Origin: an uncultured Clostridia bacterium | Lineage (GTDB): Bacteria; Bacillota; Clostridia; Christensenellales; CAG-314 | Assembly: GCA_947625185.1 (NCBI GenBank) | Contig: CANQNJ010000001.1 | Span: forward strand, 8,771-72,770 | Length of the DNA: 64,000 nt | Direction of reading: 5' to 3' | Shown here: positions 1 through 64,000 of the stretch, in pieces | Layout of the letters: every line of letters starts with the position of its first letter | Position numbering within the stretch: the first letter of the stretch is position 1 | Notes under the pieces: generated by a model | Told to the model about the DNA's origin: nothing | What the model saw: the letters and a program-made list of their open reading frames with translations, nothing else | Databases searched by the model: none | Translations under genes and position numbers: made by a program

Positions 1-941
1 TCGATCCGGACAGTTATGCCCGGCAGCTCGAAGAATTTTCCCGTCGCTCGCTTACTTGTCTCGCAGTTTCCTGCGACGGACGATATATCGGAGTTATCGG
101 CGTCGGAGACGAGATCAAATCCACTTCCAAAGACGCGATAGCCTTGCTTAAAGAGCAGCAAGTGCAGCCCATTCTTCTCACCGGCGACAATGCCGTTGCC
201 GCAAAAGCGGTTTGCGATGAGTTGGGTATAGACGAGTTTTACGCCGAGGTATTGCCTGATCAGAAAGAACGCAAAGTAGCCGAATTGATGGGCGGCGGCG
301 TTACCGCTATGGTGGGGGACGGAATTAACGACGCTCCGGCGCTTGCGCGCGCCGATATAGGTTTTGCCGTCGCCGCAGGATCGGATATAGCTATGGACAG
401 CGCGGACGTTCTGTTGGTTAAGAACGATATACGAGATGTCGCAACGGCTATCAAATTGAGCAAAAAGACCAAGCGCAACATCAAAGAAAATCTTTTCTGG
501 GCATTCTTCTACAACGCGCTCGGGATACCGCTTGCCGCAGGCGTGTTGTACGAGACGTCTTTGCATTTGCAGCTCAATCCCATGATAGCGGCTGCGGCGA
601 TGAGTCTCAGCAGTCTGTTTGTCGTCACCAATGCGTTGCGACTCAGATTTTTCAAGCCGAGTATGACGGCAAAACCGTCTGAGGATAAAATAAAACACAA
701 TAAACCGAACAAGGAGGAAACAATAATGAAGTATCGGATTGCAATCGAAGGAATGATGTGCGGACACTGCACGTCGCGCGTGAACAAGGCGCTCGGATCC
801 GTTCGCGGCGTTCTCGGGGTAGACGTCAGCTTGGACGATAAGTGCGCGACAGTCGAGGTCAAGGAACGGGTAAAGCCCGAGGCTCTCAAAGCCGCGGTGG
901 AAAAAGAGGGTTATACCGTAACGGGAGTAGACGCGTTATGA
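1..941 (+). CDS. copA: P1B-type heavy-metal (copper-type) translocating ATPase, C-terminal portion (5' end outside window), ending in an in-frame HMA metal-binding domain
   Basis: The frame is open from nt 3 (...GVIGVGDEIKSTSKDAIALLKEQ...). LTGDN and MVGDGINDAPALA P-type ATPase motifs are present, followed by two terminal TM helices and then MKYRIAIEGMMCGHCTSRV (GMxCxxC HMA). csoR lies immediately downstream. Confidence 0.85.
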   Translation, partial: DPDSYARQLEEFSRRSLTCLAVSCDGRYIGVIGVGDEIKSTSKDAIALLKEQQVQPILLTGDNAVAAKAVCDELGIDEFYAEVLPDQKERKVAELMGGGVTAMVGDGINDAPALARADIGFAVAAGSDIAMDSADVLLVKNDIRDVATAIKLSKKTKRNIKENLFWAFFYNALGIPLAAGVLYETSLHLQLNPMIAAAAMSLSSLFVVTNALRLRFFKPSMTAKPSEDKIKHNKPNKEETIMKYRIAIEGMMCGHCTSRVNKALGSVRGVLGVDVSLDDKCATVEVKERVKPEALKAAVEKEGYTVTGVDAL

Positions 942-1195
942 CGGCGGACAGAGACAAGGTGGTGCGGTTACTTAAAACCGCACGCGGTCAGATGGACGGC
1001 ATACTCAAAATGATCGACGAGAATCGCTATTGTATAGACATTTCCAATCAGATAATGGCATGCCAGGCAGTGCTTTCCAAAGCCAACAAAGAAGTACTCA
1101 ACGCCCACCTCGCCAATTGTGTACTCAACAGCCGCGGCGACGACAGCAAGGAAAAGCTCGCCGAAATAACCAAAATTCTCGATCAGCTCTTATAG
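938..1195 (+). CDS. csoR: CsoR/RcnR/FrmR-family metal-sensing transcriptional repressor
   Basis: The ATG at 938 overlaps the copA stop (ATGA). The 85 aa product MTADRDKVVRLLKTARGQMDGILKMIDENRYCIDISNQIMACQAVL...H..NC has the typical DUF156 C-H-C pattern. The upstream part of the tracked ORF (842-937) overlaps copA and is not credible. Confidence 0.85.
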   Translation: MTADRDKVVRLLKTARGQMDGILKMIDENRYCIDISNQIMACQAVLSKANKEVLNAHLANCVLNSRGDDSKEKLAEITKILDQLL

Positions 1196-1253
1196 ACCGT
1201 CTCTTGCCGTTGCAAAAGTAAAGAATTGCTCTTTTCCTAAATATAATAGGGGT

Positions 1254-1529
1254 ATGAGCAATTCTTTTTTACAATGCGTTGCCGATATTTGCGGATTGGA
1301 GTTGGCAACGTTGATAGGAGATTACAAGTATTCCGTTTTCGGCGGTCATACCGTCGTGGTCGAAGGACACAAGGGCATCGTCGATTATCGGCAGGATGAA
1401 GTGTCGTTTGCATTGCGCAAGTCCGTTCTCAAAGTATGCGGTACGGATCTGCGTATTCGCTGTATGGAAAAAAACTTCGCCGTCGTCGTGGGCAATATAA
1501 GCTCGGTGGAGGCAGCCGATGAAAAATAG
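1254..1529 (+). CDS. yqfC: YabP/YqfC-family sporulation protein
   Basis: The 91 aa product has a YabP-like beta-rich pattern (VVVEGHKGIVDYRQDEVSF...LKVCGTDLRI). It sits directly upstream of yqfD-phoH as in Bacillus. Confidence 0.7.
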   Translation: MSNSFLQCVADICGLELATLIGDYKYSVFGGHTVVVEGHKGIVDYRQDEVSFALRKSVLKVCGTDLRIRCMEKNFAVVVGNISSVEAADEK

Positions 1530-2601
1530 TTGCAAAATTACCTTCGAGGGACTCAATATCAATCGATTGCTGTCGCTGCTCGGCAAGAAAAATATAGCCG
1601 TTTACGGCGCGGAGCGCGTCGGAAAGCGTTGTACGATACAAGTTCCGTCAAGACGTGCCAAGCAGACTATTGCATTATTACAAGAAAGGTGCTATAATAT
1701 AATCAGTATAGAATTTTTCGGATTGCCCAAAGCGAAAAGATTTGTAAAAAAGCACTTTGTTTTGCCGATAATCTGTCTGCTGACGGTGCTGATTCTTGTC
1801 GTATCGTCGCAGTTCTGTCTCAGGATAGAAGTCGTGGGCGATTTCGACAGACGGGACGTATGTTCCGCGCTCGATTCCGTCGGCGTAAGAGTGGGCAGCA
1901 ATTTGCGCAAACTAAATCTGAACGCCCTGCAAAACGGACTTGCCAACGAGCTGGACGCAATGTATGCGGTGATAAAGCGAAGCGGCAGCGTGTTGTACAT
2001 AAACGCCGTCGCCAAGAAAGAAGCGGAGCCGCCCATAAAAATGGACGTCAGGCGCGATATCGTCGCAACCCGTTCCGGCACGGTGACGAGTATTCTGTGC
2101 GAACAAGGCACGCCGCTTGTCAAGGCGGGAGACGAAGTCGATATAGGAGATATACTCATAGAGGGAAGGCGCGTCTACAATGACGGCACTTCCGAAGATG
2201 TATATGCGCTCGGCCGCGTCGTAATAGGCATATCCTGTGAGGGGTTCGCCGCGTTTGACGGCACCAAAGAAGTGACCGTCGAAACGGGCAATATTTTCAA
2301 AGCCACGGGAGTAATGCTTTTCGGCAAAGAATATGTGAGACGGTGCCCCTTTTTGCAATATACGGTCAGCGCAACGGTTACGCGTTTGTTTCCGCTCGGG
2401 TTGGAGATAAGGAACAACGTCTATCGCGAGACAATTACGAAGCGCGTCTCCGCCGATATAAACGAGTGTATCGACGAATTGAAAGCGCAGGCGAAAGCGG
2501 CGGCGTCTGATAAATGCGATTTCGATATTGCCGACGTGGAATATCGGATCAATGACGACGGGGTCGTCGCCGTATTGTACGGCATATTGCAGTTGGAATG
2601 A
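1519..2601 (+). CDS. yqfD: Sporulation protein YqfD (stage IV sporulation family)
   Basis: The 360 aa product has a single central TM helix. It overlaps yqfC by 11 nt and sits in conserved yqfC-yqfD-phoH synteny. Confidence 0.7.
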   Translation: MKNSCKITFEGLNINRLLSLLGKKNIAVYGAERVGKRCTIQVPSRRAKQTIALLQERCYNIISIEFFGLPKAKRFVKKHFVLPIICLLTVLILVVSSQFCLRIEVVGDFDRRDVCSALDSVGVRVGSNLRKLNLNALQNGLANELDAMYAVIKRSGSVLYINAVAKKEAEPPIKMDVRRDIVATRSGTVTSILCEQGTPLVKAGDEVDIGDILIEGRRVYNDGTSEDVYALGRVVIGISCEGFAAFDGTKEVTVETGNIFKATGVMLFGKEYVRRCPFLQYTVSATVTRLFPLGLEIRNNVYRETITKRVSADINECIDELKAQAKAAASDKCDFDIADVEYRINDDGVVAVLYGILQLE

Positions 2602-2660
2602 TCCGTCGCTTAGACGTGCGGTTGTTTTCGACAGTCGCGCAAATCCTAACGGCGTAAACT

Positions 2661-3647
2661 TTGCAGGCAAATACGATTGAACTCGGAGGAAAACGGTTGG
2701 TATCCAAAAAAATCGAAACAGACTCTATGGACGAATTGATAAAACTGTTCGGTCCGTTTGACGAGAATATAAAAGCCGTTTGCGCCGCATTCGACGTCAA
2801 GGTAGTTATGCAGGACGGACAGAGCAGCCTGTACGGAGAAGACGTCAACGTAGACAAGGCGCTCGCCGTCGTGCGTAAATTGAGAGATTTCATCGCAAGC
2901 GGCGACAGCGTGGATATAGGCAGAGTCAATTATCTGTGCGAGCTGTCCAAGTCGGACAAGCTTGACGACGTAGACGAATTGATGAACGACGTCGTAGTTA
3001 TCACGTCGCGCGGCAAACCCATCAAGTGCAAGACGGTAGGACAGAAGAAATACGTCGATTTGATGAAGAAGAATACCGTCACGTTCGGCGTGGGACCTGC
3101 GGGTACGGGCAAAACGTATCTTGCGGTTGCGATAGCCGTCAACGCTTACAAAGCCAAGCAGGTAGAAAAGATCATTCTCACTCGTCCCGCCGTGGAGGCA
3201 GGCGAAAAACTCGGTTTTCTCCCCGGTGACTTACAGGAAAAAGTAAATCCCTATCTGCGTCCGTTGTACGACGCATTGCAGGAAATGTTGGGATTGGACA
3301 GCTATTCCAAAATGTTGGAACGGGGAATAATCGAGATAGCGCCCCTTGCGTATATGCGCGGCCGTACACTCAGCAATGCGTTCGTGATATTGGACGAAGC
3401 GCAGAACACGACGCGTGAGCAGATAAAAATGTTTTTGACAAGATTGGGCGAAGGCAGTAAAATGGTAATTACCGGCGATCTTACGCAGATAGACTTGCCG
3501 AAAGGTCTGACGTCGGGTCTTAAACACGCAATAAAAATATTAAAGGATATAGAAGATATAGGGATAATTCGTTTGAATGAAAGAGACGTCGTGCGCCATC
3601 CTTTGGTGCAGAAGATTGTCAAAGCATACGAAACAGAGGATAAATAA
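2661..3647 (+). CDS. phoH: PhoH-family ATPase (PhoH-like protein, YlaK/PhoH)
   Basis: Walker A GVGPAGTGKTYLAV and Walker B ILDEAQN are present, with a PhoH C-terminal region. The likely real start is TTG 2697, 7 nt after GGAGG at 2685-2689; 2661 is the maximal ORF. Confidence 0.9.
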   Translation: MQANTIELGGKRLVSKKIETDSMDELIKLFGPFDENIKAVCAAFDVKVVMQDGQSSLYGEDVNVDKALAVVRKLRDFIASGDSVDIGRVNYLCELSKSDKLDDVDELMNDVVVITSRGKPIKCKTVGQKKYVDLMKKNTVTFGVGPAGTGKTYLAVAIAVNAYKAKQVEKIILTRPAVEAGEKLGFLPGDLQEKVNPYLRPLYDALQEMLGLDSYSKMLERGIIEIAPLAYMRGRTLSNAFVILDEAQNTTREQIKMFLTRLGEGSKMVITGDLTQIDLPKGLTSGLKHAIKILKDIEDIGIIRLNERDVVRHPLVQKIVKAYETEDK

Positions 3648-5074
3648 TGAAAAAAACGAAAAAAATCACCAATATCAAGTGGAAAGACATAATTTTCAGC
3701 TACATTGCAATATTTGTAGTCTTTTCCGCAATCACGTTATTGGTAAATATTCACCGACTGACCTGGATAAGAGCGGGCGTACAGTTGGCGACGCTGGTCA
3801 TAATGCTTGTCGCGCTTGCATTGTACACCTACTTCTCCGATATAGCGGTAATGGAGAGTCCCCGTAAGACTTGGGCAATGTTCGCGACTATGCTTGTGGC
3901 GTACGGACTAATTCAGCTTGCGCCCTTGTGGGACTATGTTATATATCTCGTCCCGTTTGCCCTGTGTTCGCTCATTCTGTCATTGATCGTTTCCGGCAAA
4001 TGCGGATTTTTTGCAAACTTCATCGTCATTATGCTATGCTTTATGCAGGATATCAATTGGCAGATATCGGCGACGGTGGCGACGGAGAATTTCTTTTACC
4101 TGCTGTTCAGCGGCGTAATCGAAGCCGTGTTCGCTTCGTTTGTATTGGGTAAGCATTATCGTCGTTCGCGTTATTTGGTAGTGGGCGTAGTGTTGGGCTT
4201 TATTTCCGTCCTCTGCGCAACGATAAGCTATCTTATGTTCAGCGACGAGTGGTCGTGGGTGGTATACGGTATCAAGATTGCGTGTGCCTTTGCAAGCGGC
4301 ATAATAGGCGTAATGTGCATGTTCGTATTGGTGCCGTTATTCGAGAAGCTGTTCAACGTCAGTTCTGTTTTCCGATTCTCGGAGATAGCGACTTCGGACA
4401 GCGAGCTTATGCGTAAACTTTTCGAGAAGGCGCCCGGAACTTACAATCACAGCCTTACCGTTGCCACTTATGTCGAAGCGTGCGCCGCGGCGATAGGACA
4501 AAGCGCCGTTATGGCTCGTGCCGCCGCGTATTACCATGATATAGGCAAGATGAAGAACCCGAGCTATTTCACCGAGAACCAATTCAGCGGTATAAATCCG
4601 CACGACAGTATGACGCCCGAAGCAAGCGTAAATATGATCAAATATCACACGCTTAACGGACTTGCCATTGCCAAAGAATACGGTCTCCCCAAGGAAGTAC
4701 AATCCGCAATAGTGGAGCACCACGGCACGATGCCCATCAAGTACTTCTATCTGAAAGCGCAGAAGTACACCGACGGAGATCTTCCGTATGACGGATATTG
4801 TTACGACGGTCCCAAACCCACCAATAAGATATCCGCCATATTGATGATCTGCGACGCGGCGGAAGCGGCTTTGCGGTCCGGCGGAGACAAGAGTAAGGCG
4901 GAAAAGATCGTCGACGATATCGTCGCGGAGAGAATGTCTTTCGAACAATTCTCCGATTGCGATATATCTTTGAAAGAACTCGACATAGTCAAGAGTACGA
5001 TAATCACAACCTTTGCGGGTATAAGACACAAACGCGTATCCTATCCCGATGTACGATTGAACGGTGACAAATGA
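3647..5074 (+). CDS. Multi-pass membrane HD-domain phosphohydrolase (YqfF/PgpH-like 7TM-HD; possible c-di-AMP phosphodiesterase)
   Basis: The N-terminus has about 7 TM helices. HDIGK and HHG motifs of the HD/HDIG domain are present. The position between phoH and ybeY matches B. subtilis yqfF. It is shorter than PgpH, with no large extracellular domain. Confidence 0.8.
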   Translation: MKKTKKITNIKWKDIIFSYIAIFVVFSAITLLVNIHRLTWIRAGVQLATLVIMLVALALYTYFSDIAVMESPRKTWAMFATMLVAYGLIQLAPLWDYVIYLVPFALCSLILSLIVSGKCGFFANFIVIMLCFMQDINWQISATVATENFFYLLFSGVIEAVFASFVLGKHYRRSRYLVVGVVLGFISVLCATISYLMFSDEWSWVVYGIKIACAFASGIIGVMCMFVLVPLFEKLFNVSSVFRFSEIATSDSELMRKLFEKAPGTYNHSLTVATYVEACAAAIGQSAVMARAAAYYHDIGKMKNPSYFTENQFSGINPHDSMTPEASVNMIKYHTLNGLAIAKEYGLPKEVQSAIVEHHGTMPIKYFYLKAQKYTDGDLPYDGYCYDGPKPTNKISAILMICDAAEAALRSGGDKSKAEKIVDDIVAERMSFEQFSDCDISLKELDIVKSTIITTFAGIRHKRVSYPDVRLNGDK

Positions 5075-5556
5075 CAATATATTTTACCAACGTAGGCATT
5101 CACAAACACAAAATCAAGCACGTCCTCGAAGGCGCGCTTAAATATCTCAAACAACCTTCGCGGCAGATAGAGATGTCCCTTTCGATAGTGGATCCCGAAG
5201 ATATCCGCAAGCTCAACAGGCAGTTCCGCGGCATTGACGATGTGACGGACGTACTGTCCTTTCCCACTCTGGATCTCGGCAAACGGCAGTTGGATTCAGC
5301 GAATTTTCCTTCGGACGCCGTCAATTCGGGGACGGGCAAGCTGAATATAGGCGACGTCATAATATGTTTCGACCGCGCCAAAGAGCAAGCCAAAAGTTTC
5401 GGTCACAGTCTGAAACGTGAACTTTGTTTCCTTTCGTTGCACGGGTTGTTGCATTTGTTGGGTTACGACCACGTCGATCAAGCCGATGAAAAGGAAATGA
5501 ACGCCATTCAGGATGAGATACTTACAAAGTTGCGCGTTACAAGGGATATAAGATGA
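5071..5556 (+). CDS. ybeY: rRNA maturation endoribonuclease YbeY
   Basis: The HGLLHLLGYDH zinc-binding motif is present. The product is 161 aa and the gene overlaps both neighbours by 4 nt. Confidence 0.92.
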   Translation: MTIYFTNVGIHKHKIKHVLEGALKYLKQPSRQIEMSLSIVDPEDIRKLNRQFRGIDDVTDVLSFPTLDLGKRQLDSANFPSDAVNSGTGKLNIGDVIICFDRAKEQAKSFGHSLKRELCFLSLHGLLHLLGYDHVDQADEKEMNAIQDEILTKLRVTRDIR

Positions 5557-6440
5557 GAACGGGATTTATTGCTATCGTCGGGCAAGCGAATGCGGGCAAA
5601 TCCACGTTGCTCAATTCTCTTGTCGGGCAAAAAGTCTCCATTGTATCCCCCAAGCCGCAAACCACGCGCGAGCAGATAATGGGCATATGGACCGACGCCG
5701 ACAGTCAGATGGTATTTGTGGATACTCCGGGGTTTCTGCACAGCAAAAATGCGCTCGGAGACTATATGCTAAGAAGTATTGACAGCGCCGTACAGGATGT
5801 CGATTGCATCCTCGTCGTCATCGACGGACACGACGGAATAGACGACAGGGAGATCGGTCAGATCGGCAAATACCGCAAGCAAGGGACTCCAATCGTGGTT
5901 GCGGTTACCAAGATAGATATATCCCAACCCGCAAGGCTTATGCCGGAACTTGACAAACTTAACGGCGTAGAGGGCATAAACGAAATATATTGCGTCTCGG
6001 CAAAGAAAAATAACGGCGTCGAAGAACTTAAACAAGCGCTCAAAAAATATCTTACGGGCACGGAAATGTATTTCGAAGAAGATGACGTTACCGACAAAAC
6101 TCAGCGCTTTGCCGTGAGCGAGATAATAAGAGAAAAGGTGCTGTTGGCTTGCGATAACGAGATCCCTCACGGAATAGGAGTGGCTGTAAACAAAATGCAG
6201 CAGAACGGTTCCGCTTGGGATATCGACGCAACGGTGATAGTGGAGAAGGCGTCTCACAAGCCCATCGTTCTCGGCAAGCACGGCGAGATGATCAAATCCA
6301 TAGGCATTCATGCCCGAGAAAGTATCGAAAAATTATTGGAAGCAAAGGTTTTTCTGACGCTTTGGGTAAAGGTAAAGGAAGATTGGCGCAACAACCCCTC
6401 TATGCTCAACGAATTGGGCTACTCCAATCGCCGTAAATAA
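5553..6440 (+). CDS. era: GTPase Era
   Basis: GTPase motifs G1 GQANAGKST, DTPG and TKID are present, with a C-terminal KH domain. The product is 295 aa. Confidence 0.95.
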   Translation: MRTGFIAIVGQANAGKSTLLNSLVGQKVSIVSPKPQTTREQIMGIWTDADSQMVFVDTPGFLHSKNALGDYMLRSIDSAVQDVDCILVVIDGHDGIDDREIGQIGKYRKQGTPIVVAVTKIDISQPARLMPELDKLNGVEGINEIYCVSAKKNNGVEELKQALKKYLTGTEMYFEEDDVTDKTQRFAVSEIIREKVLLACDNEIPHGIGVAVNKMQQNGSAWDIDATVIVEKASHKPIVLGKHGEMIKSIGIHARESIEKLLEAKVFLTLWVKVKEDWRNNPSMLNELGYSNRRK

Positions 6441-6493
6441 TTTGTTGTATATATCGGCTGTTTTTTACGCAAACTTATTAAAAGGAGGTTTGC

Positions 6494-6628
6494 ATGAAAG
6501 ACACCGTTTGGAAGTTATTTCGTGAGACGGGTAACCCCGTTTATTACCTGCTGTACAAGGAACTGACGGAAGATGGACGTGACGACAAGAGGCATAGTCC
6601 TCAAAGCAACGGATTACAAGGAAAATGA
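6494..6628 (+). CDS. yqzL: YqzL-family small protein (44 aa)
   Basis: This ORF is not in the ORF track because it is under 60 aa. GGAGG at 6484-6488 precedes the ATG at 6494. MKDTVWKLFRETGNPVYYLLYKEL matches the W..F..TG....YLLyKe YqzL signature. The era/recO position is as in Bacillus. The 3' end overlaps the recO start out of frame. Confidence 0.6.
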   Translation: MKDTVWKLFRETGNPVYYLLYKELTEDGRDDKRHSPQSNGLQGK

Positions 6629-7295
6629 CAAACTGATTTTGCTGTACTCGGTTGAGTACGGCAAAATTACTGTTCACGCCAAAGGAGTGCGCAAGGGTAC
6701 TGCCAAGCTCAAATTTGCCGCGGACCAATTCTGTTTCGGGCTGTACGAACTGTCCAAGGCGGAGGATAGATTTACTCTCAAAACTTGCGACCAATTGGAA
6801 AGTTTTTATTCACTGCGGGAAGATGTGGCTGTCTACTATGCCGCATGTACCGTTGCGGAATGTCTCGCCGATTACACCGAGGAAGGACAATCGGAACCGG
6901 ACGTGTTCGTGGAAACGCTCAAAGCGTTGACGGCGTTGTCCGACGGCACGGAACCTATGACGGTTACATTGCGTTATCTGTTGGGCTTTACCGCCTTGGA
7001 GGGATTGGGATTGCAATTCGACCGTTGCGCCGTCTGCGGAGAGAAGAACAGAAAAATGTTCCTGGATCTGCAACGCGGCGGAATCGTTTGCGAAGGGTGC
7101 CGTACCGCGGAGAGCCTTGCCGTTACGCCGCGTACGCTCGCCGTTTGTAAAATGGTAGAGACTATGCCGTATGACAAGCTGAAAAATCTCAATTTTACTC
7201 TCGAAGTTCTGAAAGACGCTTTGCAGCTGTGCTATCGTTACATATCTCACAGTTTTTCTCCGTTGAAGAGTCTCGGCGAGTTGCTCATACTGTAA
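6573..7295 (+). CDS. recO: DNA repair protein RecO
   Basis: The N-terminal OB region is RGIVLKATDYKENDKLILLYS. A zinc-finger CAVCGEK...CEGC is present. The product is 240 aa. Confidence 0.9.
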   Translation: MDVTTRGIVLKATDYKENDKLILLYSVEYGKITVHAKGVRKGTAKLKFAADQFCFGLYELSKAEDRFTLKTCDQLESFYSLREDVAVYYAACTVAECLADYTEEGQSEPDVFVETLKALTALSDGTEPMTVTLRYLLGFTALEGLGLQFDRCAVCGEKNRKMFLDLQRGGIVCEGCRTAESLAVTPRTLAVCKMVETMPYDKLKNLNFTLEVLKDALQLCYRYISHSFSPLKSLGELLIL

Positions 7296-7433
7296 CGGCA
7301 TAGCCGAAACGTACTGTCGGATAACCGTACGATAAATTTTCGGGATTTTTTTGTTTTATTGGATTGTTTTATTTGACGTATATAATTATCAAATGATATA
7401 CTGATATGCTAAGCTGTTTATTTTGAGGAACAA

Positions 7434-9185
7434 ATGATTTTCGGCAAATACATCAACAAATTTTATTTGAAATATGCGCTGCTTATATTGCTCGGTTTGG
7501 CGGCGCTTGTTGCCGTAGACTATGCGCAGATGCTTATACCCGAGATGTACCGTATGGTAGTGGACGGCGTTGACGGAAAATTGGACAATTTCAATATGCA
7601 ATTTGTCTGGGACGAGATATGCGTTCCGATGTTTTTCATAATAATTTTTATCGTATTGGGTCGTTTTACCTGGCGTATATGTCTGTTCGGTTCCGGTATA
7701 AGAGTAGAGCGGGATCTGCGCCGCAGTATGTTCGCGCGTTGCGAACAGCTGTCATGCGAATTCTATTCCAAAGAAAAGATCGGCAACCTGATGTCCTTGT
7801 TCACCAACGATCTCGAAACGGTGCAGGATTGTTTCGGCAACGGCATTATGATGACGTTCGACGCGCTGTTTTTGGGCGGACTCAGCCTGTACAAGATGTT
7901 TCGTATGGATGTCGTAATGACGCTGTATTCGCTTATTCCCATGGCGCTTATGGTTGCCGTAAGTCTGATCGTGGGCAAATATATGACGATGAAATGGAAT
8001 ACCCGTCAACAGGCTTTTTCCGATTTGTCGGATTTTTCGCAGGAGAGTTTCAGCGGCATTGCGGTAATCAAGGCTTTTGTCAAGGAATTCAAAGAGCTGC
8101 TTGCGTTCAGGTGGTTGAACAAGCGCAACGAGGACGCCAACGTGGCGTATACGAGGATCAGCACTTTGTTGAACGTCTGCGTTACGTTCTTTGTCGAATC
8201 GGTCATATGTATAGTGTTGGGCTACGGCTCCTATCTGGTTGCCGAGGGGACATTTACCGCGGGACAATTGATGGAATTTATAGGGTATTTCAACTCGATA
8301 ATCTGGCCCGTAATGGCGATAACGGAATTGATAGAGATGCATTCTCGCGGCAAAGCGTCTTTGCGGCGCGTATCCGATTTGTTGGATACCCGTATAGATG
8401 TGTCCGACCGAGAAGGCGCCGCCTCTTTGCAACGGGTTGATGGTGCGATAGAATTCCGCAACTTGACTTTTCGCTACCCGGGGTCCGATTACGACGCGTT
8501 GTCTGACGTGAGCTTTAAGATCAACGCGGGAGAAAACGTCGGCATAATAGGCAAAACAGGCTCCGGCAAGACGACTGTGGCGGATTTGATTTTGCGTTGT
8601 TACAATGTGGCGGACGGAACGTTGTTTGTGGACGGCAAGGACGTCAATGAGATCGCGGTCAGAAGTTTGCGCGATTTCTGCGCATATGTGCCTCAGGACA
8701 ACTTTCTGTTCTCCGATACAATCGAACGCAACATAGCTTTTGCAACGGATGACGCTTCTTTGGAAGACGTTGTTGCCGCGGCAAAGTTGTCCGATATAGA
8801 CGACAATATCTCCAAGTTTACTCACAGTTACGAGACGGTTATGGGCGAGCGCGGAGTCACCGTTTCCGGAGGGCAAAAACAGCGTATATCCATTGCCCGC
8901 GCATTGATGAAGAACGCTTCTATATTGATTCTCGACGATTCGGTATCCGCAGTGGATACGGACACGGAAAAAACAATTTTGCACAATCTTCGCGAAACCC
9001 GTCTCGGCAAGACTACCATACTTATCGCTCACCGTATTTCGACTGTGCGCGGAATGGACAAGATAGTGTTGTTGGACAACGGCAAGGTGGTGGACGTGGG
9101 CAATCACGACGAACTGATGTCACGGTGCGTCGACTATAAGACGATGGTCGAGTTGCAGGCGTTGGAAGAAGAGGAGGGACTGTAA
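7434..9185 (+). CDS. ABC transporter ATP-binding/permease protein (type I exporter half-transporter)
   Basis: A 6-TM domain is followed by an NBD with GKTGSGKTT, the signature VSGGQKQRISIAR and Walker B ILILDD. Confidence 0.9.
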   Translation: MIFGKYINKFYLKYALLILLGLAALVAVDYAQMLIPEMYRMVVDGVDGKLDNFNMQFVWDEICVPMFFIIIFIVLGRFTWRICLFGSGIRVERDLRRSMFARCEQLSCEFYSKEKIGNLMSLFTNDLETVQDCFGNGIMMTFDALFLGGLSLYKMFRMDVVMTLYSLIPMALMVAVSLIVGKYMTMKWNTRQQAFSDLSDFSQESFSGIAVIKAFVKEFKELLAFRWLNKRNEDANVAYTRISTLLNVCVTFFVESVICIVLGYGSYLVAEGTFTAGQLMEFIGYFNSIIWPVMAITELIEMHSRGKASLRRVSDLLDTRIDVSDREGAASLQRVDGAIEFRNLTFRYPGSDYDALSDVSFKINAGENVGIIGKTGSGKTTVADLILRCYNVADGTLFVDGKDVNEIAVRSLRDFCAYVPQDNFLFSDTIERNIAFATDDASLEDVVAAAKLSDIDDNISKFTHSYETVMGERGVTVSGGQKQRISIARALMKNASILILDDSVSAVDTDTEKTILHNLRETRLGKTTILIAHRISTVRGMDKIVLLDNGKVVDVGNHDELMSRCVDYKTMVELQALEEEEGL

Positions 9186-9186
9186 T

Positions 9187-11082
9187 ATGAAAGATTATCT
9201 GCCTCTTCTGATAGTAGGCGCGATTATCGGCGTATTCAGCGCGGCGCTCATCATAGCATATGCTCTTGTCAAGGACAAGAAAGAGTCTATGGGCTTCGAG
9301 CGCAATATGAAAGACGGCGAATTGATGAAGCGTTTGCTCCGATATGCCAAGCCGTATTGGTTCAATTTCGTCATTGTCGGTCTGGTTATGTTGCTGTCCG
9401 TTTCGTACAACATACTGTCTCCCATTCTCATATCGCGCATAGAAAAGATAATCCAGGCGGAGGAAGGTTTTGTATACAAAGACGACGTTCTGTGGCGCGT
9501 GATAGTGTATGCGGCTATTCTTATCGGGTCGCTTGTGGGTACATATATACAGGCTATCGTTTTGCAAAAGACGGGTCAAAAGATCATCTCTCGTTTGAGA
9601 GAAGACGCTTTCACTCACATAGAGAGCCTGTCTCACGCGCAACTGTCTCATATTCCCGTCGGCAAATTGGTGACGCGCGTTACTAACGATACCAATGCCA
9701 TCAGCATGATGTTCACGGGGATGTTGGTCAACCTTGTCAAGAACATATTTGTGATACTCGGCGTGTTGGTGGCAATGCTGTTCATCAATTATATGCTCAC
9801 GCTGATGGTTCTGTGTTTCGTGCCTTTCATAGTGCTGTTTACGGTGATATTCCGCAAATTTTCCCGTCGCGCTTACCGTCGGGTAAAGAACGGAACTACG
9901 GATATCAACACATATCTTTCCGAGCATTTGTCCGGTATGAAGATAATACAGGTATTCAATCGCGAAGAGCGCAAGATGCGGGAGTTCGATGAAAAGAACA
10001 ACACGCTTTATCGTGCGCAACGCGGACAAATATTCGTTTTCGGTATTTTCCGTCCGGTTGTATATATGCTGTATATATCATCGGTGCTGTGTCTGTTTTT
10101 CCTCGGATCCAAGGGCGCGCTTGAAGGTCATGCGATACTCGGACAGATAGTCGACGGCGCGACCATAGTTGCGTTTTATATGTTTGTTTCGAGATTTTTC
10201 AACCCCATACAGAATTTGGCAGAACAATTTCACCGACTGCAATCGGCGTTTGCGTCGGCGGAAAAGATATTTACGATAATGGATATCGTCCCCGACGTGG
10301 TGGACGAAGAGGACGCTGTCGAATTGGAGACGATACGTGGAGAGATCGAGTTCAAGGACGTTTGGTTCGCCTACAATGAGGGCGAGTGGGTGTTGAAGGG
10401 AGTAAGTTTCCACGTCAATGCCAAGGACACCGTGGCTTTTGTCGGCGCAACGGGCAGCGGCAAAACGACGATATTGTCTTTGCTGTGCCGCAATTACGAT
10501 ATTCAGAAGGGCGAGATATTGCTCGACGGTATCAACATTCGCCATATCAAGATATCCTCTTTGCGCAGGCACTTCGGTCAGATGTTGCAGGATGTATTTC
10601 TTTTTGCCGGGACTATTCGCAGCAATATCGTGCTAAGAGACGAATTCGACGACGAGCAGGTTCGGGAGGCGTGCAAATACGTCAATGCCGATAAGTTTAT
10701 AGACAAGTTGGCCGGCGGTTTGGACGAGGAAGTACGTGAGCGCGGCAACAACTTCTCCGCGGGACAGCGGCAGTTGCTCAGTTTTGCACGGACCATCATT
10801 CACCGTCCCGAGGTGATGATACTTGACGAGGCGACGGCAAATATCGACACCGAGACGGAATTGCTCATTCAGGACAGTCTCGGCAAGATGATGAATATCG
10901 GAACGATGCTCATCGTTGCACATAGGCTGTCCACGATCCAACACGCCGACAATATTATCGTGCTTTCCGACGGAAAAATAGTAGAACAGGGCAATCATCA
11001 CGAATTGCTTCGTCGCAAGGGACGTTACTATGAACTGTATACTTTGCAATTCAACAAAGAAGAACTTATGAAACGCGCCTAA
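9187..11082 (+). CDS. ABC transporter ATP-binding/permease protein (partner half-transporter)
   Basis: A TMD is followed by an NBD with GATGSGKTT, FSAGQRQLLSFAR and MILDEAT. It starts 1 nt after the upstream half-transporter, so a heterodimer is likely. Confidence 0.9.
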   Translation: MKDYLPLLIVGAIIGVFSAALIIAYALVKDKKESMGFERNMKDGELMKRLLRYAKPYWFNFVIVGLVMLLSVSYNILSPILISRIEKIIQAEEGFVYKDDVLWRVIVYAAILIGSLVGTYIQAIVLQKTGQKIISRLREDAFTHIESLSHAQLSHIPVGKLVTRVTNDTNAISMMFTGMLVNLVKNIFVILGVLVAMLFINYMLTLMVLCFVPFIVLFTVIFRKFSRRAYRRVKNGTTDINTYLSEHLSGMKIIQVFNREERKMREFDEKNNTLYRAQRGQIFVFGIFRPVVYMLYISSVLCLFFLGSKGALEGHAILGQIVDGATIVAFYMFVSRFFNPIQNLAEQFHRLQSAFASAEKIFTIMDIVPDVVDEEDAVELETIRGEIEFKDVWFAYNEGEWVLKGVSFHVNAKDTVAFVGATGSGKTTILSLLCRNYDIQKGEILLDGINIRHIKISSLRRHFGQMLQDVFLFAGTIRSNIVLRDEFDDEQVREACKYVNADKFIDKLAGGLDEEVRERGNNFSAGQRQLLSFARTIIHRPEVMILDEATANIDTETELLIQDSLGKMMNIGTMLIVAHRLSTIQHADNIIVLSDGKIVEQGNHHELLRRKGRYYELYTLQFNKEELMKRA

Positions 11083-11120
11083 AAAAATCCTCTTGTGCAA
11101 TTTCGCAAGAGGATTTTTTG
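11083..11120. terminator. Bidirectional rho-independent terminator between convergent ABC exporter and cadA
   Basis: The sequence aaaaaaATCCTCTTGtgcaatttcgCAAGAGGATtttttt has a 9-bp stem flanked by an A-run and a T-run. Confidence 0.75.
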
Positions 11121-11128
11121 ACATCTGT

Positions 11129-13021
11129 TTATTTGTTTATTTGTTTGTTTGCTTGTTTTCGGACGATCATTGCTCGCATAGAGTTCAGTATCGCCAACAC
11201 GCACACGCCCACGTCTGCAAGAATGGCTACTATCATACCGAGTCCGTATGCAAGTTTGTCCAATATCCCCAATAGAGTCAATATCAATACGGCAATTTTG
11301 ATAGTAAGCGAAGCCGCGATGTTTTCGTTGACGATATTAAGCGTCTTTTTCGCGATGTGTTTGGCTGTGGCGATGGCGGTGGGGTTGTCCTGCATCAATA
11401 CCACGTCGGCGGTTTCGATAGCGGCGTCGCTGCCCATAGCACCCATGGCAATTCCGACGTCCGCCGAGGCAAGCACGGGCGCGTCGTTTATGCCGTCTCC
11501 GACAAACGCCACTCTCGACTTGTTGTTTTGTTTGAGCTTTTTGAGTTCTTCTACTTTGTTTTGAGGCAGCAATTCCGCGCGGTATTCGTCTATTCCGAGC
11601 GTTTCCGCTACTCGCCGCGCGGTAATAGCGTTGTCGCCGGTCAACATCACGGTGGTGCAGCCGTTGCGGTGCAGTTGAGATATGGCGTCCTCAGAGTCTT
11701 GTTTTAATTCGTCCTCGATCACGATATATCCCTTAAATATATTGTTTTGTGCGACATATACCACGGTGCCGCCGTCGACCGGGGGACATTCGATATGGTT
11801 GTCCTTCATCAACAGGGCGTTTCCGCACAGTATCGTCGATCCGTCCTCCGCTTGCGCGAGCAATCCTTTGCCCGCGATCTCCGATACGCTCGCTTTGAGC
11901 GGAGCGACGGTCTCTTTGGCAATGGAAACGGCAATCGGGTGATTGCTGTACTGCTCGGCAACGGCGGCAAGTTGCAATACTTGATCGCGTTGTTCGCGCG
12001 GATATACATCGGTTACGGCAAAGTTGCCTTTGGTGAGAGTTCCCGTTTTATCGAAAGCCACGACGTTTACTTTCGCAAGCAATTCCAGATAGTTGCTCCC
12101 CTTGACAAGTATTCCGCGTTTGCTTGCCGCGGCAATTCCTCCGAAGAAACCCAACGGCACGGAAATAACCAATGCGCACGGACACGAAACGAAGAGGAAC
12201 ATCATCGCGCGTTTGAGCCATATGCTCCAATATGCCCAATCTGCGTAGTTGCCCGTTACCAGCGGCGGCAGTATTCCGACCAATATTGCAAGACAAACCA
12301 CAACAGGAGTGTAGTATTTGCTGAACTTTGTGATAAAGTTCTCTGCGGGCGCCTTTTCGGATGAGGCGTTTTCCACCAGATCGAGTATCTTAGCCACGGT
12401 ACTGTCGTCGTATGTCCCCGTTGCGGTAATATACAGTACTCCGTCCAGATTGATACAGCCGGATATGACGGCGTCGCCTGCCCCTATATGCCTCGGCAGA
12501 CTTTCTCCCGTTATGGCAGAGGTGTCGAGATGGCATTCCCCTTCGGATACCGTGCCGTCAAGAGGTATTCTGTCTCCCGCTTTTACAACGAAAGTCTCGC
12601 CGACGGATATTTCGGACGGATGCAATACGATTTCCTCGTTGTTACGCAATACGGTGGCCTCTTCCGGACGAATATCCATCAACGCCGCGATATCCCTGCG
12701 GCTTTTGCCGACCGCGTACCGCTGAAATACTTCTCCTATCTGATACAGTATCATCACTGCGGCGGCATCGGCATATTCTCCTATCACAAATGCTCCGACA
12801 GTGGCGATAGTCATAAGAAAATTCTCGTCAAAAATTTTGCCATGGGCAATGTTGGCGACAGCTTTCCATAGTACGTCGTATCCCGCGACGAGATATGCCG
12901 CGGCAAACAGTCCAAGCTCGATCCACATATTGATGTGGATAGTGTATTTGAGTATCAGCGATACAACGACAACTCCGAGCGCCACGCCAATCCTTATCAA
13001 TGCTTTTTTATTTCTTGACAT
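11129..13021 (-). CDS. cadA: Cd/Zn/Co-type heavy-metal translocating P-type ATPase
   Basis: The SCPCALVISVP (CPC) motif, DKTGTLT and VGDGINDAP are present. The product is 630 aa. It lies in an operon with an HMA protein and an ArsR/CadC regulator. Confidence 0.9.
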   Translation of the reverse strand: MSRNKKALIRIGVALGVVVVSLILKYTIHINMWIELGLFAAAYLVAGYDVLWKAVANIAHGKIFDENFLMTIATVGAFVIGEYADAAAVMILYQIGEVFQRYAVGKSRRDIAALMDIRPEEATVLRNNEEIVLHPSEISVGETFVVKAGDRIPLDGTVSEGECHLDTSAITGESLPRHIGAGDAVISGCINLDGVLYITATGTYDDSTVAKILDLVENASSEKAPAENFITKFSKYYTPVVVCLAILVGILPPLVTGNYADWAYWSIWLKRAMMFLFVSCPCALVISVPLGFFGGIAAASKRGILVKGSNYLELLAKVNVVAFDKTGTLTKGNFAVTDVYPREQRDQVLQLAAVAEQYSNHPIAVSIAKETVAPLKASVSEIAGKGLLAQAEDGSTILCGNALLMKDNHIECPPVDGGTVVYVAQNNIFKGYIVIEDELKQDSEDAISQLHRNGCTTVMLTGDNAITARRVAETLGIDEYRAELLPQNKVEELKKLKQNNKSRVAFVGDGINDAPVLASADVGIAMGAMGSDAAIETADVVLMQDNPTAIATAKHIAKKTLNIVNENIAASLTIKIAVLILTLLGILDKLAYGLGMIVAILADVGVCVLAILNSMRAMIVRKQANKQINK

Positions 13022-13024
13022 AAC

Positions 13025-13243
13025 TCAGATTTTCAGTCTGCAATCCGGTTCGACTTTTTTGACCGTCGCCTTTATTTTTTGCAGAATTTCCGTATAGTTC
13101 TCATCGTCCAATTCCAACGTCATTTTTTGCAGCATAAAGTTTATATTGCAGTTTTTTACGCCCTCGATTTGCGCGATGTTTCGTTCCATTTTGGCTGCGC
13201 AGTTGGCGCAATCCAGATCTTCCATTGCAATTATCTTTTTCAT
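13025..13243 (-). CDS. Stand-alone heavy-metal-associated (HMA) domain protein
   Basis: The 72 aa product has MEDLDCANCAAKMERNI (CxxC), like the CadA N-terminal metal-binding domain. It ends 3 nt upstream of cadA. Confidence 0.8.
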   Translation of the reverse strand: MKKIIAMEDLDCANCAAKMERNIAQIEGVKNCNINFMLQKMTLELDDENYTEILQKIKATVKKVEPDCRLKI

Positions 13244-13246
13244 AAG

Positions 13247-13600
13247 TTACTCCTTTATATGTTCAAGCGCCAGATTGATTATGCTCAGCACGTGATCGTC
13301 GTCAAGACTGTAAAATATTTCTTTTCCGTTGCGCCTGTTTTTGACGAGTTTTGCCTGCCTGAGTATGCGCAGCTGGTGAGAAACTGCCGATTTGGTCATA
13401 TTGAGAACGGCGCCGATATCGCAAACGCACATTTCCGCTTGCGCAAGAGCCGACAATATCCGTATGCGCGTAGAATCGCCGAATATCTTAAAAAGCTCCG
13501 CAACGTCGTACAGCTCGTTTTCGTCCGGCATATCGACGGTTACTTGTTCGCATACCTCGTCGTGAATTTTGTTATCTTCGCAGATCAAATCCGAATCCAT
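13247..13600 (-). CDS. cadC: ArsR/SmtB-family metalloregulator (CadC-like)
   Basis: LFKIFGDSTRIRILSAL...MCVCDIGAVLNMTKSAVSHQLRIL shows a winged HTH with the CVC metal site. I prefer the ATG at 13600 (GGAG 7 nt upstream) over the TTG-initiated maximal ORF ending at 13642. Confidence 0.85.
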   Translation of the reverse strand: MDSDLICEDNKIHDEVCEQVTVDMPDENELYDVAELFKIFGDSTRIRILSALAQAEMCVCDIGAVLNMTKSAVSHQLRILRQAKLVKNRRNGKEIFYSLDDDHVLSIINLALEHIKE

Positions 13601-13621
13601 AATCTTCTCCTTTATTCGACA

Positions 13622-13647
13622 AACAGTTGAAGAATTGTTCAACTGTT
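13622..13647. promoter_or_regulatory. Candidate CadC/ArsR operator: perfect 10-bp inverted repeat
   Basis: AACAGTTGAA-gaattg-TTCAACTGTT lies about 22 nt upstream of the preferred cadC start. ArsR/SmtB repressors bind imperfect 12-2-12-type palindromes over their own promoters. Confidence 0.5.
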
Positions 13648-14521
13648 ATTATATTATTCCGCATTTTCGTAAAAGTCAAGCATTTTACCGCATATTGTTG
13701 AATATTTTTTCAAACGCCGGTCGCAGCGGTGCATAGCAGCGCGGCATCTGTTGGACAACATAGAACAAATTTATCGAGCATATACAGCCGGACAACGCAG
13801 TGCTTTTGTACTTGTGGCATAACAAAATATCTCAATACGAATAAATCTTGCCGAACGGGCGTGCAAGAAAATATCTGTCGCCGAGGATATCGAGAAAACT
13901 GTCTCCGTTTTGCGTAGCCCGACATTTTTGCATACAAAGCAGGTACGAACAGAGAAGGAGTAATGTAAAAAATTTGAAAACGAACGTCAGATCACACTGA
14001 TATAGGGAGAACAGTGCATCCTTGTATGCAAGCGATAAAACATTCCGAAAGAGAAAGACGATGCTAACGGCAGTTTTTATACGTTCGGTATCCCGTTCAC
14101 CTACTTTCTAATAAAAACAATAAATACATTTTCTATGGACGGTATAATGCTGAGAAAAGCAACTTCCGAAATTGAGAATTTCCGAAGTTTTTCCTTTTAC
14201 GCAATTAGCATAAGCAGGATTGTCGGTAAACGTGATATAGCTTGATCAAAAAATACCCTAAAAGTTTTGTTAACTTTTGGTATGGTGGTGGGGGCTACTA
14301 CTAAAAAAACAAAAGAATTTAGTAGCACGCTTTTGAAGATTATTATACTTTATTGCTGTAAATATTTATTTGAGTGTTTTTTTAAACTGCTAAATGGGAG
14401 TTATGGTTTATATTGTTGATGTTTCATATTTACACAGTAATTGATATTCGTTCTTTTTTTTGTACGGAACCGCTTCCGAGGTAATTTTTTTTCGCTCTTT
14501 TGAAAAATGACCGTTGAAACC

Positions 14522-14550
14522 TTGAAATATGATGCGGAATATGCTATAAT
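14522..14550 (+). promoter_or_regulatory. Near-consensus sigma-A-type promoter for the island operon
   Basis: TTGAAA (14522-14527), a 17-nt spacer, then TATAAT (14545-14550). It lies about 47 nt upstream of the first start codon. Confidence 0.55.
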
Positions 14551-14596
14551 AACAATAAAAAATGTTGTTTTTCGTTATTTTTCGAGTTTCGGAGAA

Positions 14597-15649
14597 ATGA
14601 AAATGAAACAAAGATTTGTTTTTATCAGTCATAGTAATCATCCGTCAGATGTGGATATCTGTGAGCGTCTCTATAAGTATCTCGGCGCTTGCGGTGTTTG
14701 TTGTTGGATGGATCGGGAAGATATGCATTCTGGAAGTTGGAAAGAACAGATCGTCGAAAAGCTTCTCGATGCCTCGGCGTTTATACTGGTAGAAAGTATA
14801 CATTCGCTACAATCTCCGCAGGTGAAAAAAGAAATCAATCTTATGACGTCGACGGAGCGCCCTCTTATTCCATTCGCTTTGGACGAATACTGCTTGTCCT
14901 TGGATAAGGAGAAGGGATCAGCTTTATATGAGCTTGGCGTTGGAGAATTACAGACGGTTTTCCTTAATAGATATCCGCAAGAGTCGTATGCATTCGAAAA
15001 GTTGCTTTCCTATCTCCCACCGGAAGTGATATGTTTTAAGAATGATCCTACGGAATTTCATTTTGATTCGGGTGGAAAGGTTTTGGAGAAATATGTCGGG
15101 CATGATTCCTTTGTTGAGATTCCGGGATTTGTACAAGCTATCGCCGACGGCGCTTTTCGAAATAATTCCGATCTTGTAACGGTTTATATCCCGGATTCAG
15201 TTGAAAGAATCGGTCGCAGAGCATTTTTGGGATGCAGCGCATTAAGTCGCGTTGATGGGATGCGGGGTATTATCGATGTGGATAACTCGGCGTTTAATTA
15301 TACAAATTTGGTATCCGGAGACGGAAAGCCGTTTGTTGTCAATGGAATATTATTTGGCAGTGCGTTGGCAAATGATGCCATACTTCCGTCGGCACGCATG
15401 ATTGCCTCGAATGCATTTTACGGATGTGAGGCGGAAGAGTTAATTTTCGCAGATGGGCTAATAAGTGTCGGCGAGGGGGCATTCATGGATTCTTTTCTGC
15501 GTCGCATTGTTTTTCCTGTAACTTTGAAGCGGATTGGAATGCGGGCATTTGCGTCATGCACGAGACTAAAAGAGGTTGTGTTTTTGGGACAAGTGCCCGA
15601 TAATGCTACATTAATTTTTGACCAAGAAAAAATAAAGGAGAAAAAATAA
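14597..15649 (+). CDS. TIR-domain protein fused to BspA-type leucine-rich repeats (LRR_5-like)
   Basis: GGAGAA precedes the ATG at 14597. The N-terminus FVFISHSNHPSDVDICERLYKYLGACGVCCWMDREDMHSGSWKEQIVEKLLDASAFILVESIHSLQSPQVKKE matches the bacterial TIR_2 pattern. The C-terminal half has repeated IPxxVxxIGxxAFxxCxxL units. No signal peptide or TM helix is evident. Confidence 0.75.
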   Translation: MKMKQRFVFISHSNHPSDVDICERLYKYLGACGVCCWMDREDMHSGSWKEQIVEKLLDASAFILVESIHSLQSPQVKKEINLMTSTERPLIPFALDEYCLSLDKEKGSALYELGVGELQTVFLNRYPQESYAFEKLLSYLPPEVICFKNDPTEFHFDSGGKVLEKYVGHDSFVEIPGFVQAIADGAFRNNSDLVTVYIPDSVERIGRRAFLGCSALSRVDGMRGIIDVDNSAFNYTNLVSGDGKPFVVNGILFGSALANDAILPSARMIASNAFYGCEAEELIFADGLISVGEGAFMDSFLRRIVFPVTLKRIGMRAFASCTRLKEVVFLGQVPDNATLIFDQEKIKEKK

Positions 15650-15650
15650 A

Positions 15651-18248
15651 ATGGCGGGAAAAAGAAACATAAACACTCAAGATTTCGAAAAATTTTTGAA
15701 TGAGATTATTAAGGGTATCGATGCGAGAGAAAATACGGAATGGGAGGAAAAGTCCACCAAAATTTCCGAAGATATTCGCTCCGCGCTCGTCCGGCAGTTT
15801 GATACGCTCAAAGGCGATTGTGATACGAGGTTTTTGGACTACTGTAATACAGTGAAAGCGCTCCTTGCCATTTACAATTTCGGTAATCTCAATGTCGATG
15901 AGAGTGAGAACGAGGTTGCGCAGTTGGACAGGCAGAGGATACTGACGGGGGTTTATAATATCATCAAGCATATTGAAGAGATTGGTTACGATATCACGCC
16001 GTATATTAGTTTAGGCGACTGCAAAACCATTTTTGGGACGGCAGATGGAAAAATTGAACCGCTTACTCTTTCTGCCACGACCGTTCTTACTACATTGATT
16101 TATTTTCGTCGGGCGTACAGTCGGAAAATGATAGCCTTTGAAGAGAGTGAGCTCACGGTTAATGGTGTCGATCTTATGCAAAAAACCGTGGAGCATGTTG
16201 CAAAGATTCTCGTCATGATTGTTGATTATATCGAGTCGATGGAATTCGTTGGGTGGGGGTTTACGTTTACATCGCGCGCGGCTACGTTGAACGACACCTA
16301 TTCAGTCGCTGAGGCACTCGGACGTTTCGAGGATGCATTCACGCAGGAAGATGAGATGAAACGCGATGAAGATTTTACCAATGAGGTGGATCGTTACGGC
16401 GAAATCATTTTGCATCATCAGGGACTCATTAATCGCGCGTTTAGTTCTATTTATAAGACGGCGTTCAATGTATATGACCGCGCAAAGACGGAATATGGAC
16501 ACAATATCTTTTATTCCGGTTCCGTGCGCGAAGGCGATTCGGTAAAGTATGTTTATACCAAAACGGATTATGACCAGATTGCAAGCAGTAATCGTTCGTC
16601 AGCACTCTTCAATCCCCTCTATGTCGCCATGATTACGATGTACGGATATAACGAGAAGGAAATCGTCATACGTTGTTTTATGGATAATTACGAGTTGGCG
16701 GCGAAATACTACGAACAATTCGAAACGGAACTTTCCGGCAAGAAAGAACGTCCAAAAAAGGCAAACGGTGATAAAAAAATCACGCTCAGCGAGTATGCCG
16801 CCGAACTGAAATACTTCGTGAAATATCAATGTGATTTTAACGAGGCGGTGAAACCACTTCTCGAAAAGCACCCGCTCATGTCGAACGATTATTCAGATAA
16901 TAAAAAGTGGAGAATGTGGTATGAAACTGCCCGCGTGTTTCAGAAATATCTTGAAACGCAGGAGCCTGAGCTTCTAATGAAAATCGCCGAATATCGCGAT
17001 TATCTTAACGCGACGAAGGATGCTATTGACCAAGTTCAGATCATGTTCCGCAATTTCGATAACAACCAGCGTCTCGGGATCGTCGATACCGATTATATAA
17101 TGTTTTCACAGCTCGATGTCAATACCGAACTCGTCAATATTTCCAAACTGAACAAAGCGAATATTGCGGTCAACTATCTTCGTCCAATGTTGCTCTCTTC
17201 AAAGATAATGATCGTGAATGCGCTTACGAAATATCCGCAATCGGATATTGAAAATCTGTTCAACTCTATTCTCGAAGCGAGATATCTTCAATTCGTCCCC
17301 GAAAAAAACAGTTGGGATTACGAATGGCTGTGGAATTCGGACGGCATAGATATGAACTCAACGGTTCGCAACTGTGAAGCGATAGCATATGATTACTTCG
17401 ATTATTATGAGAAATACGAGCTTGGACTTAGAGCAATCAATGGGATAAGAAGAAGCATTGGCAGCAATGTAATAAATGCAATCGACGTGGAAACAGGTGC
17501 ATTCTCTGTTGAGAAGGCAATGGGAACGGATAATAGTTTAATCAGTTTCAAACGCATTGTACTTGAAGTCACGCGCCAGAACGTCGATTTGATTCGTACG
17601 GTGTACAAGAGCAGGATTGACGAACTTCAAAAAAAGATCGACGGAATGGAAGAGGAACGGGCTCGCGATCTGGCAAATTATAAACAGAAAATGGAGGAGC
17701 AACGCGCGGACCTCCTTGAACAGAGGGATCAAACACTTGAAAAAATCGAGAACAGTCGGGCGATTGGCGATACCATCCGTAAGTGGATTCGTGAAGAAAC
17801 TAAGAGATATCTTACCGAAATGCTTTCGCAGATTGTCTTAAATAAGCTAAATGGTAACAATAAAGTTAAGAACGGCGAGTATCAACTTGATAGTCTTCTT
17901 GCAAGGAATGGCGGCGAATTTATTGACGCAAATATTCCGGCGATTCGCGCTTATGGTGATAACCTTCGTGCAAATATTACAGGAGATGATTCTTCCGAAG
18001 CGAGAGAATATTATCTTAAAACTTTCAAGGAATCTCTTGCACTTCAAGAGCTTTTCGAGTTAGCGTTTAACGGTATTTTCGACTTGGATGACGTAACGAG
18101 CATCCGCCATTATGACGACATGGTTGTGCCCATGTCCGTTAAAAACGAGGTTATCTCTAAGAATTACGCCGAACGTTTGGATGCGCGTAAACACGGAATT
18201 GAATATGAACCGTATATGGAAAAATCAAATGAAGAATTAAAAAAATAA
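15651..18248 (+). CDS. Large hypothetical protein (865 aa), mostly helical with a C-terminal coiled-coil segment
   Basis: The long clean ORF starts 1 nt after the TIR-LRR stop. I found no recognisable catalytic motif. A charged heptad-like stretch RIDELQKKIDGMEEERARDLANYKQKMEEQRADLLEQRDQTLEKIE is present. Confidence 0.7.
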   Translation: MAGKRNINTQDFEKFLNEIIKGIDARENTEWEEKSTKISEDIRSALVRQFDTLKGDCDTRFLDYCNTVKALLAIYNFGNLNVDESENEVAQLDRQRILTGVYNIIKHIEEIGYDITPYISLGDCKTIFGTADGKIEPLTLSATTVLTTLIYFRRAYSRKMIAFEESELTVNGVDLMQKTVEHVAKILVMIVDYIESMEFVGWGFTFTSRAATLNDTYSVAEALGRFEDAFTQEDEMKRDEDFTNEVDRYGEIILHHQGLINRAFSSIYKTAFNVYDRAKTEYGHNIFYSGSVREGDSVKYVYTKTDYDQIASSNRSSALFNPLYVAMITMYGYNEKEIVIRCFMDNYELAAKYYEQFETELSGKKERPKKANGDKKITLSEYAAELKYFVKYQCDFNEAVKPLLEKHPLMSNDYSDNKKWRMWYETARVFQKYLETQEPELLMKIAEYRDYLNATKDAIDQVQIMFRNFDNNQRLGIVDTDYIMFSQLDVNTELVNISKLNKANIAVNYLRPMLLSSKIMIVNALTKYPQSDIENLFNSILEARYLQFVPEKNSWDYEWLWNSDGIDMNSTVRNCEAIAYDYFDYYEKYELGLRAINGIRRSIGSNVINAIDVETGAFSVEKAMGTDNSLISFKRIVLEVTRQNVDLIRTVYKSRIDELQKKIDGMEEERARDLANYKQKMEEQRADLLEQRDQTLEKIENSRAIGDTIRKWIREETKRYLTEMLSQIVLNKLNGNNKVKNGEYQLDSLLARNGGEFIDANIPAIRAYGDNLRANITGDDSSEAREYYLKTFKESLALQELFELAFNGIFDLDDVTSIRHYDDMVVPMSVKNEVISKNYAERLDARKHGIEYEPYMEKSNEELKK

Positions 18249-18260
18249 AAGAGGATGCTT

Positions 18261-19250
18261 ATGAAAATTATCTCATTCAATTCTTATAAGGGTGGTGCTT
18301 GCAGAACGACCACATGTTACAATGCTTTGCCGTATCTTGCTAAGAAACTCGGAGCAACGGCACAGCAACCAATTCTCGTATTTGATATTGATCTTGACAG
18401 TATGGGTCTAACAAGTATTTTCCGCCCCAATTATGGACGACATTCCGAACGACTTGCTTATTCTTCTCGCAATCTGTTCGTCGATGATTTTGAAGAGTTC
18501 AATGAACGTTTAAGACGCGGGTTGGTTAGTTCAGTTAGTGATAAATATTTCAATGAGAAGAATTTTCAGCGTGTCGGCAACGACCTGGGGCTGGAAGATA
18601 ATGAAAGTGTGCTTTTTTGTGGAGCAGACGAAAATGCCGGAACTATTTCGGATGATGATTTTCGCAGTTTCAAGGAGAATTCCCCGTTGCAGACGCTCAT
18701 CATGGAATTAGAATCTTTTGATGAGGGAAATCAGCCTAAGGCGATCGTATTTGACTGTGCTTCGGGCGTCCAAATGTCCACGGTCACGACGTTCTCCTTT
18801 GTGCAGTGTGCAGTTGTATGTATGAGACCATCGCTCCAATTTCGATTGGGAACATATGACTACCTTCGTAATAAAATCCCTCGTGAGATTAAGAAAGCCA
18901 AAAACAATATGCGTCGCGAAATCATTCTCCTGCCTACTTCCGTTGCCGCCAACGTGGTCTCCGAGTCCGATCCGAACTATGCACGAGCTGTGGATGAACT
19001 CGACCGTTTGCGTAGTCGTACAAAAAACAGGATTGTAGACATTGTGGAAGATATTCAAAATGTTGATGAATGCATCCTGGGCTATACGCTCAATTCGGAG
19101 ATGGCGGAAGTTGACGACTTTGGACTTCCCGAAATCGAGCGCTTTAAATGGCAAGAATTTCTTCTTTATAAGGAGGAAGCGCTTACCGAAAAAGAGAAAC
19201 TTTTGAAGAAAAAATATGAACAGCTTGCAGAAATCCTTGCAAGAGATTGA
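18261..19250 (+). CDS. ParA/MinD-like (SIMIBI) protein with a degenerate Walker A
   Basis: KIISFNSYKGGACRTTTCYNALPYLA...ILVFDIDLDS...AIVFDCASG follows the ParA layout, but KGGxGKT is replaced by KGGACRT. The ATG at 18261 is better spaced from GAGGA (18251-18255) than the ATG at 18255. Confidence 0.65.
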   Translation: MKIISFNSYKGGACRTTTCYNALPYLAKKLGATAQQPILVFDIDLDSMGLTSIFRPNYGRHSERLAYSSRNLFVDDFEEFNERLRRGLVSSVSDKYFNEKNFQRVGNDLGLEDNESVLFCGADENAGTISDDDFRSFKENSPLQTLIMELESFDEGNQPKAIVFDCASGVQMSTVTTFSFVQCAVVCMRPSLQFRLGTYDYLRNKIPREIKKAKNNMRREIILLPTSVAANVVSESDPNYARAVDELDRLRSRTKNRIVDIVEDIQNVDECILGYTLNSEMAEVDDFGLPEIERFKWQEFLLYKEEALTEKEKLLKKKYEQLAEILARD

Positions 19251-19268
19251 GTTTTGAAGGAGAAAGAA

Positions 19269-21761
19269 ATGGAACAAAAGATTACCTGGAACAATGAATC
19301 CGAGGAAATAGATTTTTCAAATGACGAGACTGTCATGCAGCTTTTTCTCGATACCGTTCCCGATCCCGTAGCGCGTGCTATCCTTTTTGGCGTCAAAATA
19401 AACCAAAAACCGAACGTTAAGTTGTGCTCGACATACATTAACAGAGGTGGTATTATACGTGTCATGCGTTCGATTGTGAACCTTGCCTATACAATTGCTT
19501 TGACACGTTGGAGGCAATTGGACGCTGCTTCGGCGGATGAAGAGAAGAGTTGGGGCTATCCTGAGCATATTCGCGATTTTAAGGAGGCACGCTATTCAAA
19601 GCTTTTTCAAAGCGCGCTAGGGGATGAGGATATTACCCTCGATCTTCAAATTTTTTCTCTAATTGAGCTTTGGGTAGGGCTCAAAAAGGCTCGAAACCTT
19701 GTAAGCGGTCGTTTTGGATTACTCTTCAATCAGGCAATCGAGGGGGATGACATTGGTCTCACACTCCAACGCGTGCGTGATTTTATCCGTAATGCATCAT
19801 TTAAGCACAATGAATTAAATCCGAAGTATCCCAAAGAGGAGTGTAACAGGCTTTGCTATAAGCTGTTGGATGCTTTTATGATATTCCGAGCGATAAAGAT
19901 TGGTTATCCCGCCGATGTTCGTCTCGATGATGATGAGGATTTTTCCATTGAATACGATCTAAACCCGAAAGAACATAAAATTCTTTATCCAAATAAGTTT
20001 TCCAATGACAAGTTCATTGTCACGGAGGACCAATTGCGTCGTATGCAAGCGAGATTGGCAGGACAAGACGATACTGTCGAATCCTCTCCGCGCATTATGC
20101 TTTATATGCTCGCTGAGACCTCTGCGTTTAACGGAGAGATACAGCATATATATCGTTCTTTTGACGGGGAAAGCGAAGCGAGGATTCGTTCCAATGAAAT
20201 AAAAAATGACGTCTTTTCTTCCGGAAAAGATGTCCTTGATAATGATGAACTTCGGGAAACACGCAAATTTTTGACTTTTAATTATAAAAACTTGCGTGAC
20301 TTTGCGCTAGTTATCAGTGACGCTCTCAAAAATATGCCCCGTAAGCGCCAAGTCCTTTTTTCCATTTGTAAGCAACGCTTTCCAATGATCGTTGCCAATG
20401 TGCAACGGTACGATGCCTCGGATATTTATTGGGACAATATCGTTACGCTTATGCTAGTGGAGATGGGTTTCAGCGATTTTTTGGAGCAGATCTTAGACGA
20501 CGAATCTATTTTCTATAATATTATGAAAAATATCGGTTGGCGTTGTAGCGGCAGAGAGAGTGTTGAGCGCCTCAACCAATATGAACGAGAGGTGGCTGCA
20601 ATTGAACAGGATGCGAAACAAAGCAAACGTTCTTTGAATGCGAAATATATCCAACTTCGCGTATGCAAAGTGCTCCAAGCGATGAAGTTCATCGGAGATA
20701 ACGATGATGGCTTGCCTAATCCCTTCGAAGAGAACCTTACATCAAAATATGATAATATCTGTAATTGCCTTAATGTTCTGAAACAATATAAGGATGAGCG
20801 GGTAAATATCCATGAGTGTACAGTCGCCAAAAGGGCTTTGATTGAAATTTTCAGCAATACGTTCTGTTTCCTTCAAATCTTTTATAAGGGACTCGACAGC
20901 TATGCGAAGAAAAAAATCGATCTTATGGAAGAAAAACCTTCTTCCGGAATGTTGATGGTTCGTGGAGAAACGACAATGGGTGAGGACGATCATCAAGAAG
21001 AGGATAGCAAGAACAGTGAACGCGAATGGATTGGGAAATACCGCAAAGAATGTTTGGGAGCATTTAAAAGGGGCGCGAGAGAACAATATGAAAAGATCAA
21101 GAAAAATACTCTCAGTCAGCTCTATGATGGTTTTTGTGCGCTCTGCGGACAGTATAATAGTTTTGCCATGAACGGAAGTTTTAATATCAGTGAAGAGGCG
21201 CGTGATCTTAAATTCCTTATTACACGGAATTACATTTGCGATGTTTCTAAATTGAAATTTTTTGCAAGCATCAAACTCGCTAATGGTGAAGAATCGGATA
21301 TATTTCGGATGCTGGAAGGATTTTCTGACAAATATTATACGGATCCTTCTTATCTTGAATGGCTCGACTATTTTCGTGATTTCTTTTTGTTCCTTATTTA
21401 TAATGAAGATTACGACCGAAAGGGGTTGTGGAACGAGGATAATGGCAAGTTGAAAGATAAGGACTGTGATCCGATTTATCCTTACGTTGTCTCCTATTAC
21501 AGTGAAAATATCGACCGCGATCAGTTGAAAAAATGCACATACCGCGTTCCGATTCCGACGGAAAATTCAAACGACGGGGAGTCGAGCATAGTTGTTACTT
21601 TACTGACAGAAGAGAACTATCGTCCTGGAACTTATTTTTGCATTCCTCTTCGCTATGGTTCGAGTGAAAGCTGGTGGATTAATCCCTTTTTGATCCCTAC
21701 GCGTGTGATTGATGACATCGCGAATGAGATCAAAACAGAAAATAAAAAAATAGTTAGGTAA
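19269..21761 (+). CDS. Large hypothetical protein (about 830 aa) with an HEPN-like RNxxxxH motif
   Basis: AAGGAG at 19257-19262 is followed 6 nt later by the ATG at 19269. There is no recognisable enzymatic domain apart from LQRVRDFIRNASFKHNEL (R-x5-H) near residue 180. Confidence 0.65.
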   Translation: MEQKITWNNESEEIDFSNDETVMQLFLDTVPDPVARAILFGVKINQKPNVKLCSTYINRGGIIRVMRSIVNLAYTIALTRWRQLDAASADEEKSWGYPEHIRDFKEARYSKLFQSALGDEDITLDLQIFSLIELWVGLKKARNLVSGRFGLLFNQAIEGDDIGLTLQRVRDFIRNASFKHNELNPKYPKEECNRLCYKLLDAFMIFRAIKIGYPADVRLDDDEDFSIEYDLNPKEHKILYPNKFSNDKFIVTEDQLRRMQARLAGQDDTVESSPRIMLYMLAETSAFNGEIQHIYRSFDGESEARIRSNEIKNDVFSSGKDVLDNDELRETRKFLTFNYKNLRDFALVISDALKNMPRKRQVLFSICKQRFPMIVANVQRYDASDIYWDNIVTLMLVEMGFSDFLEQILDDESIFYNIMKNIGWRCSGRESVERLNQYEREVAAIEQDAKQSKRSLNAKYIQLRVCKVLQAMKFIGDNDDGLPNPFEENLTSKYDNICNCLNVLKQYKDERVNIHECTVAKRALIEIFSNTFCFLQIFYKGLDSYAKKKIDLMEEKPSSGMLMVRGETTMGEDDHQEEDSKNSEREWIGKYRKECLGAFKRGAREQYEKIKKNTLSQLYDGFCALCGQYNSFAMNGSFNISEEARDLKFLITRNYICDVSKLKFFASIKLANGEESDIFRMLEGFSDKYYTDPSYLEWLDYFRDFFLFLIYNEDYDRKGLWNEDNGKLKDKDCDPIYPYVVSYYSENIDRDQLKKCTYRVPIPTENSNDGESSIVVTLLTEENYRPGTYFCIPLRYGSSESWWINPFLIPTRVIDDIANEIKTENKKIVR

Positions 21762-21768
21762 ACATAAT

Positions 21769-22587
21769 ATGAACCATATTATGATCGACGCTTACCGAGG
21801 CAACGAAAGCCGTTTAGATGATATAAAGTCTGTGAACGCCACTCTTAATGAGATTGTACTCGCATTGCATTTGAATGCCGTGATGCCGCCTTTTCTTTTA
21901 CCGTACTATTACGCAAAAGATAGTGAGGACGACGGTATCAGTGCTTTCACTATATTGGAAGGCGGACATATCACTCTTCATACTTTTCCCAAGAGGGGAT
22001 GCGTTTTTGCGGATCTCCTCTATGATGGATATTACGACGAAGCTAAATTAAAAGGAATTCTAAAAACCGCTTTCAGGTGTGTTCCGGTGCCGGACGATCC
22101 GATCCGTACGGAAAGACGGTACCTTGATACGACTATTGACGAGTCACATGTTTGGAAAGGTGGTATGTCGGGAAAGGATTTCGGACCTCATACAATCGCA
22201 AAAATAGATAATGTCGATGTTACTTTGGAAGAGATTTTTGATTTGTTAGACAATATTCCGCGCGAAATCGGCATGTTGCCTATCAGTCGTCCTTATGTTG
22301 TGAAGTCTCATCTTGAAAATCCGACTTACTTTTCAGGTATTGTGCTGATCGCGCAAAGCCATATCGCATTTCATTACAGTGTGCAGGAACGGATATTATT
22401 CTGTGACGCATTTAGTTGCTCGTTTTATAAAAGTGAAAATTTTGTGGAATTTTTGAACCGCCGTTATGGTGATTTTCTGCATATGACAATTATTCGTGGC
22501 AGCAAACATGAGCAAATGATAGACAGCCGTGAATCAAAAGTGAAACAATTGAGCGGTTGGCTTGGTAATTTTAATAAGAGAGGATGA
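21769..22587 (+). CDS. Tandem S-adenosylmethionine-decarboxylase-fold (SpeH/SpeD-like, pyruvoyl-enzyme fold) protein
   Basis: Half 1, GISAFTILEGGHITLHTFPKRGCVFADLLYDG, aligns to the SpeH core [29 protein letters not shown] but lacks the Ser and Cys. Half 2, FSGIVLIAQSHIAFHYSVQERILFCDAFSCS, keeps both Ser and Cys. Confidence 0.65.
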   Translation: MNHIMIDAYRGNESRLDDIKSVNATLNEIVLALHLNAVMPPFLLPYYYAKDSEDDGISAFTILEGGHITLHTFPKRGCVFADLLYDGYYDEAKLKGILKTAFRCVPVPDDPIRTERRYLDTTIDESHVWKGGMSGKDFGPHTIAKIDNVDVTLEEIFDLLDNIPREIGMLPISRPYVVKSHLENPTYFSGIVLIAQSHIAFHYSVQERILFCDAFSCSFYKSENFVEFLNRRYGDFLHMTIIRGSKHEQMIDSRESKVKQLSGWLGNFNKRG

Positions 22588-22590
22588 ACA

Positions 22591-23670
22591 ATGGATTGTA
22601 AGCGATTGACCCAAATAAAAGCGGGCTTGTTGTGCTATGGTGTAAATGTCGATAAAAAGGTGGGCGAAGAACTTCTACGCTCCCGTCCGTATTTCTATGA
22701 TAAGGGATTTGTACACGCCGTCAATGCCAATATAGCAGGTAGCAACGTGTGTGTCAGCGTCGCCGAATGTTTTAGCGGGGTATCGCCATATCATCTTTAT
22801 GGCAAGGACGAAGAATTTTATATAAGAACAGAAGAGGATGAAAGGATCCCAATAAAACTGTTTGACGATCTGCCTAAGACAGGTACCGTGATCGACAATT
22901 TGGCGCGTCCTCATTCTGATTACGTGATCTCAATTTGGCCGTCACTTGTATGCTGTTTTGACAGACCGGGCGCCAAGTGCAAGTTTTGCAGCATCAAGCC
23001 GACGGGTAGTCAGACAGTTGTTCCGAGCAAAGAAGTAATTGAAGGGCTCCATGCCTTGTTTGCAATCACCGATAGATATTCGATCAATATCGGTGGTGGG
23101 ACATACGGGAGTCCTGACAGAATGGCAGATTATCTTACGGAAATCATAGCCGGTATTCGTACCTTTACCCAAACACCGATTTCGGTTGAATTGGCGCCAC
23201 CCGCTGATTTATATCGTATTGAAGCGTTGCGGTCGGCGGGTGCATCCTCGCTCATTATGAATTTGGAGATTGCGGATCCTGAGTTGCGCAAGAAAATCTG
23301 TCCGGGGAAATCCTCGATATCATATGATCATTATTACAAAAGTTACCGCGTTGCAGTCAATACATTCGGCAGAGGAAATGTTTCATGTGTGTTAATTGCC
23401 GGGTTACAGCCAAATGAAAATATCGTCTCAGAGTGCGAAAAATTGACCGACATTGGTGTGATCCCCACAGTCATACCATTTAAGGCGATGGATGACTGCG
23501 AATATCACGATAGGAACAACTGTTCTCCGGAAGATCTCCTTTGGATCAGCGCGCGGGTGGGGTCGATGCTTCGCCAAAAGGAACTTTCGCCCAAAATGCA
23601 GGAGGGGTGCACGAAATGCGGTGGGTGCTCCCTCGAAACAAATTATTACGAAATGTTATTTACAGCGTGA
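22591..23670 (+). CDS. Radical-SAM-like Fe-S protein (non-canonical Cys motif)
   Basis: CCFDRPGAKCKFCS shows C-x7/8-C-x2-C instead of C-x3-C-x2-C. A GGG segment INIGGGTYGS and a TIM-barrel-like alternation are present. A C-terminal CTKCGGCS (C-x2-C-x2-C) gives a second cluster motif. Confidence 0.5.
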   Translation: MDCKRLTQIKAGLLCYGVNVDKKVGEELLRSRPYFYDKGFVHAVNANIAGSNVCVSVAECFSGVSPYHLYGKDEEFYIRTEEDERIPIKLFDDLPKTGTVIDNLARPHSDYVISIWPSLVCCFDRPGAKCKFCSIKPTGSQTVVPSKEVIEGLHALFAITDRYSINIGGGTYGSPDRMADYLTEIIAGIRTFTQTPISVELAPPADLYRIEALRSAGASSLIMNLEIADPELRKKICPGKSSISYDHYYKSYRVAVNTFGRGNVSCVLIAGLQPNENIVSECEKLTDIGVIPTVIPFKAMDDCEYHDRNNCSPEDLLWISARVGSMLRQKELSPKMQEGCTKCGGCSLETNYYEMLFTA

Positions 23671-23673
23671 ATT

Positions 23674-25767
23674 ATGATTCTTTATGATAAGCGCGCAATG
23701 AATGATGTCTCTGTCGTCGGAGGTAAGGGGCTGGGACTCGCAAAGTTGATAAATTATGGTTGTGAAGTTCCGGATTTCTTTATTGTAACGGCGGGAACGG
23801 TTTTGGATGACAAATTTGCAGTGGAACTGATGGAGTTCGCCGCAAAATTGCAGTGTGACTCGTTTTGCGTGCGTTCAAGCAGCGTGTTCGAGGATAGCGT
23901 CGATAATAGTTTTGCAGGTCAATATTTAACTATTTCGAATGTTGGCATTAAAGATTTGCTCGATGCAATCGGGAAGGTGGCGGGTTCTGCCAATACGTCG
24001 ACTGTTGAATTGTATTCTCGTCACTTTCACATGCATCCTTGTGAAATCGCGATTATTGTTCAAAAGCAGATCGCGGGGAAGTATTCCGGTGTCGTATTTA
24101 CGCGCTCATTCTCTTCCGACGAGGAGATTGTGATTGAAAGCGTGGTGGGAAGCGGGGAATTGCTCGTTAGCGGCAGGGTAATTCCATCCAAGGTTGTCGT
24201 TCGTAAGGACTCATCGTATATGGATGTACCTTACGGTTCGGAACTTGTATGTAGTGCGATTAGGCTTGAAAAGGCGGAACGCTGTCCGCTTGATATCGAA
24301 TGGACTTATTCCGATAAACTTTATTTTTTGCAGATGCGGCCGATTACCGTATACGGGGATACATTACCGGAGATTCCGAAAAGAAATTGGAATTTTTATG
24401 TCTATCGGGATTTCTGTCCGCTTGTACACTCTGTGCAAGCCTGTGCTTCCGAGAAGGAAATCCAAGAGAGGCTTTTTGGCTTTTCGGTGCCTATTGCAGA
24501 AGGGATATTGGCGAATGGCAGAGAATTTTATTCCGAAGAAAACGATATTGCCGTTACTCAGATATGGAAAAAACTCGATAAGGACGATTTTTTTAAAAGG
24601 TATATAGGTAAAATCAAGGCGCAAGTATGGCGGACAAAACGATATGCAGACTGCATAAGAGAAAATGGTCGTGTTGGGCTTACGAGTACGCAACTTTTTT
24701 CGGCTTACAGAAAAGCGATTGAAAAATATATCGAGAGTTATGTTCCGCTTATGATGAGACCTGATGATTATCTGTTGGAGACAATGCGATCGATAGTGGG
24801 TGACGAAACAGAAGAAATTTTGGATGTTTTGACGCCTGTATGGAAGAAAACATTTTATTCCGATGAAAAAGCCGATTTTTTGCGGGCGAAGATAAGAAAC
24901 GATGCCGATGCTTACATTGAAAAATATGAATGGACTTGCGCTCCGCTCGGAAAAACGGTCAATCATATGACGAAAGAGAGCGTCGAACGGCGTTTTAGCA
25001 GGTTGACGATGGAGCAGGCGGAAGAGTCGCTTTGTTGTATAGAAGAAAAAAGGAACGAACGGAGGAAAAGGTTTTTTTCCTTATTGAAAGCAGAGAATTT
25101 GCCTAATGAACTGAGGCGGTTGTTTTTGCTGATTGCCGAGTTTATCTATCTACGCACTTATACGGCGGAAAACAGTGATCGCCTATTTTTCTATATTCGT
25201 GAAAATATTCTGTCTGCAATTGCGGAGCAAACGGGTGTTTCTCTTACGGAATTGTTATATATGACTTATGATGAAATTGCAGAGATGGAAAATGGTCATA
25301 AACCGAATCGTGGGACGATCGCAAAGCGCAAATGCGGAGAACTTATTCTTTTTTTCAATGGAAATCATCGTGCCTATTATGGAAATTCCGTTGGTTCTCT
25401 CCTTGCAGAATTAATGCCGTACGAGGAAACGGAAGAGACTGTCCTTTCGGGCGATATCGCATGCTCGGGTCAAGTCTGTGGACGCGTTTGCATCGTACGT
25501 GATTTTTGTGAAGTAGAAAAGGCAAAAGAAGGCGATATCATTGTGACTTCGATGACGACGCCGGAACTTGTTACCGCGCTTGAAAAGGCTAGCGGAATTA
25601 TTACGGACGAGGGCGGTATCACTTGCCACGCCGCAATTCTCTCTCGCGAGTTTGGGGTGCCTTGTCTTGTGGGTACTAAATTCGCAACTCGTGCGCTTCG
25701 CGATGGAATGAAAGTTCGGTTGGACTGCATTCACGGAAAGGTAGAAAAATTGTCAAATGATATTTGA
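23674..25767 (+). CDS. PEP-synthase/PPDK-like kinase: N-terminal ATP-grasp (PPDK_N) plus C-terminal phosphohistidine swivel domain, with no PEP/pyruvate TIM barrel
   Basis: VGGKGLGLAKL and FCVRSSSVFEDSVDNSFAGQYLTISNV give the PPDK_N signature. IVTSMTTPELVTALEKASGIITDEGGITCHAAILSREFGVPCLVG gives the mobile domain with the catalytic His. About 350 aa of uncharacterised middle region separates them. Confidence 0.8.
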   Translation: MILYDKRAMNDVSVVGGKGLGLAKLINYGCEVPDFFIVTAGTVLDDKFAVELMEFAAKLQCDSFCVRSSSVFEDSVDNSFAGQYLTISNVGIKDLLDAIGKVAGSANTSTVELYSRHFHMHPCEIAIIVQKQIAGKYSGVVFTRSFSSDEEIVIESVVGSGELLVSGRVIPSKVVVRKDSSYMDVPYGSELVCSAIRLEKAERCPLDIEWTYSDKLYFLQMRPITVYGDTLPEIPKRNWNFYVYRDFCPLVHSVQACASEKEIQERLFGFSVPIAEGILANGREFYSEENDIAVTQIWKKLDKDDFFKRYIGKIKAQVWRTKRYADCIRENGRVGLTSTQLFSAYRKAIEKYIESYVPLMMRPDDYLLETMRSIVGDETEEILDVLTPVWKKTFYSDEKADFLRAKIRNDADAYIEKYEWTCAPLGKTVNHMTKESVERRFSRLTMEQAEESLCCIEEKRNERRKRFFSLLKAENLPNELRRLFLLIAEFIYLRTYTAENSDRLFFYIRENILSAIAEQTGVSLTELLYMTYDEIAEMENGHKPNRGTIAKRKCGELILFFNGNHRAYYGNSVGSLLAELMPYEETEETVLSGDIACSGQVCGRVCIVRDFCEVEKAKEGDIIVTSMTTPELVTALEKASGIITDEGGITCHAAILSREFGVPCLVGTKFATRALRDGMKVRLDCIHGKVEKLSNDI

Positions 25768-25859
25768 GAAGATGTGTTTGATAGGATTAGGGCACGAAAA
25801 AAATCAGACCCAATGTCAAATACTGTGCTTTAAGTATTCCCCCCCCAGCATATAATACG

Positions 25860-26897
25860 TCAGCTGTGGGCGACGGGGTCGTAGCCGAGCAGGATATCCG
25901 CGACGCGATCGGTGCCGTAAAGGTCTCGTTGCGCGCGCTGTTTGGCGCGAATGGCTTCGCGGTTGTCGTAAGCGGCGTTGACGGCACGATACAGCTCGTC
26001 AGCGAGGTTGTCTTCGCTTACCGTCAGTCCGCAGCCTCGCTCGGTGAACCACTTGGCGTTCAGCGTCTGTTCGCCGCGCGACTGCTTGGTAAGCGGCACG
26101 GTAACGAAGGGTACTTGCGCAAGTGTCAGCTCTGCCAGGCTGTTGGCTCCCGCCCGAGTGAGACATACGTCCGCCGCGGCAAATACGTCGTTAATGTTGG
26201 AGATGAATTCCGCTTCCCGCACAAATTCGCACCCGATTCGTTTGTTCTTGCCGCATATTACAAAAATATTAAAGCGCTCCGCAAGTTTGGGACAGGCGGC
26301 GACGGCTTCGTTCAATGCTTTTGCGCCGAGACTTCCGCCTGTAACGAGCAGTATCGGCTTGTTCCCGTCAAAGCCCGTCGTGGCGAGCCCGCGTGCTTTG
26401 TCTCCGTGCATTATTCCTTCGCGTATTATTACGCCCACCGGTCGAGCTTTCGGATCGCACGGAAATGCGGCGAGATACGCGTCTGCAAATCGCGCCGACA
26501 GCTTGTTGGCAAGTCCCACGCTCATATCGCTCTCGTGTATCACGGTAGGAATGTGCAATTGTTTGCCCGCTATCGTCACAGGCAATCCGACGTAGCCGCC
26601 TTTGCTGAATATCACGTCGGGGCGTATGCGTTTCAGATGATTCTTAGCTTCGTTGACGCTTTTTGTCAGGCGGAAGGGCAGCAGCAGATTGGATAATGTC
26701 GCCTTTCGCTGCAATTTGTGGGCGGTGACGGTGCAATATTTTTTTATTTTCCCCTCATTGACGTATTTTTCCGTCAATTGTTTTTCCATTCCGTTTGTTC
26801 CGATGTAGTATATCTCGTTGCCTTGCAGCTTGTCGATGAGCGCCAGATTGGGCGTGACGTGTCCCGCGGTTCCGCCGCCCGTAAATACAATTCTCAT
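25860..26897 (-). CDS. murG: Undecaprenyldiphospho-muramoylpentapeptide beta-N-acetylglucosaminyltransferase MurG
   Basis: MRIVFTGGGTAGHVTPNLAL, GGSLGA and a C-terminal glycosyltransferase 28 pattern are present. I prefer the start at ATG 26897 over the 388 aa maximal ORF. Confidence 0.9.
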   Translation of the reverse strand: MRIVFTGGGTAGHVTPNLALIDKLQGNEIYYIGTNGMEKQLTEKYVNEGKIKKYCTVTAHKLQRKATLSNLLLPFRLTKSVNEAKNHLKRIRPDVIFSKGGYVGLPVTIAGKQLHIPTVIHESDMSVGLANKLSARFADAYLAAFPCDPKARPVGVIIREGIMHGDKARGLATTGFDGNKPILLVTGGSLGAKALNEAVAACPKLAERFNIFVICGKNKRIGCEFVREAEFISNINDVFAAADVCLTRAGANSLAELTLAQVPFVTVPLTKQSRGEQTLNAKWFTERGCGLTVSEDNLADELYRAVNAAYDNREAIRAKQRAQRDLYGTDRVADILLGYDPVAHS

Positions 26898-26961
26898 ATG
26901 GGTAGTGTATGCTTTTTGTACAAAAAAAGTCCTTGCAATGCTCAAAATCGACAAAATCAAG

Positions 26962-26984
26962 GATACTATTCGTGACATAGTATC
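26962..26984. repeat. Hairpin/palindrome family copy A (GATACTAT-TCGTGAC-ATAGTATC)
   Basis: The same TACTAT-TCGTGAC-ATAGTA core occurs at 33612-33636 and 41667-41685. This copy lies in the divergent murG/hydrolase intergenic region. Confidence 0.8.
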
Positions 26985-27194
26985 GCAAATATACCCAAAA
27001 CAAGCCTGTCGGGACATTCGTCGCACAATCTGCCCACCGACTCACCGCGTATTTCGTCGAAAAAGGCGCCCTGCGCCCGTAGGGTCAGGCACGCGTGTGC
27101 CGACCGTCGAACATCCTGCCGACCTATCCGTTTCCTTGACTTTTTGTTCGCGATGGAATACAATATTGCTATCTATCGTATAAGGCGGTGCGCA

Positions 27195-28175
27195 ATGAAA
27201 CTGACTCGATTTACCTCGCACGACGGCAAAGAAGTGCAGCTGTACACTTGGGATGAAGTGGATCGCCCCAAGGCGACGTTGAAGATCGCTCATGGAATGG
27301 CGGAACATTCGGCGCGTTACGACGCTTTCGCTCGATTTCTCAATGCGCACGGTTACATCGTCGTGATGAATGATCACCGCGGACACGGACTGACCGCCGA
27401 TAAAGACAGTCTCGGCTATGAAGAGGGGGATATGTTCGGCAACAACGTCGGGGATCAACTTGCCATATTGGATTATTGCCGCAACAAATACGCCTTGCCT
27501 CTCTATATGATGGGGCACAGCTACGGCAGTTTCGTTACGCAGGCGGTTATCGAACGGCACCCCGAGGTCAACGGATATATCCTGTGCGGATCCAATTACA
27601 TCAAGGGACCGAGTTTCACTGCGTGCGGAGTGATCGCTCGCGGTATGTGCCGTAATCGCGGCGGCAGATATCCCGCCGAACTGATTGCCAAGCTGTCTTT
27701 TGGGGCATATGAGAAGAAGTTCTCGGGGCATAATGCCTGGCTTAACCGCGACGCGGACGAAGTCGCCAAGTACAACAGCGACGAGAGCTGCGGCTTTATC
27801 TGTTCGGCAAACTTTTACCGTTCCTTTATGGAGGGCGTCGCCAAGCTGTATGCAAAGGAGCAATACAGCGTCATCGACGCCGATACGCCCATTTTGTTGA
27901 TAGCGGGCGGAGACGATCCTGTCGGCAATTACGGCAAGGGCGTCCGCAAGTTGGAAAAATTTTATTCGGAAAAAGTCGGCGTCAGGGACGTTACGGCGCA
28001 CATATACGACGGCGCACGACACGAGATATTGAACGAAATCAACAAAGCAGAAGTGTATGACGACGTTCTCGCCTGGTTGGATAAGCTCACTCCCGCGCTC
28101 TCTCTTCCCGACGGCGGCGACGAGCCTGTTGCGGACGCGCCCAAGAAGAAGCGGTTGTTCCGCCGAGATAAATAG
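27195..28175 (+). CDS. Alpha/beta hydrolase (lysophospholipase / monoacylglycerol-lipase-like)
   Basis: HGMAEHSARYD and the nucleophile elbow GHSYGS are present, with late D and H residues (GGDDPV, ARHEIL). The preferred start is the ATG at 27195 (MKLTRFTSHDG). Confidence 0.85.
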   Translation: MKLTRFTSHDGKEVQLYTWDEVDRPKATLKIAHGMAEHSARYDAFARFLNAHGYIVVMNDHRGHGLTADKDSLGYEEGDMFGNNVGDQLAILDYCRNKYALPLYMMGHSYGSFVTQAVIERHPEVNGYILCGSNYIKGPSFTACGVIARGMCRNRGGRYPAELIAKLSFGAYEKKFSGHNAWLNRDADEVAKYNSDESCGFICSANFYRSFMEGVAKLYAKEQYSVIDADTPILLIAGGDDPVGNYGKGVRKLEKFYSEKVGVRDVTAHIYDGARHEILNEINKAEVYDDVLAWLDKLTPALSLPDGGDEPVADAPKKKRLFRRDK

Positions 28176-28262
28176 GACGTGTTTGTCGGCGCTTTGCCTT
28201 TGCGCGGTATTATTGCAAGCCGATTCCGTCACGACGACGGGATCGGCAATTTTTCGTCAAAA

Positions 28263-28280
28263 TTTGCATAAATATGCAAA
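28263..28280. promoter_or_regulatory. Perfect palindrome TTTGCATA-aa-TATGCAAA upstream of the topoisomerase operon (candidate operator)
   Basis: The arms are 8 bp with a 2-nt spacer. A half-site-like ATTTGCATAAAC recurs about 30 nt downstream. Confidence 0.35.
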
Positions 28281-28389
28281 CGCTATGTATAAAAATAACC
28301 TGATTTGCATAAACATACAAATTATTCTGTGTAAACTTTTTTTGATTTGAAATTTTGTCATTTTCGCTGTATAAATATAAAAATTTCTC

Positions 28390-28418
28390 TTGCAATGCGA
28401 GTTTATTTATGATATAAT
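28390..28418 (+). promoter_or_regulatory. Candidate sigma-A promoter for parE/parC
   Basis: TTGCAA (28390-28395), a 17-nt spacer, then TATAAT (28413-28418). This leaves an approximately 140-nt leader. Confidence 0.5.
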
Positions 28419-28561
28419 AATTATGTTCGGAGATTTTGTCCGAAGCGCGGCATCTTGCCCGCGGCGCTGGATAGTGAACGTGCTGTTCGATTGCAAATTT
28501 ATGCGTCGCAAAAGGCACTTCGGACGTCAACCAACGACAACACTCATCGGAGGAAAAACAA

Positions 28562-30523
28562 TTGAACAAAACTTACGAAGCAAAAGACATACAGGTCCTG
28601 GAAGGTCTCGACGCCGTCCGTATGCGTCCCGGTATGTACATAGGCACAACGGGCCGCACGGGCTTGCATCACCTGTTGTGGGAGATAGTGGACAACGCCG
28701 TCGACGAAGCCAGCAACGGCTATGCCGACAAGGTCGAGGTCACTCTTCACAAGGACGGAAGCGTCACCGTAAAGGACAACGGCAGAGGTATCCCCGTAGA
28801 CGAACATCCGCAGCTTAAAATCAGCGGCGTCGAAGTGGTGTTTACTCAACTGCACGCGGGCGGCAAATTCAACAACGAGAATTATGCGTTCAGCGGCGGT
28901 CTGCACGGCGTGGGCGCAAGCGTGACGAACGCGCTGTCGAGTTGGCTTACCGTCAATGTCAAGAAGCAGGGCTATGAGTACGAGCAACACTTTCACAGCC
29001 CCGTCGACGAGAACGGCAAGGTACTCAGCGGCGTGCCCAAGGACCACTTGACCAAGATCGGCGAGACTACCGAACACGGCAGCACGATAACGTTCCTTGC
29101 GGACGCGCGCGTTTTCAAGAACGTCCAGATGGATTACGAAGTAATACACAAGCGCATCAAGGAGCTTGCCTTCCTCAACAAAGGCATTACGTTTGTGCTT
29201 ACCGACGAACGCGCCGACGACGATGACGGCAACGTCAAGAGCGAAACGTTCTGCTACAACGGCGGATTGAGAGACTTTGTGCTTTATCTCAACGAAAACA
29301 AGGCTCCGTTGCACCTTACGCCGCTGTATTGGAGCGGCAAGAACGATACTTTGCAGTTGGAATTTGCCTTTCAATACACGACCAACTACACGGAGAACCT
29401 CATCAGCTATGTCAACAACATACCCACCGGCGAGGGCGGTATGCACGAGACAGGTCTCAAAACGGCTATGACCAAGGTGTTCAACGACTATGCCCGCAGC
29501 AAGGGCTTCCTCAAAGCCAAAGACGACAATCTGTTGGGAGAAGATTTCCGCGAGGGTATAACGCTGGTAATGTCCGTCAAGATGGCTAACGTGCAGTTCG
29601 AGGGACAGACCAAGACAAAACTGGGCAACGTCGAGGCAAAAGTCGCCTGCGAAGCGCTTGCGACGGACGCCTTTACCGAGCTGCTCGCCAAGAACGGCGC
29701 CGACGCCGAGACCATCATCAAGAAATCTATCGCTTCGGCAAAGGTAAGAGAAGCGGCGCGCAAAGCCAAGGAGGTCACCCGTCAGAAGAACAGCATATTC
29801 AACAGTACTCTCGTAGGCAAATTGGCAAGCTGCACGGGTCGTGACGCAAGCAAGAACGAACTGTTCATCGTCGAGGGTGACAGCGCGGGCGGCAGCGCCA
29901 AGCAAGCGCGTAACCGTCGTTTTCAGGCAATATTGCCTTTGCGCGGCAAACCGCTCAACGCCGAGCGCAAGCGCATAGACCAGGTGCTTGCCAACGAAGA
30001 AATACGTTCGCTTATCAACGCGCTGGATACGGGTATCGGCGAAGAGGACTTCAATATAGAAGATCTCAAATACGACAAGATAATAATACTTTCCGATGCG
30101 GACCAGGACGGCGCGCACATAAGGGCGATATTGTTGACGTTTTTCTTCCGTTATATGCGCGAGCTTATCACCGACGGACACGTTTATATAGGTATGCCGC
30201 CTTTGTACAAGATATCCAAGAAAGACAAGGTGCGTTACGCGTACGACGACTACGAATTGCAGGAGATCGTCGGCGAATTCGGGCGCGGATACGATTTGCA
30301 ACGTTACAAGGGCTTGGGCGAGATGAATGCCGAACAGCTGTGGGAAACGACAATGAACCCCGAAACGCGTACTCTTATGCGCGTCACGATAGAGGACTTC
30401 TCCGAGGCGGAGCGTATGGTAACTACGCTTATGGGCGACGAGATAGAAGCGCGCAAGGCATACATAACGGAAAACGCCGATTTCAACAAGGATAACGACG
30501 CCTTGTTCAACAAGTTGGTGTAG
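28562..30523 (+). CDS. parE: Type IIA DNA topoisomerase subunit B (GyrB/ParE family; ParE-like judged from its partner)
   Basis: TTG start. [16 protein letters not shown], a GHKL ATPase, a Toprim [11 protein letters not shown] and PLRGK are present. The product is 653 aa. The parE versus gyrB assignment is an inference. Confidence 0.85.
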
Positions 30524-30536
30524 AGAGGTACGATAT

Positions 30537-33026
30537 ATGAGTCAGCAAGTAGATATATTCGATTTGGAACACAGCGACATAGTAAAGATGGAGGACGGCT
30601 CCAATCTGCTTACCAAGCCGATGGAAGTGGTGATGCACGAGTCGATGATGCCCTATGCGGAGCATGTTATTCTGGACCGCGCCTTGCCGCGCGTCGAGGA
30701 CGGATTGAAGCCCGTTCAGCGTCGCATATTGTACTCTATGTACGAGCAGGGCAACACTCCCGACAAGCCCACGCGCAAGTCGGCGCGCATTGTCGGCGAT
30801 TGTATGGGACGTTATCACCCGCACGGCGACAGCTCCATATACGACGCGATGGTGCGTATGGCGCAACCCTTCGCGATGAACGTGCCGCTTATTATCGGTC
30901 AGGGCAATTTCGGCAATATCGACGGCGACAGCGCCGCGGCAATGCGTTATACCGAGGCAAAGCTGTCTCCCTGCGCGTTGGAATTGTTGCGGGACATCGA
31001 GAAGGACACCGTGCGTTGGGAGCGTAACTTCGACGATACCACGCAGGAGCCGGCAATGCTCCCGGGACGTTTTCCCAATCTGTTGGTCAACGGCGCCACG
31101 GGCATAGCGGTGGGTCTTGCGACAAATATCCCGCCTCACAATTTCGGCGAGGTGATAGACGGTACCATCGCCTATATAGATAACCCGAGGATAAATCTTG
31201 CCTCTATGATGAAGATCATCAAGGGACCGGACTTTCCGACGGGCGGACACGTCATCCCGGGAGAAGGTCTCGCTCAGGCGTACGAAACGGGCAAGGGCAA
31301 GATCACTATCCGCGCGCGTATGCACATCGAGGTTGCGCCCGGCGATCGCAAAAATATCGTCATCACCGAGATTCCCTACGGTATCAACAAGGCGGATATG
31401 CTCATAAAGATAGCCGCTTTGAAGGACGAGAAGAAGGATATGTTCCAGGGCATATCGGAGATAGTGGACGAAAGCGACAAGGAAGGTCTGCGCGCGGTCA
31501 TCAAATTGCGTAAAGACTGCGACGTAAAGCAAACCATCAACAATTTGTTCAAATATTCGCAGTTGGAGATGTCTTACGGTATCAATATGGTCGCCATAGC
31601 CGACGGTAAACCGCAGCTTATGGGATTGTTGGATATCATAGCCTACTATGTGGCGTATCAACGCGACGTGATACTCAAACGCAGCAAGTTCGAGTTGGAA
31701 GAGGCCAAGGAGCGCGCTCATATTTTGCAGGGATTGGTGATAGCCGTCAACAACATCGACGAGGTCATCAAGATAATCAAGAACGCCGCCTCGACGACGG
31801 ACGCGCGCAACAAATTGAGAGAACGTTTCGACCTCAGCGAACGTCAGGCGCAAGCGATATTGGACCTGCGTCTTGCGCGTATCACCAAGTTGGAAGTAAA
31901 CAAGCTGGAAAACGAACTCAGAGAACTCGAACATACGATTGCTCGTCTCAACGTGATAATCAACAGCCGCAAGGAGCAGATGGATCTTATCAAGACGGAA
32001 CTTTCCGCGCTCAAACGCAACTACAAGTCGCCGCGGCTTACGGAGATATGCAAGTCGGAGGATGACGCCGTCATTCCGAGCGAAACGGACGAGAAACCCG
32101 TCGAGACGGTGGTAGTGGGTATTGCCGCCGATTACGGTATCAAGCGTATTCCTTCCAAGAACTTCAATATGTCTCAAAAGGACGACGCCATCGGCAGCGC
32201 CTCGTCGGAGCTGTTGACGCGCGCCATAGAGACCAAGACGGACGCCAACGTGATGTTTTTCAGCAATATGGGCAATTGCTTCCGCACCAAGGTGGGAGAC
32301 CTGCCCGAGATAAGATATCGCGATCCCGGCGCCAAACTGTCGCAGATATTCCCCGAGGCAAGCATGGGCGAATCTCCCGTCGCCGTATTCGCGCAGAGCG
32401 GCGAAGAGGTAAGCGGCGAATTGCTGTTCTATACGCGCCAGGGTATGATAAAACGCAGTTCTTGGAGCGAGTATCAATTGCTTAAATCGGTATTTCAAGG
32501 TTACAAGGGCAAGGACGGCGACGAAGTGTTCAAGGTGGAAGTCATTCGCGACAATACGGAAATATTCTACGTCACCAACCTCGGCGGCTGTACCCGTTTC
32601 GATGTAAGCGAAGTTCCGCTTCAAGGCAGAGTGGCTGGCGGCGTACACTGCATCAATCTCGCCGAGGACGAGTATGTGGTATTTGCAGGTCAGGTGGAAC
32701 GCGACAAGGGCGAAGTGCTTATGGCAACCAATAAGGGCTTTATGAAGCGCCTTTCCGTAAAAGATATCGCCAAGCACGCCCGCAACTGTAAGGGCGCCAA
32801 GGGTATCGAGTTCGGCAACAACGGTACCGATATCGTATTTGCCGACTATGTAAACGGCACGCCGTTCAAGCTTGCCGTATACGACAGAGCCAACACCTAC
32901 GTTGTGGACGCTGCGGATGTCAGCGTTGAGAGCAAGAATCACAAAGGCAAACTTCCGCAAGGCAAGAAAGGCGGCATAGCGGTGGAGAAGATTATTCGCT
33001 ATTGCACGGGAGCCTCCAAAGAATAG
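30537..33026 (+). CDS. parC: Type IIA DNA topoisomerase subunit A (GyrA/ParC family; ParC-like)
   Basis: [12 protein letters not shown] (Q as in ParC, where GyrA has H) and the catalytic [10 protein letters not shown] are present. The beta-pinwheel CTD has no recognisable GyrA box (QRRGGKG). Confidence 0.85.
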
Positions 33027-33050
33027 CGCTCGGGTGATTCCGCGCAAAAC

Positions 33051-33115
33051 GGCTTCGCTTCGGGCTTCGCCCTCGTTGCAGATTATTTTGCAGCCAATAC
33101 CCTCGCGCTCGGTGG
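33051..33115 (+). repeat. Repeat family 2, copy 1 (GGCTTC..TCGGGC..GCCCTCGTTGCAGATTATTTTGCAGCCAATACCCTCGCGCTCGGTGG)
   Basis: The shared core CCCTCGTTGCAGATTATTTTGC also occurs at 33192-33235, 33288-33316 and, inverted, at 51953-52013. Confidence 0.8.
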
Positions 33116-33164
33116 AACAAGGTCGGAATTTAATTAAAAAACAAGTATAGAAGAATGATTCATT

Positions 33165-33235
33165 CGCGCCCCCACATTCGTATGTGGGGGCGCTCATTGC
33201 AGATTATTTTGCAGCCAATACCCTCGCGCTTGGTG
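33165..33235 (+). repeat. GC hairpin (CGCCCCCACAT-tcg-ATGTGGGGGCG) followed by repeat family 2, copy 2
   Basis: CTCATTGCAGATTATTTTGCAGCCAATACCCTCGCGCTTGGTG is near-identical to copy 1 over about 40 nt. Confidence 0.8.
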
Positions 33236-33287
33236 AAAATAAGGTTGGGGTTTAACGATAGAAATAACTATAAGTTAAAACTTAAAC

Positions 33288-33316
33288 GGCTCCGCCCTCG
33301 TTGCAGATTGTTTTGC
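33288..33316 (+). repeat. Repeat family 2, copy 3 (truncated/diverged)
   Basis: The sequence is GGCTCCGCCCTCGTTGCAGATTGTTTTGC. Confidence 0.7.
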
Positions 33317-33481
33317 GCGGAACGCCTGATATGACCTGATGTGTTTGGTGGGTGGCATAGGAGTAAAAGTAAATTATCTGATATGTAATGTCTGTTTGTC
33401 TCATAGCAGTAAGGAACTTTTTTCGCCGTAACCTAACGGAAATCGCCCGTTGTATTGCCGACATTTGATCCCACCGAAGTC

Positions 33482-33642
33482 GTGGTGTACTCGATTGAAA
33501 ACGACGAAATCTTCGACGAATTTGCGTCGGAGATTTTGTGTAGACGATCTTCTTGTTATTGTCGACACCTTCGATAAAAGTGTTTATTATGCCGAAATTT
33601 CGAAAAAAATAAAATACTATTCGTGACATAGTATTTGATTTT
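33482..33642 (+). repeat. About 160-bp direct repeat, copy B (contains hairpin 33612-33636)
   Basis: The 14-nt GTGGTGTACTCGAT and a 55-nt core TATGCCGAAATTTCGAAAAAAATAAAATACTATTCGTGACATAGTATTTGATTTT match 41538-41694. The core differs at 4 of 55 positions by eye. The interior shows only patchy similarity. Confidence 0.75.
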
Positions 33643-34491
33643 CCGACTGATATATAACAAACCTGCAATACAAGTAAGGCGGTGGTAACGCAAATCGTTG
33701 TGATATTTATTGTTTTCCATTAGATGTTTTTTATATGTCAATATGAAGTGTATGCCAGAGAAAGGGTTCTTTTATCCGATTAAGACTTTGAAATAGCAAA
33801 CAGCATCTTGCTCCCGCTCCGCTTCAATTTAGTTGCGATGTAATTTGGGTCGGACTTATTATTTCTTTTTGTCGAATAGCGGTTTATTTGCCTTGGCTAT
33901 AAATCTATATTTATTGAACATCTATCTGCTTCAATTTTCGTTTACGATTGAAAATGTAATTTTGAATTTATTGGTTATTTTATATTATACTATTTTATAT
34001 TTTCTTAAAGTTTCCAAGTAAAACGTTTTCTGAATATAAGAACTCTGTTGTACAGTCAGCAGCAGAGCAAAACTCTTTTGTTTTCGCAATTGCTTATAAA
34101 TTAAATGAGGCTTTTGTTTAATTTATTTACTCAATTACACATTTATATAAACTTTTTCTTCGTTTGTATGGAGCGTACGGTCTATCGCCTTTTGAGATAC
34201 TTTTGCCGATAGCTTCGATCTCATTTTGTTTTGGAAATTCCTTATATAAAGGGTATATAGAAAAAACGTCGTTGCTCTATCTTTGTTTATTCACATACCT
34301 GATATCTTTCGGACAATCAATATGTTTGCGCTCATTTTTTTTGTTAAAAAAGGCTTTCTTTTGCTTATTTCCCTCGAAAATCAATCAAAAATGATAATTT
34401 TCTAAAAATTTTCGTTATAATCGCAAGGTATTGACAAACAGTCGGGGGGGGTGGTATCCTTATGTAGATTTAATGAGGTGGAGTTGAATAT

Positions 34492-35427
34492 ATGTCTCTT
34501 GTAACTACTAAGGAAATGTTTGAAAAAGCTTACAACGGGGGTTATGCGATAGGCGCATTCAATGTCGATAATGTCGATATAATGCAGGGCGTAATTGCGG
34601 CTGCGGTCAAGACGAGATCCCCCGTCATCATCGCAATCAGCGGAGGCGCCCTCAAATATATGCACCCAGCATATGCGCGTCACGCTGCTCTGGCAGCTGC
34701 CGAAGAATGCGATATACCTATTGCATTGCATTTGGATCACGGCAAGAGCGTGGACCTTTGCAAACAATGCGTCGATAACGGTTTCACGTCCGTGATGATA
34801 GACGCCTCGGCGTATGACTTTGAAACCAACATTGCAATGACTCGCGAAGTCGTCGAATATGCCCATGCTCGCGGCGTAGTCGTAGAGGGTGAGTTGGGCG
34901 CAATTGCAGGTATCGAGGACGATGTGGTGGTGGACGATAAGTACGGAAGTTTCACTCATCCCGACGACGCGGTGGAATTTGTCCGTAGGACGGGCATAGA
35001 CAGCCTGGCTATCGCTATCGGCACGGCTCACGGCGCCTACAAATTCAAACCCGGACAAAAACCTCAACTGCGTTTCGATATTTTGCAAGAAATATCCGCA
35101 AAGCTTCCGGAATTTCCCATAGTTTTGCACGGCGCGTCAAGTGTTCCGAGGGACAGGTTGGATACTTTCAACCGCTACGGAGGACAATTGCCCGACGCGA
35201 TAGGCATCCCCGAGGAAATGCTTCGACAGGCTGCGTCGATGTCTGTGTGCAAGATCAATGTCGGAAGCGATATTCGTATTTGCTATTTCGGTGAAATTCG
35301 CAAAATGTGCGCCCTTAAACCAAACAAGTTTGAAGGGAGAGAATATCTTGAACCTGCGCGTACCGCCGTGGAAGAAATGGTGACGTACAAGATCGAAAAG
35401 GTATTCGGAAGCGCAGGCAAGGCATAA
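34492..35427 (+). CDS. fba: Class II fructose-1,6-bisphosphate aldolase
   Basis: GYAIGAFNV..., IALHLDHG and GTAHGAYK are present, placing it in the class II FBA/tagatose-bisphosphate aldolase family. The product is 311 aa. Confidence 0.9.
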   Translation: MSLVTTKEMFEKAYNGGYAIGAFNVDNVDIMQGVIAAAVKTRSPVIIAISGGALKYMHPAYARHAALAAAEECDIPIALHLDHGKSVDLCKQCVDNGFTSVMIDASAYDFETNIAMTREVVEYAHARGVVVEGELGAIAGIEDDVVVDDKYGSFTHPDDAVEFVRRTGIDSLAIAIGTAHGAYKFKPGQKPQLRFDILQEISAKLPEFPIVLHGASSVPRDRLDTFNRYGGQLPDAIGIPEEMLRQAASMSVCKINVGSDIRICYFGEIRKMCALKPNKFEGREYLEPARTAVEEMVTYKIEKVFGSAGKA

Positions 35428-35482
35428 ATAAGGTTTTACCCGACTTAGTCGGAAAAATAATATTATCAATAAGGAGAAAAAC

Positions 35483-36775
35483 ATGAAAAAGCTATTTGCA
35501 ATTTTGCTTACGGTTGCGCTGATTGTTTCCGCTGTGTGCGTGCTTGCGGCTTGCAATGGTAACAAAACTGACGTCGCTGCAGCAATCGAGGCTGCAGAAA
35601 AAATGACGCTTGAAGAGCTTGAAGCTGCTTCCAAAAAGGAATTTGAAGACAATCCCGATGCAGTGTTCAATGCCGACTCATTAACTTCCGGTATAAAGAA
35701 GGCTTTAAGTGCTTTTGCGGAGAAATATGACTGGCTGAATTTCGCCAATTCTGAAGATGTAAAAGAAAATCCTGATGCATTGAAAGGAAAGAATGCTGTT
35801 TACAACAGCAAGAAAGGTTCTGAATATCAACCAAAGCTTACCGCCGCAAAAAAATCAAATGCTTATATTGCGGACTTCGTTATGATTCAGGATGCGTCGT
35901 TTGTGGATTCGTTGGTTAAGGACAAGTTCCTGCTTAGCTATGTTCCTCAAGGAAGTGAATTCCAACTTTCTGAAACCAACCCGCTTGTTGGTGTGACATT
36001 CAATAAGGTATTTATGTACAACAATTCTGTTGTCGGCAAAGACCAACTCAAAAATGTATGGCAATTGACCGGAAAGGATGGCAGTACTTTGAAGGGTATC
36101 GATAAGGTTTCTTATCAAAGTCCGCTTGGAGAAGATGTCAATATGAGTTTCCTTATTATGCTCACAAGCCCGGATGCATGTGAAAAATTAACCAAGGCTT
36201 ATAAGAGTTATTTTGGACAAGATTATGTCAAGGAAGCAGACTACGAGAATATCGGCTACAAGTTTGTGGCAGAGTTTATTAAAAATGTAGAATATTGGCA
36301 CAAATCAGATTCAACCGAGGTTAAAGAGATAAACAATGAGGACAAAAAAGATGGACGTGTAGTATTCGCCGGACTTTGCAAACTCAAGGATTATCCTGGA
36401 TACAAAGTTGAGCCTTCCGATCCAAGTTATTACAAAGAGGTTGTCAGCGCTGCGGGATGGAACCAAGATGTAGAAGGATTCCCCGGATTCGTTTATAATA
36501 TGTGGACGCTTATTCCCAGCACTGCTAAATTGCCCTACACGGCTTGCCTGTTTACAAGATATCTCCTTACCAAAGACGGATACTCGGCAGGATGGGGTGG
36601 TGTTCTTGGATACTACAGCGCCAACTCCAAAATTGGCTCTGTAGATGGAGATCCTTCTCTCGCTAAGTGGAAAGAAATGGCTGTTGTTGAAGATGTTGCG
36701 TATATTAACTCTGTGTATGGATCTGTATCCAAATTCATCAATCAACAAATGTCTACAACAAGTGCTGCAAAATAA
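35483..36775 (+). CDS. ABC transporter substrate-binding lipoprotein (substrate unknown)
   Basis: The signal peptide carries the lipobox VLAAC-NG. The product is 430 aa and lies upstream of the permease and ATPase genes. Confidence 0.8.
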   Translation: MKKLFAILLTVALIVSAVCVLAACNGNKTDVAAAIEAAEKMTLEELEAASKKEFEDNPDAVFNADSLTSGIKKALSAFAEKYDWLNFANSEDVKENPDALKGKNAVYNSKKGSEYQPKLTAAKKSNAYIADFVMIQDASFVDSLVKDKFLLSYVPQGSEFQLSETNPLVGVTFNKVFMYNNSVVGKDQLKNVWQLTGKDGSTLKGIDKVSYQSPLGEDVNMSFLIMLTSPDACEKLTKAYKSYFGQDYVKEADYENIGYKFVAEFIKNVEYWHKSDSTEVKEINNEDKKDGRVVFAGLCKLKDYPGYKVEPSDPSYYKEVVSAAGWNQDVEGFPGFVYNMWTLIPSTAKLPYTACLFTRYLLTKDGYSAGWGGVLGYYSANSKIGSVDGDPSLAKWKEMAVVEDVAYINSVYGSVSKFINQQMSTTSAAK

Positions 36776-36850
36776 TTAATATTTGAGTGTATAACAAATG
36801 TAATTTCGGGAGGAGGCCATACCTCCTCCCTACATTTATTTGGAGCATAT

Positions 36851-38680
36851 ATGATTAACAAAAAGCAATTCGATTTAAAAAGGTTTGGAAATGGTGTGAA
36901 GTCCTACTTTTCCAAGCCGGCCAATATTATCACTATAGTTTTTTTGGTAATATTGGTATTGACGGTTGTATTACCTCTTGCCACATTGTTTATAGGGTCT
37001 TTTCGTTATAACACATCTCAAGAGGCAATGATGAAACCGGGCGCCGCTGAAGGAGATTGGACTTTTGACCATTGGAAAGACCTGCTTACTGATAAAGAAT
37101 ATGATTACGCCAAGTATAAGCTTTGGGTTCCGCTTGGCAAGTCAATTTTGATGGCAATATTGGCATGCTTTATTGCTGTTATATTCGGTGGAGTGGTTGC
37201 ATGGTTTATTACAAGAGCGGATATCCCCGGTAAAAAATTTATTTCCACCATATTTGTGTTTCCTTATATTATGCCGAGTTGGTCAATAGCGATGTTTTGG
37301 GAAAATTTCTTTAAAAACACTGCTATAGGTGGGACTAGGGGCATGTTGCAGATGATAACCGGAATTTGCGTGCCGCAAAGTTGGGTTTACGGCTTGGTGC
37401 CTTGCTCGATTTGTTTGGGACTTCACTATGCGCCCTTCGCCTATATCCTTATCGGCGGAATTTTGCGCAATATGGACGCAAACCTTGAAGAGGCGGCAAC
37501 GGTATTAAAGGCCTCTCGTATCAAGATATTATTCCGCGTAACGTTACCAATTGTTGCTCCAGCGTTGATCTCTACGGTATTGTTGGTGTTCAGCAGTAGT
37601 ATCAGCAGTTTTACAGTTCCATATTTTTTGAATAAGGATGGTGGATTTATTGCGCTTTCGGTGCAATTGAAAAACCTCATTAACAGCGGATTTACTAAGG
37701 GACAAGGATATGTTATGGCAATCATTTTGATGATGTTTTCCATAGCTATATTGACACTAAACAATTGGTTTACGGGCAAGCGTAAGTCTTTTACCACTGT
37801 AACGGGCAAATCAGGGCAGGTATCTCTTGTCAAAATGGGTAAAGCGCGTATACCTATTGCAGTGATTATGATAATTGTGGTAGCTTTCTTTGCAATTGTT
37901 CCGCTTGTCAGTTTCGCATTGGAGAGTATGATGGAAACGATGGCAGATGGGACACAGCGTCTTACGTTGGATTATTGGTTCTCCAAAGAGCTAACAGAAG
38001 GTAGCGTTAAGGGTGATACAGTAGGCATTTTGGCAAGCGCAATTATGTGGAAAGCGCTTGGACGCTCATTAGCATTGTCTATAATTGTTGCTCTATTTTC
38101 GGGAACTTTTGGCGTTTTGATAGGCTATGCTGTTGCGCGTAAACGCGATAGTCGTCTTGCGACGCTGGTGTCCAATCTGGCCTTCTTCCCTTATTTGATA
38201 CCCGCAATGAGTTTTGGCGCGGTATATTTGGCACTGAGCTATACGGAAGGTTTTACATGGTTGGATGGGTCTTTTGTGTTGTTGGCGCTTGTGGGAGCAA
38301 TTAAATTTATGCCATTTGCCTCACGCACAGGTACTAGCGCAATGATGCAACTTTCCGGCGAGATAGAGGAAGCGGCGATTATGCTCAACGTGCCTTGGTG
38401 GAAGCGAATGGTTCGAGTACTGTTTCCCATTCAAAAGGCGAGCTTCATCAGCGGATATTTGCTTCCTTTCATCAGTTGTATGAGAGAGTTGTCGCTGTTT
38501 GTGTTGCTTACAGTCAGCCACGAAACGTTGCTTACCACGCTGTTGGGCGAGTACAGTCGGACGGGTCTTACGGAATCGGCAAATGCCATCAACCTGTTGA
38601 TAATCATAGTGGTGTTGGTTATTCAATTTGTCGTTAACAAACTTACGGGTGCGTCCATAGATAAAGGAGTAGGAGGCTAA
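36851..38680 (+). CDS. ABC transporter permease, fused double MetI-like domain (FbpB/ThiP-type architecture)
   Basis: The product is 609 aa with about 12 TM helices in two repeated halves, each with an EAA-like loop (EEAATVLKASR / EEAAIMLNVPW). Confidence 0.85.
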   Translation: MINKKQFDLKRFGNGVKSYFSKPANIITIVFLVILVLTVVLPLATLFIGSFRYNTSQEAMMKPGAAEGDWTFDHWKDLLTDKEYDYAKYKLWVPLGKSILMAILACFIAVIFGGVVAWFITRADIPGKKFISTIFVFPYIMPSWSIAMFWENFFKNTAIGGTRGMLQMITGICVPQSWVYGLVPCSICLGLHYAPFAYILIGGILRNMDANLEEAATVLKASRIKILFRVTLPIVAPALISTVLLVFSSSISSFTVPYFLNKDGGFIALSVQLKNLINSGFTKGQGYVMAIILMMFSIAILTLNNWFTGKRKSFTTVTGKSGQVSLVKMGKARIPIAVIMIIVVAFFAIVPLVSFALESMMETMADGTQRLTLDYWFSKELTEGSVKGDTVGILASAIMWKALGRSLALSIIVALFSGTFGVLIGYAVARKRDSRLATLVSNLAFFPYLIPAMSFGAVYLALSYTEGFTWLDGSFVLLALVGAIKFMPFASRTGTSAMMQLSGEIEEAAIMLNVPWWKRMVRVLFPIQKASFISGYLLPFISCMRELSLFVLLTVSHETLLTTLLGEYSRTGLTESANAINLLIIIVVLVIQFVVNKLTGASIDKGVGG

Positions 38681-38683
38681 GCT

Positions 38684-39883
38684 ATGCCAAAAATTATTTT
38701 AGAAAATGTAACAAAGAGATTTGACAAATTCGTTGCGGTTGACAATCTTAGTATGGTGATAGACGATCGCGATTTCGTGATCCTTTTGGGACCGAGCGGC
38801 TGCGGAAAAACTACGACTTTGCGTATGATCGCAGGTCTGGAAACGCCCACAGAGGGACGTATTACCATCGGAGAACAGGTGGTGTTCGATTCGGCAAAAG
38901 GGATAAATGTGCCGCCGGGAAAGCGCGATATAGGTTTTCTTTTTCAGAACTATGCTTTGTGGCCGCATATGACTGTGTACCAGAACATTGCATTCGGTTT
39001 GGAAAATCTTAAATGGAAAAAGGATCGGATACGCGAACGCGTAAACGAAATGCTGTCCCTGCTCAAAATCGAACAATTTGAGAAACGCTATCCAAGTGAA
39101 CTGTCGGGTGGACAGCAACAGCGTGTGGCTATTGCCCGTACGTTGGCGCCCAGCCCGAAAGTACTGTTTATGGATGAACCGCTGTCTAACCTTGACGCAA
39201 AGCTACGTCTCGAAATGCGTACCGAATTAAAGCGCTTGCACGCCAATACCGATTCGACTTTCGTATATGTAACTCACGACCAATTGGAAGCAATGACGCT
39301 TGCGACCAAGGTTTGTCTGTTGGATACGGGCGTGTTGCAGCAATACGATCCGCCGCTTGTGGTGTACAACAAACCAAACAATTTGTTTGTTGCCGATTTT
39401 GTCGGCAATCCCACGATGAACTTCATTCAAGGCAAGGCGCAGATAAACGGCAGCGTTGCGGAAGTGGAAATGTTGGGACATGAGTTTACTTTCCAAGCTG
39501 ACGAAGAGATCGAACCGACAACCGTGCCCGACGCGGAACAGTCGGCGGTCCCCGAAGTCGCGGAAGAGGAACAAATACCTGCGACGGAGAACGAACAGCC
39601 GACAGACGACCGTGTGGACGTCGTGATAGGTGTTCGTCCCGAGTTTTTGCGTGTAGAGCAGGGCAGTCTTGTCGGCAATATTTACACAACGTTGCCATCC
39701 GGTATGGAAACGACCGTAAAGTTGGAAGTCGGAGAGGAAATCATAACCTCCGTGGTATTCGGCAGCGTCGACTATCCTGCCAACAGCGAGGTGCATTTCT
39801 CCATTGTAGGCAACGGAGTAATTATGTTCGATTCCGTCAGTCGCAAAAAGATCGCAATGGGCAGTATTACGGAAAACAGATAA
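38684..39883 (+). CDS. ABC transporter ATP-binding protein (PotA/FbpC/MalK-like) with an acidic insertion in the C-terminal regulatory domain
   Basis: GPSGCGKTT, LSGGQQQRVAIAR and LFMDEPLSNLD are present. The C-terminal TOBE-like domain is interrupted by EEIEPTTVPDAEQSAVPEVAEEEQIPATENEQPTDD. Confidence 0.9.
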   Translation: MPKIILENVTKRFDKFVAVDNLSMVIDDRDFVILLGPSGCGKTTTLRMIAGLETPTEGRITIGEQVVFDSAKGINVPPGKRDIGFLFQNYALWPHMTVYQNIAFGLENLKWKKDRIRERVNEMLSLLKIEQFEKRYPSELSGGQQQRVAIARTLAPSPKVLFMDEPLSNLDAKLRLEMRTELKRLHANTDSTFVYVTHDQLEAMTLATKVCLLDTGVLQQYDPPLVVYNKPNNLFVADFVGNPTMNFIQGKAQINGSVAEVEMLGHEFTFQADEEIEPTTVPDAEQSAVPEVAEEEQIPATENEQPTDDRVDVVIGVRPEFLRVEQGSLVGNIYTTLPSGMETTVKLEVGEEIITSVVFGSVDYPANSEVHFSIVGNGVIMFDSVSRKKIAMGSITENR

Positions 39884-40080
39884 TCTTATAGCCGAATAGA
39901 TAAAATTGAAGAGTATGTCAATGACTTTGGATTCAGACCCAAAAAGTTGAATGCCATGTAATCAACTTGCGGGGTGCAATTCGATCTTGACATACTTTTT
40001 TTTACTCTTGGGCAAATGTGGAGACGCTGCGGTTATTTTCACATTATGTAAGCGAGTTGATTTATTAGCTCTCCCTGCTG

Positions 40081-40126
40081 CGGTATCGGGACAGCGATCG
40101 CTGTTTACCGCCATTTTTTTGTTTTT
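40081..40126 (+). terminator. Candidate rho-independent terminator after the ABC importer operon
   Basis: The stem CGGTAtcgggACAGC-gatc-GCTGTtTACCG is followed by ccaTTTTTTTgTTTTT. Confidence 0.5.
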
Positions 40127-40388
40127 CGGAATTTCGCGCGCATTTTGTTTTTTTTAGCGGTTATATTTTTGTCTTGATATTGAAACGTTGATTTGCATAA
40201 GCATTTTCCTGCATGATTGGAAAAATATTAACGCGCAGACGGCAAATCTATACATCAAGAAAACGTCAAAAGGGTAATATATTTATTAGTAAATTATATA
40301 TTTTGTCGAAATTTGTAAATAAATTTTCCGATTTGCTTAATTTTTACCCATACTGCGCGGTATTAATTAGAAAAGGAGGTTCATTACC

Positions 40389-41561
40389 ATGTCAATGAAT
40401 AAATTTTGTTTTCACGCCGTAGGACAGGGATTGTTTTATACGGGCAGCCTGTTTGACGGCAAATTCAACTTCGTATACGATTGCGGCACCGAGAACAGCG
40501 TTAGATATGTACAAAATGAAATCGACGCTTATGTTGACAGTTTGCCAAACGGTTGCAAAGCGTTGGATTTCGTTGTTATTTCACATATGCACAGAGATCA
40601 TTTTAGCGGGTTGAAGTATTTGCTGTCAAAGATCAGAGTCAGAAATCTTTACCTTCCGTATTTAGGCAACAATCCCGCTGTTATAAAAGTAATGCTCGCT
40701 GAGATTTTCTTCGGTGAATTGTTGGGAGTGAAGTATTTTGATGATTATAGTTTTGCAAGAGATTTGTATTTATCGCCATATCGAGTCAATAACTTGGATA
40801 ATGTGAGATATTTCGGAGAAAACGATGATGAATACAGGCAAGAACGCGAGAGAAGAAAGGACGAAACGGAAATCGAAACAACAAGATCTGTCACTGTCGA
40901 GGAAAAAGACGATTGGAGATACGTTACCGAACTGCTTCGATGTTTCGGATTGCGCAAGCGAGGGTGGACATTTGTTTTTGTAAACAAGCAAATTTCGCCC
41001 GCTGAGCAATCTAAACTTGATTCCCTGATACCAATTGATTGCGATCGATGCTTGGAGAATATGATACTTGCCGAGGACCTTGGCGGCATCAAAAAGATCG
41101 TCGATAATTATAAAGAAGTTTTTCCGAAAACTTTCTTTAACGATATGTCAACTGTATTATTGCATTTCCCCGACGACCGGAGTGCGTTGATCTCGCCTTT
41201 ATGCACCAAATCGTTAACGCATGGCGGTGGAGCAATACTTTCTTTTATTGCACAGCACAGTACTCTGTTGACGGGCGACGCCATGTTGGACGACGTTATG
41301 TTGAGTATATTGATGAGCTACTTTCCTTACGGATATGGGGTGCTTCAATTGCCTCACCACGGATCGGCAAAGAATTATTTCGGCAACAACAAAAAACCGC
41401 TTGAATTTTGGAGAAAATTTCAGTTTATGATAGCTTCTTTCGGATTGGGTAATCAGTATTGCCATCCCAATGTCAGTGTGGTAAACCACATTCATAGTCT
41501 ACCCGCCGAGCTGCTGACTTGCAACCAAACTCAATCGGTGGTGTACTCGATCTTAAATTGA
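40389..41561 (+). CDS. Metallo-beta-lactamase-fold hydrolase (orphan, AT-rich)
   Basis: AGGAGG lies 9 nt upstream of the ATG. FHAVGQGLFYTG...FVYDCGT...VISHMHRDHFSG (HxHxDH) and a late LPHHGS are present. The product is 390 aa. Confidence 0.8.
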   Translation: MSMNKFCFHAVGQGLFYTGSLFDGKFNFVYDCGTENSVRYVQNEIDAYVDSLPNGCKALDFVVISHMHRDHFSGLKYLLSKIRVRNLYLPYLGNNPAVIKVMLAEIFFGELLGVKYFDDYSFARDLYLSPYRVNNLDNVRYFGENDDEYRQERERRKDETEIETTRSVTVEEKDDWRYVTELLRCFGLRKRGWTFVFVNKQISPAEQSKLDSLIPIDCDRCLENMILAEDLGGIKKIVDNYKEVFPKTFFNDMSTVLLHFPDDRSALISPLCTKSLTHGGGAILSFIAQHSTLLTGDAMLDDVMLSILMSYFPYGYGVLQLPHHGSAKNYFGNNKKPLEFWRKFQFMIASFGLGNQYCHPNVSVVNHIHSLPAELLTCNQTQSVVYSILN

Positions 41562-41694
41562 CGGATGTTCCGATTGTCGACGGAAAATTACTGACGACGT
41601 ACATTATGCCATTGTGTGGATTGTAGATAAATGTGCTACTATGCCGAAATTTCGCAAAAAACAAAGTACTATTCGTGACATAGTATATGATTTT
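41538..41694 (+). repeat. About 160-bp direct repeat, copy C (contains hairpin 41667-41685); overlaps the last codons of the MBL gene
   Basis: See 33482-33642. The core here is TATGCCGAAATTTCGCAAAAAACAAAGTACTATTCGTGACATAGTATATGATTTT. Confidence 0.75.
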
Positions 41695-41835
41695 GCGCTC
41701 AAAACATAACAAAATAATAATGCAGACAAGACAACGGCGCAGCAAATTGTTGCTGCGCCGTTATCTTCGGCTTCCGATGTCAAATTTACATTTTACAAGC
41801 GGAATAAAAAGCGGGGGTTTTGCCCGAGAAGCGCT

Positions 41836-42507
41836 TTATCCGACGTAACGGGCTTTAAGAGAATAAATCGGTGCGCCTTGCGCTCGGAACTTTGCCTCGT
41901 ATTCCGTTACGATGTTGTCTTTTCCGTCGGGCAGGTCGTAGCAGACGTCGTACACCTCAAAGCCGTATTGAGCAAAACTTTCCTGTGACCAGATAAAGAA
42001 ATCGCGATTGTCCGTCTTTTGCAGGATCACGCCGTCGTCTGCAAGTATCCGTCTGTAAATATCGAGAAAGTTTTTGCTTGTAAGCCGACGGTTGGCATAT
42101 GTTTTCTTGGGGAAAGGACAGCTGAAATTCAACGCGATCTCCTCCACCGAATGGGGCGGCAAATATCTGTCGAGATTTTCCGCGCGCACATTGAGAAATT
42201 TGAGATTATTCACTCCCGACAATGCGGCGTTTTCGCAGGCGACCACGATGACGTTGGAAAGTTTCTCTACGGCGATATAGTTTCTGTCGGGACGACGTTT
42301 TGCGCTTTCAATTGCCCAAGCGCCTTTGCCGCAGCCTATTTCGAGTACGATCGGTTGCGCGCAAGCGAACACTGCGTCGACGTCTATGCGATAAGCCGCC
42401 TTTTCTTCCTCCGTCAACAGGTAGTAGCCGTCTCCCTCGCGGGCAAGCAGCAGATCCGAGCATTGCGCTATACGCTCTTCAAGGTGTTTTTTCAGTCGCA
42501 TTCTCAT
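41836..42507 (-). CDS. trmB: tRNA (guanine-N7)-methyltransferase TrmB
   Basis: LEIGCGKGAW (SAM motif I) and the FSCPFPKK pattern are present. The 223 aa product runs from the ATG at 42507 (MRMRLKK). The upstream 270 codons of the tracked ORF are Arg/Ala-rich and overlap nadE, so they are not credible. Confidence 0.85.
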   Translation of the reverse strand: MRMRLKKHLEERIAQCSDLLLAREGDGYYLLTEEEKAAYRIDVDAVFACAQPIVLEIGCGKGAWAIESAKRRPDRNYIAVEKLSNVIVVACENAALSGVNNLKFLNVRAENLDRYLPPHSVEEIALNFSCPFPKKTYANRRLTSKNFLDIYRRILADDGVILQKTDNRDFFIWSQESFAQYGFEVYDVCYDLPDGKDNIVTEYEAKFRAQGAPIYSLKARYVG

Positions 42508-44630
42508 AGTCTTTCCAACTCCGCAAGCCAGCCGGCGCTTTCGACGTCGCTCGGCATACGCCAACTGTATTTGGATAGGTCTACCGAGCCGAGCCGTACG
42601 CTGTCCGGCGCGCAGCTCCGTTTGTATTGTTGGGAGAAGAAGCGCCGTACGAAGAATTTCAGCCGAGCGAGGATTGTCGCGTCGTCGTATTTGCCTGCAA
42701 AAGACAGCTTGGCAAGTTCGTATACCTTGCGCGGAGTAAATCCCTTGCGCACCGTCATATACACAAAGTAATCGTGCAATTCGTACGGACCGACGATGTC
42801 CTCCGTGATCTGCGAGATTTTGCCGTCCTTGTCCGGCGGCAGCAGCTCGGGACTTACGGGGGTATCGATTATGTCGTGAAGCGCCTGTTTCAGCTCGCCC
42901 TTGGATGCGTCCTCGCAGTGGCGCAGCAACGCTTTGACAAGCGTCTTGGGGACGGAAGCGATGACGGCGTACATACTCATATGATCGCCGTTGTATGTAC
43001 TCCACCCAAGCGCCGCCTCGCTCATATCGCCCGTTCCGATAACCAACCCGTTGCAGGCGTTGGCAATGTCCATCAGAACTTGCGTGCGTTCGCGTGCTTG
43101 CGCGTTCTCGTATACGACGTCGGGCGCAAAGTCGTGTCCTATGTCTTTGAGATGTTGCGTTACGGATTCCGTTATGTCTATCTGTTTCAGCGACGCGCCT
43201 ATCGCCTCGGCAAGCCTTATGCTGTTGCGCAGCGTGCGTTTGCTCGTGCCGAAGCAGGGCATAGAGACGGCTTGTATATCGCTTGCGGGACGGTCGAGGA
43301 GTTTCAGCGCCCTTTGACACACAAGCAGTGCAAGCGTGCTGTCGCTTCCGCCGGAGATACCGATAACGAGCTTTTGCGCGCGGATGTGTTCGACGCGTTT
43401 TTTGAGTCCGTAAGCAAGTATCGTCAGCGTCCTTTCGGCAAGAGCGTCACGTTCCTCCTTGTTTTGCGGAACAAAGGGCGTCGGGCAATATACGCGCGTC
43501 GTTTTGCCGTTGAGCGGCAGTTGAAATTCTATTACGTCGTATCCTTCGGGAGATACGCCTTTGTCCAGATGCGCGCGCTCGTTCGCGATGAAGTTGAAGT
43601 CGCATTCTGCTTCGGCGTATCCTGTCGTAAAGGGTTTTGCCTCGCCGAGACATTCGCCGTTTTCGCAAATAATGTTGTGCGCCGAAAAAACCGTCACGGA
43701 AGTGGATTCCGACATTCCCGACGAGCAGTAGGCATATATAATATTGTTTTTTGCGGATTGCATTTCTATCATTTTCTTGCGGTAGGCGGCTTTTACCACC
43801 GTTTCGTTGCTTGCGGACAGATTGAATACCGCATTGGCTCCTGCCGCCGCGTGATATATCGATGGAGAGTCTGCCACCCATACGTCCTCGCAAATTTCCA
43901 CGCCGAATTTTACCTCGGGATGAAGCGAATCGGCGAATATAAGTTTGCAGCCGAACGGAACCTCTTTGCCGAACAGGCGCACCGCGGTATTGGCGCCGCC
44001 GTAGGGGCAGAAGTGACGTTTTTCCATAAATTCGTTGTAGTTCGGCAGATTTTTCTTGGGAACAACGCCCAATATTTCTCCGCGGCAGAGTATTGCAGCC
44101 GCGTTGTACAGTCTGCCGTCATTGCCCGTAAGGGGCAGTCCGACGGCGACGACGGCGTCGGTGTCGGCAAGCGCGTCGGTTATGTGTTTCAATTGGCGGA
44201 GGGCTTCGGTGCGCAACGTCTCCTGAAAGAACAGGTCGCCGCAGGAGTATCCCGTTATGCACAGCTCGGGCAAAATGACAAAACGTGCGTTTTTGCTTGC
44301 GGCGCGTTTCGCTTCGGCGATTATTCGTTCCGCATTGTAGGCGCAGTCGCCCACCTTGACGTCGGGGGATATGCAGGCTATTTTCACTATCCCGAGGCAG
44401 CTTTCGTTATCCTGCGCGACGTCGTTGCGTTCGTCGCCGAGCAAGTATTCGACGCTTACATCCAAAGCCGCGGCAAGTTTTTCCAATTTGTCCGCCTTGA
44501 TTTTCTGCAATTCTCCGCTCATTATTTTGTTGACGGTGCCTTGCGTAAGTCCGCTTGCTTCCGCCAATTGTTTAAGCGTCATACCTTTGCGTTTTTTCGC
44601 TTCGTTCAATTTCGATACGATCTGTTGCAT
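42504..44630 (-). CDS. nadE: Glutamine-dependent NAD+ synthetase (CN-hydrolase + NAD synthase domains) with an N-terminal XRE-type HTH domain
   Basis: Residues 5-65, LKQLAEASGLTQGTVNKIMSGE...LEKLAAALDVSVEYLLG, form an HTH_3 domain. A nitrilase-like domain follows (VILPELCITGY with the catalytic Cys), then the PP-loop GISGGSDS. Confidence 0.85.
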   Translation of the reverse strand: MQQIVSKLNEAKKRKGMTLKQLAEASGLTQGTVNKIMSGELQKIKADKLEKLAAALDVSVEYLLGDERNDVAQDNESCLGIVKIACISPDVKVGDCAYNAERIIAEAKRAASKNARFVILPELCITGYSCGDLFFQETLRTEALRQLKHITDALADTDAVVAVGLPLTGNDGRLYNAAAILCRGEILGVVPKKNLPNYNEFMEKRHFCPYGGANTAVRLFGKEVPFGCKLIFADSLHPEVKFGVEICEDVWVADSPSIYHAAAGANAVFNLSASNETVVKAAYRKKMIEMQSAKNNIIYAYCSSGMSESTSVTVFSAHNIICENGECLGEAKPFTTGYAEAECDFNFIANERAHLDKGVSPEGYDVIEFQLPLNGKTTRVYCPTPFVPQNKEERDALAERTLTILAYGLKKRVEHIRAQKLVIGISGGSDSTLALLVCQRALKLLDRPASDIQAVSMPCFGTSKRTLRNSIRLAEAIGASLKQIDITESVTQHLKDIGHDFAPDVVYENAQARERTQVLMDIANACNGLVIGTGDMSEAALGWSTYNGDHMSMYAVIASVPKTLVKALLRHCEDASKGELKQALHDIIDTPVSPELLPPDKDGKISQITEDIVGPYELHDYFVYMTVRKGFTPRKVYELAKLSFAGKYDDATILARLKFFVRRFFSQQYKRSCAPDSVRLGSVDLSKYSWRMPSDVESAGWLAELERL

Positions 44631-45016
44631 ATATTCTCCCGCATAAAACTCCCGCGTCGGCTCCGCTCATAGAGGTGCGGAAGAAGCCGTGCATGGAGTG
44701 TATAATTTTTATCTTTTATATTTTACTTTAAATTTTTTATAAAATCAACCGATGAACGACGCTTAATTTTATAAAAAAATTTAATAAAATTTGTTCATTT
44801 GCGCGAAATATTATAAAGGCGGCAAAAATAATATCTTATCGTAGAATTTGTTTTTGCATATCCCGATACGTTTTGCGTGCAGTTCGACGTCGAATGCCGT
44901 CCGCAAGAGAACGAAAAGCAATTTTCGCAGCGGAAAGTTGGCGCTTAATATTGATATTCCGCGTATTTTTTGATATTATATATATGATATTCAGGCAAGT
45001 GTGCCGAGGAGAAGTT

Positions 45017-46144
45017 ATGAAATTCATTCATCTGTCCGATTTGCATTTGGGCAAGCGCTTGAACGATTATTCCTTAATTGACGATCAGGCTTATATATTG
45101 GAGAGAATAACGGATATCGTTGCCGCAGAAAAGCCGTACGGGGTATTTATCGCGGGCGACGTCTACGACAAGACGGTCCCGTCCGCAGACGCGGTGCAGC
45201 TCTTTGACGATTTTCTGACGCGGCTTGCGGATATGTCAGTCAAGGTATTTGTGGTCAGCGGCAATCACGATTCTCCCGAGAGGCTGTCTTTCGGAGGCAG
45301 GCTTATGACTTCGCGAGGGGTGTATATGGCGCCGAGTTACGGCGGCGAAGTGAGCCCCATCGAGTGCGTAAGCGGCGGCGAGCGCGTCAATGTATATCTG
45401 ATGCCCTTTGTCAAGCCCGCGCACGTTCGCAGATTTTGCGAAGAGGGGGATATATCCACCTATACGGACGCCCTTGCATATGCCGTGAGGACGATGCGCG
45501 TAGATAAATCGCTCAACAATGTGCTTGTAGCTCATCAATTCGTCGGCAATGCGGAAAAGGGCGGCTCGGAAGATGAACTGTCCGTCGGCGGATTGGACTG
45601 CGTGGACGCGTCTGTTTTTGCCGACTTCGACTATGTGGCGCTGGGGCATATTCACCGCGCGCAGAGCCTTGGCAACATCCGATATTGCGGCACTCCGCTC
45701 AAATATTCCTTTTCCGAAGTAAACGACGTCAAGAGCGTGACCGTGGCGGAAATATCCGATAAGCAATGCTCCGTCCGTACCGTTCCGCTTACGCCCAAGC
45801 GCGAGATGCGTCAGTTGCGGGGAAGTTTCGACGAAATCATTTCGCCGTCGTATTATCGGGGGACTACATACAGCGAAGACTACATTCGCGTTATACTGAC
45901 GGACGAGGACGATATCCCCAATGCGGTAGGCAGATTGCGCGCCGTATACCCGTATCTTATGCGGTTGGATTACGACAATACGCGCACGCGCGCCGACATC
46001 CGATTGGACGTCGCCGTCGAGAGGAAAAGTCCGTTGGAATTGTTTGCCGATTTCTTTCGCTTGCAGAACAATCGCGAGCTTACGCGGGAGCAATCGGAAC
46101 TTGTTGCGCGGTTGTTGGATAGGATAGAGGAGGGAGACAGATGA
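45017..46144 (+). CDS. sbcD: Exonuclease SbcCD, nuclease subunit D
   Basis: MKFIHLSDLHLG, GDVYD, GNHD and GHIH calcineurin-like phosphoesterase motifs are present. The preferred start is the ATG at 45017. Confidence 0.9.
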   Translation: MKFIHLSDLHLGKRLNDYSLIDDQAYILERITDIVAAEKPYGVFIAGDVYDKTVPSADAVQLFDDFLTRLADMSVKVFVVSGNHDSPERLSFGGRLMTSRGVYMAPSYGGEVSPIECVSGGERVNVYLMPFVKPAHVRRFCEEGDISTYTDALAYAVRTMRVDKSLNNVLVAHQFVGNAEKGGSEDELSVGGLDCVDASVFADFDYVALGHIHRAQSLGNIRYCGTPLKYSFSEVNDVKSVTVAEISDKQCSVRTVPLTPKREMRQLRGSFDEIISPSYYRGTTYSEDYIRVILTDEDDIPNAVGRLRAVYPYLMRLDYDNTRTRADIRLDVAVERKSPLELFADFFRLQNNRELTREQSELVARLLDRIEEGDR

Positions 46145-48912
46145 GACCGCTTACGCTTACGATGTCGGCTTTCGGGCCGTATGCCGCCGCCGAGACGGTG
46201 GATTTTACCAAGCTCGGCGCAAGCGGCTTGTATCTGATTACGGGCAGTACGGGCGCGGGCAAAACGTCCATTTTCGACGCGATAACCTTTGCGCTGTACG
46301 GCGAACCCAATAATGCCGATCGCGCGACGGATACGCTTCGTTCCAAATATGCCGATGCGTCCACGCCGACGGAAGTGACGTTGACGTTTTTGTACAAAGG
46401 CAAGCAATACACTGTCAAGCGTAATCCGCGTTACGAGCGGCAGTCCAAGCGCGGCGACAAAATCGTAACGGAAAATCCCAAAGCGCAGCTGATATATCCC
46501 GACGGCAAAATTGTCGACAGGTCCGTAAACGACGTGACAAAGGCGGTGGAGTCGGTTATCGGGATAAACAGAGAACAATTTTTGCAGATAGCGATGTTGG
46601 CGCAGGGCGATTTTATGCGGTTGCTTACCGCCAAGACGGACAAGCGCAAGGAAATATTCCGCCGCATATTCGATACAAATCTGTACGCAAGTTTGCAGGA
46701 GTCGCTCAAAAACGAAGCGCGTTCCGTCAAACAGCAATTGGACGACGGGTTCAATAAGCTGAAAGTGATCGCCGCGGGCATTCAATGCGACGAACGTTCT
46801 CCTCTGAGGGAACAGGCGGAACTTGCCGCCGCGAGCTTGCCGACGGAGCAGACTTTGCAACTTCTGCAACGGTTGGAAGCGGACGACGTCGCGTCCGACG
46901 CCGAACTCGCCAACAGGCTTGCCGAGAGGGAGCGGCAGATAGTCGCCGCCAACAATAATATCGTCCTTGCGGAGCGGCACGCCAAAAATCTTGCCGATTA
47001 TGCCGACAAACAGCGACAACTTGCCGAGGCGGATAGCCGTTTGCAGCTTGCGATCGACGCCAAGGCACGTCAGGACCAATCGGAGAGCGAAAGGCAGGAT
47101 ATTGCCAAACAACTTATCGCGGCGGAAGCCGAACTGCCGCGCTACGACCAATTGGAAAAACTTCGCGCCGATATAGAAACGAGGCAGACGCACCTGAACG
47201 AACTGAACGAGAATGTCGCCGCCCTCGCAAAAAACGTCGATCGTTTAAGCGCGGACTCGGAAATGTATGCTGCGCGCCGCAACTTGCTGCAAGACTCTCA
47301 TGCCAAGCTCGAAACGCTGAAAGCAAGCGAGCAATCGCTTGACAACAAGCTCGAAGATCTGCGGCAATTGCAAACGCGGATATCGCGGTTGGAAGAATTG
47401 AACAAAGAACTCAATGCAAAGGGCAGCGAACTTGTGCGGTGTAATGCCGCGACAGCGGCGGCGGAAGAGCGTTACGATAAAGCCTTTAAGCTGTTTATGA
47501 GCGGTCAGGCGGGGTTGCTGGCTTCACAACTCGCGGAAGGCGAACCTTGTCCCGTGTGCGGATCCGTCGATCATCCCAGGCTTGCCGCAAGCCAACAGAG
47601 CGTCCCCTCCGAAAAAGAGCTGAACGACTTGAAGAGTCAATTGGACTCCGAGGACAAATTGCGCCGCAAAGTCACCGACTTATACAATTCGTTGCAGGGA
47701 AGCGCGGACGCCAAGCGTAAGGAGACCGAGGACCACGCGAGAAAATACTTCGCTACCGTTGATTTCGACACTCTCGAATGGGACGTGGACGAACTTTTGA
47801 CAAAAACCGAATACGAGTTGCAAGAGATCGGGAATCAACTGCAATCCGCCGAAAAGGAGTACGACGAATTTATTGACATCGGCAAGATTATGCCCGACTT
47901 AGATCGGCAATTGCAAGAGGAACGCGGCAAATTGACTCAATTGACGAGCGAAGCCGCGGCGGAAACGGCTTTGTTGAACGAACAGCGCCGACAGTTTGTC
48001 GGTATGGGCAAGGATCTGCATTTCGTCAACCGTGACGAGGCGCTTATTAACAGGGATGAATTGAAACAACGCAAGTCGGATATGGATCTGGCGGCAAAGA
48101 ATGCGGAAGCCGATTTGCAGAAGTGCAAGGAGAACGTATCTGCGTTGAAGGGCGCATTGGAATCCCTCGCCGAAGTCGTCGCGGAAGCGTGCGATGTGGA
48201 CGTCGATCGGGAACGAGCGGAACTTGAAGGGCTTCAAGCGGACAAAAATCAGATCCTTTCCGAGCAAAGGACGGTGGCGGCGCGATTGAAGAACAACAGA
48301 GAATGTCGTTCTCGCATAGAGGAGACTGCGGAGGAGACGAAGCGTATCGAGGAACATTACAAATGGGTCAATGCCTTGTCGGAGACGGCAAACGGCACGT
48401 TGAGCGGCAAGCAGAAACTTATGTTGGAGACATATGTGCAGACCACATACTTTGACCGTATTCTGGTGCGCGCCAACCGTCGCCTCAACCGTATGAGCAA
48501 CGGTCAATACGATCTCGTGCGTCGCAAAACGGGCAATATGCAACAGCAGACGGGCTTGGACCTCGACGTCGTGGATCACTACAACGGAACTATGCGCCCC
48601 GTGGAAACGCTTTCGGGCGGCGAGTCATTCAAGGCGTCGCTTTCGTTGGCGCTGGGACTTTCCGACGAGATCCAATCCGCGTCGGGAGGGGTGCAGTTGG
48701 ATACGATGTTCGTTGACGAAGGCTTCGGCACGTTGGACGCCGATTCGCTGCGGCTTGCAATAGACGTTTTGCAAGAACTTACCGAAGGCGACCGATTGGT
48801 GGGCATCATATCTCACGTCGAAGAACTCAAATCCAAGATCGACCGTCAGATAGTCGTTACCAAGCAGCCCTCGGGCGGAAGCACCTGCCGCGTCGTCGCA
48901 GATAGTATTTGA
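46141..48912 (+). CDS. sbcC: Exonuclease SbcCD, ATPase subunit C (SMC/Rad50-like)
   Basis: Walker A GSTGAGKTS, a long coiled coil with the zinc hook CPVCGS, the signature LSGGESF and Walker B MFVDEGFGTLD are present. The product is 923 aa. Confidence 0.92.
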   Translation: MRPLTLTMSAFGPYAAAETVDFTKLGASGLYLITGSTGAGKTSIFDAITFALYGEPNNADRATDTLRSKYADASTPTEVTLTFLYKGKQYTVKRNPRYERQSKRGDKIVTENPKAQLIYPDGKIVDRSVNDVTKAVESVIGINREQFLQIAMLAQGDFMRLLTAKTDKRKEIFRRIFDTNLYASLQESLKNEARSVKQQLDDGFNKLKVIAAGIQCDERSPLREQAELAAASLPTEQTLQLLQRLEADDVASDAELANRLAERERQIVAANNNIVLAERHAKNLADYADKQRQLAEADSRLQLAIDAKARQDQSESERQDIAKQLIAAEAELPRYDQLEKLRADIETRQTHLNELNENVAALAKNVDRLSADSEMYAARRNLLQDSHAKLETLKASEQSLDNKLEDLRQLQTRISRLEELNKELNAKGSELVRCNAATAAAEERYDKAFKLFMSGQAGLLASQLAEGEPCPVCGSVDHPRLAASQQSVPSEKELNDLKSQLDSEDKLRRKVTDLYNSLQGSADAKRKETEDHARKYFATVDFDTLEWDVDELLTKTEYELQEIGNQLQSAEKEYDEFIDIGKIMPDLDRQLQEERGKLTQLTSEAAAETALLNEQRRQFVGMGKDLHFVNRDEALINRDELKQRKSDMDLAAKNAEADLQKCKENVSALKGALESLAEVVAEACDVDVDRERAELEGLQADKNQILSEQRTVAARLKNNRECRSRIEETAEETKRIEEHYKWVNALSETANGTLSGKQKLMLETYVQTTYFDRILVRANRRLNRMSNGQYDLVRRKTGNMQQQTGLDLDVVDHYNGTMRPVETLSGGESFKASLSLALGLSDEIQSASGGVQLDTMFVDEGFGTLDADSLRLAIDVLQELTEGDRLVGIISHVEELKSKIDRQIVVTKQPSGGSTCRVVADSI

Positions 48913-48916
48913 CATT

Positions 48917-48954
48917 ACCGCCCGCGCAAAGCAGCGCGGGCGGTGATCCGTTTT
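48917..48954 (+). terminator. GC-rich hairpin after sbcC (candidate terminator; stem shared with the hairpin at 51894-51928)
   Basis: The stem ACCGCCCGCGC-aaagca-GCGCGGGCGGT is followed by gatccgTTTT. Confidence 0.55.
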
Positions 48955-49113
48955 CGGTATGTCGCATAAAGAATAAACAAAGCGGTGCAGAATAAATCAT
49001 CACGCAGCTTGTCCGTTTTGCTGCAATATGCCGCGGCAAAACTCGTGCAACGGAAAAAGGAGCGCACCTTTCGGTGTACTCCTTTTGTGACAATCGCGCT
49101 GTGTCGCGCGGAT

Positions 49114-49188
49114 TGGCTCCCCGTGTTGGGTTTGAACCAACGACCCTCCGGTTAACAGCCGGATGCTCTGCCGCTGAGCTAACGAGGA
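49114..49188 (-). tRNA. tRNA-Asn (anticodon GTT), CCA encoded
   Basis: The reverse complement folds by hand into a full cloverleaf. Acceptor TCCTCGT/ACGGGGA, D arm GCTC-AGCGGCA-GAGC, anticodon arm TCCGG-CTGTTAA-CCGGA, variable loop GGGTC, T arm GTTGG-TTCAAAC-CCAAC, then G-CCA. Confidence 0.92.
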
Positions 49189-49946
49189 ATATTCAATTGC
49201 CTTTATATCCTACCACCTGCGGCGCAAATTGTCAAATGTTTTTCGGTAAATTTTTCACTATATTCCTTTTGCCGTTGATCATATACTTTTCGTAAGGAAT
49301 ATTTCTCTTTTCGGGCGCAATTTTCGAGCGTATTGCCGAAGATTTATGTAGTGTAAAGCAATTCCGCAAGGCAAGCTGTTTGTTCGGATCGCTTGGGCAT
49401 ATGCAAAATATTTCGGCGTCACCCGACAGCTATTTGATGCCGTCCGCTCGCAGATTCCCGTATGATTTAACCTACCGAGTACGCAATGCGCAATAAGCAC
49501 GGCGGTGCAAGAGCGCGTTTTGTAAACTGCGCGGCGAAGATAGTTCGCTCGGGCGTAATATGCTTGTCACGATAGGAATTTTCCGTCGGGGCTTTTGCCA
49601 ACGACGGCTTGGGCAACGCTTGGTCGGATTTGTCATTCCTCTCGGCAATAGCTTTTTCGGGTCTATTTACAGAGGACATTTCCGTCCGTTCGGCGCGAAA
49701 ACAAGTTGGTCGGCAGCGGTCGCTGCGTTTTGAAAAACTGCTATATTTCTTCAAATTTCTACAAATTATTTTCATTTAGGCGAAAAGATATATTACTATT
49801 TCAGTCATAGTTTCGACGGATAAGCAATACAATAGAACAAAAACAGCGCCTTTTCGACAGAATTGAACAATTCTTGCCCTGTTGCGGCGGAGAGTTCCGT
49901 GCTATAATATGATTACAAGAAACGGCAGGCGCAAACGGAGATAAAA

Positions 49947-50696
49947 TTGAAACAAACGGTAATAGCGGTTGCGGTAACGCTTGTGTGCGTTCTGCTTGTA
50001 TGCGGAATGGGCGGTTATGCGCAGGTATACGCCAATACGAGAGAGGTGCCCATCTATTGCGTTGACAGGCAGGACAAGTTCGTTTCCATCAGTTTCGACG
50101 CGGCTTGGGGCGCCGACAAGACTCGCAGTATAATGGACGTCTGCGACAATTACGGCGTCAAGGCTACATTCTTTCTTGTTGGGTTCTGGATAGACAAATA
50201 CCCCGATATGGTGGAGGAGATAGCGTCGAGAGGGTTCGAGATCGGCACACACAGCGCCACCCATCCCCAGATGAGCAAGCTGACGGAATCGCAATGTCGC
50301 GAAGAACTGCTTACAAGCTCGCGCAAGATATTCGAAATCACGGGCAAGGCGGTGGAGCTGTTCCGTCCGCCCTTCGGAGATTACAACAACCGATTGCTGA
50401 CCGTCGCCAAGGGCTTGGGATTGTATACCATCCAATGGAGCGTTGACAGCCTGGATTGGAAAGGTCTGTCCGCCCGCGAGATTGCCGAAAGGGTACAGAA
50501 GGCGGACAGTGGCGACATTATACTTTGCCACAACAACAGCGACCATATCGTCGAGGCGCTGCCCGCGATATTCGAGTCTTTTAAGCTCAAAGGTTTGACG
50601 GCGGTGCCCATAGGGCAGCTTATTTACAGAGACGGCTATCATATAGACGGCAGCGGCAAACAGATCTCGGACAAATCTACGTCGACCGTAGTGTAA
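49947..50696 (+). CDS. Polysaccharide deacetylase (NodB homology domain; PdaA/PdaB-like)
   Basis: TTG start and an N-terminal TM/signal anchor. SFDAAWG, TFFLVG and GTHSATHP NodB motifs are present. Confidence 0.85.
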   Translation: MKQTVIAVAVTLVCVLLVCGMGGYAQVYANTREVPIYCVDRQDKFVSISFDAAWGADKTRSIMDVCDNYGVKATFFLVGFWIDKYPDMVEEIASRGFEIGTHSATHPQMSKLTESQCREELLTSSRKIFEITGKAVELFRPPFGDYNNRLLTVAKGLGLYTIQWSVDSLDWKGLSAREIAERVQKADSGDIILCHNNSDHIVEALPAIFESFKLKGLTAVPIGQLIYRDGYHIDGSGKQISDKSTSTVV

Positions 50697-50738
50697 TTTG
50701 CAACTTATATCACAAAAAAATACAAGAGAGGTATCACT

Positions 50739-51380
50739 ATGAACACACCATTACAAAACAACAGTGTAACGTTATCAGGTACGGTAGTGGGCGAGCCGAC
50801 CTTCTCCCACGAGGTATACGGCGAAAAATTTTACGAAGTGACGCTTTCCGTCAAGCGCCTCTCGGGTATGGAAGATTTTTTGCCGATAAGCATTTCCGAA
50901 CATTTGCTTTCGGATAAATTCCGAAACGGCAACAACGTATCAGTTTCGGGACAATTTCGCAGTTACAACAAGACGGTAGAGGACAAGAGCAAACTTATGC
51001 TGACGGTTTTCGTCAGAGACGTCAACGAATACGACGATACCGTCAATCCCAATATGTTGGAGCTTACGGGATTTGTCTGTAAGCCGCCGATATATCGCAC
51101 GACGCCCTTTAATCGCGAGATATGCGATCTGCTGCTTGCCGTCAACCGTCAATACAACAAAAGCGACTACATACCTTGCATAGTATGGGGACGCAACGCG
51201 CGGTTTGCGGGCGGTCTGTCGGTGGGCGAACATATCAACGTGGTGGGCAGGGTCCAATCACGCAACTATCAGAAACGTCTGCCCGACGATACTGTTGTGA
51301 CGCGCACGGCATACGAAGTGTCCGTCAGCAAGATAGCCATAGTGGGCGACGATGTCGTAGACGCGCCTATTGCTCAATGA
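50739..51380 (+). CDS. SSB-family protein with two tandem OB folds and no acidic C-terminal tip
   Basis: There are two SSB/PriB-like units (VTLSGTVVGEPTF...VSVSGQFRSY and LELTGFVCKPPIY...CIVWGRNARFAG..VGEHINVVGRVQSRNY). The C-terminus is ...DDVVDAPIAQ rather than D-D-D-I/L-P-F. Confidence 0.65.
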   Translation: MNTPLQNNSVTLSGTVVGEPTFSHEVYGEKFYEVTLSVKRLSGMEDFLPISISEHLLSDKFRNGNNVSVSGQFRSYNKTVEDKSKLMLTVFVRDVNEYDDTVNPNMLELTGFVCKPPIYRTTPFNREICDLLLAVNRQYNKSDYIPCIVWGRNARFAGGLSVGEHINVVGRVQSRNYQKRLPDDTVVTRTAYEVSVSKIAIVGDDVVDAPIAQ

Positions 51381-51893
51381 TCGGCTGCCAAATGTCGGAA
51401 TCGCAAAGAATATATCGATTATAAATTCGGAAAAAAATTATGTTTAAGGGGTTGCCGCTCAATGCGACAGCCCCTTTCGACTTATATCCGTCGTTCTATA
51501 AGAAATGTTGGTATGCGGAAGTAAATAAAATACAGAAGTCGACTTACAAATTAAAAAGGAATTTGAGCAAGCGGAGATGCGCGTGTCACGCATAGTAGCG
51601 AACAAAGCGAAAATTCCGTTGCAAGCGGCGACCTGCGCGGCGCTTGCACAAATTGCAAACTTAATATTTTTCTCGTCAGTCCCTTCCACCGCAAGCGGTC
51701 CCCCTTCCCTTAGGCGCAATATATCTTTATTTTACGATACAACCTATGCGCGCCGAAGGGACGGCTTTATATATGCAGTTTTCGACCTTATCCCTACGAA
51801 CAGGGGTGGGTGGTCGGGGACCTTGTAACCAAAAGGGGTCCCCGTCAAGTTGACAAAGGAGACTTGATGGGGAGAGGAGCAGCCGCCGGACAG

Positions 51894-51928
51894 CAGTACC
51901 GCCCGCGCTAATTGCGCGGGCGGTACTG
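51894..51928. repeat. 15-bp-stem GC hairpin CAGTACCGCCCGCGC-taatt-GCGCGGGCGGTACTG
   Basis: This is a perfect palindrome. The inner 12 nt of the stem (TACCGCCCGCGC) are identical to the hairpin after sbcC. Confidence 0.8.
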
Positions 51929-51952
51929 TCAATGGCGAGCTGCGACGGCGGA

Positions 51953-52013
51953 GCGAGGGTGTTACAACGCAAAATAATCTGCAACGAGGGCACTTCGTGC
52001 CCGACGTGAAGCC
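51953..52013 (-). repeat. Repeat family 2, copy 4 (inverted orientation)
   Basis: The reverse complement reads GGCTTCACGTCGGGCACGAAGTGCCCTCGTTGCAGATTATTTTGCGTTGTAACACCCTCGC and aligns with 33051-33108. Confidence 0.75.
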
Positions 52014-52140
52014 TTTTTGCGTTGAATACCCGATGCGACTTCGTGCGTTTGGTCGGTGGCTCTGATGGCAAAATGTTGGGGCAAAGCAGGCTTATATTTC
52101 TATATAATTAGTCTTGACCCCAACATTTGACATAGAGCCT

Positions 52141-54027
52141 TTATTCCTGTTGCTCTGCGTCGGTACGCGCTTTTTTGTTTTTTCTGCGGTGCAGAAATAC
52201 CGCCGTCAGAATTATCGCCAACACAATGGCAATGCCCGTTGCGGTCAGTCCGAATACGGCGTTGGTGGTAAGAGCGCCGACGGGTATCAGTTGGCTGATG
52301 TAGCAGTAACCCATTGCGGTGGTGCCGTCGCCGTAGACGACCTGTACCAATGCCGTGCCGTTATCGTATTTTTTCACGACGGTAACGCGGGTGCCGCTGC
52401 TGAGGTGCTTTATTTCCTCTCCGACGTTATTGGTAACGTGATGATCTTCGTCCATTGTGGCGCGGTCGTTGTTGTCGTACAGTTGCACATAGCCGAACAG
52501 TTTGCCGTTGGCTTTACTCTCGCCATCAACACCCTCTCCGTCGTTTACTCTGTTGAGGAAGAATTTGCCTATGTTTTCTTCCTTGACGAAGCCCGTTTTG
52601 TTGCCGTCGTAGCGGACGTAGTACCACAGCGTGCCGCCGTTATCCGTAAAACGTTGAAGCGCGGTCACTTCCGTGAGGTTCTGGGCGGACTGATTGTAGA
52701 CGATCCTATATTCTTCCGTCAGGAAGGTAGTGTGGGGCAGCGGAGCGATGTACACGGCGTCCAACGATATGAATTTCGTCTTATATTCCACGTTGCCTTG
52801 GCTCATTCTCGTATTGATGACTTTGAGATTGGGATCCGTTTCGAGAGAATCGGCGCCGTCGCTCTTCTTGACCCAACCGAACTTGTCTCCCACCAGCACA
52901 TAGTAGAAGTTGGGATCCTCGTTATCCCAACCGAGTACGATATATTCGTCGGCGTTATCCATAAGGTTTTCAATGCTTGTCTTTTCGTCCGAGGTCTTGA
53001 ACACTATGTTCGAGGGATATCCGACGCATTTTACCAGGGTATAAGAGTTAAGTTCGCTTATGGCGGGTACTGCCCGAGGCAAAGTCTCCGTGCCGATGGT
53101 GGCGACGGATTCGTAATTGCCCCCTACGGGGTTCTTTTTGTATATTTCTATTTTGTGTTGTTCGTTCAGTATATAGATATCTTCGCCGTTGGCAACGACG
53201 TCGTTTATCGCGCCCTTGTCGCTGCCGTAACTTTTCGCGTCGATAAGCGGATTTACGGTGCTGTTGGATTCGCCTATTTCCACAAACCATACGCCCGTCT
53301 CCGAGAACACGCCCACCTGTTGTCCGTACACGAACAATCCCTTGGGAGAGTCAACGGGGTTCAGCAGGCTCGTATTCTTGTTTAACGGGTCGTTGGAACT
53401 CGCCGGACGCGCTAGCTGTCCGTCTATGCGTTGGCATACGACGTTGCCGTCCAATCTGAACAGACAGTAGATATACCGATCGATCGCCGCCATACCGCTT
53501 ACTTCGCTTGTGGAACTGAAACCGACGGGGAGGAAATAATCGACGTTGGTAATGTCGTCGACGCGCGGATCCTTTGCAAAGAATTGACTGTTTGTCGCAT
53601 AGTATTCGCCCATAGTGTCGTCTCTGTCTATTACTCCGTACACGAAGTCTATCGCGTTCTTTACGTTGAACGTCTGCTTTTCTTGCAGGCTTCCGTTGTC
53701 TGCGACGCTGTATTCCTCCACCTTGTCGGAGAATATTGCGTACAGACCGTTTCCCTTTGCGGACAGATTGCTGATATTGCCGTCCGTTTCCTCCGTGAAG
53801 CAGTAAACGGGTTTGCTGCCGCTTACGTCGAAGCACAGAATAACGCTCTTGCCCTCTTCGATGTTATCCGCGACATACAATTTGTCGTTTACCGCGGCGA
53901 TAGCGGTGGGGTTGAGAAAATATATAATGTCGCTGGCGGCGCTTGCGTCCTCGGCAAAAGCGAGAGCGGGCGTCAGCGCGCATACAAGCAACAGCAGACT
54001 CAGTATTATTCCGACGGATTTCTTCAT
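52141..54027 (-). CDS. Secreted, C-terminally membrane-anchored repeat protein with SH3b-like domains
   Basis: The preferred start is MKKSVGIILSLLLLVCALTPALAFA (signal peptide). The body is beta-rich. SH3b-like WYYVRYDGNKTGFV and GYCYISQL are present. The C-terminus has a TM helix and a KR-rich tail. Confidence 0.7.
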   Translation of the reverse strand: MKKSVGIILSLLLLVCALTPALAFAEDASAASDIIYFLNPTAIAAVNDKLYVADNIEEGKSVILCFDVSGSKPVYCFTEETDGNISNLSAKGNGLYAIFSDKVEEYSVADNGSLQEKQTFNVKNAIDFVYGVIDRDDTMGEYYATNSQFFAKDPRVDDITNVDYFLPVGFSSTSEVSGMAAIDRYIYCLFRLDGNVVCQRIDGQLARPASSNDPLNKNTSLLNPVDSPKGLFVYGQQVGVFSETGVWFVEIGESNSTVNPLIDAKSYGSDKGAINDVVANGEDIYILNEQHKIEIYKKNPVGGNYESVATIGTETLPRAVPAISELNSYTLVKCVGYPSNIVFKTSDEKTSIENLMDNADEYIVLGWDNEDPNFYYVLVGDKFGWVKKSDGADSLETDPNLKVINTRMSQGNVEYKTKFISLDAVYIAPLPHTTFLTEEYRIVYNQSAQNLTEVTALQRFTDNGGTLWYYVRYDGNKTGFVKEENIGKFFLNRVNDGEGVDGESKANGKLFGYVQLYDNNDRATMDEDHHVTNNVGEEIKHLSSGTRVTVVKKYDNGTALVQVVYGDGTTAMGYCYISQLIPVGALTTNAVFGLTATGIAIVLAIILTAVFLHRRKNKKARTDAEQQE

Positions 54028-54428
54028 TATGTACCTCATTGGACATATCGCGGTACGCCGGATACGTCCTTTCGCACGGGACTTCTGCCCCGAGCGCATA
54101 TTACCTTATTGTAAAGTATACCAAATATTAACTTATTTTTCAACAATTTGCGCCAAATTACAATAAAAAAACGGCGGCAATTTACAGTGCGGATACTATC
54201 GTCCCTTTATACTCGTTTAACTCGGCAAAAATTAAGCAAATTTTCAAAATAAATTTTCGATTTTTTATGTTAAATTTTGAAAACACTGCCAAACAGTTGT
54301 CGTATTTCGTATGCTATACTGTGTGTGTTTAGAACAAAAGTTCGATAAATCAAAAAAACGCGTCCCGAAACGTGCGGCTCAGAACCTTGCGCACGGGGAA
54401 CGTATCGAGAAAAGGGGAGGTGAGCAAA

Positions 54429-54872
54429 GTGACTTACGAATCGATAATGCTCAAAAACGCAATCAGAATAAAGAAATCGGCAAACGTATTGTCGTTGGAA
54501 TTGCAGAAGGCGGCGATGCAGTCTTACGACGCCACGCGATGCAAGGACGGAACAATGGGACAGATAAGCGAATTGTTGGATATTTCGCGCAGGATCGACA
54601 GGCTCGACGAGCTTTACGGTTACATAAGGCAAGCGCTTTACGCCGTCCCGTCGGGACACAGAACGTTGCTTACCAAGGTATATCTGCGCAAGCAGACTCC
54701 CAAGGAAGTGGCGGATAAGTTCGGCGTTTCCGTATCCACCGTCTACCGTCAATTGTCCGTCGCGCGCAATCGTTTCCGCCGAAATCTGGAACATATCGGC
54801 TGCGACAAGCAGTGGTTCGACAGCAATTGTTCCGATATCGATTGGACGGTTCGCCGTTGCAAATCGGACTAA
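54429..54872 (+). CDS. Sigma-70 region-4-like / ArpU-type phage late transcriptional regulator
   Basis: GGGGAGG lies 8 nt upstream of the GTG at 54429. The C-terminal HTH is LLTKVYLRKQTPKEVADKFGVSVSTVYRQLSVARNRF. It sits upstream of the terminase. Confidence 0.6.
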   Translation: MTYESIMLKNAIRIKKSANVLSLELQKAAMQSYDATRCKDGTMGQISELLDISRRIDRLDELYGYIRQALYAVPSGHRTLLTKVYLRKQTPKEVADKFGVSVSTVYRQLSVARNRFRRNLEHIGCDKQWFDSNCSDIDWTVRRCKSD

Positions 54873-55612
54873 ATGTCCTGTTCGAATACGGTATTCTTTT
54901 TTTTGAGGTTGCCGGGCAGAAACAGCGCCAACGTCAGTCCGACCGCCAATACCACGACAAATACGATAAGCAGTATTTCCGACGCGGGCGTCGGATCCGA
55001 CGGGGGCTGAACAGGCTCGACCGTATCGTCGGAGGGCAGCGCGACGGTCGGTTTGGAGGGCAGCGGCGTCGGGTGAAGCGCGATATTAGGCGCAGATACG
55101 TCCTGCGCGTTGACGTAGCCGTGTTTGCCGCCGTAGTAGACGTAGTACCATACGGACCCGTAGCTCTCGATACTGCCGTAATAGCATACGGTCTGTCTGT
55201 TTACCGCGGCGATCTCCGTTTTTGCAGAGGGCAAGGGCGACGTCCTGACCGCAGCCGAGCCGCTTGTGACGGTAAGTTTTTCCGCGGGATATGCGGGACG
55301 TATGGGCGGCACGTCGCACAGTTTGACCTGCGACTTGTACACATATCCGCCTATAACGGGAAAGTCCTCCCCGTCGGGCTGAACGTATACGAAGTACATT
55401 CGCTCCGTTTCGTCGAAGATTTGCAAATAGTAGGATTTTTCCGCGACGAAGAGCCTTTCGTCGTCCTCTTCCGTCGCATAGACGTATACGCCGTCGTTTA
55501 CGACGCGCGCCCACATTACGCCTTCCGCCTCGGCAAAGTTGGCGACTATTATCGTCGCGGACAAAGCGACGGACAGTATCAGCGCGACAACAACAATAAT
55601 TCTGCGTATCAT
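54869..55612 (-). CDS. Bitopic membrane protein with SH3b-like repeats and a Pro-rich linker
   Basis: It has an N-terminal TM helix, YVYKSQV and VWYYVYYGGKHGYV SH3b-like motifs, a PTPLPSKPTV...PPSDPTP linker and a C-terminal TM helix. It is on the opposite strand inside the phage late region. Confidence 0.6.
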   Translation of the reverse strand: MIRRIIVVVALILSVALSATIIVANFAEAEGVMWARVVNDGVYVYATEEDDERLFVAEKSYYLQIFDETERMYFVYVQPDGEDFPVIGGYVYKSQVKLCDVPPIRPAYPAEKLTVTSGSAAVRTSPLPSAKTEIAAVNRQTVCYYGSIESYGSVWYYVYYGGKHGYVNAQDVSAPNIALHPTPLPSKPTVALPSDDTVEPVQPPSDPTPASEILLIVFVVVLAVGLTLALFLPGNLKKKNTVFEQDI

Positions 55613-55746
55613 ATCTGTTCCTCTTCAATAGCAATGCGCCAAGTATAACGCATATGGTCGGGAACATTTTGCCGAGTTGTGTAGCATTGAGGCAAATTAG
55701 CGAAATTTCGGCTCGGGCATAAAAGCCCTCTTTCAAGGAGTTGACA

Positions 55747-57162
55747 ATGAACGAAATAATAAATCGAATCAAGACCATCGAGCACGAACAGCGCCGTCGC
55801 ACGGACAGTCCTCTTGCTCGCTACAACAAGGGCAAGGTACACCTCAAACAGATGGCGTTTCATCGCTGTCTCAAACGCAATCGATGGGTATTCGGCGGCA
55901 ACCGCAGCGGCAAGACGGAGTGCGGCGCGGTGGAAACGGTGTGGCTTGCGCGCGGGATACATCCCTTCCGCGAGAACCGTCCGTCCGTAAGCTGTTGGGT
56001 GGTATCGCCGAGTCAACAGGTACAGCGCGACGTCGCCCAACAAAAGATATTGTACTATCTGGATAAAAGTTGGATACGGGAGATAGTTATGGAGAGCGGC
56101 TCCAAGTCGAGTCCCGAGTTCGGCGTGATAGATTACATTGTGATAGACAACGTATTCGGCGGCACGTCGCGCATCGCTTTCAAGAGTTGCGAGGCGGGCA
56201 GGGAAAAATTTCAGGGGACAAGTCTGGATTTCGTATGGTTCGACGAGGAACCGCCTCGGGATATTTACGAAGAGTGCCGAATGCGTATTCTGGACCGCAA
56301 CGGTCACATATTCGGCACGATGACCCCGCTTAAAGGGATGACCTGGGTGTACGACGAGATATATCTCAACAAGCACGATTCGCAGGAAGTCTGGTACGAA
56401 TTTATGGAGTGGAGCGACAATCCCTATCTCAATGCGGAAGAAGTGACTCTGATGTCAGAGTCGATGTCGTCGGAGCAGTTGGAGAGCCGCCGTTACGGAC
56501 GTTTTACGCAGGCGAGCGGATTGGTGTATCCGGAGTTTTCCGACGCCAACGTGATAGCGCCGTTCGATGTCCCCGCTGATTGGCAGGACTGTATATCCGT
56601 AGACCCGGGACTTAACAATCCGCTGTCCTGTCATTGGTACGCACGGGATTTCGACGGCAACGTTTACGTCGTCGCCGAGCATTACGAAGCCAAGCGGGAC
56701 GTCGCATATCACGCCGACAGGATCAAGAAGATATCGGACAGTCTCCGTTGGAAGCGGGATCGCTTCGGCTGTCTGTCGGTGCTTATGGACAGCGCGGCAA
56801 ATCAACGAACGCTCAACGGGCAGCGCAGCGTCGCGGAGTTGTTTCGGGAGCAGGGCATTACCGTCGATACCCGTGTGGATAAGGGTATGTATACGGGCAT
56901 CAACAAGGTCAAGGCGTTGCTTAAACCGCTTGTTGGACCGCCCAAGTTGTATATTTTTGCCAATTGCGTCCATATGCTGCGCGAGATCAAGGGCTACTTC
57001 TGGGGAAACGGCGATATGCCCGTCAAAAAGGACGATCACGCAATGGACGAACTGCGTTACTACGTGTGCAATATGTACGAGCGCTATATCGACAAACCCG
57101 CCAAGACGTGGGTCCAACAGGATAAGGAGCGGCTTGTACGCAAATTGAGAGGTGGACTGTGA
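55747..57162 (+). CDS. Phage terminase large subunit
   Basis: AAGGAG lies 6 nt upstream of the ATG at 55747. Walker A FGGNRSGKTECG, Walker B-like LDFVWFDEE and a C-terminal RNaseH-like nuclease region (DPG..., ...DDHAMDELRY) are present. Confidence 0.85.
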   Translation: MNEIINRIKTIEHEQRRRTDSPLARYNKGKVHLKQMAFHRCLKRNRWVFGGNRSGKTECGAVETVWLARGIHPFRENRPSVSCWVVSPSQQVQRDVAQQKILYYLDKSWIREIVMESGSKSSPEFGVIDYIVIDNVFGGTSRIAFKSCEAGREKFQGTSLDFVWFDEEPPRDIYEECRMRILDRNGHIFGTMTPLKGMTWVYDEIYLNKHDSQEVWYEFMEWSDNPYLNAEEVTLMSESMSSEQLESRRYGRFTQASGLVYPEFSDANVIAPFDVPADWQDCISVDPGLNNPLSCHWYARDFDGNVYVVAEHYEAKRDVAYHADRIKKISDSLRWKRDRFGCLSVLMDSAANQRTLNGQRSVAELFREQGITVDTRVDKGMYTGINKVKALLKPLVGPPKLYIFANCVHMLREIKGYFWGNGDMPVKKDDHAMDELRYYVCNMYERYIDKPAKTWVQQDKERLVRKLRGGL

Positions 57163-57479
57163 CGAATAGGGAATTGCTTACCAAGATACTGATCAAGAAA
57201 GCCAAGGGATACAGTTTCACCGAACGGACGGACGAGTATGCGGTGGCGGACGGGGAGAAAAAACTTGTCAAGAGCAAGACTGTGACAAAGCGCGTACAGC
57301 CCGACGTCAGTGCGATCAAGGCGCTGATAACAATGGACGACGGCGAGCAGGACGTAACCAAACTGACGGACGAACAACTTCAAGCGGAGAAATTGCGTCT
57401 GATACGGTTGCTCGATATGGTGGACGATCCGCCCGCCGCGCCGTTGGCGGATAACGACGATCAATATAAAGGAGAATAG
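57159..57479 (+). CDS. Phage hypothetical protein (possible small-terminase-like DNA-binding protein)
   Basis: The GTG start overlaps the terL stop. KKAKGYSF...KTVTKRVQPDVSAIKALI is reminiscent of Firmicute phage TerS sequences. This is weak recognition only. Confidence 0.45.
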   Translation: MTNRELLTKILIKKAKGYSFTERTDEYAVADGEKKLVKSKTVTKRVQPDVSAIKALITMDDGEQDVTKLTDEQLQAEKLRLIRLLDMVDDPPAAPLADNDDQYKGE

Positions 57480-57483
57480 ACAT

Positions 57484-57714
57484 ATGCTTTCAATCATTTT
57501 CAACAAAACAAAATGCGACGTGCGCGACTGCAAGAACGACGCCGTCGCCGTATTCGAGGTCAAGGGCAGGCAGGGCAGGTGTTTTCTGTGCGAGAGTTGT
57601 CTTGCGACGATAGCCGCCGAAGGTCGAAGCCGCTCCGTGCCTCGAAGTCCGCAGAACGCGATAAAGAAACGTCTGGACAGAAAGTCCGAGGAGGCGCGCA
57701 ATGTCGAAGAGTAA
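57484..57714 (+). CDS. Small Cys-rich phage protein (zinc-ribbon-like)
   Basis: The 76 aa product has C..DC....(18)...CFLCESC. It is tightly packed between neighbouring genes. Confidence 0.5.
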   Translation: MLSIIFNKTKCDVRDCKNDAVAVFEVKGRQGRCFLCESCLATIAAEGRSRSVPRSPQNAIKKRLDRKSEEARNVEE

Positions 57715-59623
57715 CGGATATCACGGACTTGTCGATAAGCGCCGCAAGCCCGCAGTGCGGCAGAGCAAGTCCGTCGACGAACGTTTCGCGGACGACATAG
57801 TGCGCGACGTTCGCAAAGACTTCGCCGAAAGACAGCGTATGCGCAGACCATACGAACTGAATTGGCAGCTCAATATGAACTTCACCATGGGCAATCAGTA
57901 CTGTACCGTCTCGCCGCGCGGAGCCATCGAGCAGGAGGACAAATATTACTTCTGGCAGGAGAAGCAGGTTTTCAATCATATTGCCACGATAGTGGACACG
58001 CGGGTATCGCGTTTGAACAGAGTGCGACCCCAACCCGTCGCCCGACCGTTCAGCAACAGCGAGGCGGACGTCAACGCCGCCAAGTTATCCACCAAGATAC
58101 TCGGCGGAGCCTCCGAAAAACTGCGCCTCGGCGAAATGGTCAGTCAAGCCACGGTGTGGAGCGAGGTGTGCGGCACCTCCTTTTACAAGGTCAGTTGGGA
58201 TAGCGACGTAAACGACGTAAAACTGTCCGTTTGTTCGCCTTTCGAGATATATCCCGACAGCAACGTCACGCCTACTCTGGAAGAGTGCAGCTCCGTCATT
58301 CACGCCAAGGTGTATTCCTCTGCGGAAGTCAAGGATATGTGGGGCGCGGATATAGAGGGCGAGACGGTAAAGGTATTTGCCATCGACGGGGTGGAGAGCC
58401 TCGGCGGTCTGGGGTACAATTCCGCCGTGCCCTCCGTAGTGCAGGAAGCCAAGAACGATCAGGTGCTTGTTATCGAGCGTTACACCAAGCCCTCGGGAGA
58501 GTATCCCGACGGCAAGTTGGAGATCGTTGCAGGCAACAAATTGCTGTATTGCGGAGAACTTCCGTACAGATTGGGGGACGACGGCGAATTTGCATATCCC
58601 TTTGTGCGGCAGGTCTCTATCGAGCAGGCGGGATGCTTCTGGGGAGTGAGCATGGTGGAGCGCGTCATTCCGATACAGCGCGCCTACAATGCCGTCAAGA
58701 ATCGCAAGCACGAGTTTCTCAACCGTCTGTCTATGGGCGTGTTGACGGTGGAGGACGGGTCCGTCGATACGGACAATCTCGAAGAAGAGGGTTTGTCTCC
58801 CGGCAAAATACTCGTGTACCGTCAGGGCGCGGATAAACCGCAGCTGATGGACAGCGGACGGATACCGAGCGACTTCACCAACGAAGAGGAGCAGCTGCTT
58901 AAAGAATTTATCACCGTCAGCGGCGTGTCGGAGTTCGCCCGCAACAGTACCACGCCCACTCAGGTAACCAGCGGCGTCGCGTTGCAGCTCATTGCCGAGC
59001 AGGACGACATCCGACTGCAAAGCAGCGTGGACAGCGTCAAGAACTGTATCAAGCGCATAGCGCGATTTATATTGCGGCTGTACCGTCAGTTCGTTAACGG
59101 CGCCAAGCTGATGCGTTATGCCGACGGACAGAACAGCGCCGAAGTGTTCTACTTTACGGGCAGCGACGTCAGTTCCGACGACATCGTATTCGAGACGGAG
59201 AACGAGTTGAGCGACAGCCTCGCCACCCGTCGCAGTATGCTTTTCGACCTGCTCAATGCGGGAGTGCTGTCCGACTCCGACGGCAAATTGTCCGCCTCGG
59301 CAAAGGCAAAGATACTTTCTCTGATGGGTTTCGGCAATTGGGACGCCGCGCAGGACATAACGCAGCTGCACATCGCCCGCGCCGCTCGCGAGAATATAGA
59401 CATAGATCACGCCGAGGTGCTGAGCGTGGACGACCACGCGCTGCACATAGAAGAGCATACCCGCCATGTGATAGGCGCGGATATCGACAGCGTAGACAGG
59501 GCATATCGGGACAAATTGCTGTCGCATATCGCCGCTCACAGACGGTTTATCGACAACGCGTCGGGTAGCCGCCGGGAAATTTCTTCGGCAGAGCCGTCCG
59601 CCGCCGAAAAATCAACTTTATAA
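57701..59623 (+). CDS. Phage portal protein
   Basis: The 640 aa product lies immediately after the terminase genes. The N-terminal ELNWQLNMNFTMGNQY pattern is typical of portals. Confidence 0.75.
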   Translation: MSKSNGYHGLVDKRRKPAVRQSKSVDERFADDIVRDVRKDFAERQRMRRPYELNWQLNMNFTMGNQYCTVSPRGAIEQEDKYYFWQEKQVFNHIATIVDTRVSRLNRVRPQPVARPFSNSEADVNAAKLSTKILGGASEKLRLGEMVSQATVWSEVCGTSFYKVSWDSDVNDVKLSVCSPFEIYPDSNVTPTLEECSSVIHAKVYSSAEVKDMWGADIEGETVKVFAIDGVESLGGLGYNSAVPSVVQEAKNDQVLVIERYTKPSGEYPDGKLEIVAGNKLLYCGELPYRLGDDGEFAYPFVRQVSIEQAGCFWGVSMVERVIPIQRAYNAVKNRKHEFLNRLSMGVLTVEDGSVDTDNLEEEGLSPGKILVYRQGADKPQLMDSGRIPSDFTNEEEQLLKEFITVSGVSEFARNSTTPTQVTSGVALQLIAEQDDIRLQSSVDSVKNCIKRIARFILRLYRQFVNGAKLMRYADGQNSAEVFYFTGSDVSSDDIVFETENELSDSLATRRSMLFDLLNAGVLSDSDGKLSASAKAKILSLMGFGNWDAAQDITQLHIARAARENIDIDHAEVLSVDDHALHIEEHTRHVIGADIDSVDRAYRDKLLSHIAAHRRFIDNASGSRREISSAEPSAAEKSTL

Positions 59624-59635
59624 GGAGAGAAAAAA

Positions 59636-60031
59636 TTGGAAAAGTACGGAAAATTCGATTCTGCCGAGGAACTTCTTAAAGGATACAACGAATTGGAGAA
59701 GAGTTTTACGCAGAAATGTCAACAACTTGCGCAATTGGAAAAATCGGTATCGGAACAAACTTCGCAACCGTGCGGTACAAGCGACGAAGTCGCGACTTCG
59801 GCGTCACCGCAGGAGGAAATAACGGCAAACGGCGTTGCTTCGTCAGTTGCAAATGACGCGACGGCAGTCCCTTCTCGACAGTCTACCGACGTATCTGTCG
59901 AGGACCGTCCCTATGCGACGTCCGTACCGCCCCGTATAATGACGGGCGGCGGCAATGTCTCGGCGGCTATGCCAAACCGTCCCAAGACACTCAAAGAAGC
60001 GTCGGAATTGGCAAAAAAATATTTTAATTAG
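59636..60031 (+). CDS. Phage scaffolding-like protein
   Basis: TTG start. KFDSAEELLKGYNELEKSFTQK is a scaffold-like N-terminus, followed by a low-complexity middle. It lies between portal and capsid. Confidence 0.55.
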   Translation: MEKYGKFDSAEELLKGYNELEKSFTQKCQQLAQLEKSVSEQTSQPCGTSDEVATSASPQEEITANGVASSVANDATAVPSRQSTDVSVEDRPYATSVPPRIMTGGGNVSAAMPNRPKTLKEASELAKKYFN

Positions 60032-60043
60032 GAGAAAAGAACA

Positions 60044-61207
60044 ATGGTAACACTCACAAGCGCCGACAACGCGCTCAAAACACTCTATCTCGGCGTGGTC
60101 GCCGAGCAACTCAACACGGCGGTCAACCCTCTTCTTGCGCGTATCGAACAGACTTCGAGCGACGTATGGGGTAAGGAAATACGCAAGCTGGCACCCTTCG
60201 GCATCAACGGCGGTATCGGCGCCGGCACCGAGGAAGGAGAACTGCCCTCCGCCGCAGGCAACAACTATGCGCAGTTTGTGCTTACGCTCAAAAACCTTTA
60301 CGGCACGATAGAAATATCCGACAAGGCTATCCGCGCAAGCAACGACAACAGCGGCGCATTCGTCAACCTGTTGCAGGCGGAGATGGAAGGGCTTATCCGA
60401 GCCAGCAAGTTCAATTTCGGACGTATGCTGTACGGCGACGGCAGCGGAACGTTGTGCAAAGTGGCCGCGGTAAGCGGCAACGTGCTTACGCTGGACTCCG
60501 TCAACAACATTATGGAAGGTATGGTGGTGGATGTGATCGGCAACAGCGGCAAGACGCCCGTCGTCACCGCGCGCCGCATTGTTGATATCGACCGCGACGG
60601 CAAGAAAGCGACGTTGAGCGGCGCCGCCCTTACGGGTACCGTGTCTGAGGATGATTTCCTTACCGTGCAGGGCAGCTACAACAAGGAGATCACCGGTCTC
60701 GGCGCCATCTTCGGCGACACCGAGAAGCTGTACGGCTTGACACGCGCGTCCAACAAGTGGCTCACGCCCTACAAGAAAACTTCCGCCAAGGTGGACGACG
60801 TAACCATTCAGAGAGCTATCGACTCGCTGGAAGAGATCGCCGGTTCCGTTGCGGACTTCATAGTTTGTTCGGGCGGCGTCAAGCGCGCATATCAGGATTA
60901 TCTCATCACAAACCGTACCAATATCGACGTGATGAATCTTCAAGGCGGATACAAGGCGATAAGTTACAACGGCATCCCTATCGTGTCCGATCGTTTCGTA
61001 CCCGCGGGGACGATGTACATACTCAACAGCAACGACTTCCACCTGCATCAGCTGTGCGATTGGCGTTGGTTGGAGGGCGACGACGGTCGCATCATCAAGC
61101 AAGTCCCCAATAAGCCCGTTTACACGGCGACGCTTGTCAAGTATGCCGACCTCATCTGCGACAGACCCATCGGTCAGGCGATGATCGACGGCATAACGGA
61201 AGCGTAA
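60044..61207 (+). CDS. Phage major capsid protein
   Basis: The 387 aa product sits after the scaffold. GGAG precedes the ATG. The glycine-rich, beta-rich composition is typical of coat proteins. Confidence 0.7.
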   Translation: MVTLTSADNALKTLYLGVVAEQLNTAVNPLLARIEQTSSDVWGKEIRKLAPFGINGGIGAGTEEGELPSAAGNNYAQFVLTLKNLYGTIEISDKAIRASNDNSGAFVNLLQAEMEGLIRASKFNFGRMLYGDGSGTLCKVAAVSGNVLTLDSVNNIMEGMVVDVIGNSGKTPVVTARRIVDIDRDGKKATLSGAALTGTVSEDDFLTVQGSYNKEITGLGAIFGDTEKLYGLTRASNKWLTPYKKTSAKVDDVTIQRAIDSLEEIAGSVADFIVCSGGVKRAYQDYLITNRTNIDVMNLQGGYKAISYNGIPIVSDRFVPAGTMYILNSNDFHLHQLCDWRWLEGDDGRIIKQVPNKPVYTATLVKYADLICDRPIGQAMIDGITEA

Positions 61208-61296
61208 ATTTACCTTTAAGAGCAAGACGGACTTCGCACAGACGCGTTGACCGTATAAGACGGGAAGTACCGTCTTGCTCGATCAGAGGAGACACT

Positions 61297-61608
61297 ATGT
61301 CGTTGATACCCATAACAAACGATTTGTATGATATCGCATGGCGCCTTGCCTCGGTGGACGGCGACTATCGGCTTTATTACAACGCCGACAAGGGACGGTA
61401 TGAGGTGTACAGTGCGGCAAGGTGCAGTCTGCAATTTATCTTGCCGTTTGACGAACTCGACGCCCGCGCGGTGGAGTACGCCCGTTCCACCCGAGTGGAG
61501 CGCGCCGAAGAAATATTCCGCGAAACGGAGCGCTGCAACGCCGAGATCGAACGGGATTCCGCCCGACGGCTTGCAGACTGCGTCGCGGCGATAAAGGAGA
61601 TCAGATGA
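61297..61608 (+). CDS. Phage hypothetical protein
   Basis: The 103 aa ORF is co-directional with, and overlaps, the next gene. Confidence 0.5.
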   Translation: MSLIPITNDLYDIAWRLASVDGDYRLYYNADKGRYEVYSAARCSLQFILPFDELDARAVEYARSTRVERAEEIFRETERCNAEIERDSARRLADCVAAIKEIR

Positions 61609-62153
61609 AACTACGCAAATTGATACAGATATGCGGCGAGTTGCTTTGTCTGGACTTGCCGTCAGGTTACTTTGAACAGACAAATAAAGTGGACGACGGC
61701 GAAGTAAACAAGTTGCTTACGTGCTTCGAATGCGTCTACGAAGAACTGTACCGCGATTACGGCACGGCGATTCGCAGTACAGCGGTACACAGTTGCGACG
61801 GCGTGATAGACATATCAGCGTTGCGTCTGCACAAGGTGTTGTCCCTGGTAGACGGCGAGGGAAACGACGTCCCGTTCCGTTACAGTGACAACGCGCTTGC
61901 AGTGACCCGTGACGGCGATTTCAATCTTCGCTACGCCCGATTGCCGCAGGAAGTCGCCTGGGACGGGGAGGTGGTCATGCCCGCCCCGTATATCGGCGAA
62001 CGCGTCGTCGCTTACGGCGTCGTGCGCGAATATCTTTCGTCGTTGGGCGATTGGGCGACGGCAAAGGAGTGGGACGATCGCTACAAGGACGCGCTTCAAG
62101 CGGCGTGCGGCAAGACTGCGTCTATGCGTATGCCCGCAAGGAGGTGGTGGTGA
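61605..62153 (+). CDS. Phage hypothetical protein (head-completion/adaptor position)
   Basis: The 182 aa ORF overlaps both neighbours at start and stop. Confidence 0.5.
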   Translation: MKLRKLIQICGELLCLDLPSGYFEQTNKVDDGEVNKLLTCFECVYEELYRDYGTAIRSTAVHSCDGVIDISALRLHKVLSLVDGEGNDVPFRYSDNALAVTRDGDFNLRYARLPQEVAWDGEVVMPAPYIGERVVAYGVVREYLSSLGDWATAKEWDDRYKDALQAACGKTASMRMPARRWW

Positions 62154-63403
62154 TGTTCTACCGCAAGGGTATGCGCGCTATGCACGCAAGCAATATGCGC
62201 GCGTCGGTAAGTATCCGTTTCGACGATTGTTGGACGGAGTGCGACAACGTGCGCAGAGCCGTCGACGGCAGAATTACCTCGTATGGGCAGTTCCGACAGA
62301 TGGATTTTCCTCACAACGCTGTCAAGGTGCTGTTTTACAATGACGGCAAACTGTACGTTGCGGCTGACGACGGGCTGTATATGCTCGGCGGCGACGAATG
62401 GAGCTGCGTTTTGTCCTGCAAACTTGCCGATTGCAGTTGGCTGTACTACGACAGGAAAATGATTTTCTCCGGCGTCAATGCGGGTACTCACCGTATCGCC
62501 AACGGCAAGGCGACAGAGCTGTGGGTGACGGGTTACAACAGTATGACCGTCGCAGGCTCCCGCATAATCGGCGCCGCGGGAACGAGCATTTCCGTCGCGC
62601 CCGCCGGCAAGACGGACGATTGGAGCAATTCCGTAACCGTCAATCCATTCTACGCGTGTCAGACGGTGGAAGCTATCGGCGAAGTGGCGTATGCCCTTGG
62701 CGAAGAGTGTTACGCCTTCCGCCCGAGAGCGGCGGAAACGGACATGAGCTTTCATCCCGTCGCAAGCAATGTCGGCAAGGTTCAGCGCGGCAGCGCGGTC
62801 AATCTCGGCAAGAAGATAGTTTTTGCCTCGCAGCAAGGACTTTACAAATTGCAGTCGGACGGCGTAAGCAGGATATTTTCCTCCCTCGACGGCTTTGTGC
62901 GCTTTGACGGCGCCGTCGCGTGTCAATCGGAGGGTAAGTATCTCGTATCTTGCAAAAGTCTCGACGGCGACGGAACTGCCAACGATATTACGTTGCTTCT
63001 GGACGTGGACTCGCAGAGGGTCTGCGGAGTGTTGCACACGGGTTTCGACGCGCTGTACGGCAGAGGCAGCGACCTGTTCGCCGTGCGGGAAGGCAAACTT
63101 TTCCGCTTCGTCAGCGGCGAAGGAGTCAGCGTCTTGCGAAAGCAAAATATCGATATGGGGTCGAAAAAAATGAAATTTCTTCATTCATTATCCCTCCTTG
63201 CGCGTTGCAACGCGGACGTATTCGTCGAGAGCGACGGCGTAAGGCGTCAGTATGCTTTTTACGGTTCCGACCGCACGCAAACACGGCGTATAGTCGGTCA
63301 CGGCAAAGAGTTCGCCGTGGAGGTGCGGACGGAGAACGGAATGGATATCGGGCTTGTCCGACTTGACGCGCACGCGATTCGCGAGGTGTCGTTATGGCGA
63401 TAA
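62153..63403 (+). CDS. Phage structural hypothetical protein (beta-rich)
   Basis: The ATG at 62153 overlaps the previous stop (TGATG), with GGAGGTGG upstream. The product is 416 aa. Confidence 0.55.
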   Translation: MFYRKGMRAMHASNMRASVSIRFDDCWTECDNVRRAVDGRITSYGQFRQMDFPHNAVKVLFYNDGKLYVAADDGLYMLGGDEWSCVLSCKLADCSWLYYDRKMIFSGVNAGTHRIANGKATELWVTGYNSMTVAGSRIIGAAGTSISVAPAGKTDDWSNSVTVNPFYACQTVEAIGEVAYALGEECYAFRPRAAETDMSFHPVASNVGKVQRGSAVNLGKKIVFASQQGLYKLQSDGVSRIFSSLDGFVRFDGAVACQSEGKYLVSCKSLDGDGTANDITLLLDVDSQRVCGVLHTGFDALYGRGSDLFAVREGKLFRFVSGEGVSVLRKQNIDMGSKKMKFLHSLSLLARCNADVFVESDGVRRQYAFYGSDRTQTRRIVGHGKEFAVEVRTENGMDIGLVRLDAHAIREVSLWR

Positions 63404-64000
63404 GCGTAGAACGTATGCGCGAGTTGTTGGCGCTGCACGACGAGCTTATGCGGCGTTGTCAGATCGTGGACGACAAGTACAGTCTCATCGCGGTGGAGCC
63501 GCACCTCGATATGCCGGACAGTCTCAATCTGGTCAAGCTCGTATTCGAACCGAAAACTCCCGAGCAACTCAACGAAATAGCCGAGCAAGCCGTCGCCGTC
63601 GTTATGCTTTCCAAACAGCGCAGCGTAGAACGGAGCTATTCCTCTTCGATCAAGAGCATAAGTCTGCAAAAGTCGCAGCTCAACTCTCGGACGGAAGCAA
63701 AAAGCCGCGCCGCCCTTGCCGATTTCAACAACGAGAAAGCGTCGATAGAGCGCAAGGTGATAGACAACGGTCTGTACTTCTCCAATGTCGCCAACAGGTA
63801 CAATGCCGAAGCCAACAAGCGATACAACGAGAACATGATGTCCATTTTGTCCGAAAGCAGCGCCGAGAACGAATTGCTTGCTCGTAAGGAAGCCGACGCG
63901 GAAGCCTTGTATAACGAATCAGTTGCGCTTCTCGAAGAGGAACGAACCGCGCGTATAGGCGAAAAACTGCAAAAGCTTGCCGATAGCGAGGAGAAGGAGC
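63394..64000 (+). CDS. Phage hypothetical protein, partial (3' end outside window), coiled-coil-rich
   Basis: It is not in the ORF track because there is no stop in the window. The ATG at 63394 gives MAISVERMRELLALHDELMRRCQIVDDKYS... and stays open to nt 64000. It competes with the Arg-rich ORF at 63354-63887, which I reject. Confidence 0.55.
   Translation, partial: MAISVERMRELLALHDELMRRCQIVDDKYSLIAVEPHLDMPDSLNLVKLVFEPKTPEQLNEIAEQAVAVVMLSKQRSVERSYSSSIKSISLQKSQLNSRTEAKSRAALADFNNEKASIERKVIDNGLYFSNVANRYNAEANKRYNENMMSILSESSAENELLARKEADAEALYNESVALLEEERTARIGEKLQKLADSEEKE

Follow-up and report, generated by a model that had tools for sequence, protein, structure and literature searches.

The window, by which we mean the whole 64,000-nucleotide stretch of DNA from an uncultured Clostridia bacterium that was analysed here, carries a cassette of seven genes, g1 to g7, on the forward strand (Table 1). 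This cassette of gut Clostridia is previously undescribed; neither Pfam, NCBIfam and PADLOC nor the literature that can be searched has a name for it. Literature searches returned nothing relevant on TIR domains combined with a decarboxylase or agmatine, or on SAM decarboxylase combined with radical-SAM enzymes and TIR.

The true start of g1 is probably M31 or M33 (positions 14597 and 14603), and a promoter-like site falls within the long open reading frame of this gene. That site is the best candidate promoter for the operon; it is a consensus match only, and sigma-70-like sites are in total no more numerous in this region than in shuffled sequences. The idea that the 850-bp AT-rich leader contains a riboswitch or some other RNA was rejected, as the Rfam search at E<=1 gave no match there. 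The whole window has only one tRNA, distant from the cassette. The catalytic-type Glu109 of the TIR domain of g1 is invariant in 63 homologues.

The orphan proteins g2 and g4 are both fast-evolving, and BLASTP found no similarity between them, so that they are not paralogues by this test. No matches were obtained for g2 in Pfam, NCBIfam, PADLOC or among PDB sequences, the profile search of PDB sequences included. Its AF2 model, which has no significant Foldseek match, consists of a helical body (residues ~30-600) followed by a single helix of ~100 residues (631-733). Likewise, g4 has no family matches and none in PDB sequences by profile search. The C-terminal region of g4 (~500 aa) is optional and fast-evolving, and the short forms of the protein correspond to the N-terminal 260 profile positions.

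The remaining three genes encode enzymes. The C-terminal half of g5 keeps the processing residues Ser197-His198 (>=95% conserved); its N-terminal half has EGGH and has lost the Ser. By its sequence g5 reads as a predicted basic-amino-acid (arginine/ornithine-type) decarboxylase; SpeD homologues are known to include arginine and ornithine decarboxylases, and their pairing with AguA or SpeB has served to predict arginine decarboxylase activity (PMC10407285). The radical-SAM enzyme g6 has a CC-x6-C-x2-C motif together with a C-terminal CxxCxxC, and g7 combines an ATP-grasp PPDK_N domain with a swivelling His domain.

Table 1. Genes and features of the cassette; positions are those of the window
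Feature	Position	Strand	Remarks
Best sigma-70-like promoter candidate	14522..14550	+	TTGAAA-17-TATAAT, TG extension, 11/12; consensus match only
g1, cytosolic TIR (N-terminal) and BspA-type LRR_5 protein	14507..15649	+	Pfam TIR_2 1.9e-15, LRR_5 2.1e-24
g2, orphan protein directly 5' of g3	15651..18248	+	865 aa; AF2 pLDDT 80
g3, ParA/MinD-fold protein with Arg P-loop	18261..19250	+	329 aa
Deviant Walker A of g3, K10-G-G-A-C14-R15-T16-T17	18288..18311	+	
Switch I of g3, F-D42-I-D44-L-D46-S47	18381..18401	+	FDIDLDS, residues 41-47; lies over the ParA 'IDFDA' segment in the alignment
Walker B / switch II of g3, V-F-D165-C-A-S-G169	18747..18767	+	VFDCASG, residues 163-169
g4, orphan protein	19269..21761	+	830 aa; conserved N-terminal ~260-aa domain
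g5, fused double AdoMetDC/SpeD-like pyruvoyl decarboxylase	21769..22587	+	Pfam AdoMet_dc 4.9e-21, two stretches
g6, variant radical-SAM enzyme	22591..23670	+	NF045502, 144 bits (cutoff 125)
g7, PEP-synthase / rifampin-phosphotransferase-like enzyme	23674..25767	+	PPDK_N 2.4e-35, PEP-utilizers 1.3e-23

The g3 protein and its P-loop

The translation of g3 opens with MKIISFNSYKGGACRTTTCYN. An AGAGGA Shine-Dalgarno sequence stands 8 nt 5' of the start at 18261 and homologues begin with MKIISF, and for these two reasons we favour this start over the ATG at 18255. An earlier note on this DNA had described the protein as ParA/MinD-like with the Walker A lysine replaced. On the translation, K10 to T17 fall exactly where the note had placed KGGACRTT, and both the positions and the conservation of FDIDLDS and VFDCASG agree with their proposed roles as switch I and Walker B. 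The column assignment is also correct: KGGaCRttt of the g3 family profile sits over KGGVGKTTT of pNOB8 ParA (5k5z) in a profile alignment, and the N-terminus falls into the same register in alignments to models of NCBIfam, Pfam AAA_31 and ParA_partition. Reading of the full translation found no 'GK' dipeptide and hence no GK[ST]. A canonical P-loop is therefore not hidden elsewhere in g3, and the cis Walker A lysine is indeed replaced, the segment reading C14-R15-T16. The note went too far in calling the Gly before the Lys invariant, since active SopA reads KGGVYKT (PMC9178275 Table 1).

The AF2 model of g3 has a pLDDT of 92.5 and a pTM of 0.92. All of its top 50 Foldseek matches in the PDB are of the MipZ/ParA/MinD/FlhG/Soj/FleN/NifH/BchL type (E 2e-7 to 3e-5). 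Judged by this model, g3 is a SIMIBI ParA/MinD-type protein, as the earlier note had proposed. A MinD-like G-I-P-E motif lies near the C-terminus, and an insertion of ~60 residues (residues ~55-115) follows switch I; in a branch of 400-470-aa proteins it grows to ~130 residues. A metal site made up of C14, C19, C166 and C187 was considered and is not proposed here; C19 is not kept beyond the clade of the window.

Conservation and extent of the family

The substitution is common to the orthologues, which the note had left to be checked: KGG[AS]CRTTTC[YF] is found in 97 of 101 g3 homologues with 31-87% identity. Conservation of this order is well beyond chance, and the substitution is not decay. 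In a tree set of 178 sequences the cis Walker A position reads GR in 138, CR in 39 and GA in one, i.e. arginine is present in 177/178. When 1.84 billion proteins were searched exhaustively, 137 further representatives were added, none with KGGxGK and one with KGGSGA. The change from Lys to Arg is therefore an old signature of the family, which has the consensus KGG[SA][GC]R[ST] and counts 411 representatives at 50% identity. The change from Gly to Cys before the Arg is later, apparently recurrent, and special to the sub-clade of the window; Cys is the only residue that ever substitutes for this Gly in the family.

The rest of the nucleotide site is kept. K10, G11, G12, D44, D165 and G169 are invariant over 86 diverse relatives (23-51% identity), and R15, D42 and S47 are retained in at least 90% of them. 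The KGG residues K10, G11 and G12 do not vary among 72 close relatives either. Position 16 is always or almost always Thr or Ser in sequences of as little as ~25% identity.

Relatives of g3 were found in 207 of 185,579 species genomes, a very patchy distribution, and carriage of the cassette by phages, plasmids or viruses was rejected, as collections of phage, plasmid and viral contigs gave no matches to the family. In public records family members are named only 'hypothetical', 'AAA family ATPase' or 'BcsQ'. A homology search with a broad profile found no relatives named 'KGGVGR' or fused to other domains, and literature searches for KGG[V/S/A]GR, KGGACR or natural Arg-for-Lys Walker A motifs returned nothing relevant.

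Variation and surroundings of the cassette

Cassette genes were counted at 92 loci. Homologues of g2 are present at 89/92 of them, g4 at 85/92, the TIR/LRR protein g1 at 74/92 and the SpeD-like g5 at 70/92, and they are always collinear. The ParA-like gene is consistently bordered by the two orphans, with g2 directly 5' of it. About 10 loci have no TIR match at all. At three loci (L098-100) the TIR domain is fused into a 917-aa g4, and a PLP-dependent Orn/Lys/Arg decarboxylase stands in for the unrelated pyruvoyl one. A variable slot is occupied by agmatine-deiminase-family enzymes (~25 loci), an arginase-family enzyme (agmatinase) or a GNAT protein, and the outer cassette genes shuffle in a modular way. 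The PPDK gene of L001, L003 and L008 lies on the other side and strand with its linkage retained.

Among the genome and metagenome loci sampled, the radical-SAM gene g6 occurs only in the KGGxCR clade to which the window belongs. In the genome sample every KGGxCR locus on a long-enough contig carries the radical-SAM and PPDK-like genes, whereas no KGGxGR locus does, except for an opposite-strand PPDK-like match in L036. Strict coupling of the P-loop Cys to these two enzymes was nevertheless rejected: L094 (KGGSCRS) and L097 (KGGACRT) possess the core of the cassette but neither enzyme.

The GC content of the cassette in the window is 36-46% and that of the flanks 49-55%. Flanking genes vary between loci, and some loci adjoin recombinase, integrase, Mob or SIR2 genes. 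A census of the flanks (113 ORFs, 157 Pfam families) returned mostly housekeeping functions with few PADLOC or defence-type matches, and so gave no support to an enrichment of defence genes around the cassette. We infer that the cassette is horizontally mobile.

Comparison with known systems

Proteins in which the cis Walker A Lys is replaced by Arg have already been catalogued as a class, NF047398, 'KGGVGR-motif variant AAA ATPase', in which KGG is kept as in g3; no literature on this model was found. It is the best NCBIfam match of g3 (E 1e-11, profile positions 2-182 of 190) and the best NCBIfam family for all 86 diverse relatives. As g3 scores 45.6 bits, where the curated cutoff is 90, and E 1.9e-19 is the best value among the relatives, we regard the g3 family as a sister group of NF047398 and not as a member. 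The motifs differ as well, KGGVGR there and KGG[SA][GC]R in the g3 family, with Cys before the Arg in the window.

BcsQ of enterobacterial cellulose secretion (RGGVGTT) is likewise a SIMIBI protein of the ParA/MinD fold without the cis Lys (PMC7840130; PMC9178275 Table 1), and it serves as an assembly hub for partner proteins, by default as an ATP-loaded sandwich dimer (PMC7840130). It differs from g3 in having Thr at the cis position, Arg in place of the trans Lys and Cys or Ser in place of the water-activating Asp, whereas g3 keeps Lys10 and Asp42/Asp44. The BcsQ model TIGR03371 is not among the matches of g3 and is weak in 7/86 relatives. There is no Bcs context at g3, whose neighbours are the TIR protein, the orphans and the SpeD-like, radical-SAM and PPDK-like enzymes. 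With canonical ParA, Soj, MinD, MipZ and FlhG, g3 shares the fold, the Lys of KGG, the DxD of switch I, the hhhhD Walker B and the G-I-P-E motif. They have the cis Lys, in contrast to the Arg, the Cys and the insertion after switch I of g3, and no ParB, MinE or MinC partner accompanies g3.

MinD/ParA-like modules also take part in NTP-dependent conflict in the vWA-MoxR (VMAP) ternary systems, with TIR and other effectors, and Kaur, Burroughs, Iyer and Aravind (2020, eLife) predicted these domains to be inactive. According to the same study, they are fused to effector or AP-ATPase proteins, occur in actinobacteria and cyanobacteria, and need vWA and MoxR. In contrast, g3 is a stand-alone gene found with g2 and g4 in Clostridia, and neither the seven cassette genes nor the cassettes of related loci have a vWA or MoxR Pfam match. 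TIR-based defence systems (Thoeris, TIR-STING/CBASS, TIR-SAVED, Avs-TIR) have in common with the cassette the TIR Glu, sensor or NTPase partners and a mobile multi-gene layout; the difference is that the NTPase is ParA-like here and that an amino-acid decarboxylase belongs to the core. ThsA, SIR2, SLOG, a cyclase and a STAND NTPase are absent from the cassette. PADLOC-DB v2 gave TIR-domain-level matches for g1 and a weak P-loop-level match for g3 (PDC-M28B, 8e-5), none for g2, g4, g5 or g6, and no defined system.

Discussion

Our results suggest that g3 is an arginine P-loop switch and the central NTPase of a mobile conflict cassette, a reading to which, taken as a whole, we give a probability of roughly 55%. 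The site probably still binds Mg-nucleotide, because all its residues other than the cis lysine are invariant or nearly so. The earlier note had suggested a pseudo-ATPase scaffold. Its premise stands, in so far as the cis Lys is lost across the family, but with the rest of the nucleotide site kept a dead ATPase seems unlikely. By analogy, g3 is more likely to switch as a nucleotide-loaded dimer, its hydrolysis being slow or gated by a partner. The engineered K120R change in ParA of plasmid F (SopA) keeps ATP binding and loses hydrolysis, and BcsQ, naturally without the cis lysine, is stable as an ATP-loaded sandwich dimer and has weak ATPase activity (PMC7840130). From these two precedents and the conserved residues, ATP-dependent sandwich dimerisation and partner-stimulated hydrolysis are predicted for g3.

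If the pseudo-ATPase idea is taken to its end, the Arg/Cys P-loop would hold no nucleotide and g3 would be a structural adaptor among g2, g4 and the enzymes. The loss of the canonical cis Lys in essentially all members would agree with this, as would the predicted inactivity of the MinD/ParA-like domains of other conflict systems (Kaur et al. 2020) and the ATPase deficiency of MinD K16A (as quoted in PMC7840130). Yet the invariance of Lys10, GG, Thr/Ser16, Asp42/44 and Asp165 is hard to square with a site without Mg-nucleotide, Arg preserves the positive charge, and both ParA_F K120R and the Lys-less BcsQ still bind ATP (BcsQ: PMC7840130). We therefore consider a true pseudo-ATPase quite improbable. 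Another possibility is that the ligand or the chemistry has changed. The protein could bind, for example, an ADP-ribose-derived signal made by the TIR domain or a phosphorylated intermediate, or it could be a BioD/CobQ-like ATP-dependent ligase for an amine-derived molecule. Such a role would fit the constant linkage of g3 to small-molecule enzymes (decarboxylase, agmatine deiminase, agmatinase, GNAT, radical-SAM and PPDK-like), and also the replacement of the Gly by Cys alone, apparently repeatedly. That arginine phosphate loops, e.g. CX5R[ST] of phosphatases, bind phosphate well is a lead in the same direction. However, the Lys of KGG and the MinD-like IPE motif typify dimer-switch ATPases, not BioD/CobQ-type ligases, the nearest structural neighbours are MipZ, ParA, MinD and FlhG, and the Cys is tied to no single enzyme set, as L094 and L097 demonstrate. 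A changed ligand thus seems to us rather doubtful.

Regarding the function of the cassette, it is probably a conflict system, and probably directed against phages. Against defence speak the mostly housekeeping flanks, the lack of phage, plasmid or viral carriage in the collections searched and the TIR-less loci, and the recurrent decarboxylase, agmatine deiminase and agmatinase would suit a role in polyamine metabolism equally well. In that case the cassette would be a polyamine/agmatine metabolic or regulatory module in which g3 positions or assembles an enzyme complex as ParA and MinD do their cargos. The decarboxylase is near-universal and in one branch has been swapped for a non-homologous Orn/Lys/Arg decarboxylase; agmatine deiminase, agmatinase and GNAT recur, and the known activities of SpeD homologues and the value of AguA/SpeB pairing for predicting arginine decarboxylases (PMC10407285) also agree with such a module, as do the flanks. 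On the other hand, ~80% of loci have a TIR domain, its catalytic-type Glu conserved, and it is even fused into g4; the patchy distribution, the atypical GC content, the fast evolution of g2 and g4 and the modular shuffling of the outer genes also speak against a metabolic module. Nor does the cassette contain SpeE, AguB, CASDH or other downstream polyamine genes. We regard a purely non-immune cassette as unlikely.

Under the preferred reading of g3 as a switch, the protein would most likely bind Mg-NTP and form a nucleotide-sandwich dimer through the trans Lys10. Arg15 would make hydrolysis slow or dependent on a partner, and g3, not being a fast ATPase, would be a switch or a hub for assembly with a long lifetime. 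Our guess is that g2 and g4 are sensors or scaffolds. The g3 dimer would then license an output that combines the presumed NAD-processing activity of the TIR enzyme with small-molecule chemistry of the arginine/agmatine type. The decarboxylase might supply agmatine or putrescine, an amine that TIR would couple to ADP-ribose to make a signal; alternatively, infected cells might be starved jointly of arginine, polyamines and NAD+. In the clade of the window the radical-SAM and PPDK-like enzymes would elaborate the signal molecule further. More tentatively, we propose that this may be an immune system of gut Clostridia in which an Arg-P-loop ParA-like switch, and not a STAND, AAA+ or ABC NTPase, couples two orphan proteins to TIR activity and decarboxylation.

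The g3 family amounts to a natural experiment on the P-loop on a large scale, with Arg in place of the cis Lys and the other catalytic residues fixed. It would allow the effect of Lys versus Arg on the lifetime of the nucleotide-sandwich dimer to be tested beyond the lone example of BcsQ. Via two orphan proteins of ~800 aa, the cassette ties a TIR enzyme to the decarboxylation of amino acids and to guanidino/amine chemistry. Should it be immune, bacterial TIR signalling would gain a class of ParA-like NTPases and a branch that involves polyamines/arginine. Should it be metabolic, it would represent an unusual regulated agmatine/polyamine route in abundant uncultured gut Clostridia.

The arginine P-loop of the ParA-like protein

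The third gene of the cassette (g3) encodes a protein of 329 amino acids with the N-terminus MKIISFNSYKGGACRTTTCYN. The ORF finder starts it at the ATG at 18255; a start at 18261 fits better with an AGAGGA ribosome-binding site and with the N-termini of homologues. An earlier note on this DNA had claimed that the Walker A lysine of this ParA/MinD-like protein is replaced, and this holds: K10-G-G-A-C-R-T-T17 is encoded exactly at 18288-18311. Since the GK dipeptide is absent from all 329 residues, a canonical P-loop is not hidden elsewhere in the protein.

Pfam gives a weak match to AAA_31 alone (E 1e-3, residues 1-45). For the NCBIfam family NF047398, 'KGGVGR-motif variant AAA ATPase', positions 2-182 of a 190-position profile align with g3 residues 1-198 (E 1e-11) at 45.6 bits, below the cutoff of 90. 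This is the curated class for ParA-like P-loops with Arg for Lys, and the g3 family scores under its cutoff. When a profile of 72 family sequences is aligned with pNOB8 ParA (5k5z), KGGaCRttt falls over KGGVGKTTT and 'vfDvDldsmGlt' over 'LIDFDA-QMSLT'. An AlphaFold2 model made from the 72-sequence alignment is confident (pLDDT 92.5, pTM 0.92), and the 50 PDB structures that match it best in Foldseek are without exception of MipZ, ParA, MinD, FlhG, FleN, Soj, McdA, BcsQ, NifH or BchL type (E 2e-7 to 3e-5, identity 11-18%). On the strength of the profile alignment, the model and the structural matches, g3 has the SIMIBI ParA/MinD fold, and the layout and motif columns that had been read from the sequence are right.

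Among 5.8 billion protein clusters searched there were 101 homologues, 31-100% identical and nearly all from uncultured Clostridia. KGG[AS]CRTTTC[YF] is found in 97 of them, so the Cys-Arg pair is shared by orthologues; the two most distant have KGG[AS]GR and one fragment has CS. When 1.84 billion representatives were searched exhaustively with a profile, 411 proteins had E ≤ 1e-3, of which 142 reached E ≤ 1e-30. Most of the wider family has GR: of the 137 representatives that were new, about 125 have a KGG[SA]GR P-loop, 11 KGG[AST]CR, one KGGSGA and none KGGxGK. K10, G11, G12, N21, D44, D165 and G169 (g3 numbering) are invariant in an alignment of 86 sequences with 23-51% identity to the window protein, and R15, D42, S47, G49, Q171, R189 and a C-terminal G-I-P-E...F-K-W motif are at least 90% conserved. 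From these P-loop counts and this conservation, the Lys to Arg change is an ancient, selected signature of the entire family. As judged from the alignment, the remaining nucleotide site is intact: it has the 'signature' lysine that acts in trans, the Thr/Ser that binds Mg, and the aspartates of switch I and of Walker B. NF047398 is the best NCBIfam family for 86/86 relatives (best E-value 1.9e-19); public records name the proteins 'hypothetical', 'AAA family ATPase' or (JGI) 'BcsQ'. Of the family members found, just two have no Arg in place of the lysine: P0140 (KGGSGATTT) and P0099 (KGGACSTTT, a 185-aa fragment).

In a neighbour-joining tree of 178 members, made with the P-loop columns taken out, the ancestral residue before the Arg is Gly. 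The pair is GR in 138 members, CR in 39 and GA in one, Gly being replaced by Cys alone. The one large clade with Cys, to which the window protein belongs, has 32 leaves; the five other groups with Cys are small, and by Fitch parsimony there were six changes. It seems safe to state that Gly to Cys arose more than once, the exact number being uncertain with a tree this rough at such divergence. As SopA shows with KGGVYKT (PMC9178275 Table 1), an active ParA can do without Gly at this position. C14, C19, C166 and C187 surround the nucleotide site and are conserved in the window's clade, C187 at the level of at least 90% across the entire family. A four-Cys metal or redox site is conceivable.

In MinD the phosphates are acted on by K11 in trans and K16 in cis (PMC7840130). 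The best mechanistic precedent for g3 is BcsQ, where the cis position is naturally Thr; it purifies as an ATP-loaded sandwich dimer, hydrolyses ATP only weakly and acts as a hub for assembly (PMC7840130). In contrast to BcsQ, the g3 family has lost neither the trans Lys nor the two switch I aspartates. The simplest interpretation would be that g3 is a nucleotide-loaded dimer switch whose hydrolysis is slow or requires a partner. The earlier note's proposal of a pseudo-ATPase finds partial support; the substitution behind that proposal is real and selected, and the otherwise intact nucleotide site and the BcsQ precedent argue against a dead scaffold and make a gated nucleotide switch the likelier role.

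The cassette and its proteins

The seven genes g1-g7 are tightly packed, with intergenic gaps of 1-18 nt, and have a GC content of 36-46% compared with 49-55% in the flanks. One flank holds ABC transporters, a P-type ATPase and an ArsR regulator, the other a MurG-like glycosyltransferase and a GyrB/ParE-type topoisomerase. The cassette looks like a chromosomal island; a scan of the window found no tRNA or Rfam element close to it. The AT-rich stretch upstream (~850 bp) contains no + strand ORF of at least 60 aa, no Rfam match and no tRNA, and may be an island boundary or a regulatory leader. Antisense ORFs elsewhere in the window were rejected as shadows of real genes, which are typical in GC-rich coding DNA; the GyrB/ParE-type gene (+ strand) is an example of a real gene so overlapped.

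Features of the window and of related loci (L-numbers)
Feature	Position	Strand	Description
Upstream stretch	13650-14500		AT-rich (36-42% GC), non-coding
g1	14507-15649	+	TIR_2 plus BspA-type LRR_5
Promoter-like site	14522-14550		Best such site; inside long g1 ORF (14507-14603 region)
g2	15651-18248	+	865-aa orphan
g3	18261-19250	+	ParA-like gene
FDIDLDS	g3 residues 41-47		
VFDCASG	g3 residues 163-169		
g4	19269-21761	+	830-aa orphan
g5	21769-22587	+	Two AdoMetDC/SpeD-like halves
g6	22591-23670	+	Variant radical SAM; NF045502 144 bits, cutoff 125
g7	23674-25767	+	PPDK_N ATP-grasp plus PEP-utilizer swivel domain
Shadow ORF	28544-30301	-	Antisense to 28562-30523 (+)
Shadow ORF	30507-33197	-	Antisense to 30537-33026 (+); not a gene
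Accessory pair	L008:2021-6421		~726-aa orphan, ~751-aa RyR-domain protein
Accessory pair	L044:1957-6482		
Accessory pair	L004:17422-19578		
~512-aa orphan	L035:13935-15473		Directly after g5

Glu109 of g1 is invariant in 63 sequences (context S..V-K-K-E), and W67, D69, D72 and G76 are also conserved; the protein is consistent with a TIR predicted to be active in NAD processing. The long g1 ORF is probably over-extended at its 5' end: since the promoter-like site is internal and the first ~30 residues have no counterpart in most homologues, the true start is likely M31 or M33 (MKMKQRFVFISHS). For g2 and g4 no sequence relative was found in Pfam, NCBIfam, PADLOC or the PDB, nor is g2 a paralogue of g4. 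The g2 model (pLDDT 80) combines a helical body with a helix of ~100 residues, and its structural search gave no significant match. The ~260-aa N-domain of g4 is conserved, its C-terminal ~500 aa poorly so.

The N-terminal half of g5 has L-E-G-G-H, without the processing serine, and its C-terminal half keeps Ser197-His198 in at least 95% of 70 sequences. SpeD-SpeD fusions of 271-318 aa are documented, as are homologues of SpeD that have taken on a new function in decarboxylating Arg or Orn; arginine decarboxylase activity was predicted in that study from co-occurrence with AguA or SpeB (PMC10407285). The polarity of g5 is opposite to that of the Victivallis fusion described there, with the degenerate half N-terminal in g5 and C-terminal in Victivallis. 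g6 is a distant relative of the MSMEG_0568 family with a non-canonical cluster motif, C121-C122-x6-C129-x2-C132 rather than CxxxCxxC, and also a C-terminal CxxCxxC. The strongest NCBIfam partial matches of g7, which have the same domain set, are PEP synthase, rifamycin phosphotransferase and PigC/RedH.

Conservation of the cassette

Scanning 185,579 species genomes gave 207 g3 relatives, and 80 loci were retained. We compared 92 loci from metagenomes and one genome per species, using iterated HMMs of the seven window proteins. Hosts are nearly all gut or rumen Clostridia, e.g. Christensenellales, Oscillospiraceae and Coproplasma. Gene order is constant; g2 is present in 89 loci, g4 in 85, TIR/LRR in 74, SpeD-like in 70, PPDK-like in 19 and rSAM in 18. 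The architecture is TIR-g2-g3-g4-g5 in 20 loci and the same without g5 in 10 (in one, L047, a GNAT acetyltransferase overlaps the g4 end). The window's KGGxCR clade has TIR-g2-g3-g4-g5-rSAM(-PPDK) in ~19 loci, in some of which the PPDK gene lies on the opposite side and strand with linkage retained. Ten loci have PAD-g2-g3-g4-g5 with a conserved 512-aa orphan and no TIR, and ~10 have a long TIR protein, PAD, g2, g3, a short g4 and g5. PAD belongs to the agmatine-deiminase family (PF04371, E ~1e-88); in one C-type locus (Cys before Arg) the first position is taken by an arginase/agmatinase-family gene.

One g3 branch of 400-470 aa has a ~130-residue insertion. The 917-aa protein encoded downstream is homologous to g4 and contains an inserted TIR domain, residues ~572-802 (a Rosetta-stone fusion), and a PLP-dependent Orn/Lys/Arg decarboxylase (OKR_DC_1) replaces the pyruvoyl SpeD-like enzyme, which is a non-orthologous displacement. 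Locus conservation, the g4-TIR fusion and this displacement indicate that the functional core is g2, g3 and the g4 N-domain, whose partners are a TIR enzyme and a decarboxylase of basic amino acids.

An accessory pair that is not in the window stands on either side of the cassette in ~14 loci (see table). The ~512-aa orphan of the TIR-less cassettes (L024, L026, L027, L031, L035, L036, L042, L054, L079, L085) has no match in Pfam and may be an alternative effector. Single genes split into two ORFs in L057 (g2), L072 (g3), L020 (g6) and L085 (g4) could be decaying copies or assembly errors.

Defence or metabolism

We put the odds that the cassette is a conflict (defence) system at about even. 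A TIR protein that is also found fused to g4 speaks for it, as do the very patchy distribution, atypical GC, insertion sites that vary between genomes, recombinase, integrase, Mob or SIR2 genes that occasionally adjoin, modular swapping of the outer enzymes and fast evolution of g2 and g4. Against defence, or neutral, are the 113 flanking genes censused, where housekeeping functions predominate and PADLOC matches are few, the absence of the g3 family from the phage, plasmid and viral-contig collections searched, and the missing TIR match in ~10 loci. The cassette matches no PADLOC system model. The rival explanation is a polyamine-metabolic module, and the recurrent arginine/agmatine enzymes fit a metabolic role equally well.

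Kaur et al. 2020 described MinD/ParA-like domains, predicted to be inactive, from actinobacterial and cyanobacterial vWA-MoxR conflict systems; the cassettes here differ in that none contains vWA or MoxR. Literature searches found no papers on the Arg-for-Lys ParA-like P-loop motif and nothing on the gene combination of the cassette. The Walker A change of g3 alone is of a kind already known. The conserved cassette around it appears to be undescribed so far and is the more interesting result.

What the first reader, a model, noticed from the sequence alone, without database searches (positions are those of the whole stretch)
23674..25767. PEP-synthase-like dikinase lacking the PEP/pyruvate barrel (rifampicin-phosphotransferase-like architecture) as the last gene of the operon
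The N-terminal ATP-grasp (PPDK_N) and the C-terminal swivel phosphohistidine domain (GGITCHAAI, His codon 25627-25629) are clear. Between them lie about 350 aa with no recognisable motif, and there is no TIM-barrel PEP-utilising domain. Enzymes with this layout transfer the beta-phosphate of ATP via His to a non-pyruvate acceptor bound by the variable middle domain; rifampicin phosphotransferase is one example. By inference, it may phosphorylate the product of the two upstream enzymes, a nucleotide, or a phage or host macromolecule.
Basis: partly seen in the sequence, partly recalled or inferred. Interest (0 to 1): 0.6.

Follow-up and report, generated by a model that had tools for sequence, protein, structure and literature searches.

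The report
Rifampicin-kinase-like enzyme in seven-gene cassette
The gene encodes an ATP-driven phosphate-transfer enzyme built like rifampicin phosphotransferase rather than PEP synthase, and it always travels with a radical-SAM enzyme and a SpeD-like decarboxylase as an undescribed three-enzyme unit, here inside a seven-gene cassette of unknown, possibly defensive, role in gut Clostridia.

Summary
ORF 23674-25767 (697 aa) has a PPDK_N ATP-grasp domain, a C-terminal phosphohistidine swivel domain (His652, codon 25627-25629) and no PEP/pyruvate barrel. One correction: the middle ~350 aa are not motif-free. They are a shortened, all-helical homologue of the acceptor-binding domain of rifampin phosphotransferase (hhalign E 3e-92; best Foldseek hit 5hv1, E 3e-29).

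ATP-site residues, the catalytic His and the equivalent of RPH Arg666 are conserved. Glu667 is replaced by an invariant Thr, and acidic motifs (RPDDYL, LRTxTAExSD) mark a separate subfamily.

The gene is last in a tightly packed, low-GC, seven-gene cassette: TIR-LRR, orphan, ParA-like ATPase, orphan, tandem SpeD-like decarboxylase, MSMEG_0568-like radical SAM, dikinase. The cassette recurs in 13 other gut Clostridia loci at different chromosomal sites.

Elsewhere the decarboxylase and radical-SAM genes are fused and followed only by the dikinase, so genes 5-7 form a self-contained module. More distant relatives of the decarboxylase sit beside agmatinase or agmatine deiminase genes. That points, by inference only, to an arginine/agmatine-type amine as the acceptor.

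The acceptor and the cassette's role remain unproven. No publication or PADLOC model describing it was found.

The parts
14507..15649 (+). Gene 1: TIR domain + BspA-type LRR protein. The true start is probably the ATG at 14597.
   Evidence: Pfam TIR_2 1.9e-15 and LRR_5 2.1e-24. PADLOC TIR models match weakly. Glu79 is invariant in the S..S.EV..E motif of 13 homologues, and the homologues start near M31.
15651..18248 (+). Gene 2: 865-aa orphan protein with a conserved N-terminal ~600 aa and a variable coiled-coil-like C-terminus.
   Evidence: No Pfam, NCBIfam or PADLOC family. No PDB profile hit. Conserved in every cassette. A distant homologue is present in the variant cassettes L120 and L140.
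18255..19250 (+). Gene 3: ParA/MinD-like P-loop ATPase with a KGGxxR variant Walker A motif.
   Evidence: NCBIfam NF047398 AAA_KGGVGR 8.6e-12, below its cut-off. 31-34% identical homologues in the variant cassettes.
19254..21761 (+). Gene 4: 835-aa orphan protein.
   Evidence: No family hit. 77 homologue clusters, all of cassette type. AF2 pLDDT 78. No fold match in PDB or BFVD.
21769..22587 (+). Gene 5: tandem SpeD/AdoMetDC-like protein. Repeat 1 is degenerate (GGH). Repeat 2 keeps Ser197-His198 and Cys217 and is a putative pyruvoyl decarboxylase.
   Evidence: Pfam AdoMet_dc 4.9e-21, two stretches. Alignments A3 and A10. Relatives lie next to agmatinase or agmatine deiminase genes.
22591..23670 (+). 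Gene 6: variant radical-SAM enzyme related to the MSMEG_0568 family. Cys121-x8-Cys130-x2-Cys133 plus a C-terminal CxxCxxC.
   Evidence: NF045502 scores 144 bits against a cut-off of 125. TIGR04043 scores 163 bits against a cut-off of 304. Invariant cysteines are seen in A4. It occurs fused to the gene-5 homologue in P0196 and P0198-P0200.
23674..25767 (+). Gene 7 (the finding): RPH/PigC-class His-swivel phosphotransferase lacking the PEP/pyruvate domain.
23674..24357 (+). Gene 7 ATP-grasp domain (aa 1-~228), shorter than the ~315 aa of RPH. Lys18, Arg67, Glu73/Asp74, Asp207/Glu209 and Gln220/Arg222 are invariant.
   Evidence: Correspondence to RPH Lys22 and Arg117.
24358..25428 (+). Gene 7 all-helical acceptor-binding domain (aa ~229-585), homologous to the RIF-binding domain. 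Subfamily motifs are RPDDYL (24757-24774) and LRTYTAENSD (25150-25179). Arg494 is at 25153-25155 and Thr495 at 25156-25158.
   Evidence: RPH Arg666/Glu667 roles from PMC4844700.
25429..25767 (+). Gene 7 phosphohistidine swivel domain. Catalytic His652 codon at 25627-25629.

Best explanation
Gene 7 encodes a compact member of the rifampin-phosphotransferase / prodiginine-ligase (PigC) class of PEP-synthase-like enzymes.

Proposed mechanism, inferred from the characterised family:
- His652 on the C-terminal swivel domain takes the beta-phosphate, releasing AMP and Pi.
- The swivel domain then docks on the helical middle domain. There Arg494, the equivalent of RPH Arg666, positions the phosphate for transfer to an oxygen of a bound small molecule.

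Shown here: the enzyme is one leg of a fixed three-enzyme module. The other two are a tandem SpeD-like, probably pyruvoyl-dependent, decarboxylase (gene 5) and an MSMEG_0568-like radical-SAM enzyme (gene 6).

Inferred: the acceptor is the amine or amino-acid-derived product of those two enzymes, most plausibly an arginine/agmatine-type cationic compound. The phosphate either stays on the final product or activates an oxygen for condensation, as in PigC.

In this genome the module is bolted onto a TIR-LRR / orphan / ParA-like ATPase / orphan block. The result is a horizontally mobile seven-gene cassette whose biological role is unknown. A conflict or defence role is the leading guess.
For: Enzyme class:
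- Pfam finds PPDK_N and PEP-utilizers and no barrel.
- The PpsA, PigC, RedH and RPH models of NCBIfam all match partially.
- hhalign against RPH-type proteins gives E 3e-92 over 688 columns.
- The best Foldseek matches are RPH-Lm structures, E 3e-29, against 1e-10 for PPDK.
- Residues matching RPH Lys22, Arg117, His825 and Arg666 are invariant.

The three-enzyme module:
- Genes 5, 6 and 7 are adjacent in all 13 other cassette loci, and stay linked where the order is rearranged (L020, L021).
- SpeD-like + radical-SAM fusion proteins are followed by an overlapping dikinase gene that is 31% identical to gene 7 and carries the same mid-domain motifs. Genes 1-4 are absent there.
- A third clade (P0056) again pairs the dikinase with a radical-SAM gene of a different family and an amine oxidase.

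The amine theme:
- The closest non-cassette relatives of gene 6 pair with a GNAT acetyltransferase.
- More distant tandem SpeD-like genes sit beside agmatinase in 9 loci, or beside agmatine deiminase.
- SpeD homologues are known to have become arginine or ornithine decarboxylases (PMC10407285).
- The residues conserved in the acceptor domain are charged and acidic (Asp364, Asp365, Glu284, Glu499, Asp502).

Mobility:
- GC is 0.40-0.45 against ~0.50 in the flanks.
- Neighbours differ in every locus.
Against: - No activity was measured, so the acceptor is inferred from gene context alone.
- RPH Glu667, essential in RPH, is an invariant Thr here, and the Gln336/337 loop is deleted. The second half-reaction may therefore differ.
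- Gene 5 of the cassette clade has Gln-Ser instead of the canonical Glu-Ser processing site, so self-processing is unproven.
- The tandem SpeD-like relatives that sit next to agmatinase have no radical-SAM or dikinase neighbour. Their substrate need not be that of gene 5.
- Evidence for a defence role is thin. There is no PADLOC system match. Neighbours are mostly housekeeping genes, with one SIR2-HerA pair.
- I could not inspect model coordinates, so I cannot say that the acidic motifs actually line the acceptor pocket.
Confidence: 0.6

Rival explanations
1. It is an ordinary PEP synthase or pyruvate phosphate dikinase of central metabolism whose barrel domain was simply missed.
For: The best NCBIfam and PDB sequence hits are named PEP synthase. 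Public sources call some relatives 'pyruvate, water dikinase'.
Against: - There is no PF02896 hit.
- PpsA models score 198 bits against a cut-off of 598.
- The His domain is C-terminal, not central.
- The middle region is all-helical in a confident model and aligns with the RPH central domain.
- The protein ends 45 residues after the catalytic His.
Confidence: 0.01
2. It is an antibiotic-inactivating kinase, a rifamycin phosphotransferase or a similar resistance enzyme that phosphorylates an exogenous drug.
For: Its closest solved structures and its overall architecture are those of RPH-Lm. RPH-type enzymes are widespread and largely unexplored (PMC4844700).
Against: - The RPH equivalog model NF041857 scores 134 bits against a cut-off of 999.
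- Glu667 is replaced by Thr, Lys670 by Ala, and the Gln336/337 loop is deleted.
- The conserved acceptor-domain residues are acidic and polar rather than hydrophobic.
- It is strictly linked to a radical-SAM enzyme and a decarboxylase, including gene fusions, which a stand-alone resistance enzyme would not need.
Confidence: 0.04
3. It is a PigC-like ligase rather than a kinase. The phosphate transiently activates a carbonyl or hydroxyl oxygen of one substrate. The amine made by the gene-5 decarboxylase then displaces it, giving a C-N linked conjugate, possibly on a nucleobase or another metabolite.
For: - The PigC and RedH models match as well as the RPH models do.
- PigC/HapC use the same three domains and a phosphorylated intermediate (PMC13534948).
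- The partner enzymes are amine-generating or amine-processing in all three clades.
Against: No second substrate-forming gene is conserved in the minimal two-gene module. PigC and RedH cut-offs are missed by a factor of ten. The idea is purely inferential.
Confidence: 0.2
4. It is a protein- or nucleic-acid-directed kinase. It may autophosphorylate and regulate partner proteins, as VadK of M. tuberculosis does, or modify the large orphan proteins, the TIR protein, or DNA/RNA.
For: A PPDK-derived enzyme lacking the barrel acts as a regulatory histidine kinase (PMC13400623). The cassette encodes two large orphan proteins and a ParA-like ATPase that could be targets or scaffolds.
Against: Orthologous dikinases with the same acceptor-domain motifs work in two-gene modules that lack genes 1-4. 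The acceptor domain is homologous to a small-molecule-binding domain.
Confidence: 0.12
5. The cassette is not a defence system at all. It would be a metabolic or cell-biological unit, for example specialised polyamine or secondary-metabolite synthesis organised by a ParA-like ATPase. This rival concerns the cassette's role, not the enzyme class of gene 7.
For: - Gene-5 relatives sit in agmatinase or agmatine-deiminase contexts typical of polyamine synthesis.
- Neighbours of the cassette are mostly housekeeping genes.
- No PADLOC system matches.
- The two-gene module lies among housekeeping genes.
Against: - A TIR domain with a conserved Glu is present.
- The GC content is atypical and the insertion sites vary.
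- A SIR2-HerA system adjoins the cassette in L001, and a Dodola/PDC-M37-like AAA+ protein adjoins the variant cassette.
- The accessory enzymes are swapped in a modular way, as in defence islands.
Confidence: 0.3

Closest known systems
Rifampin phosphotransferase (RPH-Lm; PDB 5HV1, 5FBS; NCBIfam NF041857)
   Same: Same domain order: ATP-grasp, helical acceptor domain, C-terminal His swivel. Homologous over the whole length. The equivalents of Lys22, Arg117, His825 and Arg666 are conserved.
   Different: - 697 aa against 867 aa, with both the ATP-grasp and the acceptor domain shortened.
- Glu667 is Thr, Lys670 is Ala, and the Gln336/337 loop is absent.
- It carries acidic subfamily motifs.
- It scores seven-fold below the family cut-off.
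- It is always linked to radical-SAM and decarboxylase genes.
Prodiginine ligases PigC / RedH / HapC
   Same: Same three-domain architecture and His-mediated phosphotransfer to a non-pyruvate acceptor. Partial model matches of E 1e-40.
   Different: Far below the cut-offs (140 bits against 1300). No prodigiosin genes nearby. A condensing activity is only hypothetical here.
PEP synthase (PpsA) / pyruvate phosphate dikinase
   Same: Homologous ATP-grasp and swivel domains. The swivel domain is ~48% identical to that of archaeal PpsA.
   Different: No PEP/pyruvate TIM barrel. The His domain is terminal rather than central. A different middle domain.
Two-component aryl kinases (phenylphosphate synthase-type; HpeHI of Rhodococcus, PDB 9GOJ)
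   Same: ATP-grasp domain of the same superfamily, used to phosphorylate a small non-pyruvate acceptor (PMC12167813 listed).
   Different: Those enzymes are split into separate subunits and act on phenolic substrates in catabolic clusters.
Neofunctionalised SpeD homologues (SpeDA arginine decarboxylase, SpeDC ornithine decarboxylase, SpeD1-SpeD2 fusions; PMC10407285). This is the comparison for partner gene 5.
   Same: AdoMet_dc fold, tandem arrangement of ~270 aa, one degenerate and one Ser-His-Cys-bearing repeat. Relatives lie next to agmatinase or agmatine deiminase genes.
   Different: In the published fusions the N-terminal repeat is the active AdoMetDC. Here the N-terminal repeat is the degenerate one. 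The cassette clade has Gln-Ser at the processing site, and its partners are a radical-SAM enzyme and a dikinase rather than polyamine synthases.
MSMEG_0567/0568 (GNAT + radical SAM) pair of the Nit1C-type cluster. This is the comparison for partner gene 6.
   Same: Gene 6 matches TIGR04043 at 8e-48. Its ~50% identical relatives are translationally coupled to a GNAT gene.
   Different: Below the family cut-off. The partner is a decarboxylase instead of an acetyltransferase. The function of the reference family is itself unknown.

Membership tests
PEP synthase / PPDK (PpsA, PpdK) | C-terminal PEP/pyruvate-binding TIM barrel (PF02896) | tested here: not met
   No Pfam hit, even when the middle region alone is scanned at E<=10. 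The model shows an all-helical middle domain, and the protein ends after the swivel domain.
PEP synthase / PPDK (PpsA, PpdK) | Score above the curated equivalog cut-off (NF005057, TIGR01418) | tested here: not met
   198 bits against 598, and 190 bits against 740.
PEP synthase / PPDK (PpsA, PpdK) | ATP-grasp nucleotide domain plus phosphohistidine swivel domain | tested here: met
   PF01326 at 2.4e-35 and PF00391 at 1.3e-23. His652 is invariant.
Rifamycin-inactivating phosphotransferase (RPH) | Domain order: ATP-grasp, central acceptor-binding domain, C-terminal His swivel | tested here: met
   hhalign E 3e-92 over 688 columns. Foldseek 5hv1 E 3e-29 over the whole length.
Rifamycin-inactivating phosphotransferase (RPH) | Catalytic His825 and ATP-site Lys22 / Arg117 | tested here: met
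   His652, Lys18 and Arg67 are invariant in 47 sequences and across three clades. Roles are taken from PMC4844700.
Rifamycin-inactivating phosphotransferase (RPH) | Arg666-Glu667 dyad, essential for the second phosphotransfer | tested here: not met
   The Arg is conserved as Arg494, but the Glu is an invariant Thr495, and Lys670 is Ala497.
Rifamycin-inactivating phosphotransferase (RPH) | Score above the NCBIfam equivalog cut-off (NF041857, NF000283) | tested here: not met
   134 bits against 999, and 101 bits against 1700.
Rifamycin-inactivating phosphotransferase (RPH) | Phosphorylation of rifamycins | not testable with these tools
   Needs an enzyme assay or an MIC test.
Prodiginine ligase (PigC/RedH) | Score above the equivalog cut-off, and a prodigiosin gene-cluster context | tested here: not met
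   140 bits against 1300, and 137 bits against 1350. The neighbours are unrelated to pig/red genes.
AdoMetDC/SpeD pyruvoyl decarboxylases (gene 5) | AdoMet_dc fold with a processing Ser, a His and a catalytic Cys | tested here: inconclusive
   Pfam 4.9e-21. Repeat 2 keeps Ser197, His198 and Cys217, invariant in 30 sequences. Repeat 1 lacks the Ser. The cassette clade has Gln-Ser rather than Glu-Ser. TIGR03330 scores 51 bits against a cut-off of 76. Self-processing was not tested.
Radical SAM superfamily (gene 6) | Three-cysteine cluster motif (canonical CX3CX2C) and a family model above its cut-off | tested here: met
   A variant Cys121-x8-Cys130-x2-Cys133 motif is invariant. NF045502 'variant_rSAM' scores 144 bits against a cut-off of 125. 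The narrower TIGR04043 scores 163 bits against 304, which is not met.
Known anti-phage systems with TIR proteins (Thoeris, TIR-SAVED CBASS, TIR-Argonaute) as modelled in PADLOC | Partner proteins of the system present (ThsA, SAVED/CD-NTase, pAgo) | tested here: not met
   Only the TIR domain of gene 1 matches PADLOC models, and weakly. Genes 2 and 4-7 match nothing, and gene 3 only touches PDC-M28B.

The most novel reading that the evidence does not exclude
The seven-gene cassette is a new kind of conflict (anti-phage or anti-plasmid) system. A TIR-LRR protein and a ParA-like ATPase, with two fold-orphan proteins, would be coupled to on-demand synthesis of a previously unknown phosphorylated, arginine/agmatine- or SAM-derived small molecule. 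The pathway that makes it would be radical SAM + pyruvoyl decarboxylase + His-swivel dikinase. The molecule would serve as an antiviral metabolite, or as a signal or substrate for the TIR domain. The accessory chemistry would be interchangeable, since variant cassettes carry an agmatine deiminase instead.
Probability: 0.2. Interest if true: 0.85.

Novelty: new variant of a known kind. Interest (0 to 1): 0.55.

Why it matters
RPH/PigC-type enzymes form a large class, and only a handful of acceptors are known: rifamycins, a bipyrrole aldehyde and phenolic compounds. This subfamily has its own conserved acceptor-site motifs. It also has obligatory partners, a radical-SAM enzyme and an amine-handling enzyme, to which it is even indirectly fused. 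That gives a well-defined handle for finding a new acceptor and probably a new phosphorylated metabolite. The minimal two-gene version is an ideal object for expression and metabolomics. If the full cassette proves to be an immune system, it would link TIR signalling with radical-SAM and polyamine-type chemistry in abundant but uncultured gut Clostridia. It would also add two large proteins with no detectable structural relatives.

Tried and rejected
- **Genome scan with the single protein.** Exact-pattern search found nothing. The alignment-based scan worked.
- **PF27448.** This is the model recorded for the central domain of RPH-type relatives. It is absent from the local Pfam copy, so that test could not be run. 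I replaced it with hhalign.
- **Promoter and terminator scans** across 13-26.2 kb gave counts at the shuffle expectation. They say nothing about an internal promoter for gene 7.
- **Rfam** on 12.5-27 kb: no hit.
- **Flanking repeats, tRNA or integrase** around the island: none found.
- **Phage GenBank and IMG/VR:** no cassette relatives, only generic PpsA/RPH-like hits.
- **Literature searches** for the gene combination, for KGGVGR, for Pfam names and for PEP-utilising + radical SAM clusters found nothing relevant. The Nit1C radical-SAM enzyme is uncharacterised.
- **Genes 2 and 4:** no PDB profile hits. The gene-4 model has no fold match in PDB or BFVD.
- **Distant RPH-type loci L022 and L023** have unrelated contexts and were dropped.
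- **The radical-SAM gene next to P0056** is not homologous to gene 6.
- **First metagenome query** was too diverse to run.
- **SAM decarboxylation as the obvious role of gene 5** is considered and set aside as unproven. Relatives of gene 5 sit with agmatinase or agmatine deiminase, and SpeD homologues are often arginine or ornithine decarboxylases.
Full report
**1. The observation**

The ORF at 23674-25767 (+) encodes 697 aa.
- Pfam finds PPDK_N (PF01326, E 2.4e-35) and the mobile PEP-utilizers domain (PF00391, E 1.3e-23, residues 618-688). It finds no PEP/pyruvate barrel (PF02896).
- GGITCHAAI is present, and the His codon lies at 25627-25629.
- An AlphaFold2 model built on 47 homologues is confident (pLDDT 90.8, pTM 0.87). 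Residues ~288-555 are almost purely helical, which is incompatible with a TIM barrel.
- Seven co-directional ORFs from 14507 to 25767 are separated by 1-7 nt, with 3 nt before gene 7. The next gene downstream, murG-like, is convergent.

The description is therefore correct.

**2. Correction on the middle region**

The middle ~350 aa are recognisable.
- A profile of the gene-7 family aligns with a profile of RPH-type proteins over 688 columns, at probability 100 and E 3e-92. The alignment includes the central domain, although that domain is shortened.
- The best structural matches of the whole model are the Listeria rifampin phosphotransferase entries 5hv1, 5hv3 and 5fbs (E 3e-29 to 5e-27). PPDK follows at 1e-10.
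- In the protein database the RPH-type relatives carry PF27448. The local Pfam copy lacks that model.
- The ATP-grasp domain is also compact, ~228 aa against ~315 aa.

**3. Catalytic residues**

The RPH-Lm study shows that Lys22, Arg117 and Thr136 serve the ATP half-reaction. His825 carries the phosphate, and the Arg666-Glu667 pair is essential for the second transfer (PMC4844700).
- In the gene-7 family Lys18, Arg67, Glu73/Asp74, Asp207/Glu209, Gln220/Arg222 and His652 are invariant. They correspond one-to-one with the invariant residues of the RPH-type alignment.
- Arg666 is kept as Arg494. Glu667 is an invariant Thr495, Lys670 is Ala497, and the loop carrying Gln336/337 is deleted.
- Two motifs are invariant across three separate clades of gene-7-like proteins: SYVPLMMRPDDYL (352-366) and FIYLRTYTAENSD (490-502).
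- All curated family models are missed by wide margins: PpsA 198/598 bits, PigC 140/1300, RPH 134/999.

My conclusion is that the enzyme is catalytically competent and belongs to the RPH/PigC architectural class. It is neither a PpsA, nor an RPH in the strict sense, nor a PigC.

**4. The cassette**

The seven genes are as follows.

| Gene | Product |
|---|---|
| 1 | TIR_2 + BspA-type LRR protein, with an invariant Glu in its TIR domain |
| 2 | 865-aa orphan |
| 3 | ParA/MinD-like ATPase with a KGGxxR Walker-A variant |
| 4 | 835-aa orphan |
| 5 | Tandem AdoMet_dc-like protein |
| 6 | Variant radical-SAM enzyme (Cys-x8-Cys-x2-Cys plus a C-terminal CxxCxxC; NF045502 above cut-off, MSMEG_0568 family below) |
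| 7 | The dikinase |

- GC is 0.40-0.45 inside the cassette and ~0.50 outside.
- The window is chromosomal. It carries gyrB/gyrA-like genes, a murG-like gene, a CadA-type ATPase and ABC transporters.
- The same seven genes, in the same order, occur in 13 other distinct loci. All come from animal-gut Clostridia MAGs (Christensenellaceae, Candidatus Coproplasma and unclassified Clostridiales), at 39-59% gene-7 identity.
- In L021 (33% identity) genes 1-6 are inverted and gene 7 is divergent from gene 1. In L020 gene 6 is convergent with gene 7. Linkage therefore survives rearrangement.
- Flanking genes differ from locus to locus and are mostly housekeeping. One locus has an adjacent SIR2-HerA system, and four loci have RyR-domain proteins nearby.
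- No PADLOC system matches. No phage or IMG/VR relative was found, and no paper describing this combination.

**5. Genes 5-7 are a self-contained module**

- A search with gene 6 found ~600-aa proteins in which a tandem AdoMet_dc region is fused to the radical-SAM domain, at 53% identity to gene 6.
- In two unrelated genomic contexts (L086/L087 and L091-L094) this fusion gene overlaps a 773-780-aa PPDK_N + swivel gene. That gene is 31% identical to gene 7 and carries the same acceptor-domain motifs.
- Genes 1-4 are absent from both contexts.
- A third clade (P0056, an actinobacterial-like soil contig) pairs the dikinase with a non-homologous radical-SAM gene and a flavin amine oxidase.

This is Rosetta-stone and co-occurrence evidence that gene 7 works with genes 5 and 6.

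**6. What the partners suggest**

- The closest non-cassette relatives of gene 6 (~50% identity) are translationally coupled to a GNAT acetyltransferase. This resembles the uncharacterised MSMEG_0567/0568 pair.
- Gene 5 belongs to a small family of ~265-aa tandem SpeD-like proteins, with 28 representatives at E<=1e-30 among 1.84 billion.
- In that family repeat 1 has lost the processing Ser. Repeat 2 keeps an invariant Ser-His and Cys.
- More distant members (33-41% identity) have no radical-SAM or dikinase neighbour. In nine low-GC loci they follow an Arginase-family (agmatinase) gene.
- SpeD homologues are documented to have become pyruvoyl arginine or ornithine decarboxylases, including tandem fusions (PMC10407285).
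- Two variant cassettes (L120, L140) carry, in order, a PAD_porph (agmatine-deiminase-like) gene, a gene-2-like gene, a gene-3-like gene, a gene-4-like gene and the tandem SpeD-like gene. They have no TIR, radical-SAM or dikinase gene. L140 has a ClpB-like AAA+ protein that matches the PADLOC DolB and PDC-M37B models.

Genes 2-5 therefore form a shared core, and the accessory enzymes are exchangeable. By inference, the chemistry revolves around an arginine/agmatine-type amine. The conserved acidic residues of the gene-7 acceptor domain fit a cationic acceptor. I could not check where they lie in three dimensions.

**7. Mechanism proposed**

- Shown here: the domain content, the conserved catalytic residues, and the obligatory partnership with genes 5 and 6.
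- Inferred from the characterised family: ATP is converted to AMP + Pi, and the beta-phosphate is carried by His652 to the acceptor site at Arg494.
- Inferred from context: the acceptor is the small-molecule product of the decarboxylase and the radical-SAM enzyme. It would either be phosphorylated as the end product or be activated for condensation, as in PigC (PMC13534948).
- Not shown: the acceptor, self-processing of gene 5, and any defence phenotype.

**8. Rivals**

- An ordinary PpsA is excluded.
- A rifamycin-resistance kinase is unlikely, given the failed cut-offs, the altered dyad and the obligatory partners.
- A macromolecule-directed kinase of the VadK type (PMC13400623) is not excluded. 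It fits poorly with two-gene modules that lack any candidate protein target.
- Whether the cassette is defensive or metabolic remains open.

**9. Verdict**

Gene 7 is a new subfamily, a variant, of a known enzyme class. It sits in a three-enzyme module and a seven-gene cassette, and I found no description of either. Interest is moderate to good, because the minimal module makes the open question of the acceptor directly testable.

Noticed in passing
L120:1881-8798 and L140:2146-9876: Variant cassettes from low-GC metagenome contigs. The gene order is PAD_porph (agmatine-deiminase-like), gene-2-like, ParA-like gene-3-like, gene-4-like, tandem SpeD-like. L140 then has a ClpB-like AAA+ protein matching PADLOC DolB and PDC-M37B. 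They carry no TIR, radical-SAM or dikinase gene.
   Followed up: partly
L086:2666-6782; L091:2585-6686: A minimal two-gene module: a fused tandem SpeD-like + radical-SAM protein (~600 aa), overlapping a 773-780-aa gene-7-like dikinase. It occurs in two different chromosomal contexts. In L091 it is preceded by an LGT-SHOCT protein and a divergent XRE regulator.
   Followed up: partly
L088:9481-12764; L090:9594-11065; L175:5617-7109: The ~50% identical relatives of the gene-6 radical-SAM enzyme are each coupled to a small GNAT acetyltransferase. In one locus an LNT_N/CN_hydrolase gene follows, and in another two ABC exporters follow. This resembles the uncharacterised MSMEG_0567/0568 (Nit1C-type) pair.
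   Followed up: partly
L122:7093-8795 and eight other loci (L119, L123, L124, L131-L133, L135, L136): An Arginase-family (agmatinase) gene lies directly upstream of a tandem SpeD-like gene. This is probably an undescribed tandem form of pyruvoyl arginine decarboxylase, with the N-terminal repeat degenerate. That is the reverse of the published SpeD1-SpeD2 fusions.
   Followed up: partly
L006:7682-12948: A 784-aa gene-7-like dikinase (31% identity) lies next to a non-homologous radical-SAM gene and a flavin amine oxidase. The locus is a transposase- and integrase-rich soil contig with an Lsr2 gene, which suggests an actinobacterial origin.
   Followed up: partly
window 13647-14506: About 860 bp without a convincing ORF or Rfam hit lie between the ArsR-like regulator and gene 1. 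The annotated first ATG of gene 1 (14507) is probably not the start, because homologues begin near the ATG at 14597.
   Followed up: partly
window 11129-13642 (- strand): A heavy-metal unit directly upstream of the island: a CadA-type P-type ATPase (11129-13021), a 72-aa protein with a CxxC metal-binding motif (13025-13243), and an ArsR-like regulator (13247-13642).
   Followed up: no
L003:1-973, L008:12152-14425 and two further cassette loci: Large RyR-domain (PF02026) proteins lie next to the cassette in four of 13 loci, sometimes with 690-740-aa orphan proteins. Three neighbouring proteins match the PADLOC 'mad8' model.
   Followed up: no
window 34000-42000: A second stretch of lower GC (0.41-0.47). 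It encodes a class-II fructose-bisphosphate aldolase, a 430-aa protein with no Pfam hit, a fused double ABC permease, a MalK-like ATPase and a metallo-beta-lactamase-fold protein.
   Followed up: no
window 25860-33200 and elsewhere in the ~0.52 GC parts: Long ORFs appear on both strands over the same DNA, for example 28544-30301(-) against 28562-30523(+), and 30507-33197(-) against 30537-33026(+). The + strand ORFs are gyrB/gyrA-like, so the antisense ones are presumably spurious.
   Followed up: partly

Follow-up and report, generated by a model that had tools for sequence, protein, structure and literature searches.

Direct repeats around a block of bacterial genes can be compared with the following described systems: (i) the scars of segmental (tandem) duplications, or breakpoint junction duplicates; (ii) REP/REPIN elements, repetitive extragenic palindromes that are maintained by a RAYT Y1 transposase; (iii) operators of the PadR type; (iv) attL/attR sites of integrative elements and Campbell-type insertions; and (v) polar replication terminators, i.e., the Ter/RTP system of Bacillus subtilis. 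As regards operators, cdPadR1 of Clostridioides difficile binds TACT(N11-12)AGTA, for instance AGAGTACTATGTATTATTATAGTAAAT, and about half of its predicted sites lie between convergent genes or in ORFs (PMC5050560). The PadR-s2 operator of C. difficile reads GTACTAT(N2)ATTATA(N)AGTA (PMC5050560).

The locus considered here lies in a stretch of 64,000 nucleotides (the window) from an uncultured Clostridia bacterium. In general terms, we see in it a genome rearrangement of an ordinary kind next to a small DNA motif family. The best explanation as a whole, which we hold to be somewhat probable, combines (i) a relocated gene block; (ii) repeats that are duplicates of a junction; and (iii) a motif family with a putative protein-binding core.

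The direct repeats and the wider motif family

The first-pass annotation described two direct repeats, here copies B and C, with an exact 14-mer and a core with four differences, both in the same orientation; direct observation bears this out. The features in question, together with two further copies of the core, are:

26925-26983, + strand: core copy A, whose exact 20-mer occupies 26964-26983
33030-33316, + strand: another intergenic repeat (..GTTGCAGATTRTTTTGC..), present three times immediately 3' of parC
33482-33700, + strand: repeat copy B (14-mer at 33482-33495, weakly similar spacer, core at 33588-33642, right flank of ~58 nt)
33615-33634, + strand: 20-mer of copy B, inside the 55-nt core
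33701-34378, no strand: AT-rich spacer from copy B to the fba promoter
41538-41752, + strand: repeat copy C (core at 41640-41694), whose end enters the left arm of the presumed terminator hairpin common to trmB
41667-41686, + strand: 20-mer of copy C, inside the 55-nt core
41728-41767, no strand: presumed terminator, inverted repeat GGCGCAGCAA-ATTG-TTGCTGCGCC (self-complementary blastn match, 85%)
49794-49813, + strand: probable fourth, diverged copy D, TACTATTTCAGTCATAGTTT (15/20 against the 20-mer)

The 14-mer GTGGTGTACTCGAT has exactly two sites in the window (33482 and 41538, both on the + strand) in a scan that tolerated up to 2 mismatches, with an average of 0.15 in shuffles. The 55-nt cores (33588-33642 and 41640-41694) are identical at 51/55 positions. 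By blastn within the window, the pair is recovered as co-linear and direct (33482-33700 and 41538-41752; 69.5% over 220 columns, E 1.6e-24), and a separate repeat search returned a match of 116 nt at 74%. The distance from the 14-mer to the 20-mer is 133 nt in copy B and 129 nt in copy C, i.e., a 4-nt indel. From the 14-mer to the core the two copies resemble each other weakly (local-alignment shuffle test, p = 0.015); in the right flank the resemblance is marginal (33/58 identical, p ~0.05) and to the left of the 14-mer it is not significant (p = 0.29). The final ~58 nt of copy B show a weak alignment to the beginning of the terminator region of trmB in copy C. Since similarity beyond the core and the 14-mer is marginal, how long the duplicated unit is, and how far it extends into the terminator, should be taken as soft. 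The core, in turn, is under constraint, because it retains 51/55 identities versus 33/58 in the flank. Strains L018 and L019 (L numbers designate related loci) have substitutions in the flanks and none in the 20-mer or in the DNA right next to it.

In copy C the 14-mer encodes the last MBL residues (..QSVVYSILN*), with the stop codon at 41559-41561; in copy B the same frame gives ..EVVVYSIENDEIF.., preceded 13 codons upstream by a stop. Both readings agree with those given initially. In copy C the 14-mer is real coding sequence, because it lies inside the part of the MBL C-terminus to which the family profile aligns (..tqlqsfeYli.. vs ..NQTQSVVYSI..). The proposal that copy B preserves a relic 3' end stands for the last 8 to 19 codons and not beyond: the MBL profile gave no further match upstream. 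The inverted repeat at 41728-41767, placed between copy C and the trmB stop (41836), is presumed to be a terminator common to the convergent MBL and trmB genes; hairpins occupy the equivalent position in L011 and L009. The repeats at 33030-33316 are the ancestral 3' flank of parC, separate from the B/C repeat; their family also occurs at 51968-52033 (- strand) in the window and in L008 and L018. The region 33027-34491 has a GC content of 0.365, and its spacer 33701-34378 has neither an ORF matching a family nor similar DNA in any fetched locus.

The 20-mer TACTATTCGTGACATAGTAT has three exact sites in the window (0 expected; 0/100 shuffles give one match). The notion of a boundary-specific repeat is not supported: the core is also found at 26964 and 49794, and in relatives without the insert (L011, L009). 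Copies A (26964) and D (49794) had been overlooked by the first-pass annotation. Copy A sits in the divergent intergenic region of murG (- strand, start codon 26897) and an alpha/beta-hydrolase gene (+ strand, ATG 27197); it shares 71% identity with B (59 nt) and 86% with C (36 nt). Copy D lies 134 nt upstream of a polysaccharide deacetylase gene (49947), with an nhmmer E of 0.26 and a PWM score of 26.5 (shuffle maximum 15.6; the PWM training set included copy D).

Among relatives, copies were directly observed (i) at the trmB 3' flank without an insert, where the motif separates the + strand gene upstream from the terminator of trmB (L011, 12705; L009, 14143); (ii) after parC (L022, L046); (iii) upstream of rny (L018/L019); and (iv) in the murG/hydrolase region of L022, the same region of five closer relatives (L006, L008-L011) having no motif. 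Even L046, with a ParC only 52% identical, matches the 20-mer at 18/20 positions. All 12 copies in the window and relatives lie on the same strand as their flanking genes: six are 12-224 nt past the stop of a co-oriented gene and the other six upstream of a co-oriented gene. The variable centre goes by lineage, not by locus: TCGTGAC in copies A, B and C and in L018/L019; TAC(A/T)GAC in L009 and L022; TTCACAC in L011. The exact 20-mer has one match in the representative genomes of 185,579 species and none in phage or plasmid records or IMG/VR contigs. The core belongs to a small, strand-oriented intergenic motif family of this group of uncultured gut Clostridia, with the consensus TACTATK-N3-WGACATANTAT.

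The insert between parC and trmB

In L006/L007, L010, L011, L009 and L021, whose ParC is 81-91% identical to that of the window, the next genes after parC are trmB(-) and nadE(-), and the interval lacks fba, ABC and MBL genes. Because these five related lineages join parC directly to trmB-nadE, the region 33027-41835 (8.8 kb) is lineage-specific, in support of the rearranged segment that had been proposed. In a ParC neighbour-joining tree, the window is nested among the parC-trmB lineages, with L009 outside. The right junction (ATPase-MBL-copy C-trmB-nadE) is present in four independent ENA assemblies, 341/341 around copy C; the left junction (parC-copy B-fba) is present in this window's assembly only. 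The insert and the related site upstream comprise:

11082-11129, no strand: site formerly held by the fba-ABC block and now empty, with the stop codon that ends the second ABC-exporter gene, a single terminator hairpin and the 3' end of copA on the - strand
34379-39883, + strand: relocated native block, fba promoter plus four genes for an aldolase and an ABC importer (Pfam, NCBIfam, blastn co-linearity)
34492-35427, + strand: fba, aldolase
35483-36775, + strand: SBP-like gene
36851-38680, + strand: fused two-domain permease gene
38684-39883, + strand: MalK-type ATPase gene
39884-40388, no strand: AT-rich spacer from the ATPase gene to the MBL gene, GC 0.35
40389-41561, + strand: MBL-fold hydrolase gene, 390 aa (Pfam Lactamase_B, E 4.6e-07)

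A cassette gained from outside does not agree with what the sister genomes L013, L015 and L017 contain. In them, the same four genes (fba-SBP-permease-ATPase) sit between an ABC-exporter pair and copA, and blastn places 9883-15291 co-linearly onto window positions 34383-39871. Fba is 89-90% identical to that of these genomes, about as close as ParC. In the window, the second exporter gene and copA are cleanly adjacent, 23 kb upstream of the present fba block; this empty site, seen directly at 11.1 kb, comes from one assembly, that of the window. Because the site occupied in the sister genomes is empty here, the native block has been relocated, and since outgroup L020 carries the same four genes in a third context, the block moves as a unit in this group. 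As for the direction of the move, a parsimony argument over 3 + 5 relatives, with L020 placing the block elsewhere again, would take it from the copA site to parC. We infer, then, that the 8.8-kb insert arose by relocation of the native fba-ABC block with the addition of an orphan MBL gene.

The MBL gene is found at the parC-trmB locus in this species only. The best homologue of its product beyond the species is 37% identical, and weak matches link it to defence-type MBL effectors and ComEC. The spacer in front of it (39884-40388) has no counterpart in relatives. Regarding composition, the ABC and MBL genes had been described as AT-richer than parC or nadE, which is partly right: GC is 0.41 in the SBP, 0.43 in the permease and 0.415 in the MBL gene, versus 0.53 in parC and 0.54 in nadE, but fba has 0.50 and the ATPase gene 0.485.

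Origin of the copies and nature of the core

Copies B and C are best regarded as real but old paralogues, ~70% identical, of one junction. This junction would consist of the last MBL codons, the ~55-nt motif-bearing core and the start of the trmB terminator. The motif of copy C is older than the insertion, as it is present at this place in relatives that lack the insert. Copy B would be later, an old partial duplicate of the MBL-3'-end/motif/terminator junction: it would come from an MBL-adjacent copy, because its 14-mer is MBL coding sequence in C and its right end aligns with the left arm of the C terminator. The most economical route that we infer would be a tandem duplication of a unit ending in the junction, after which the first copy would have been lost for the most part, leaving the pattern 'z a...z'. 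Against such a collapsed duplication, almost everything would have had to go, with no further MBL remnant upstream of B. Since then, the flanks would have drifted to about 57-60% identity, the core keeping 93% and the 20-mer 100%. Recombination between the repeats, as initially suggested, is not supported: the divergence of the copies is ~30%, and they share no exact run longer than 20 nt. In the favoured reading, the core is not the agent of the rearrangement.

The core could instead be a short non-autonomous repetitive extragenic element of the REP/MITE kind, spreading or homogenising within genomes, with A, B and C as separate members and the bracketing incidental. We consider this unlikely, even though several dispersed intergenic copies occur in 64 kb, often just past stop codons, copy A is patchy at equivalent sites, the variable centre tracks lineage and the genome has a second, unrelated intergenic repeat family. 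Neither terminal inverted repeats nor target-site duplications were seen, the window has no RAYT or Y1 transposase gene, and the IS200-type insertion of L015, the sole one found, has other ends. Furthermore, A and B go from 20/20 identity in the motif to 22/39 and 9/40 in adjoining DNA, as in old constrained copies rather than after recent spread; the exact 20-mer has its one match among the species representatives and none in phage, plasmid or IMG/VR sequences; and the 220 nt common to B and C include gene sequence, which points to a pair from segmental duplication.

Rather unlikely, too, is that the 20-mer is the crossover of site-specific or short-homology recombination, by which circles would insert beside parC and leave one copy at empty sites and two, attL/attR-like, at filled ones. 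The empty sites of L011 and L009 do carry one copy, and two direct copies with an identical 20-nt core surround the insert of the window. In L022, two copies surround ~8 kb of unrelated genes just past parC, at a spacing of 8056 nt versus 8052 nt here; this pair counts against the motif being unrelated to segment boundaries, so that some relation may exist. The cargo between parC and the motif also differs: a membrane ORF in L006, an HTH gene and a 5'-3' exonuclease gene in L009, and fba-ABC-MBL here. Nevertheless, no integrase, resolvase or transposase was found in or beside the segment or in any larger window ORF scanned; the cargo is of the housekeeping type (fba here; FTHFS, thymidine kinase and a sigma factor in L022); and L009 has cargo yet a single copy. 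Copies A and D and that of L018 do not lie where variable segments begin or end, A and B enclose a conserved hydrolase-parE-parC block, and a simple attB x attP exchange does not predict that B and C are similar to the left and to the right of the core, with the MBL 3' end included.

Within the favoured reading of a relocated block with junction duplicates, the core is most likely a putative duplex-DNA binding site of a sequence-specific protein; the form of this site is that of a winged-helix, PadR-type operator (TACT-N11-AGTA). A search of the window for a cognate DNA-binding protein gave none. The distance from the motif to a recognisable downstream promoter is variable (about 60-200 nt) and the motif often lies directly past stop codons, two observations that count against a classical operator.

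A role in RNA, either as a UTR signal (protein or sRNA binding, processing, stability) or as the 5' segment of a small RNA ending at the downstream terminator, seems distinctly improbable. The single orientation relative to genes (12/12 copies, six past co-oriented stops and six upstream) would also suit a function at the transcript level, a bidirectional terminator follows the motif within 50-60 nt at C, L011 and L009, and a sigma-70-like TCGACA-17-TATTAT lies just upstream of copy B; the other copies, however, have no consistent upstream promoter. The consensus folds, on either strand, into only a 6-7 bp palindrome with 0 compensatory pairs, i.e., without conserved secondary structure or covariation; the hairpin energy is marginal (0 to -2.3 kcal/mol), the palindrome is broken in both L046 copies and Rfam has no family near its threshold for the core. 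A core that acts as RNA, hairpin or terminator was accordingly rejected. Finally, a metagenome mis-assembly or fortuitous similarity in AT-rich spacer DNA is most improbable: the source is of the MAG type, the related records are low-coverage SPAdes contigs and the left junction has no independent sighting, but the four assemblies across copy C, the E value of the B/C match, the 20-mer shuffles and the presence of the motif in other genomes speak against it.

Comparison with known systems

The core resembles Ter sites of B. subtilis in being an asymmetric, partly palindromic intergenic site of 20-30 nt, with several copies within tens of kb, every copy having the same direction on the G-rich (presumably leading) strand. 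Its reverse complement ACTATGTCACGAAT may resemble the CTATGTACYAAAT core of the B. subtilis Ter consensus. By contrast, no rtp-like gene was seen and GC skew has no sign switch in the window; RTP is not known outside Bacillus and its close relatives. As in attL/attR pairs, there is one copy at the empty site of relatives and two direct copies with an identical 20-nt core here, but the recombinase is lacking, the cargo is housekeeping, some copies are away from inserts and homology extends to both sides of the core.

With REP/REPIN elements, the core shares being short, intergenic, non-coding, partly palindromic and often past stop codons, with a lineage-specific sequence type and several copies per genome. 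Unlike them, the copies are singlets rather than inverted pairs, the hairpin is very weak and its palindrome broken in a distant relative, most copies have no conserved GTAG head, no RAYT gene was seen and the copy number seems low (one exact copy in the sole species-representative genome having the 20-mer). In the case of the PadR-s2 operator, the differences are that the centre of the core is not AT-rich (TCGTGAC), that an extra conserved GAC prolongs the right half and that there is no adjacent padR gene here; the organisms are only distantly related and binding is putative. Half-sites and spacing (TACT-N11-AGTA) are, in turn, alike, and the left half in L018 is identical over up to 10 nt (AGAGTACTAT).

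Duplication scars differ in that the event here is old (~30% divergence), with no intermediate genome at hand, and in that the unit holds a motif conserved elsewhere, so that the similarity would partly reflect selection and not only ancestry. In other respects they are alike: a block missing in relatives stands between direct repeats a few hundred bases long, a truncated gene end stands with no gene in front, and the copies diverge freely save where they are constrained.

Gene order between parC and trmB

The genes around the parC-trmB interval are listed below by window position.

Genes of the region
23674-25767, + strand, PPDK-like protein
25860-26897, - strand, murG
27197-28175, + strand, alpha/beta hydrolase
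28562-30523, + strand, parE
30537-33026, + strand, parC
34492-35427, + strand, class II fba
35483-36775, + strand, protein without family match, at the position of a substrate-binding protein (SBP)
36851-38680, + strand, fused two-domain permease
38684-39883, + strand, MalK-type ATPase
40389-41561, + strand, MBL-fold protein
41836-42507, - strand, trmB
42504-44630, - strand, NAD synthetase with N-terminal HTH domain

Many relatives carry a ParC that is 80-91% identical to that of the window. In the related loci L006/L007 (ParC identity 91%), L010 and L011 (88%), L009 (85%) and L021 (81%), parC is followed by trmB and nadE, both on the minus strand; the gap between parC and trmB amounts to only 200-600 nt or is occupied by a small membrane ORF (L006) or by HTH and 5'-3' exonuclease genes (L009). 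A ParC distance tree groups the window with L006, L012, L010, L011 and L008, while L009 falls outside. The 8.8 kb between parC and trmB (33027-41835) are, in consequence, derived in the window lineage. The first-pass annotation had proposed that this segment was gained or rearranged, and the rearrangement is borne out: the comparison with related genomes finds the 8.8 kb at parC/trmB in the window lineage only.

The origin of the fba-SBP-permease-ATPase block can be traced within the same clade. In the loci L013, L015 and L017, the block stands between two sets of genes: (i) yqfD-phoH-HD-ybeY-era-recO and two ABC exporter genes; and (ii) copA, copZ and a regulator gene, the last three on the minus strand. 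By blastn, the left part of this locus matches window positions 2697-11066, the fba block 34383-39871, and the copA part 11168-13657. The second exporter gene of the window stops near position 11082, with one terminator hairpin and then the 3' end of copA behind it. This empty junction indicates that the block is missing from its usual place and now lies 23 kb downstream. A third context is that of the outgroup L020 (Fba 80% identical), where a dUTPase gene and a GH2 gene flank the four genes. Judging by these gene orders, the four genes move together and have probably done so more than once.

Some further features of the block were observed. Between its -35 (TTGACA) and -10 boxes (34431-34460), the fba promoter contains 8-9 consecutive G, and this run is kept in relatives in all three chromosomal contexts (L017 9934-9965; L020 about 9850-9880). 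In L015, an IS200/IS605-type Y1 transposase insertion (15492-16195) sits exactly at the downstream edge of the block; L013, otherwise identical, lacks it.

A foreign origin of the fba-ABC genes is rejected: between the window and its relatives Fba is as well conserved as ParC (89-90% identity for Fba), and sister genomes carry the block in synteny. In those sister genomes the block also matches its neighbours in G+C content. The earlier argument that the segment is an AT-rich cassette is weak overall: the SBP, permease and MBL genes do have lower G+C, but fba and the ATPase gene are near the local norm. The AT-rich spacers at 33700-34400 and 39872-40400 have no counterpart in any fetched locus.

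The rearrangement is ordinary, and none of these results overturns current understanding. Within one clade, that of uncultured rabbit- and animal-gut Clostridia, a core glycolytic gene and the ABC importer linked to it form a fixed unit of four genes that travels between at least three chromosomal contexts. This advises caution when the synteny of metagenome-assembled genomes (MAGs) is used as evidence of horizontal transfer: low G+C and flanking repeats hinted at foreign DNA, but the genes are native.

The NAD synthetase (CN_hydrolase and NAD_synthase domains) carries an XRE-type N-terminal HTH, a fusion present in all relatives examined (698-715 aa), and a 30-nt AT-rich inverted repeat lies upstream of its gene (44722-44789). 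Where relatives have murF-ddl-WYL upstream of murG, the window contains a low-G+C (0.41-0.46) island of seven + strand genes (14507-25767): TIR-LRR, two large proteins without family match, AAA-like, AdoMet-decarboxylase-like, radical SAM and PPDK/PEP-utilising-like. The island may be concerned with defence or modification. A phage-like cluster stands at the right end of the window, marked by genes for the large terminase subunit and a P22-like portal protein (55741-57162, 57701-59623); in L012, a terminase gene lies directly upstream of parE. Locus L011 has degenerate 17-nt repeats after parC (12482-12640; consensus AGATATAGTCTTGTCGG; TRF scores three copies, 12529-12579) and a 350-nt low-complexity tract of C/T only upstream of the deacetylase gene (19500-19850).

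The repeat pair and the MBL gene

The direct repeats reported in the first-pass annotation are real: 33482-33700 (copy B) and 41538-41752 (copy C) are co-linear, with 69.5% identity over 220 columns (E 1.6e-24, blastn of the window against itself). The shared exact 14-mer (GTGGTGTACTCGAT) occurs in the window at 33482 and 41538 only, and the 55-nt cores (33588-33642 and 41640-41694) differ at four positions, as had been claimed. An exact 20-mer is present in both, at 33615 and 41667. Core identity is 93-100%, while the adjacent DNA has decayed. Similarity is weak on both sides of the core: (i) between the core and the 14-mer, located 130 nt to the left, a shuffle test gives p = 0.015; (ii) the 58 nt to the right show 57% identity (p about 0.05); and (iii) to the left of the 14-mer the similarity is insignificant (p = 0.29). 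At the right end, copy B aligns weakly with the left terminator arm of copy C. The flanks being 40% diverged, the duplication event is old. With 20 nt as their longest exact run, the copies offer too little uninterrupted identity for efficient RecA-dependent homologous recombination now. Four independent metagenome assemblies have the ATPase-MBL-copy C-trmB-nadE junction without a single base changed; hence, the right side at least is no assembly artefact.

Both cores contain a perfect 10-bp palindrome, CGAAATTTCG (33594-33603 and 41646-41655), 12 nt upstream of the 20-mer, which is absent from copy A (at 26964) and from the copies of other genomes. Small ORFs at 33282-33668 and 41473-41745 cover the repeats on the minus strand; they match no family and are not conserved.

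The MBL protein has no homologue above 37% identity outside the window species; those of 30-37% identity occur widely in metagenomes of Clostridia. It weakly matches anti-phage MBL effectors (LmuA-type, E 3.7e-11; RTasMBL, E 2e-6; Avs1a, E 5e-8 to 3e-4) and, likewise weakly, the ComEC C-terminal domain. In copy C, the residues VVYSI encoded by the 14-mer fall on the conserved strand at the C-terminus of the MBL family, which indicates that the 14-mer is genuine coding sequence there; copy B must descend from a copy that already stood behind an MBL gene. A profile built from more than 100 homologues locates the actual C-terminus in copy C (E 2e-20) and has no match in the six frames of 33027-34491, and tblastn of the MBL protein upstream of copy B yields only 10/19 residues (E 8.8). 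An MBL pseudogene, i.e., a relic paralogue, upstream of copy B is rejected, as profile and tblastn find no MBL similarity past the last few codons. What remains of the earlier reading of copy B as a relic 3' end is those last few MBL codons, but no further MBL remnant exists upstream in any frame.

The DNA just downstream of parC belongs to a second family of intergenic repeats, each about 60-80 nt long (..CGCTCGGGTGATTCCGCGCAAAACGGCTTCGC..GTTGCAGATTRTTTTGCAGCCAATACCCTCGCGCT..), unrelated to the motif of copies A to D. Its copies stand in loose tandem, 2-3 at a time, immediately 3' of stop codons (parC in the window; recA and a WYL-regulator gene in relatives), with 75-93% identity across genomes.

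Members of the second repeat family
window 33030-33316, + strand, repeat copies after parC
window 51968-52033, - strand, repeat copy
L008 1663-2098, repeat copies in a relative
L008 12532-12687, repeat copies in a relative
L018 7291-7836, repeat copies in a rabbit-gut relative

Since L008 has the same repeats after parC, 33030-33316 is the ancestral 3' flank of parC. The simplest history of copy B is a duplication followed by a deletion, in three steps: (i) the MBL gene and the upstream fba block would have come between parC and a resident motif; (ii) the unit ending in the MBL 3' end, the motif and the start of the terminator would then have been duplicated; and (iii) nearly all of the first copy would have been deleted, with its end piece left on the parC side. 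Other routes would lead to the same picture, namely, the duplication of a patch of about 220 nt or a circle integrating at an older remnant of MBL. In any case, of the proposal that a cassette was gained by recombination between repeats, a lineage-specific rearrangement flanked by direct repeats stands; the DNA is native, however, and causation by the repeats is unsupported.

A recurrent intergenic motif

The window contains three exact copies and one diverged copy of the motif in 64 kb. The third exact 20-mer, TACTATTCGTGACATAGTAT (copy A, 26964, + strand), which the first-pass annotation could not see, lies between murG (-) and the alpha/beta-hydrolase gene (+), with about 39 nt of weaker similarity upstream. 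The diverged fourth copy, TACTATTTCAGTCATAGTTT (copy D, 49794), is found upstream of a polysaccharide deacetylase gene. Copies A and B flank hydrolase-parE-parC, a block syntenic in every relative; bracketing by the core alone is thus uninformative.

Among representative genomes of 185,579 species, the exact 20-mer has one match, with one copy in that genome: a Clostridia MAG from rabbit gut (L001/L018), in which the copy precedes rny by 270 nt. This MAG has the second intergenic repeat family in common with the window, so the two are related. Compared with L018, the strain L019 shows several substitutions around the motif but none in the 20-mer or its immediate flanks. Variants occur just past the trmB 3' end, before the shared terminator, in L011 (TACTATTTCACACATAGTAT at 12705) and L009 (TACTATTACAGACATAATAT at 14143), both with about 30 nt of similar sequence upstream. 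This is the site of copy C and, as these relatives are free of the insert, the motif is older than the insertion. The repeat does flank the segment, as first noted, but its core is a recurrent intergenic motif that was there before. In L022 (ParC 80%), copies are located in the murG/hydrolase gap, where copy A lies in the window, and also 156 nt downstream of parC and 26 nt downstream of a PRC-barrel gene; in L046 (ParC only 52% identical), 16/20 and 18/20 matches lie shortly 3' of stop codons.

All 12 copies are oriented as parC and the local genes, which in the window means the G-rich strand. They are intergenic and keep no fixed distance to promoters (about 60 to 200 nt to recognisable downstream ones). 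The conserved sequence is TACTATK, three variable bases and WGACATANTAT, and the variation at its centre tracks lineage, not locus, which points either to a trans-acting factor co-evolving with the motif or to homogenisation of the copies. Successive copies at 33615, 41667 and 49794 are 8052 and 8127 nt apart, and two in L022 (9934 and 17990) are 8056 nt apart; this near-equal spacing of about 8.05 kb spans unrelated genes in two genomes, was noticed post hoc and may be coincidence.

The conserved sequence, the core held against decay of its flanks and the 20-mer unchanged between strains argue for sequence-specific recognition; on these comparisons the factor would most simply be a DNA-binding protein. 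The constant orientation would also suit a transcript signal or a polar architectural site. A 20-nt motif conserved to the base across species and strains, in constant orientation, is a cheap handle on a putative DNA-binding activity in organisms without genetics. The family appears undescribed, though of a familiar kind.

The motif compared with known systems

Several candidates were discarded: (i) a known RNA, since the only Rfam match at gathering score in the window is tRNA-Asn; (ii) a structured RNA, since RNAalifold on seven copies gave, on both strands, a 6-7 bp palindrome only and no compensatory change; (iii) a promoter, since in a consensus scan copy B alone has a sigma-70-like site upstream; (iv) a MITE, since aligned copies have no common ends and their similarity decays gradually from the 20-mer; (v) an IS200/IS605 end, since the Y1-transposase insertion by the fba block in L015 has unrelated ends; and (vi) a phage or plasmid origin, since blastn finds no match in 50,697 phage and 72,556 plasmid records. 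Rfam E-value scans of 33000-34500 and 39850-41900 gave best sub-threshold matches of 15-27 bits against cut-offs of 48-100, and no intrinsic terminator-like site was found at the motif. The hairpin energy of the motif is 0 to -2.3 kcal/mol, and the palindrome is broken in both L046 copies. A by-eye search for sigma-A, extended -10, sigma-D and sporulation-sigma boxes revealed no pattern common to all copies. The 20-mer is absent from IMG/VR and JGI metagenomes.

A polar replication terminator of the Ter/RTP type would have copies clustered at the terminus in two opposed orientation groups, and a terminator-protein gene; in the 64 kb and the short loci covered, the GC skew keeps one sign across the window and all motif copies have one orientation. 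It is very improbable that the motif is a chromosome-architecture site (a polar fork barrier, Ter-like, or a recombination hot-spot marker beside parC) with a dedicated winged-helix reader in this uncultured gut Clostridia clade. What favours such a site is the single orientation of the 12 copies, the lack of a fixed promoter distance, the lineage-tracking centre, the lineage-varying cargo between parC and the motif, and the spacings of 8052, 8127 and 8056 nt. We would likewise give little credence to its corollary, that the motif is neither a promoter-proximal operator nor a passive repeat.

Like an att-bounded element, the segment has an identical 20-mer at both ends, and L011 and L009 carry one variant copy at the parC/trmB site. 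Unlike such an element, (i) the core also occurs at 26964, away from any insert; (ii) B/C similarity extends past the core (14-mer and weak flanks); and (iii) no recombinase was found in or beside the segment with Pfam and NCBIfam (the five genes of 34492-41561 and their neighbours), where only aldolase, permease, ATPase, MBL, TrmB and NadE domains appear. The other window ORFs scanned contain no integrase, resolvase or transposase domain. Unlike REP/REPIN sequences, the motif forms a weak hairpin, its copies are single and in one orientation, and the window has no Y1_Tnp gene.

The operator of cdPadR1, a PadR-s2 regulator of C. difficile, consists of inverted TACT / AGTA half-sites 11-12 bp apart (PMC5050560). 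The motif has the form TACT-ATTCGTGACAT-AGTA with a spacer of 11 in copies A, B and C, L018 and L011; L009, L022 and L046 each have one half-site base changed. As in the cdPadR1 operator, GTACTAT stands on the left. Unlike PadR-s2 operators, the centre (TCGTGAC) is not AT-rich (4/7 G+C); unlike autoregulated ones, the motif is not accompanied by a PadR-family ORF in the window, and no PadR or other HTH ORF was found beside copies A-D; and, unlike a classical operator, its distance to recognisable downstream promoters varies. The likeness to PadR-s2 operators is a lead, not a membership.
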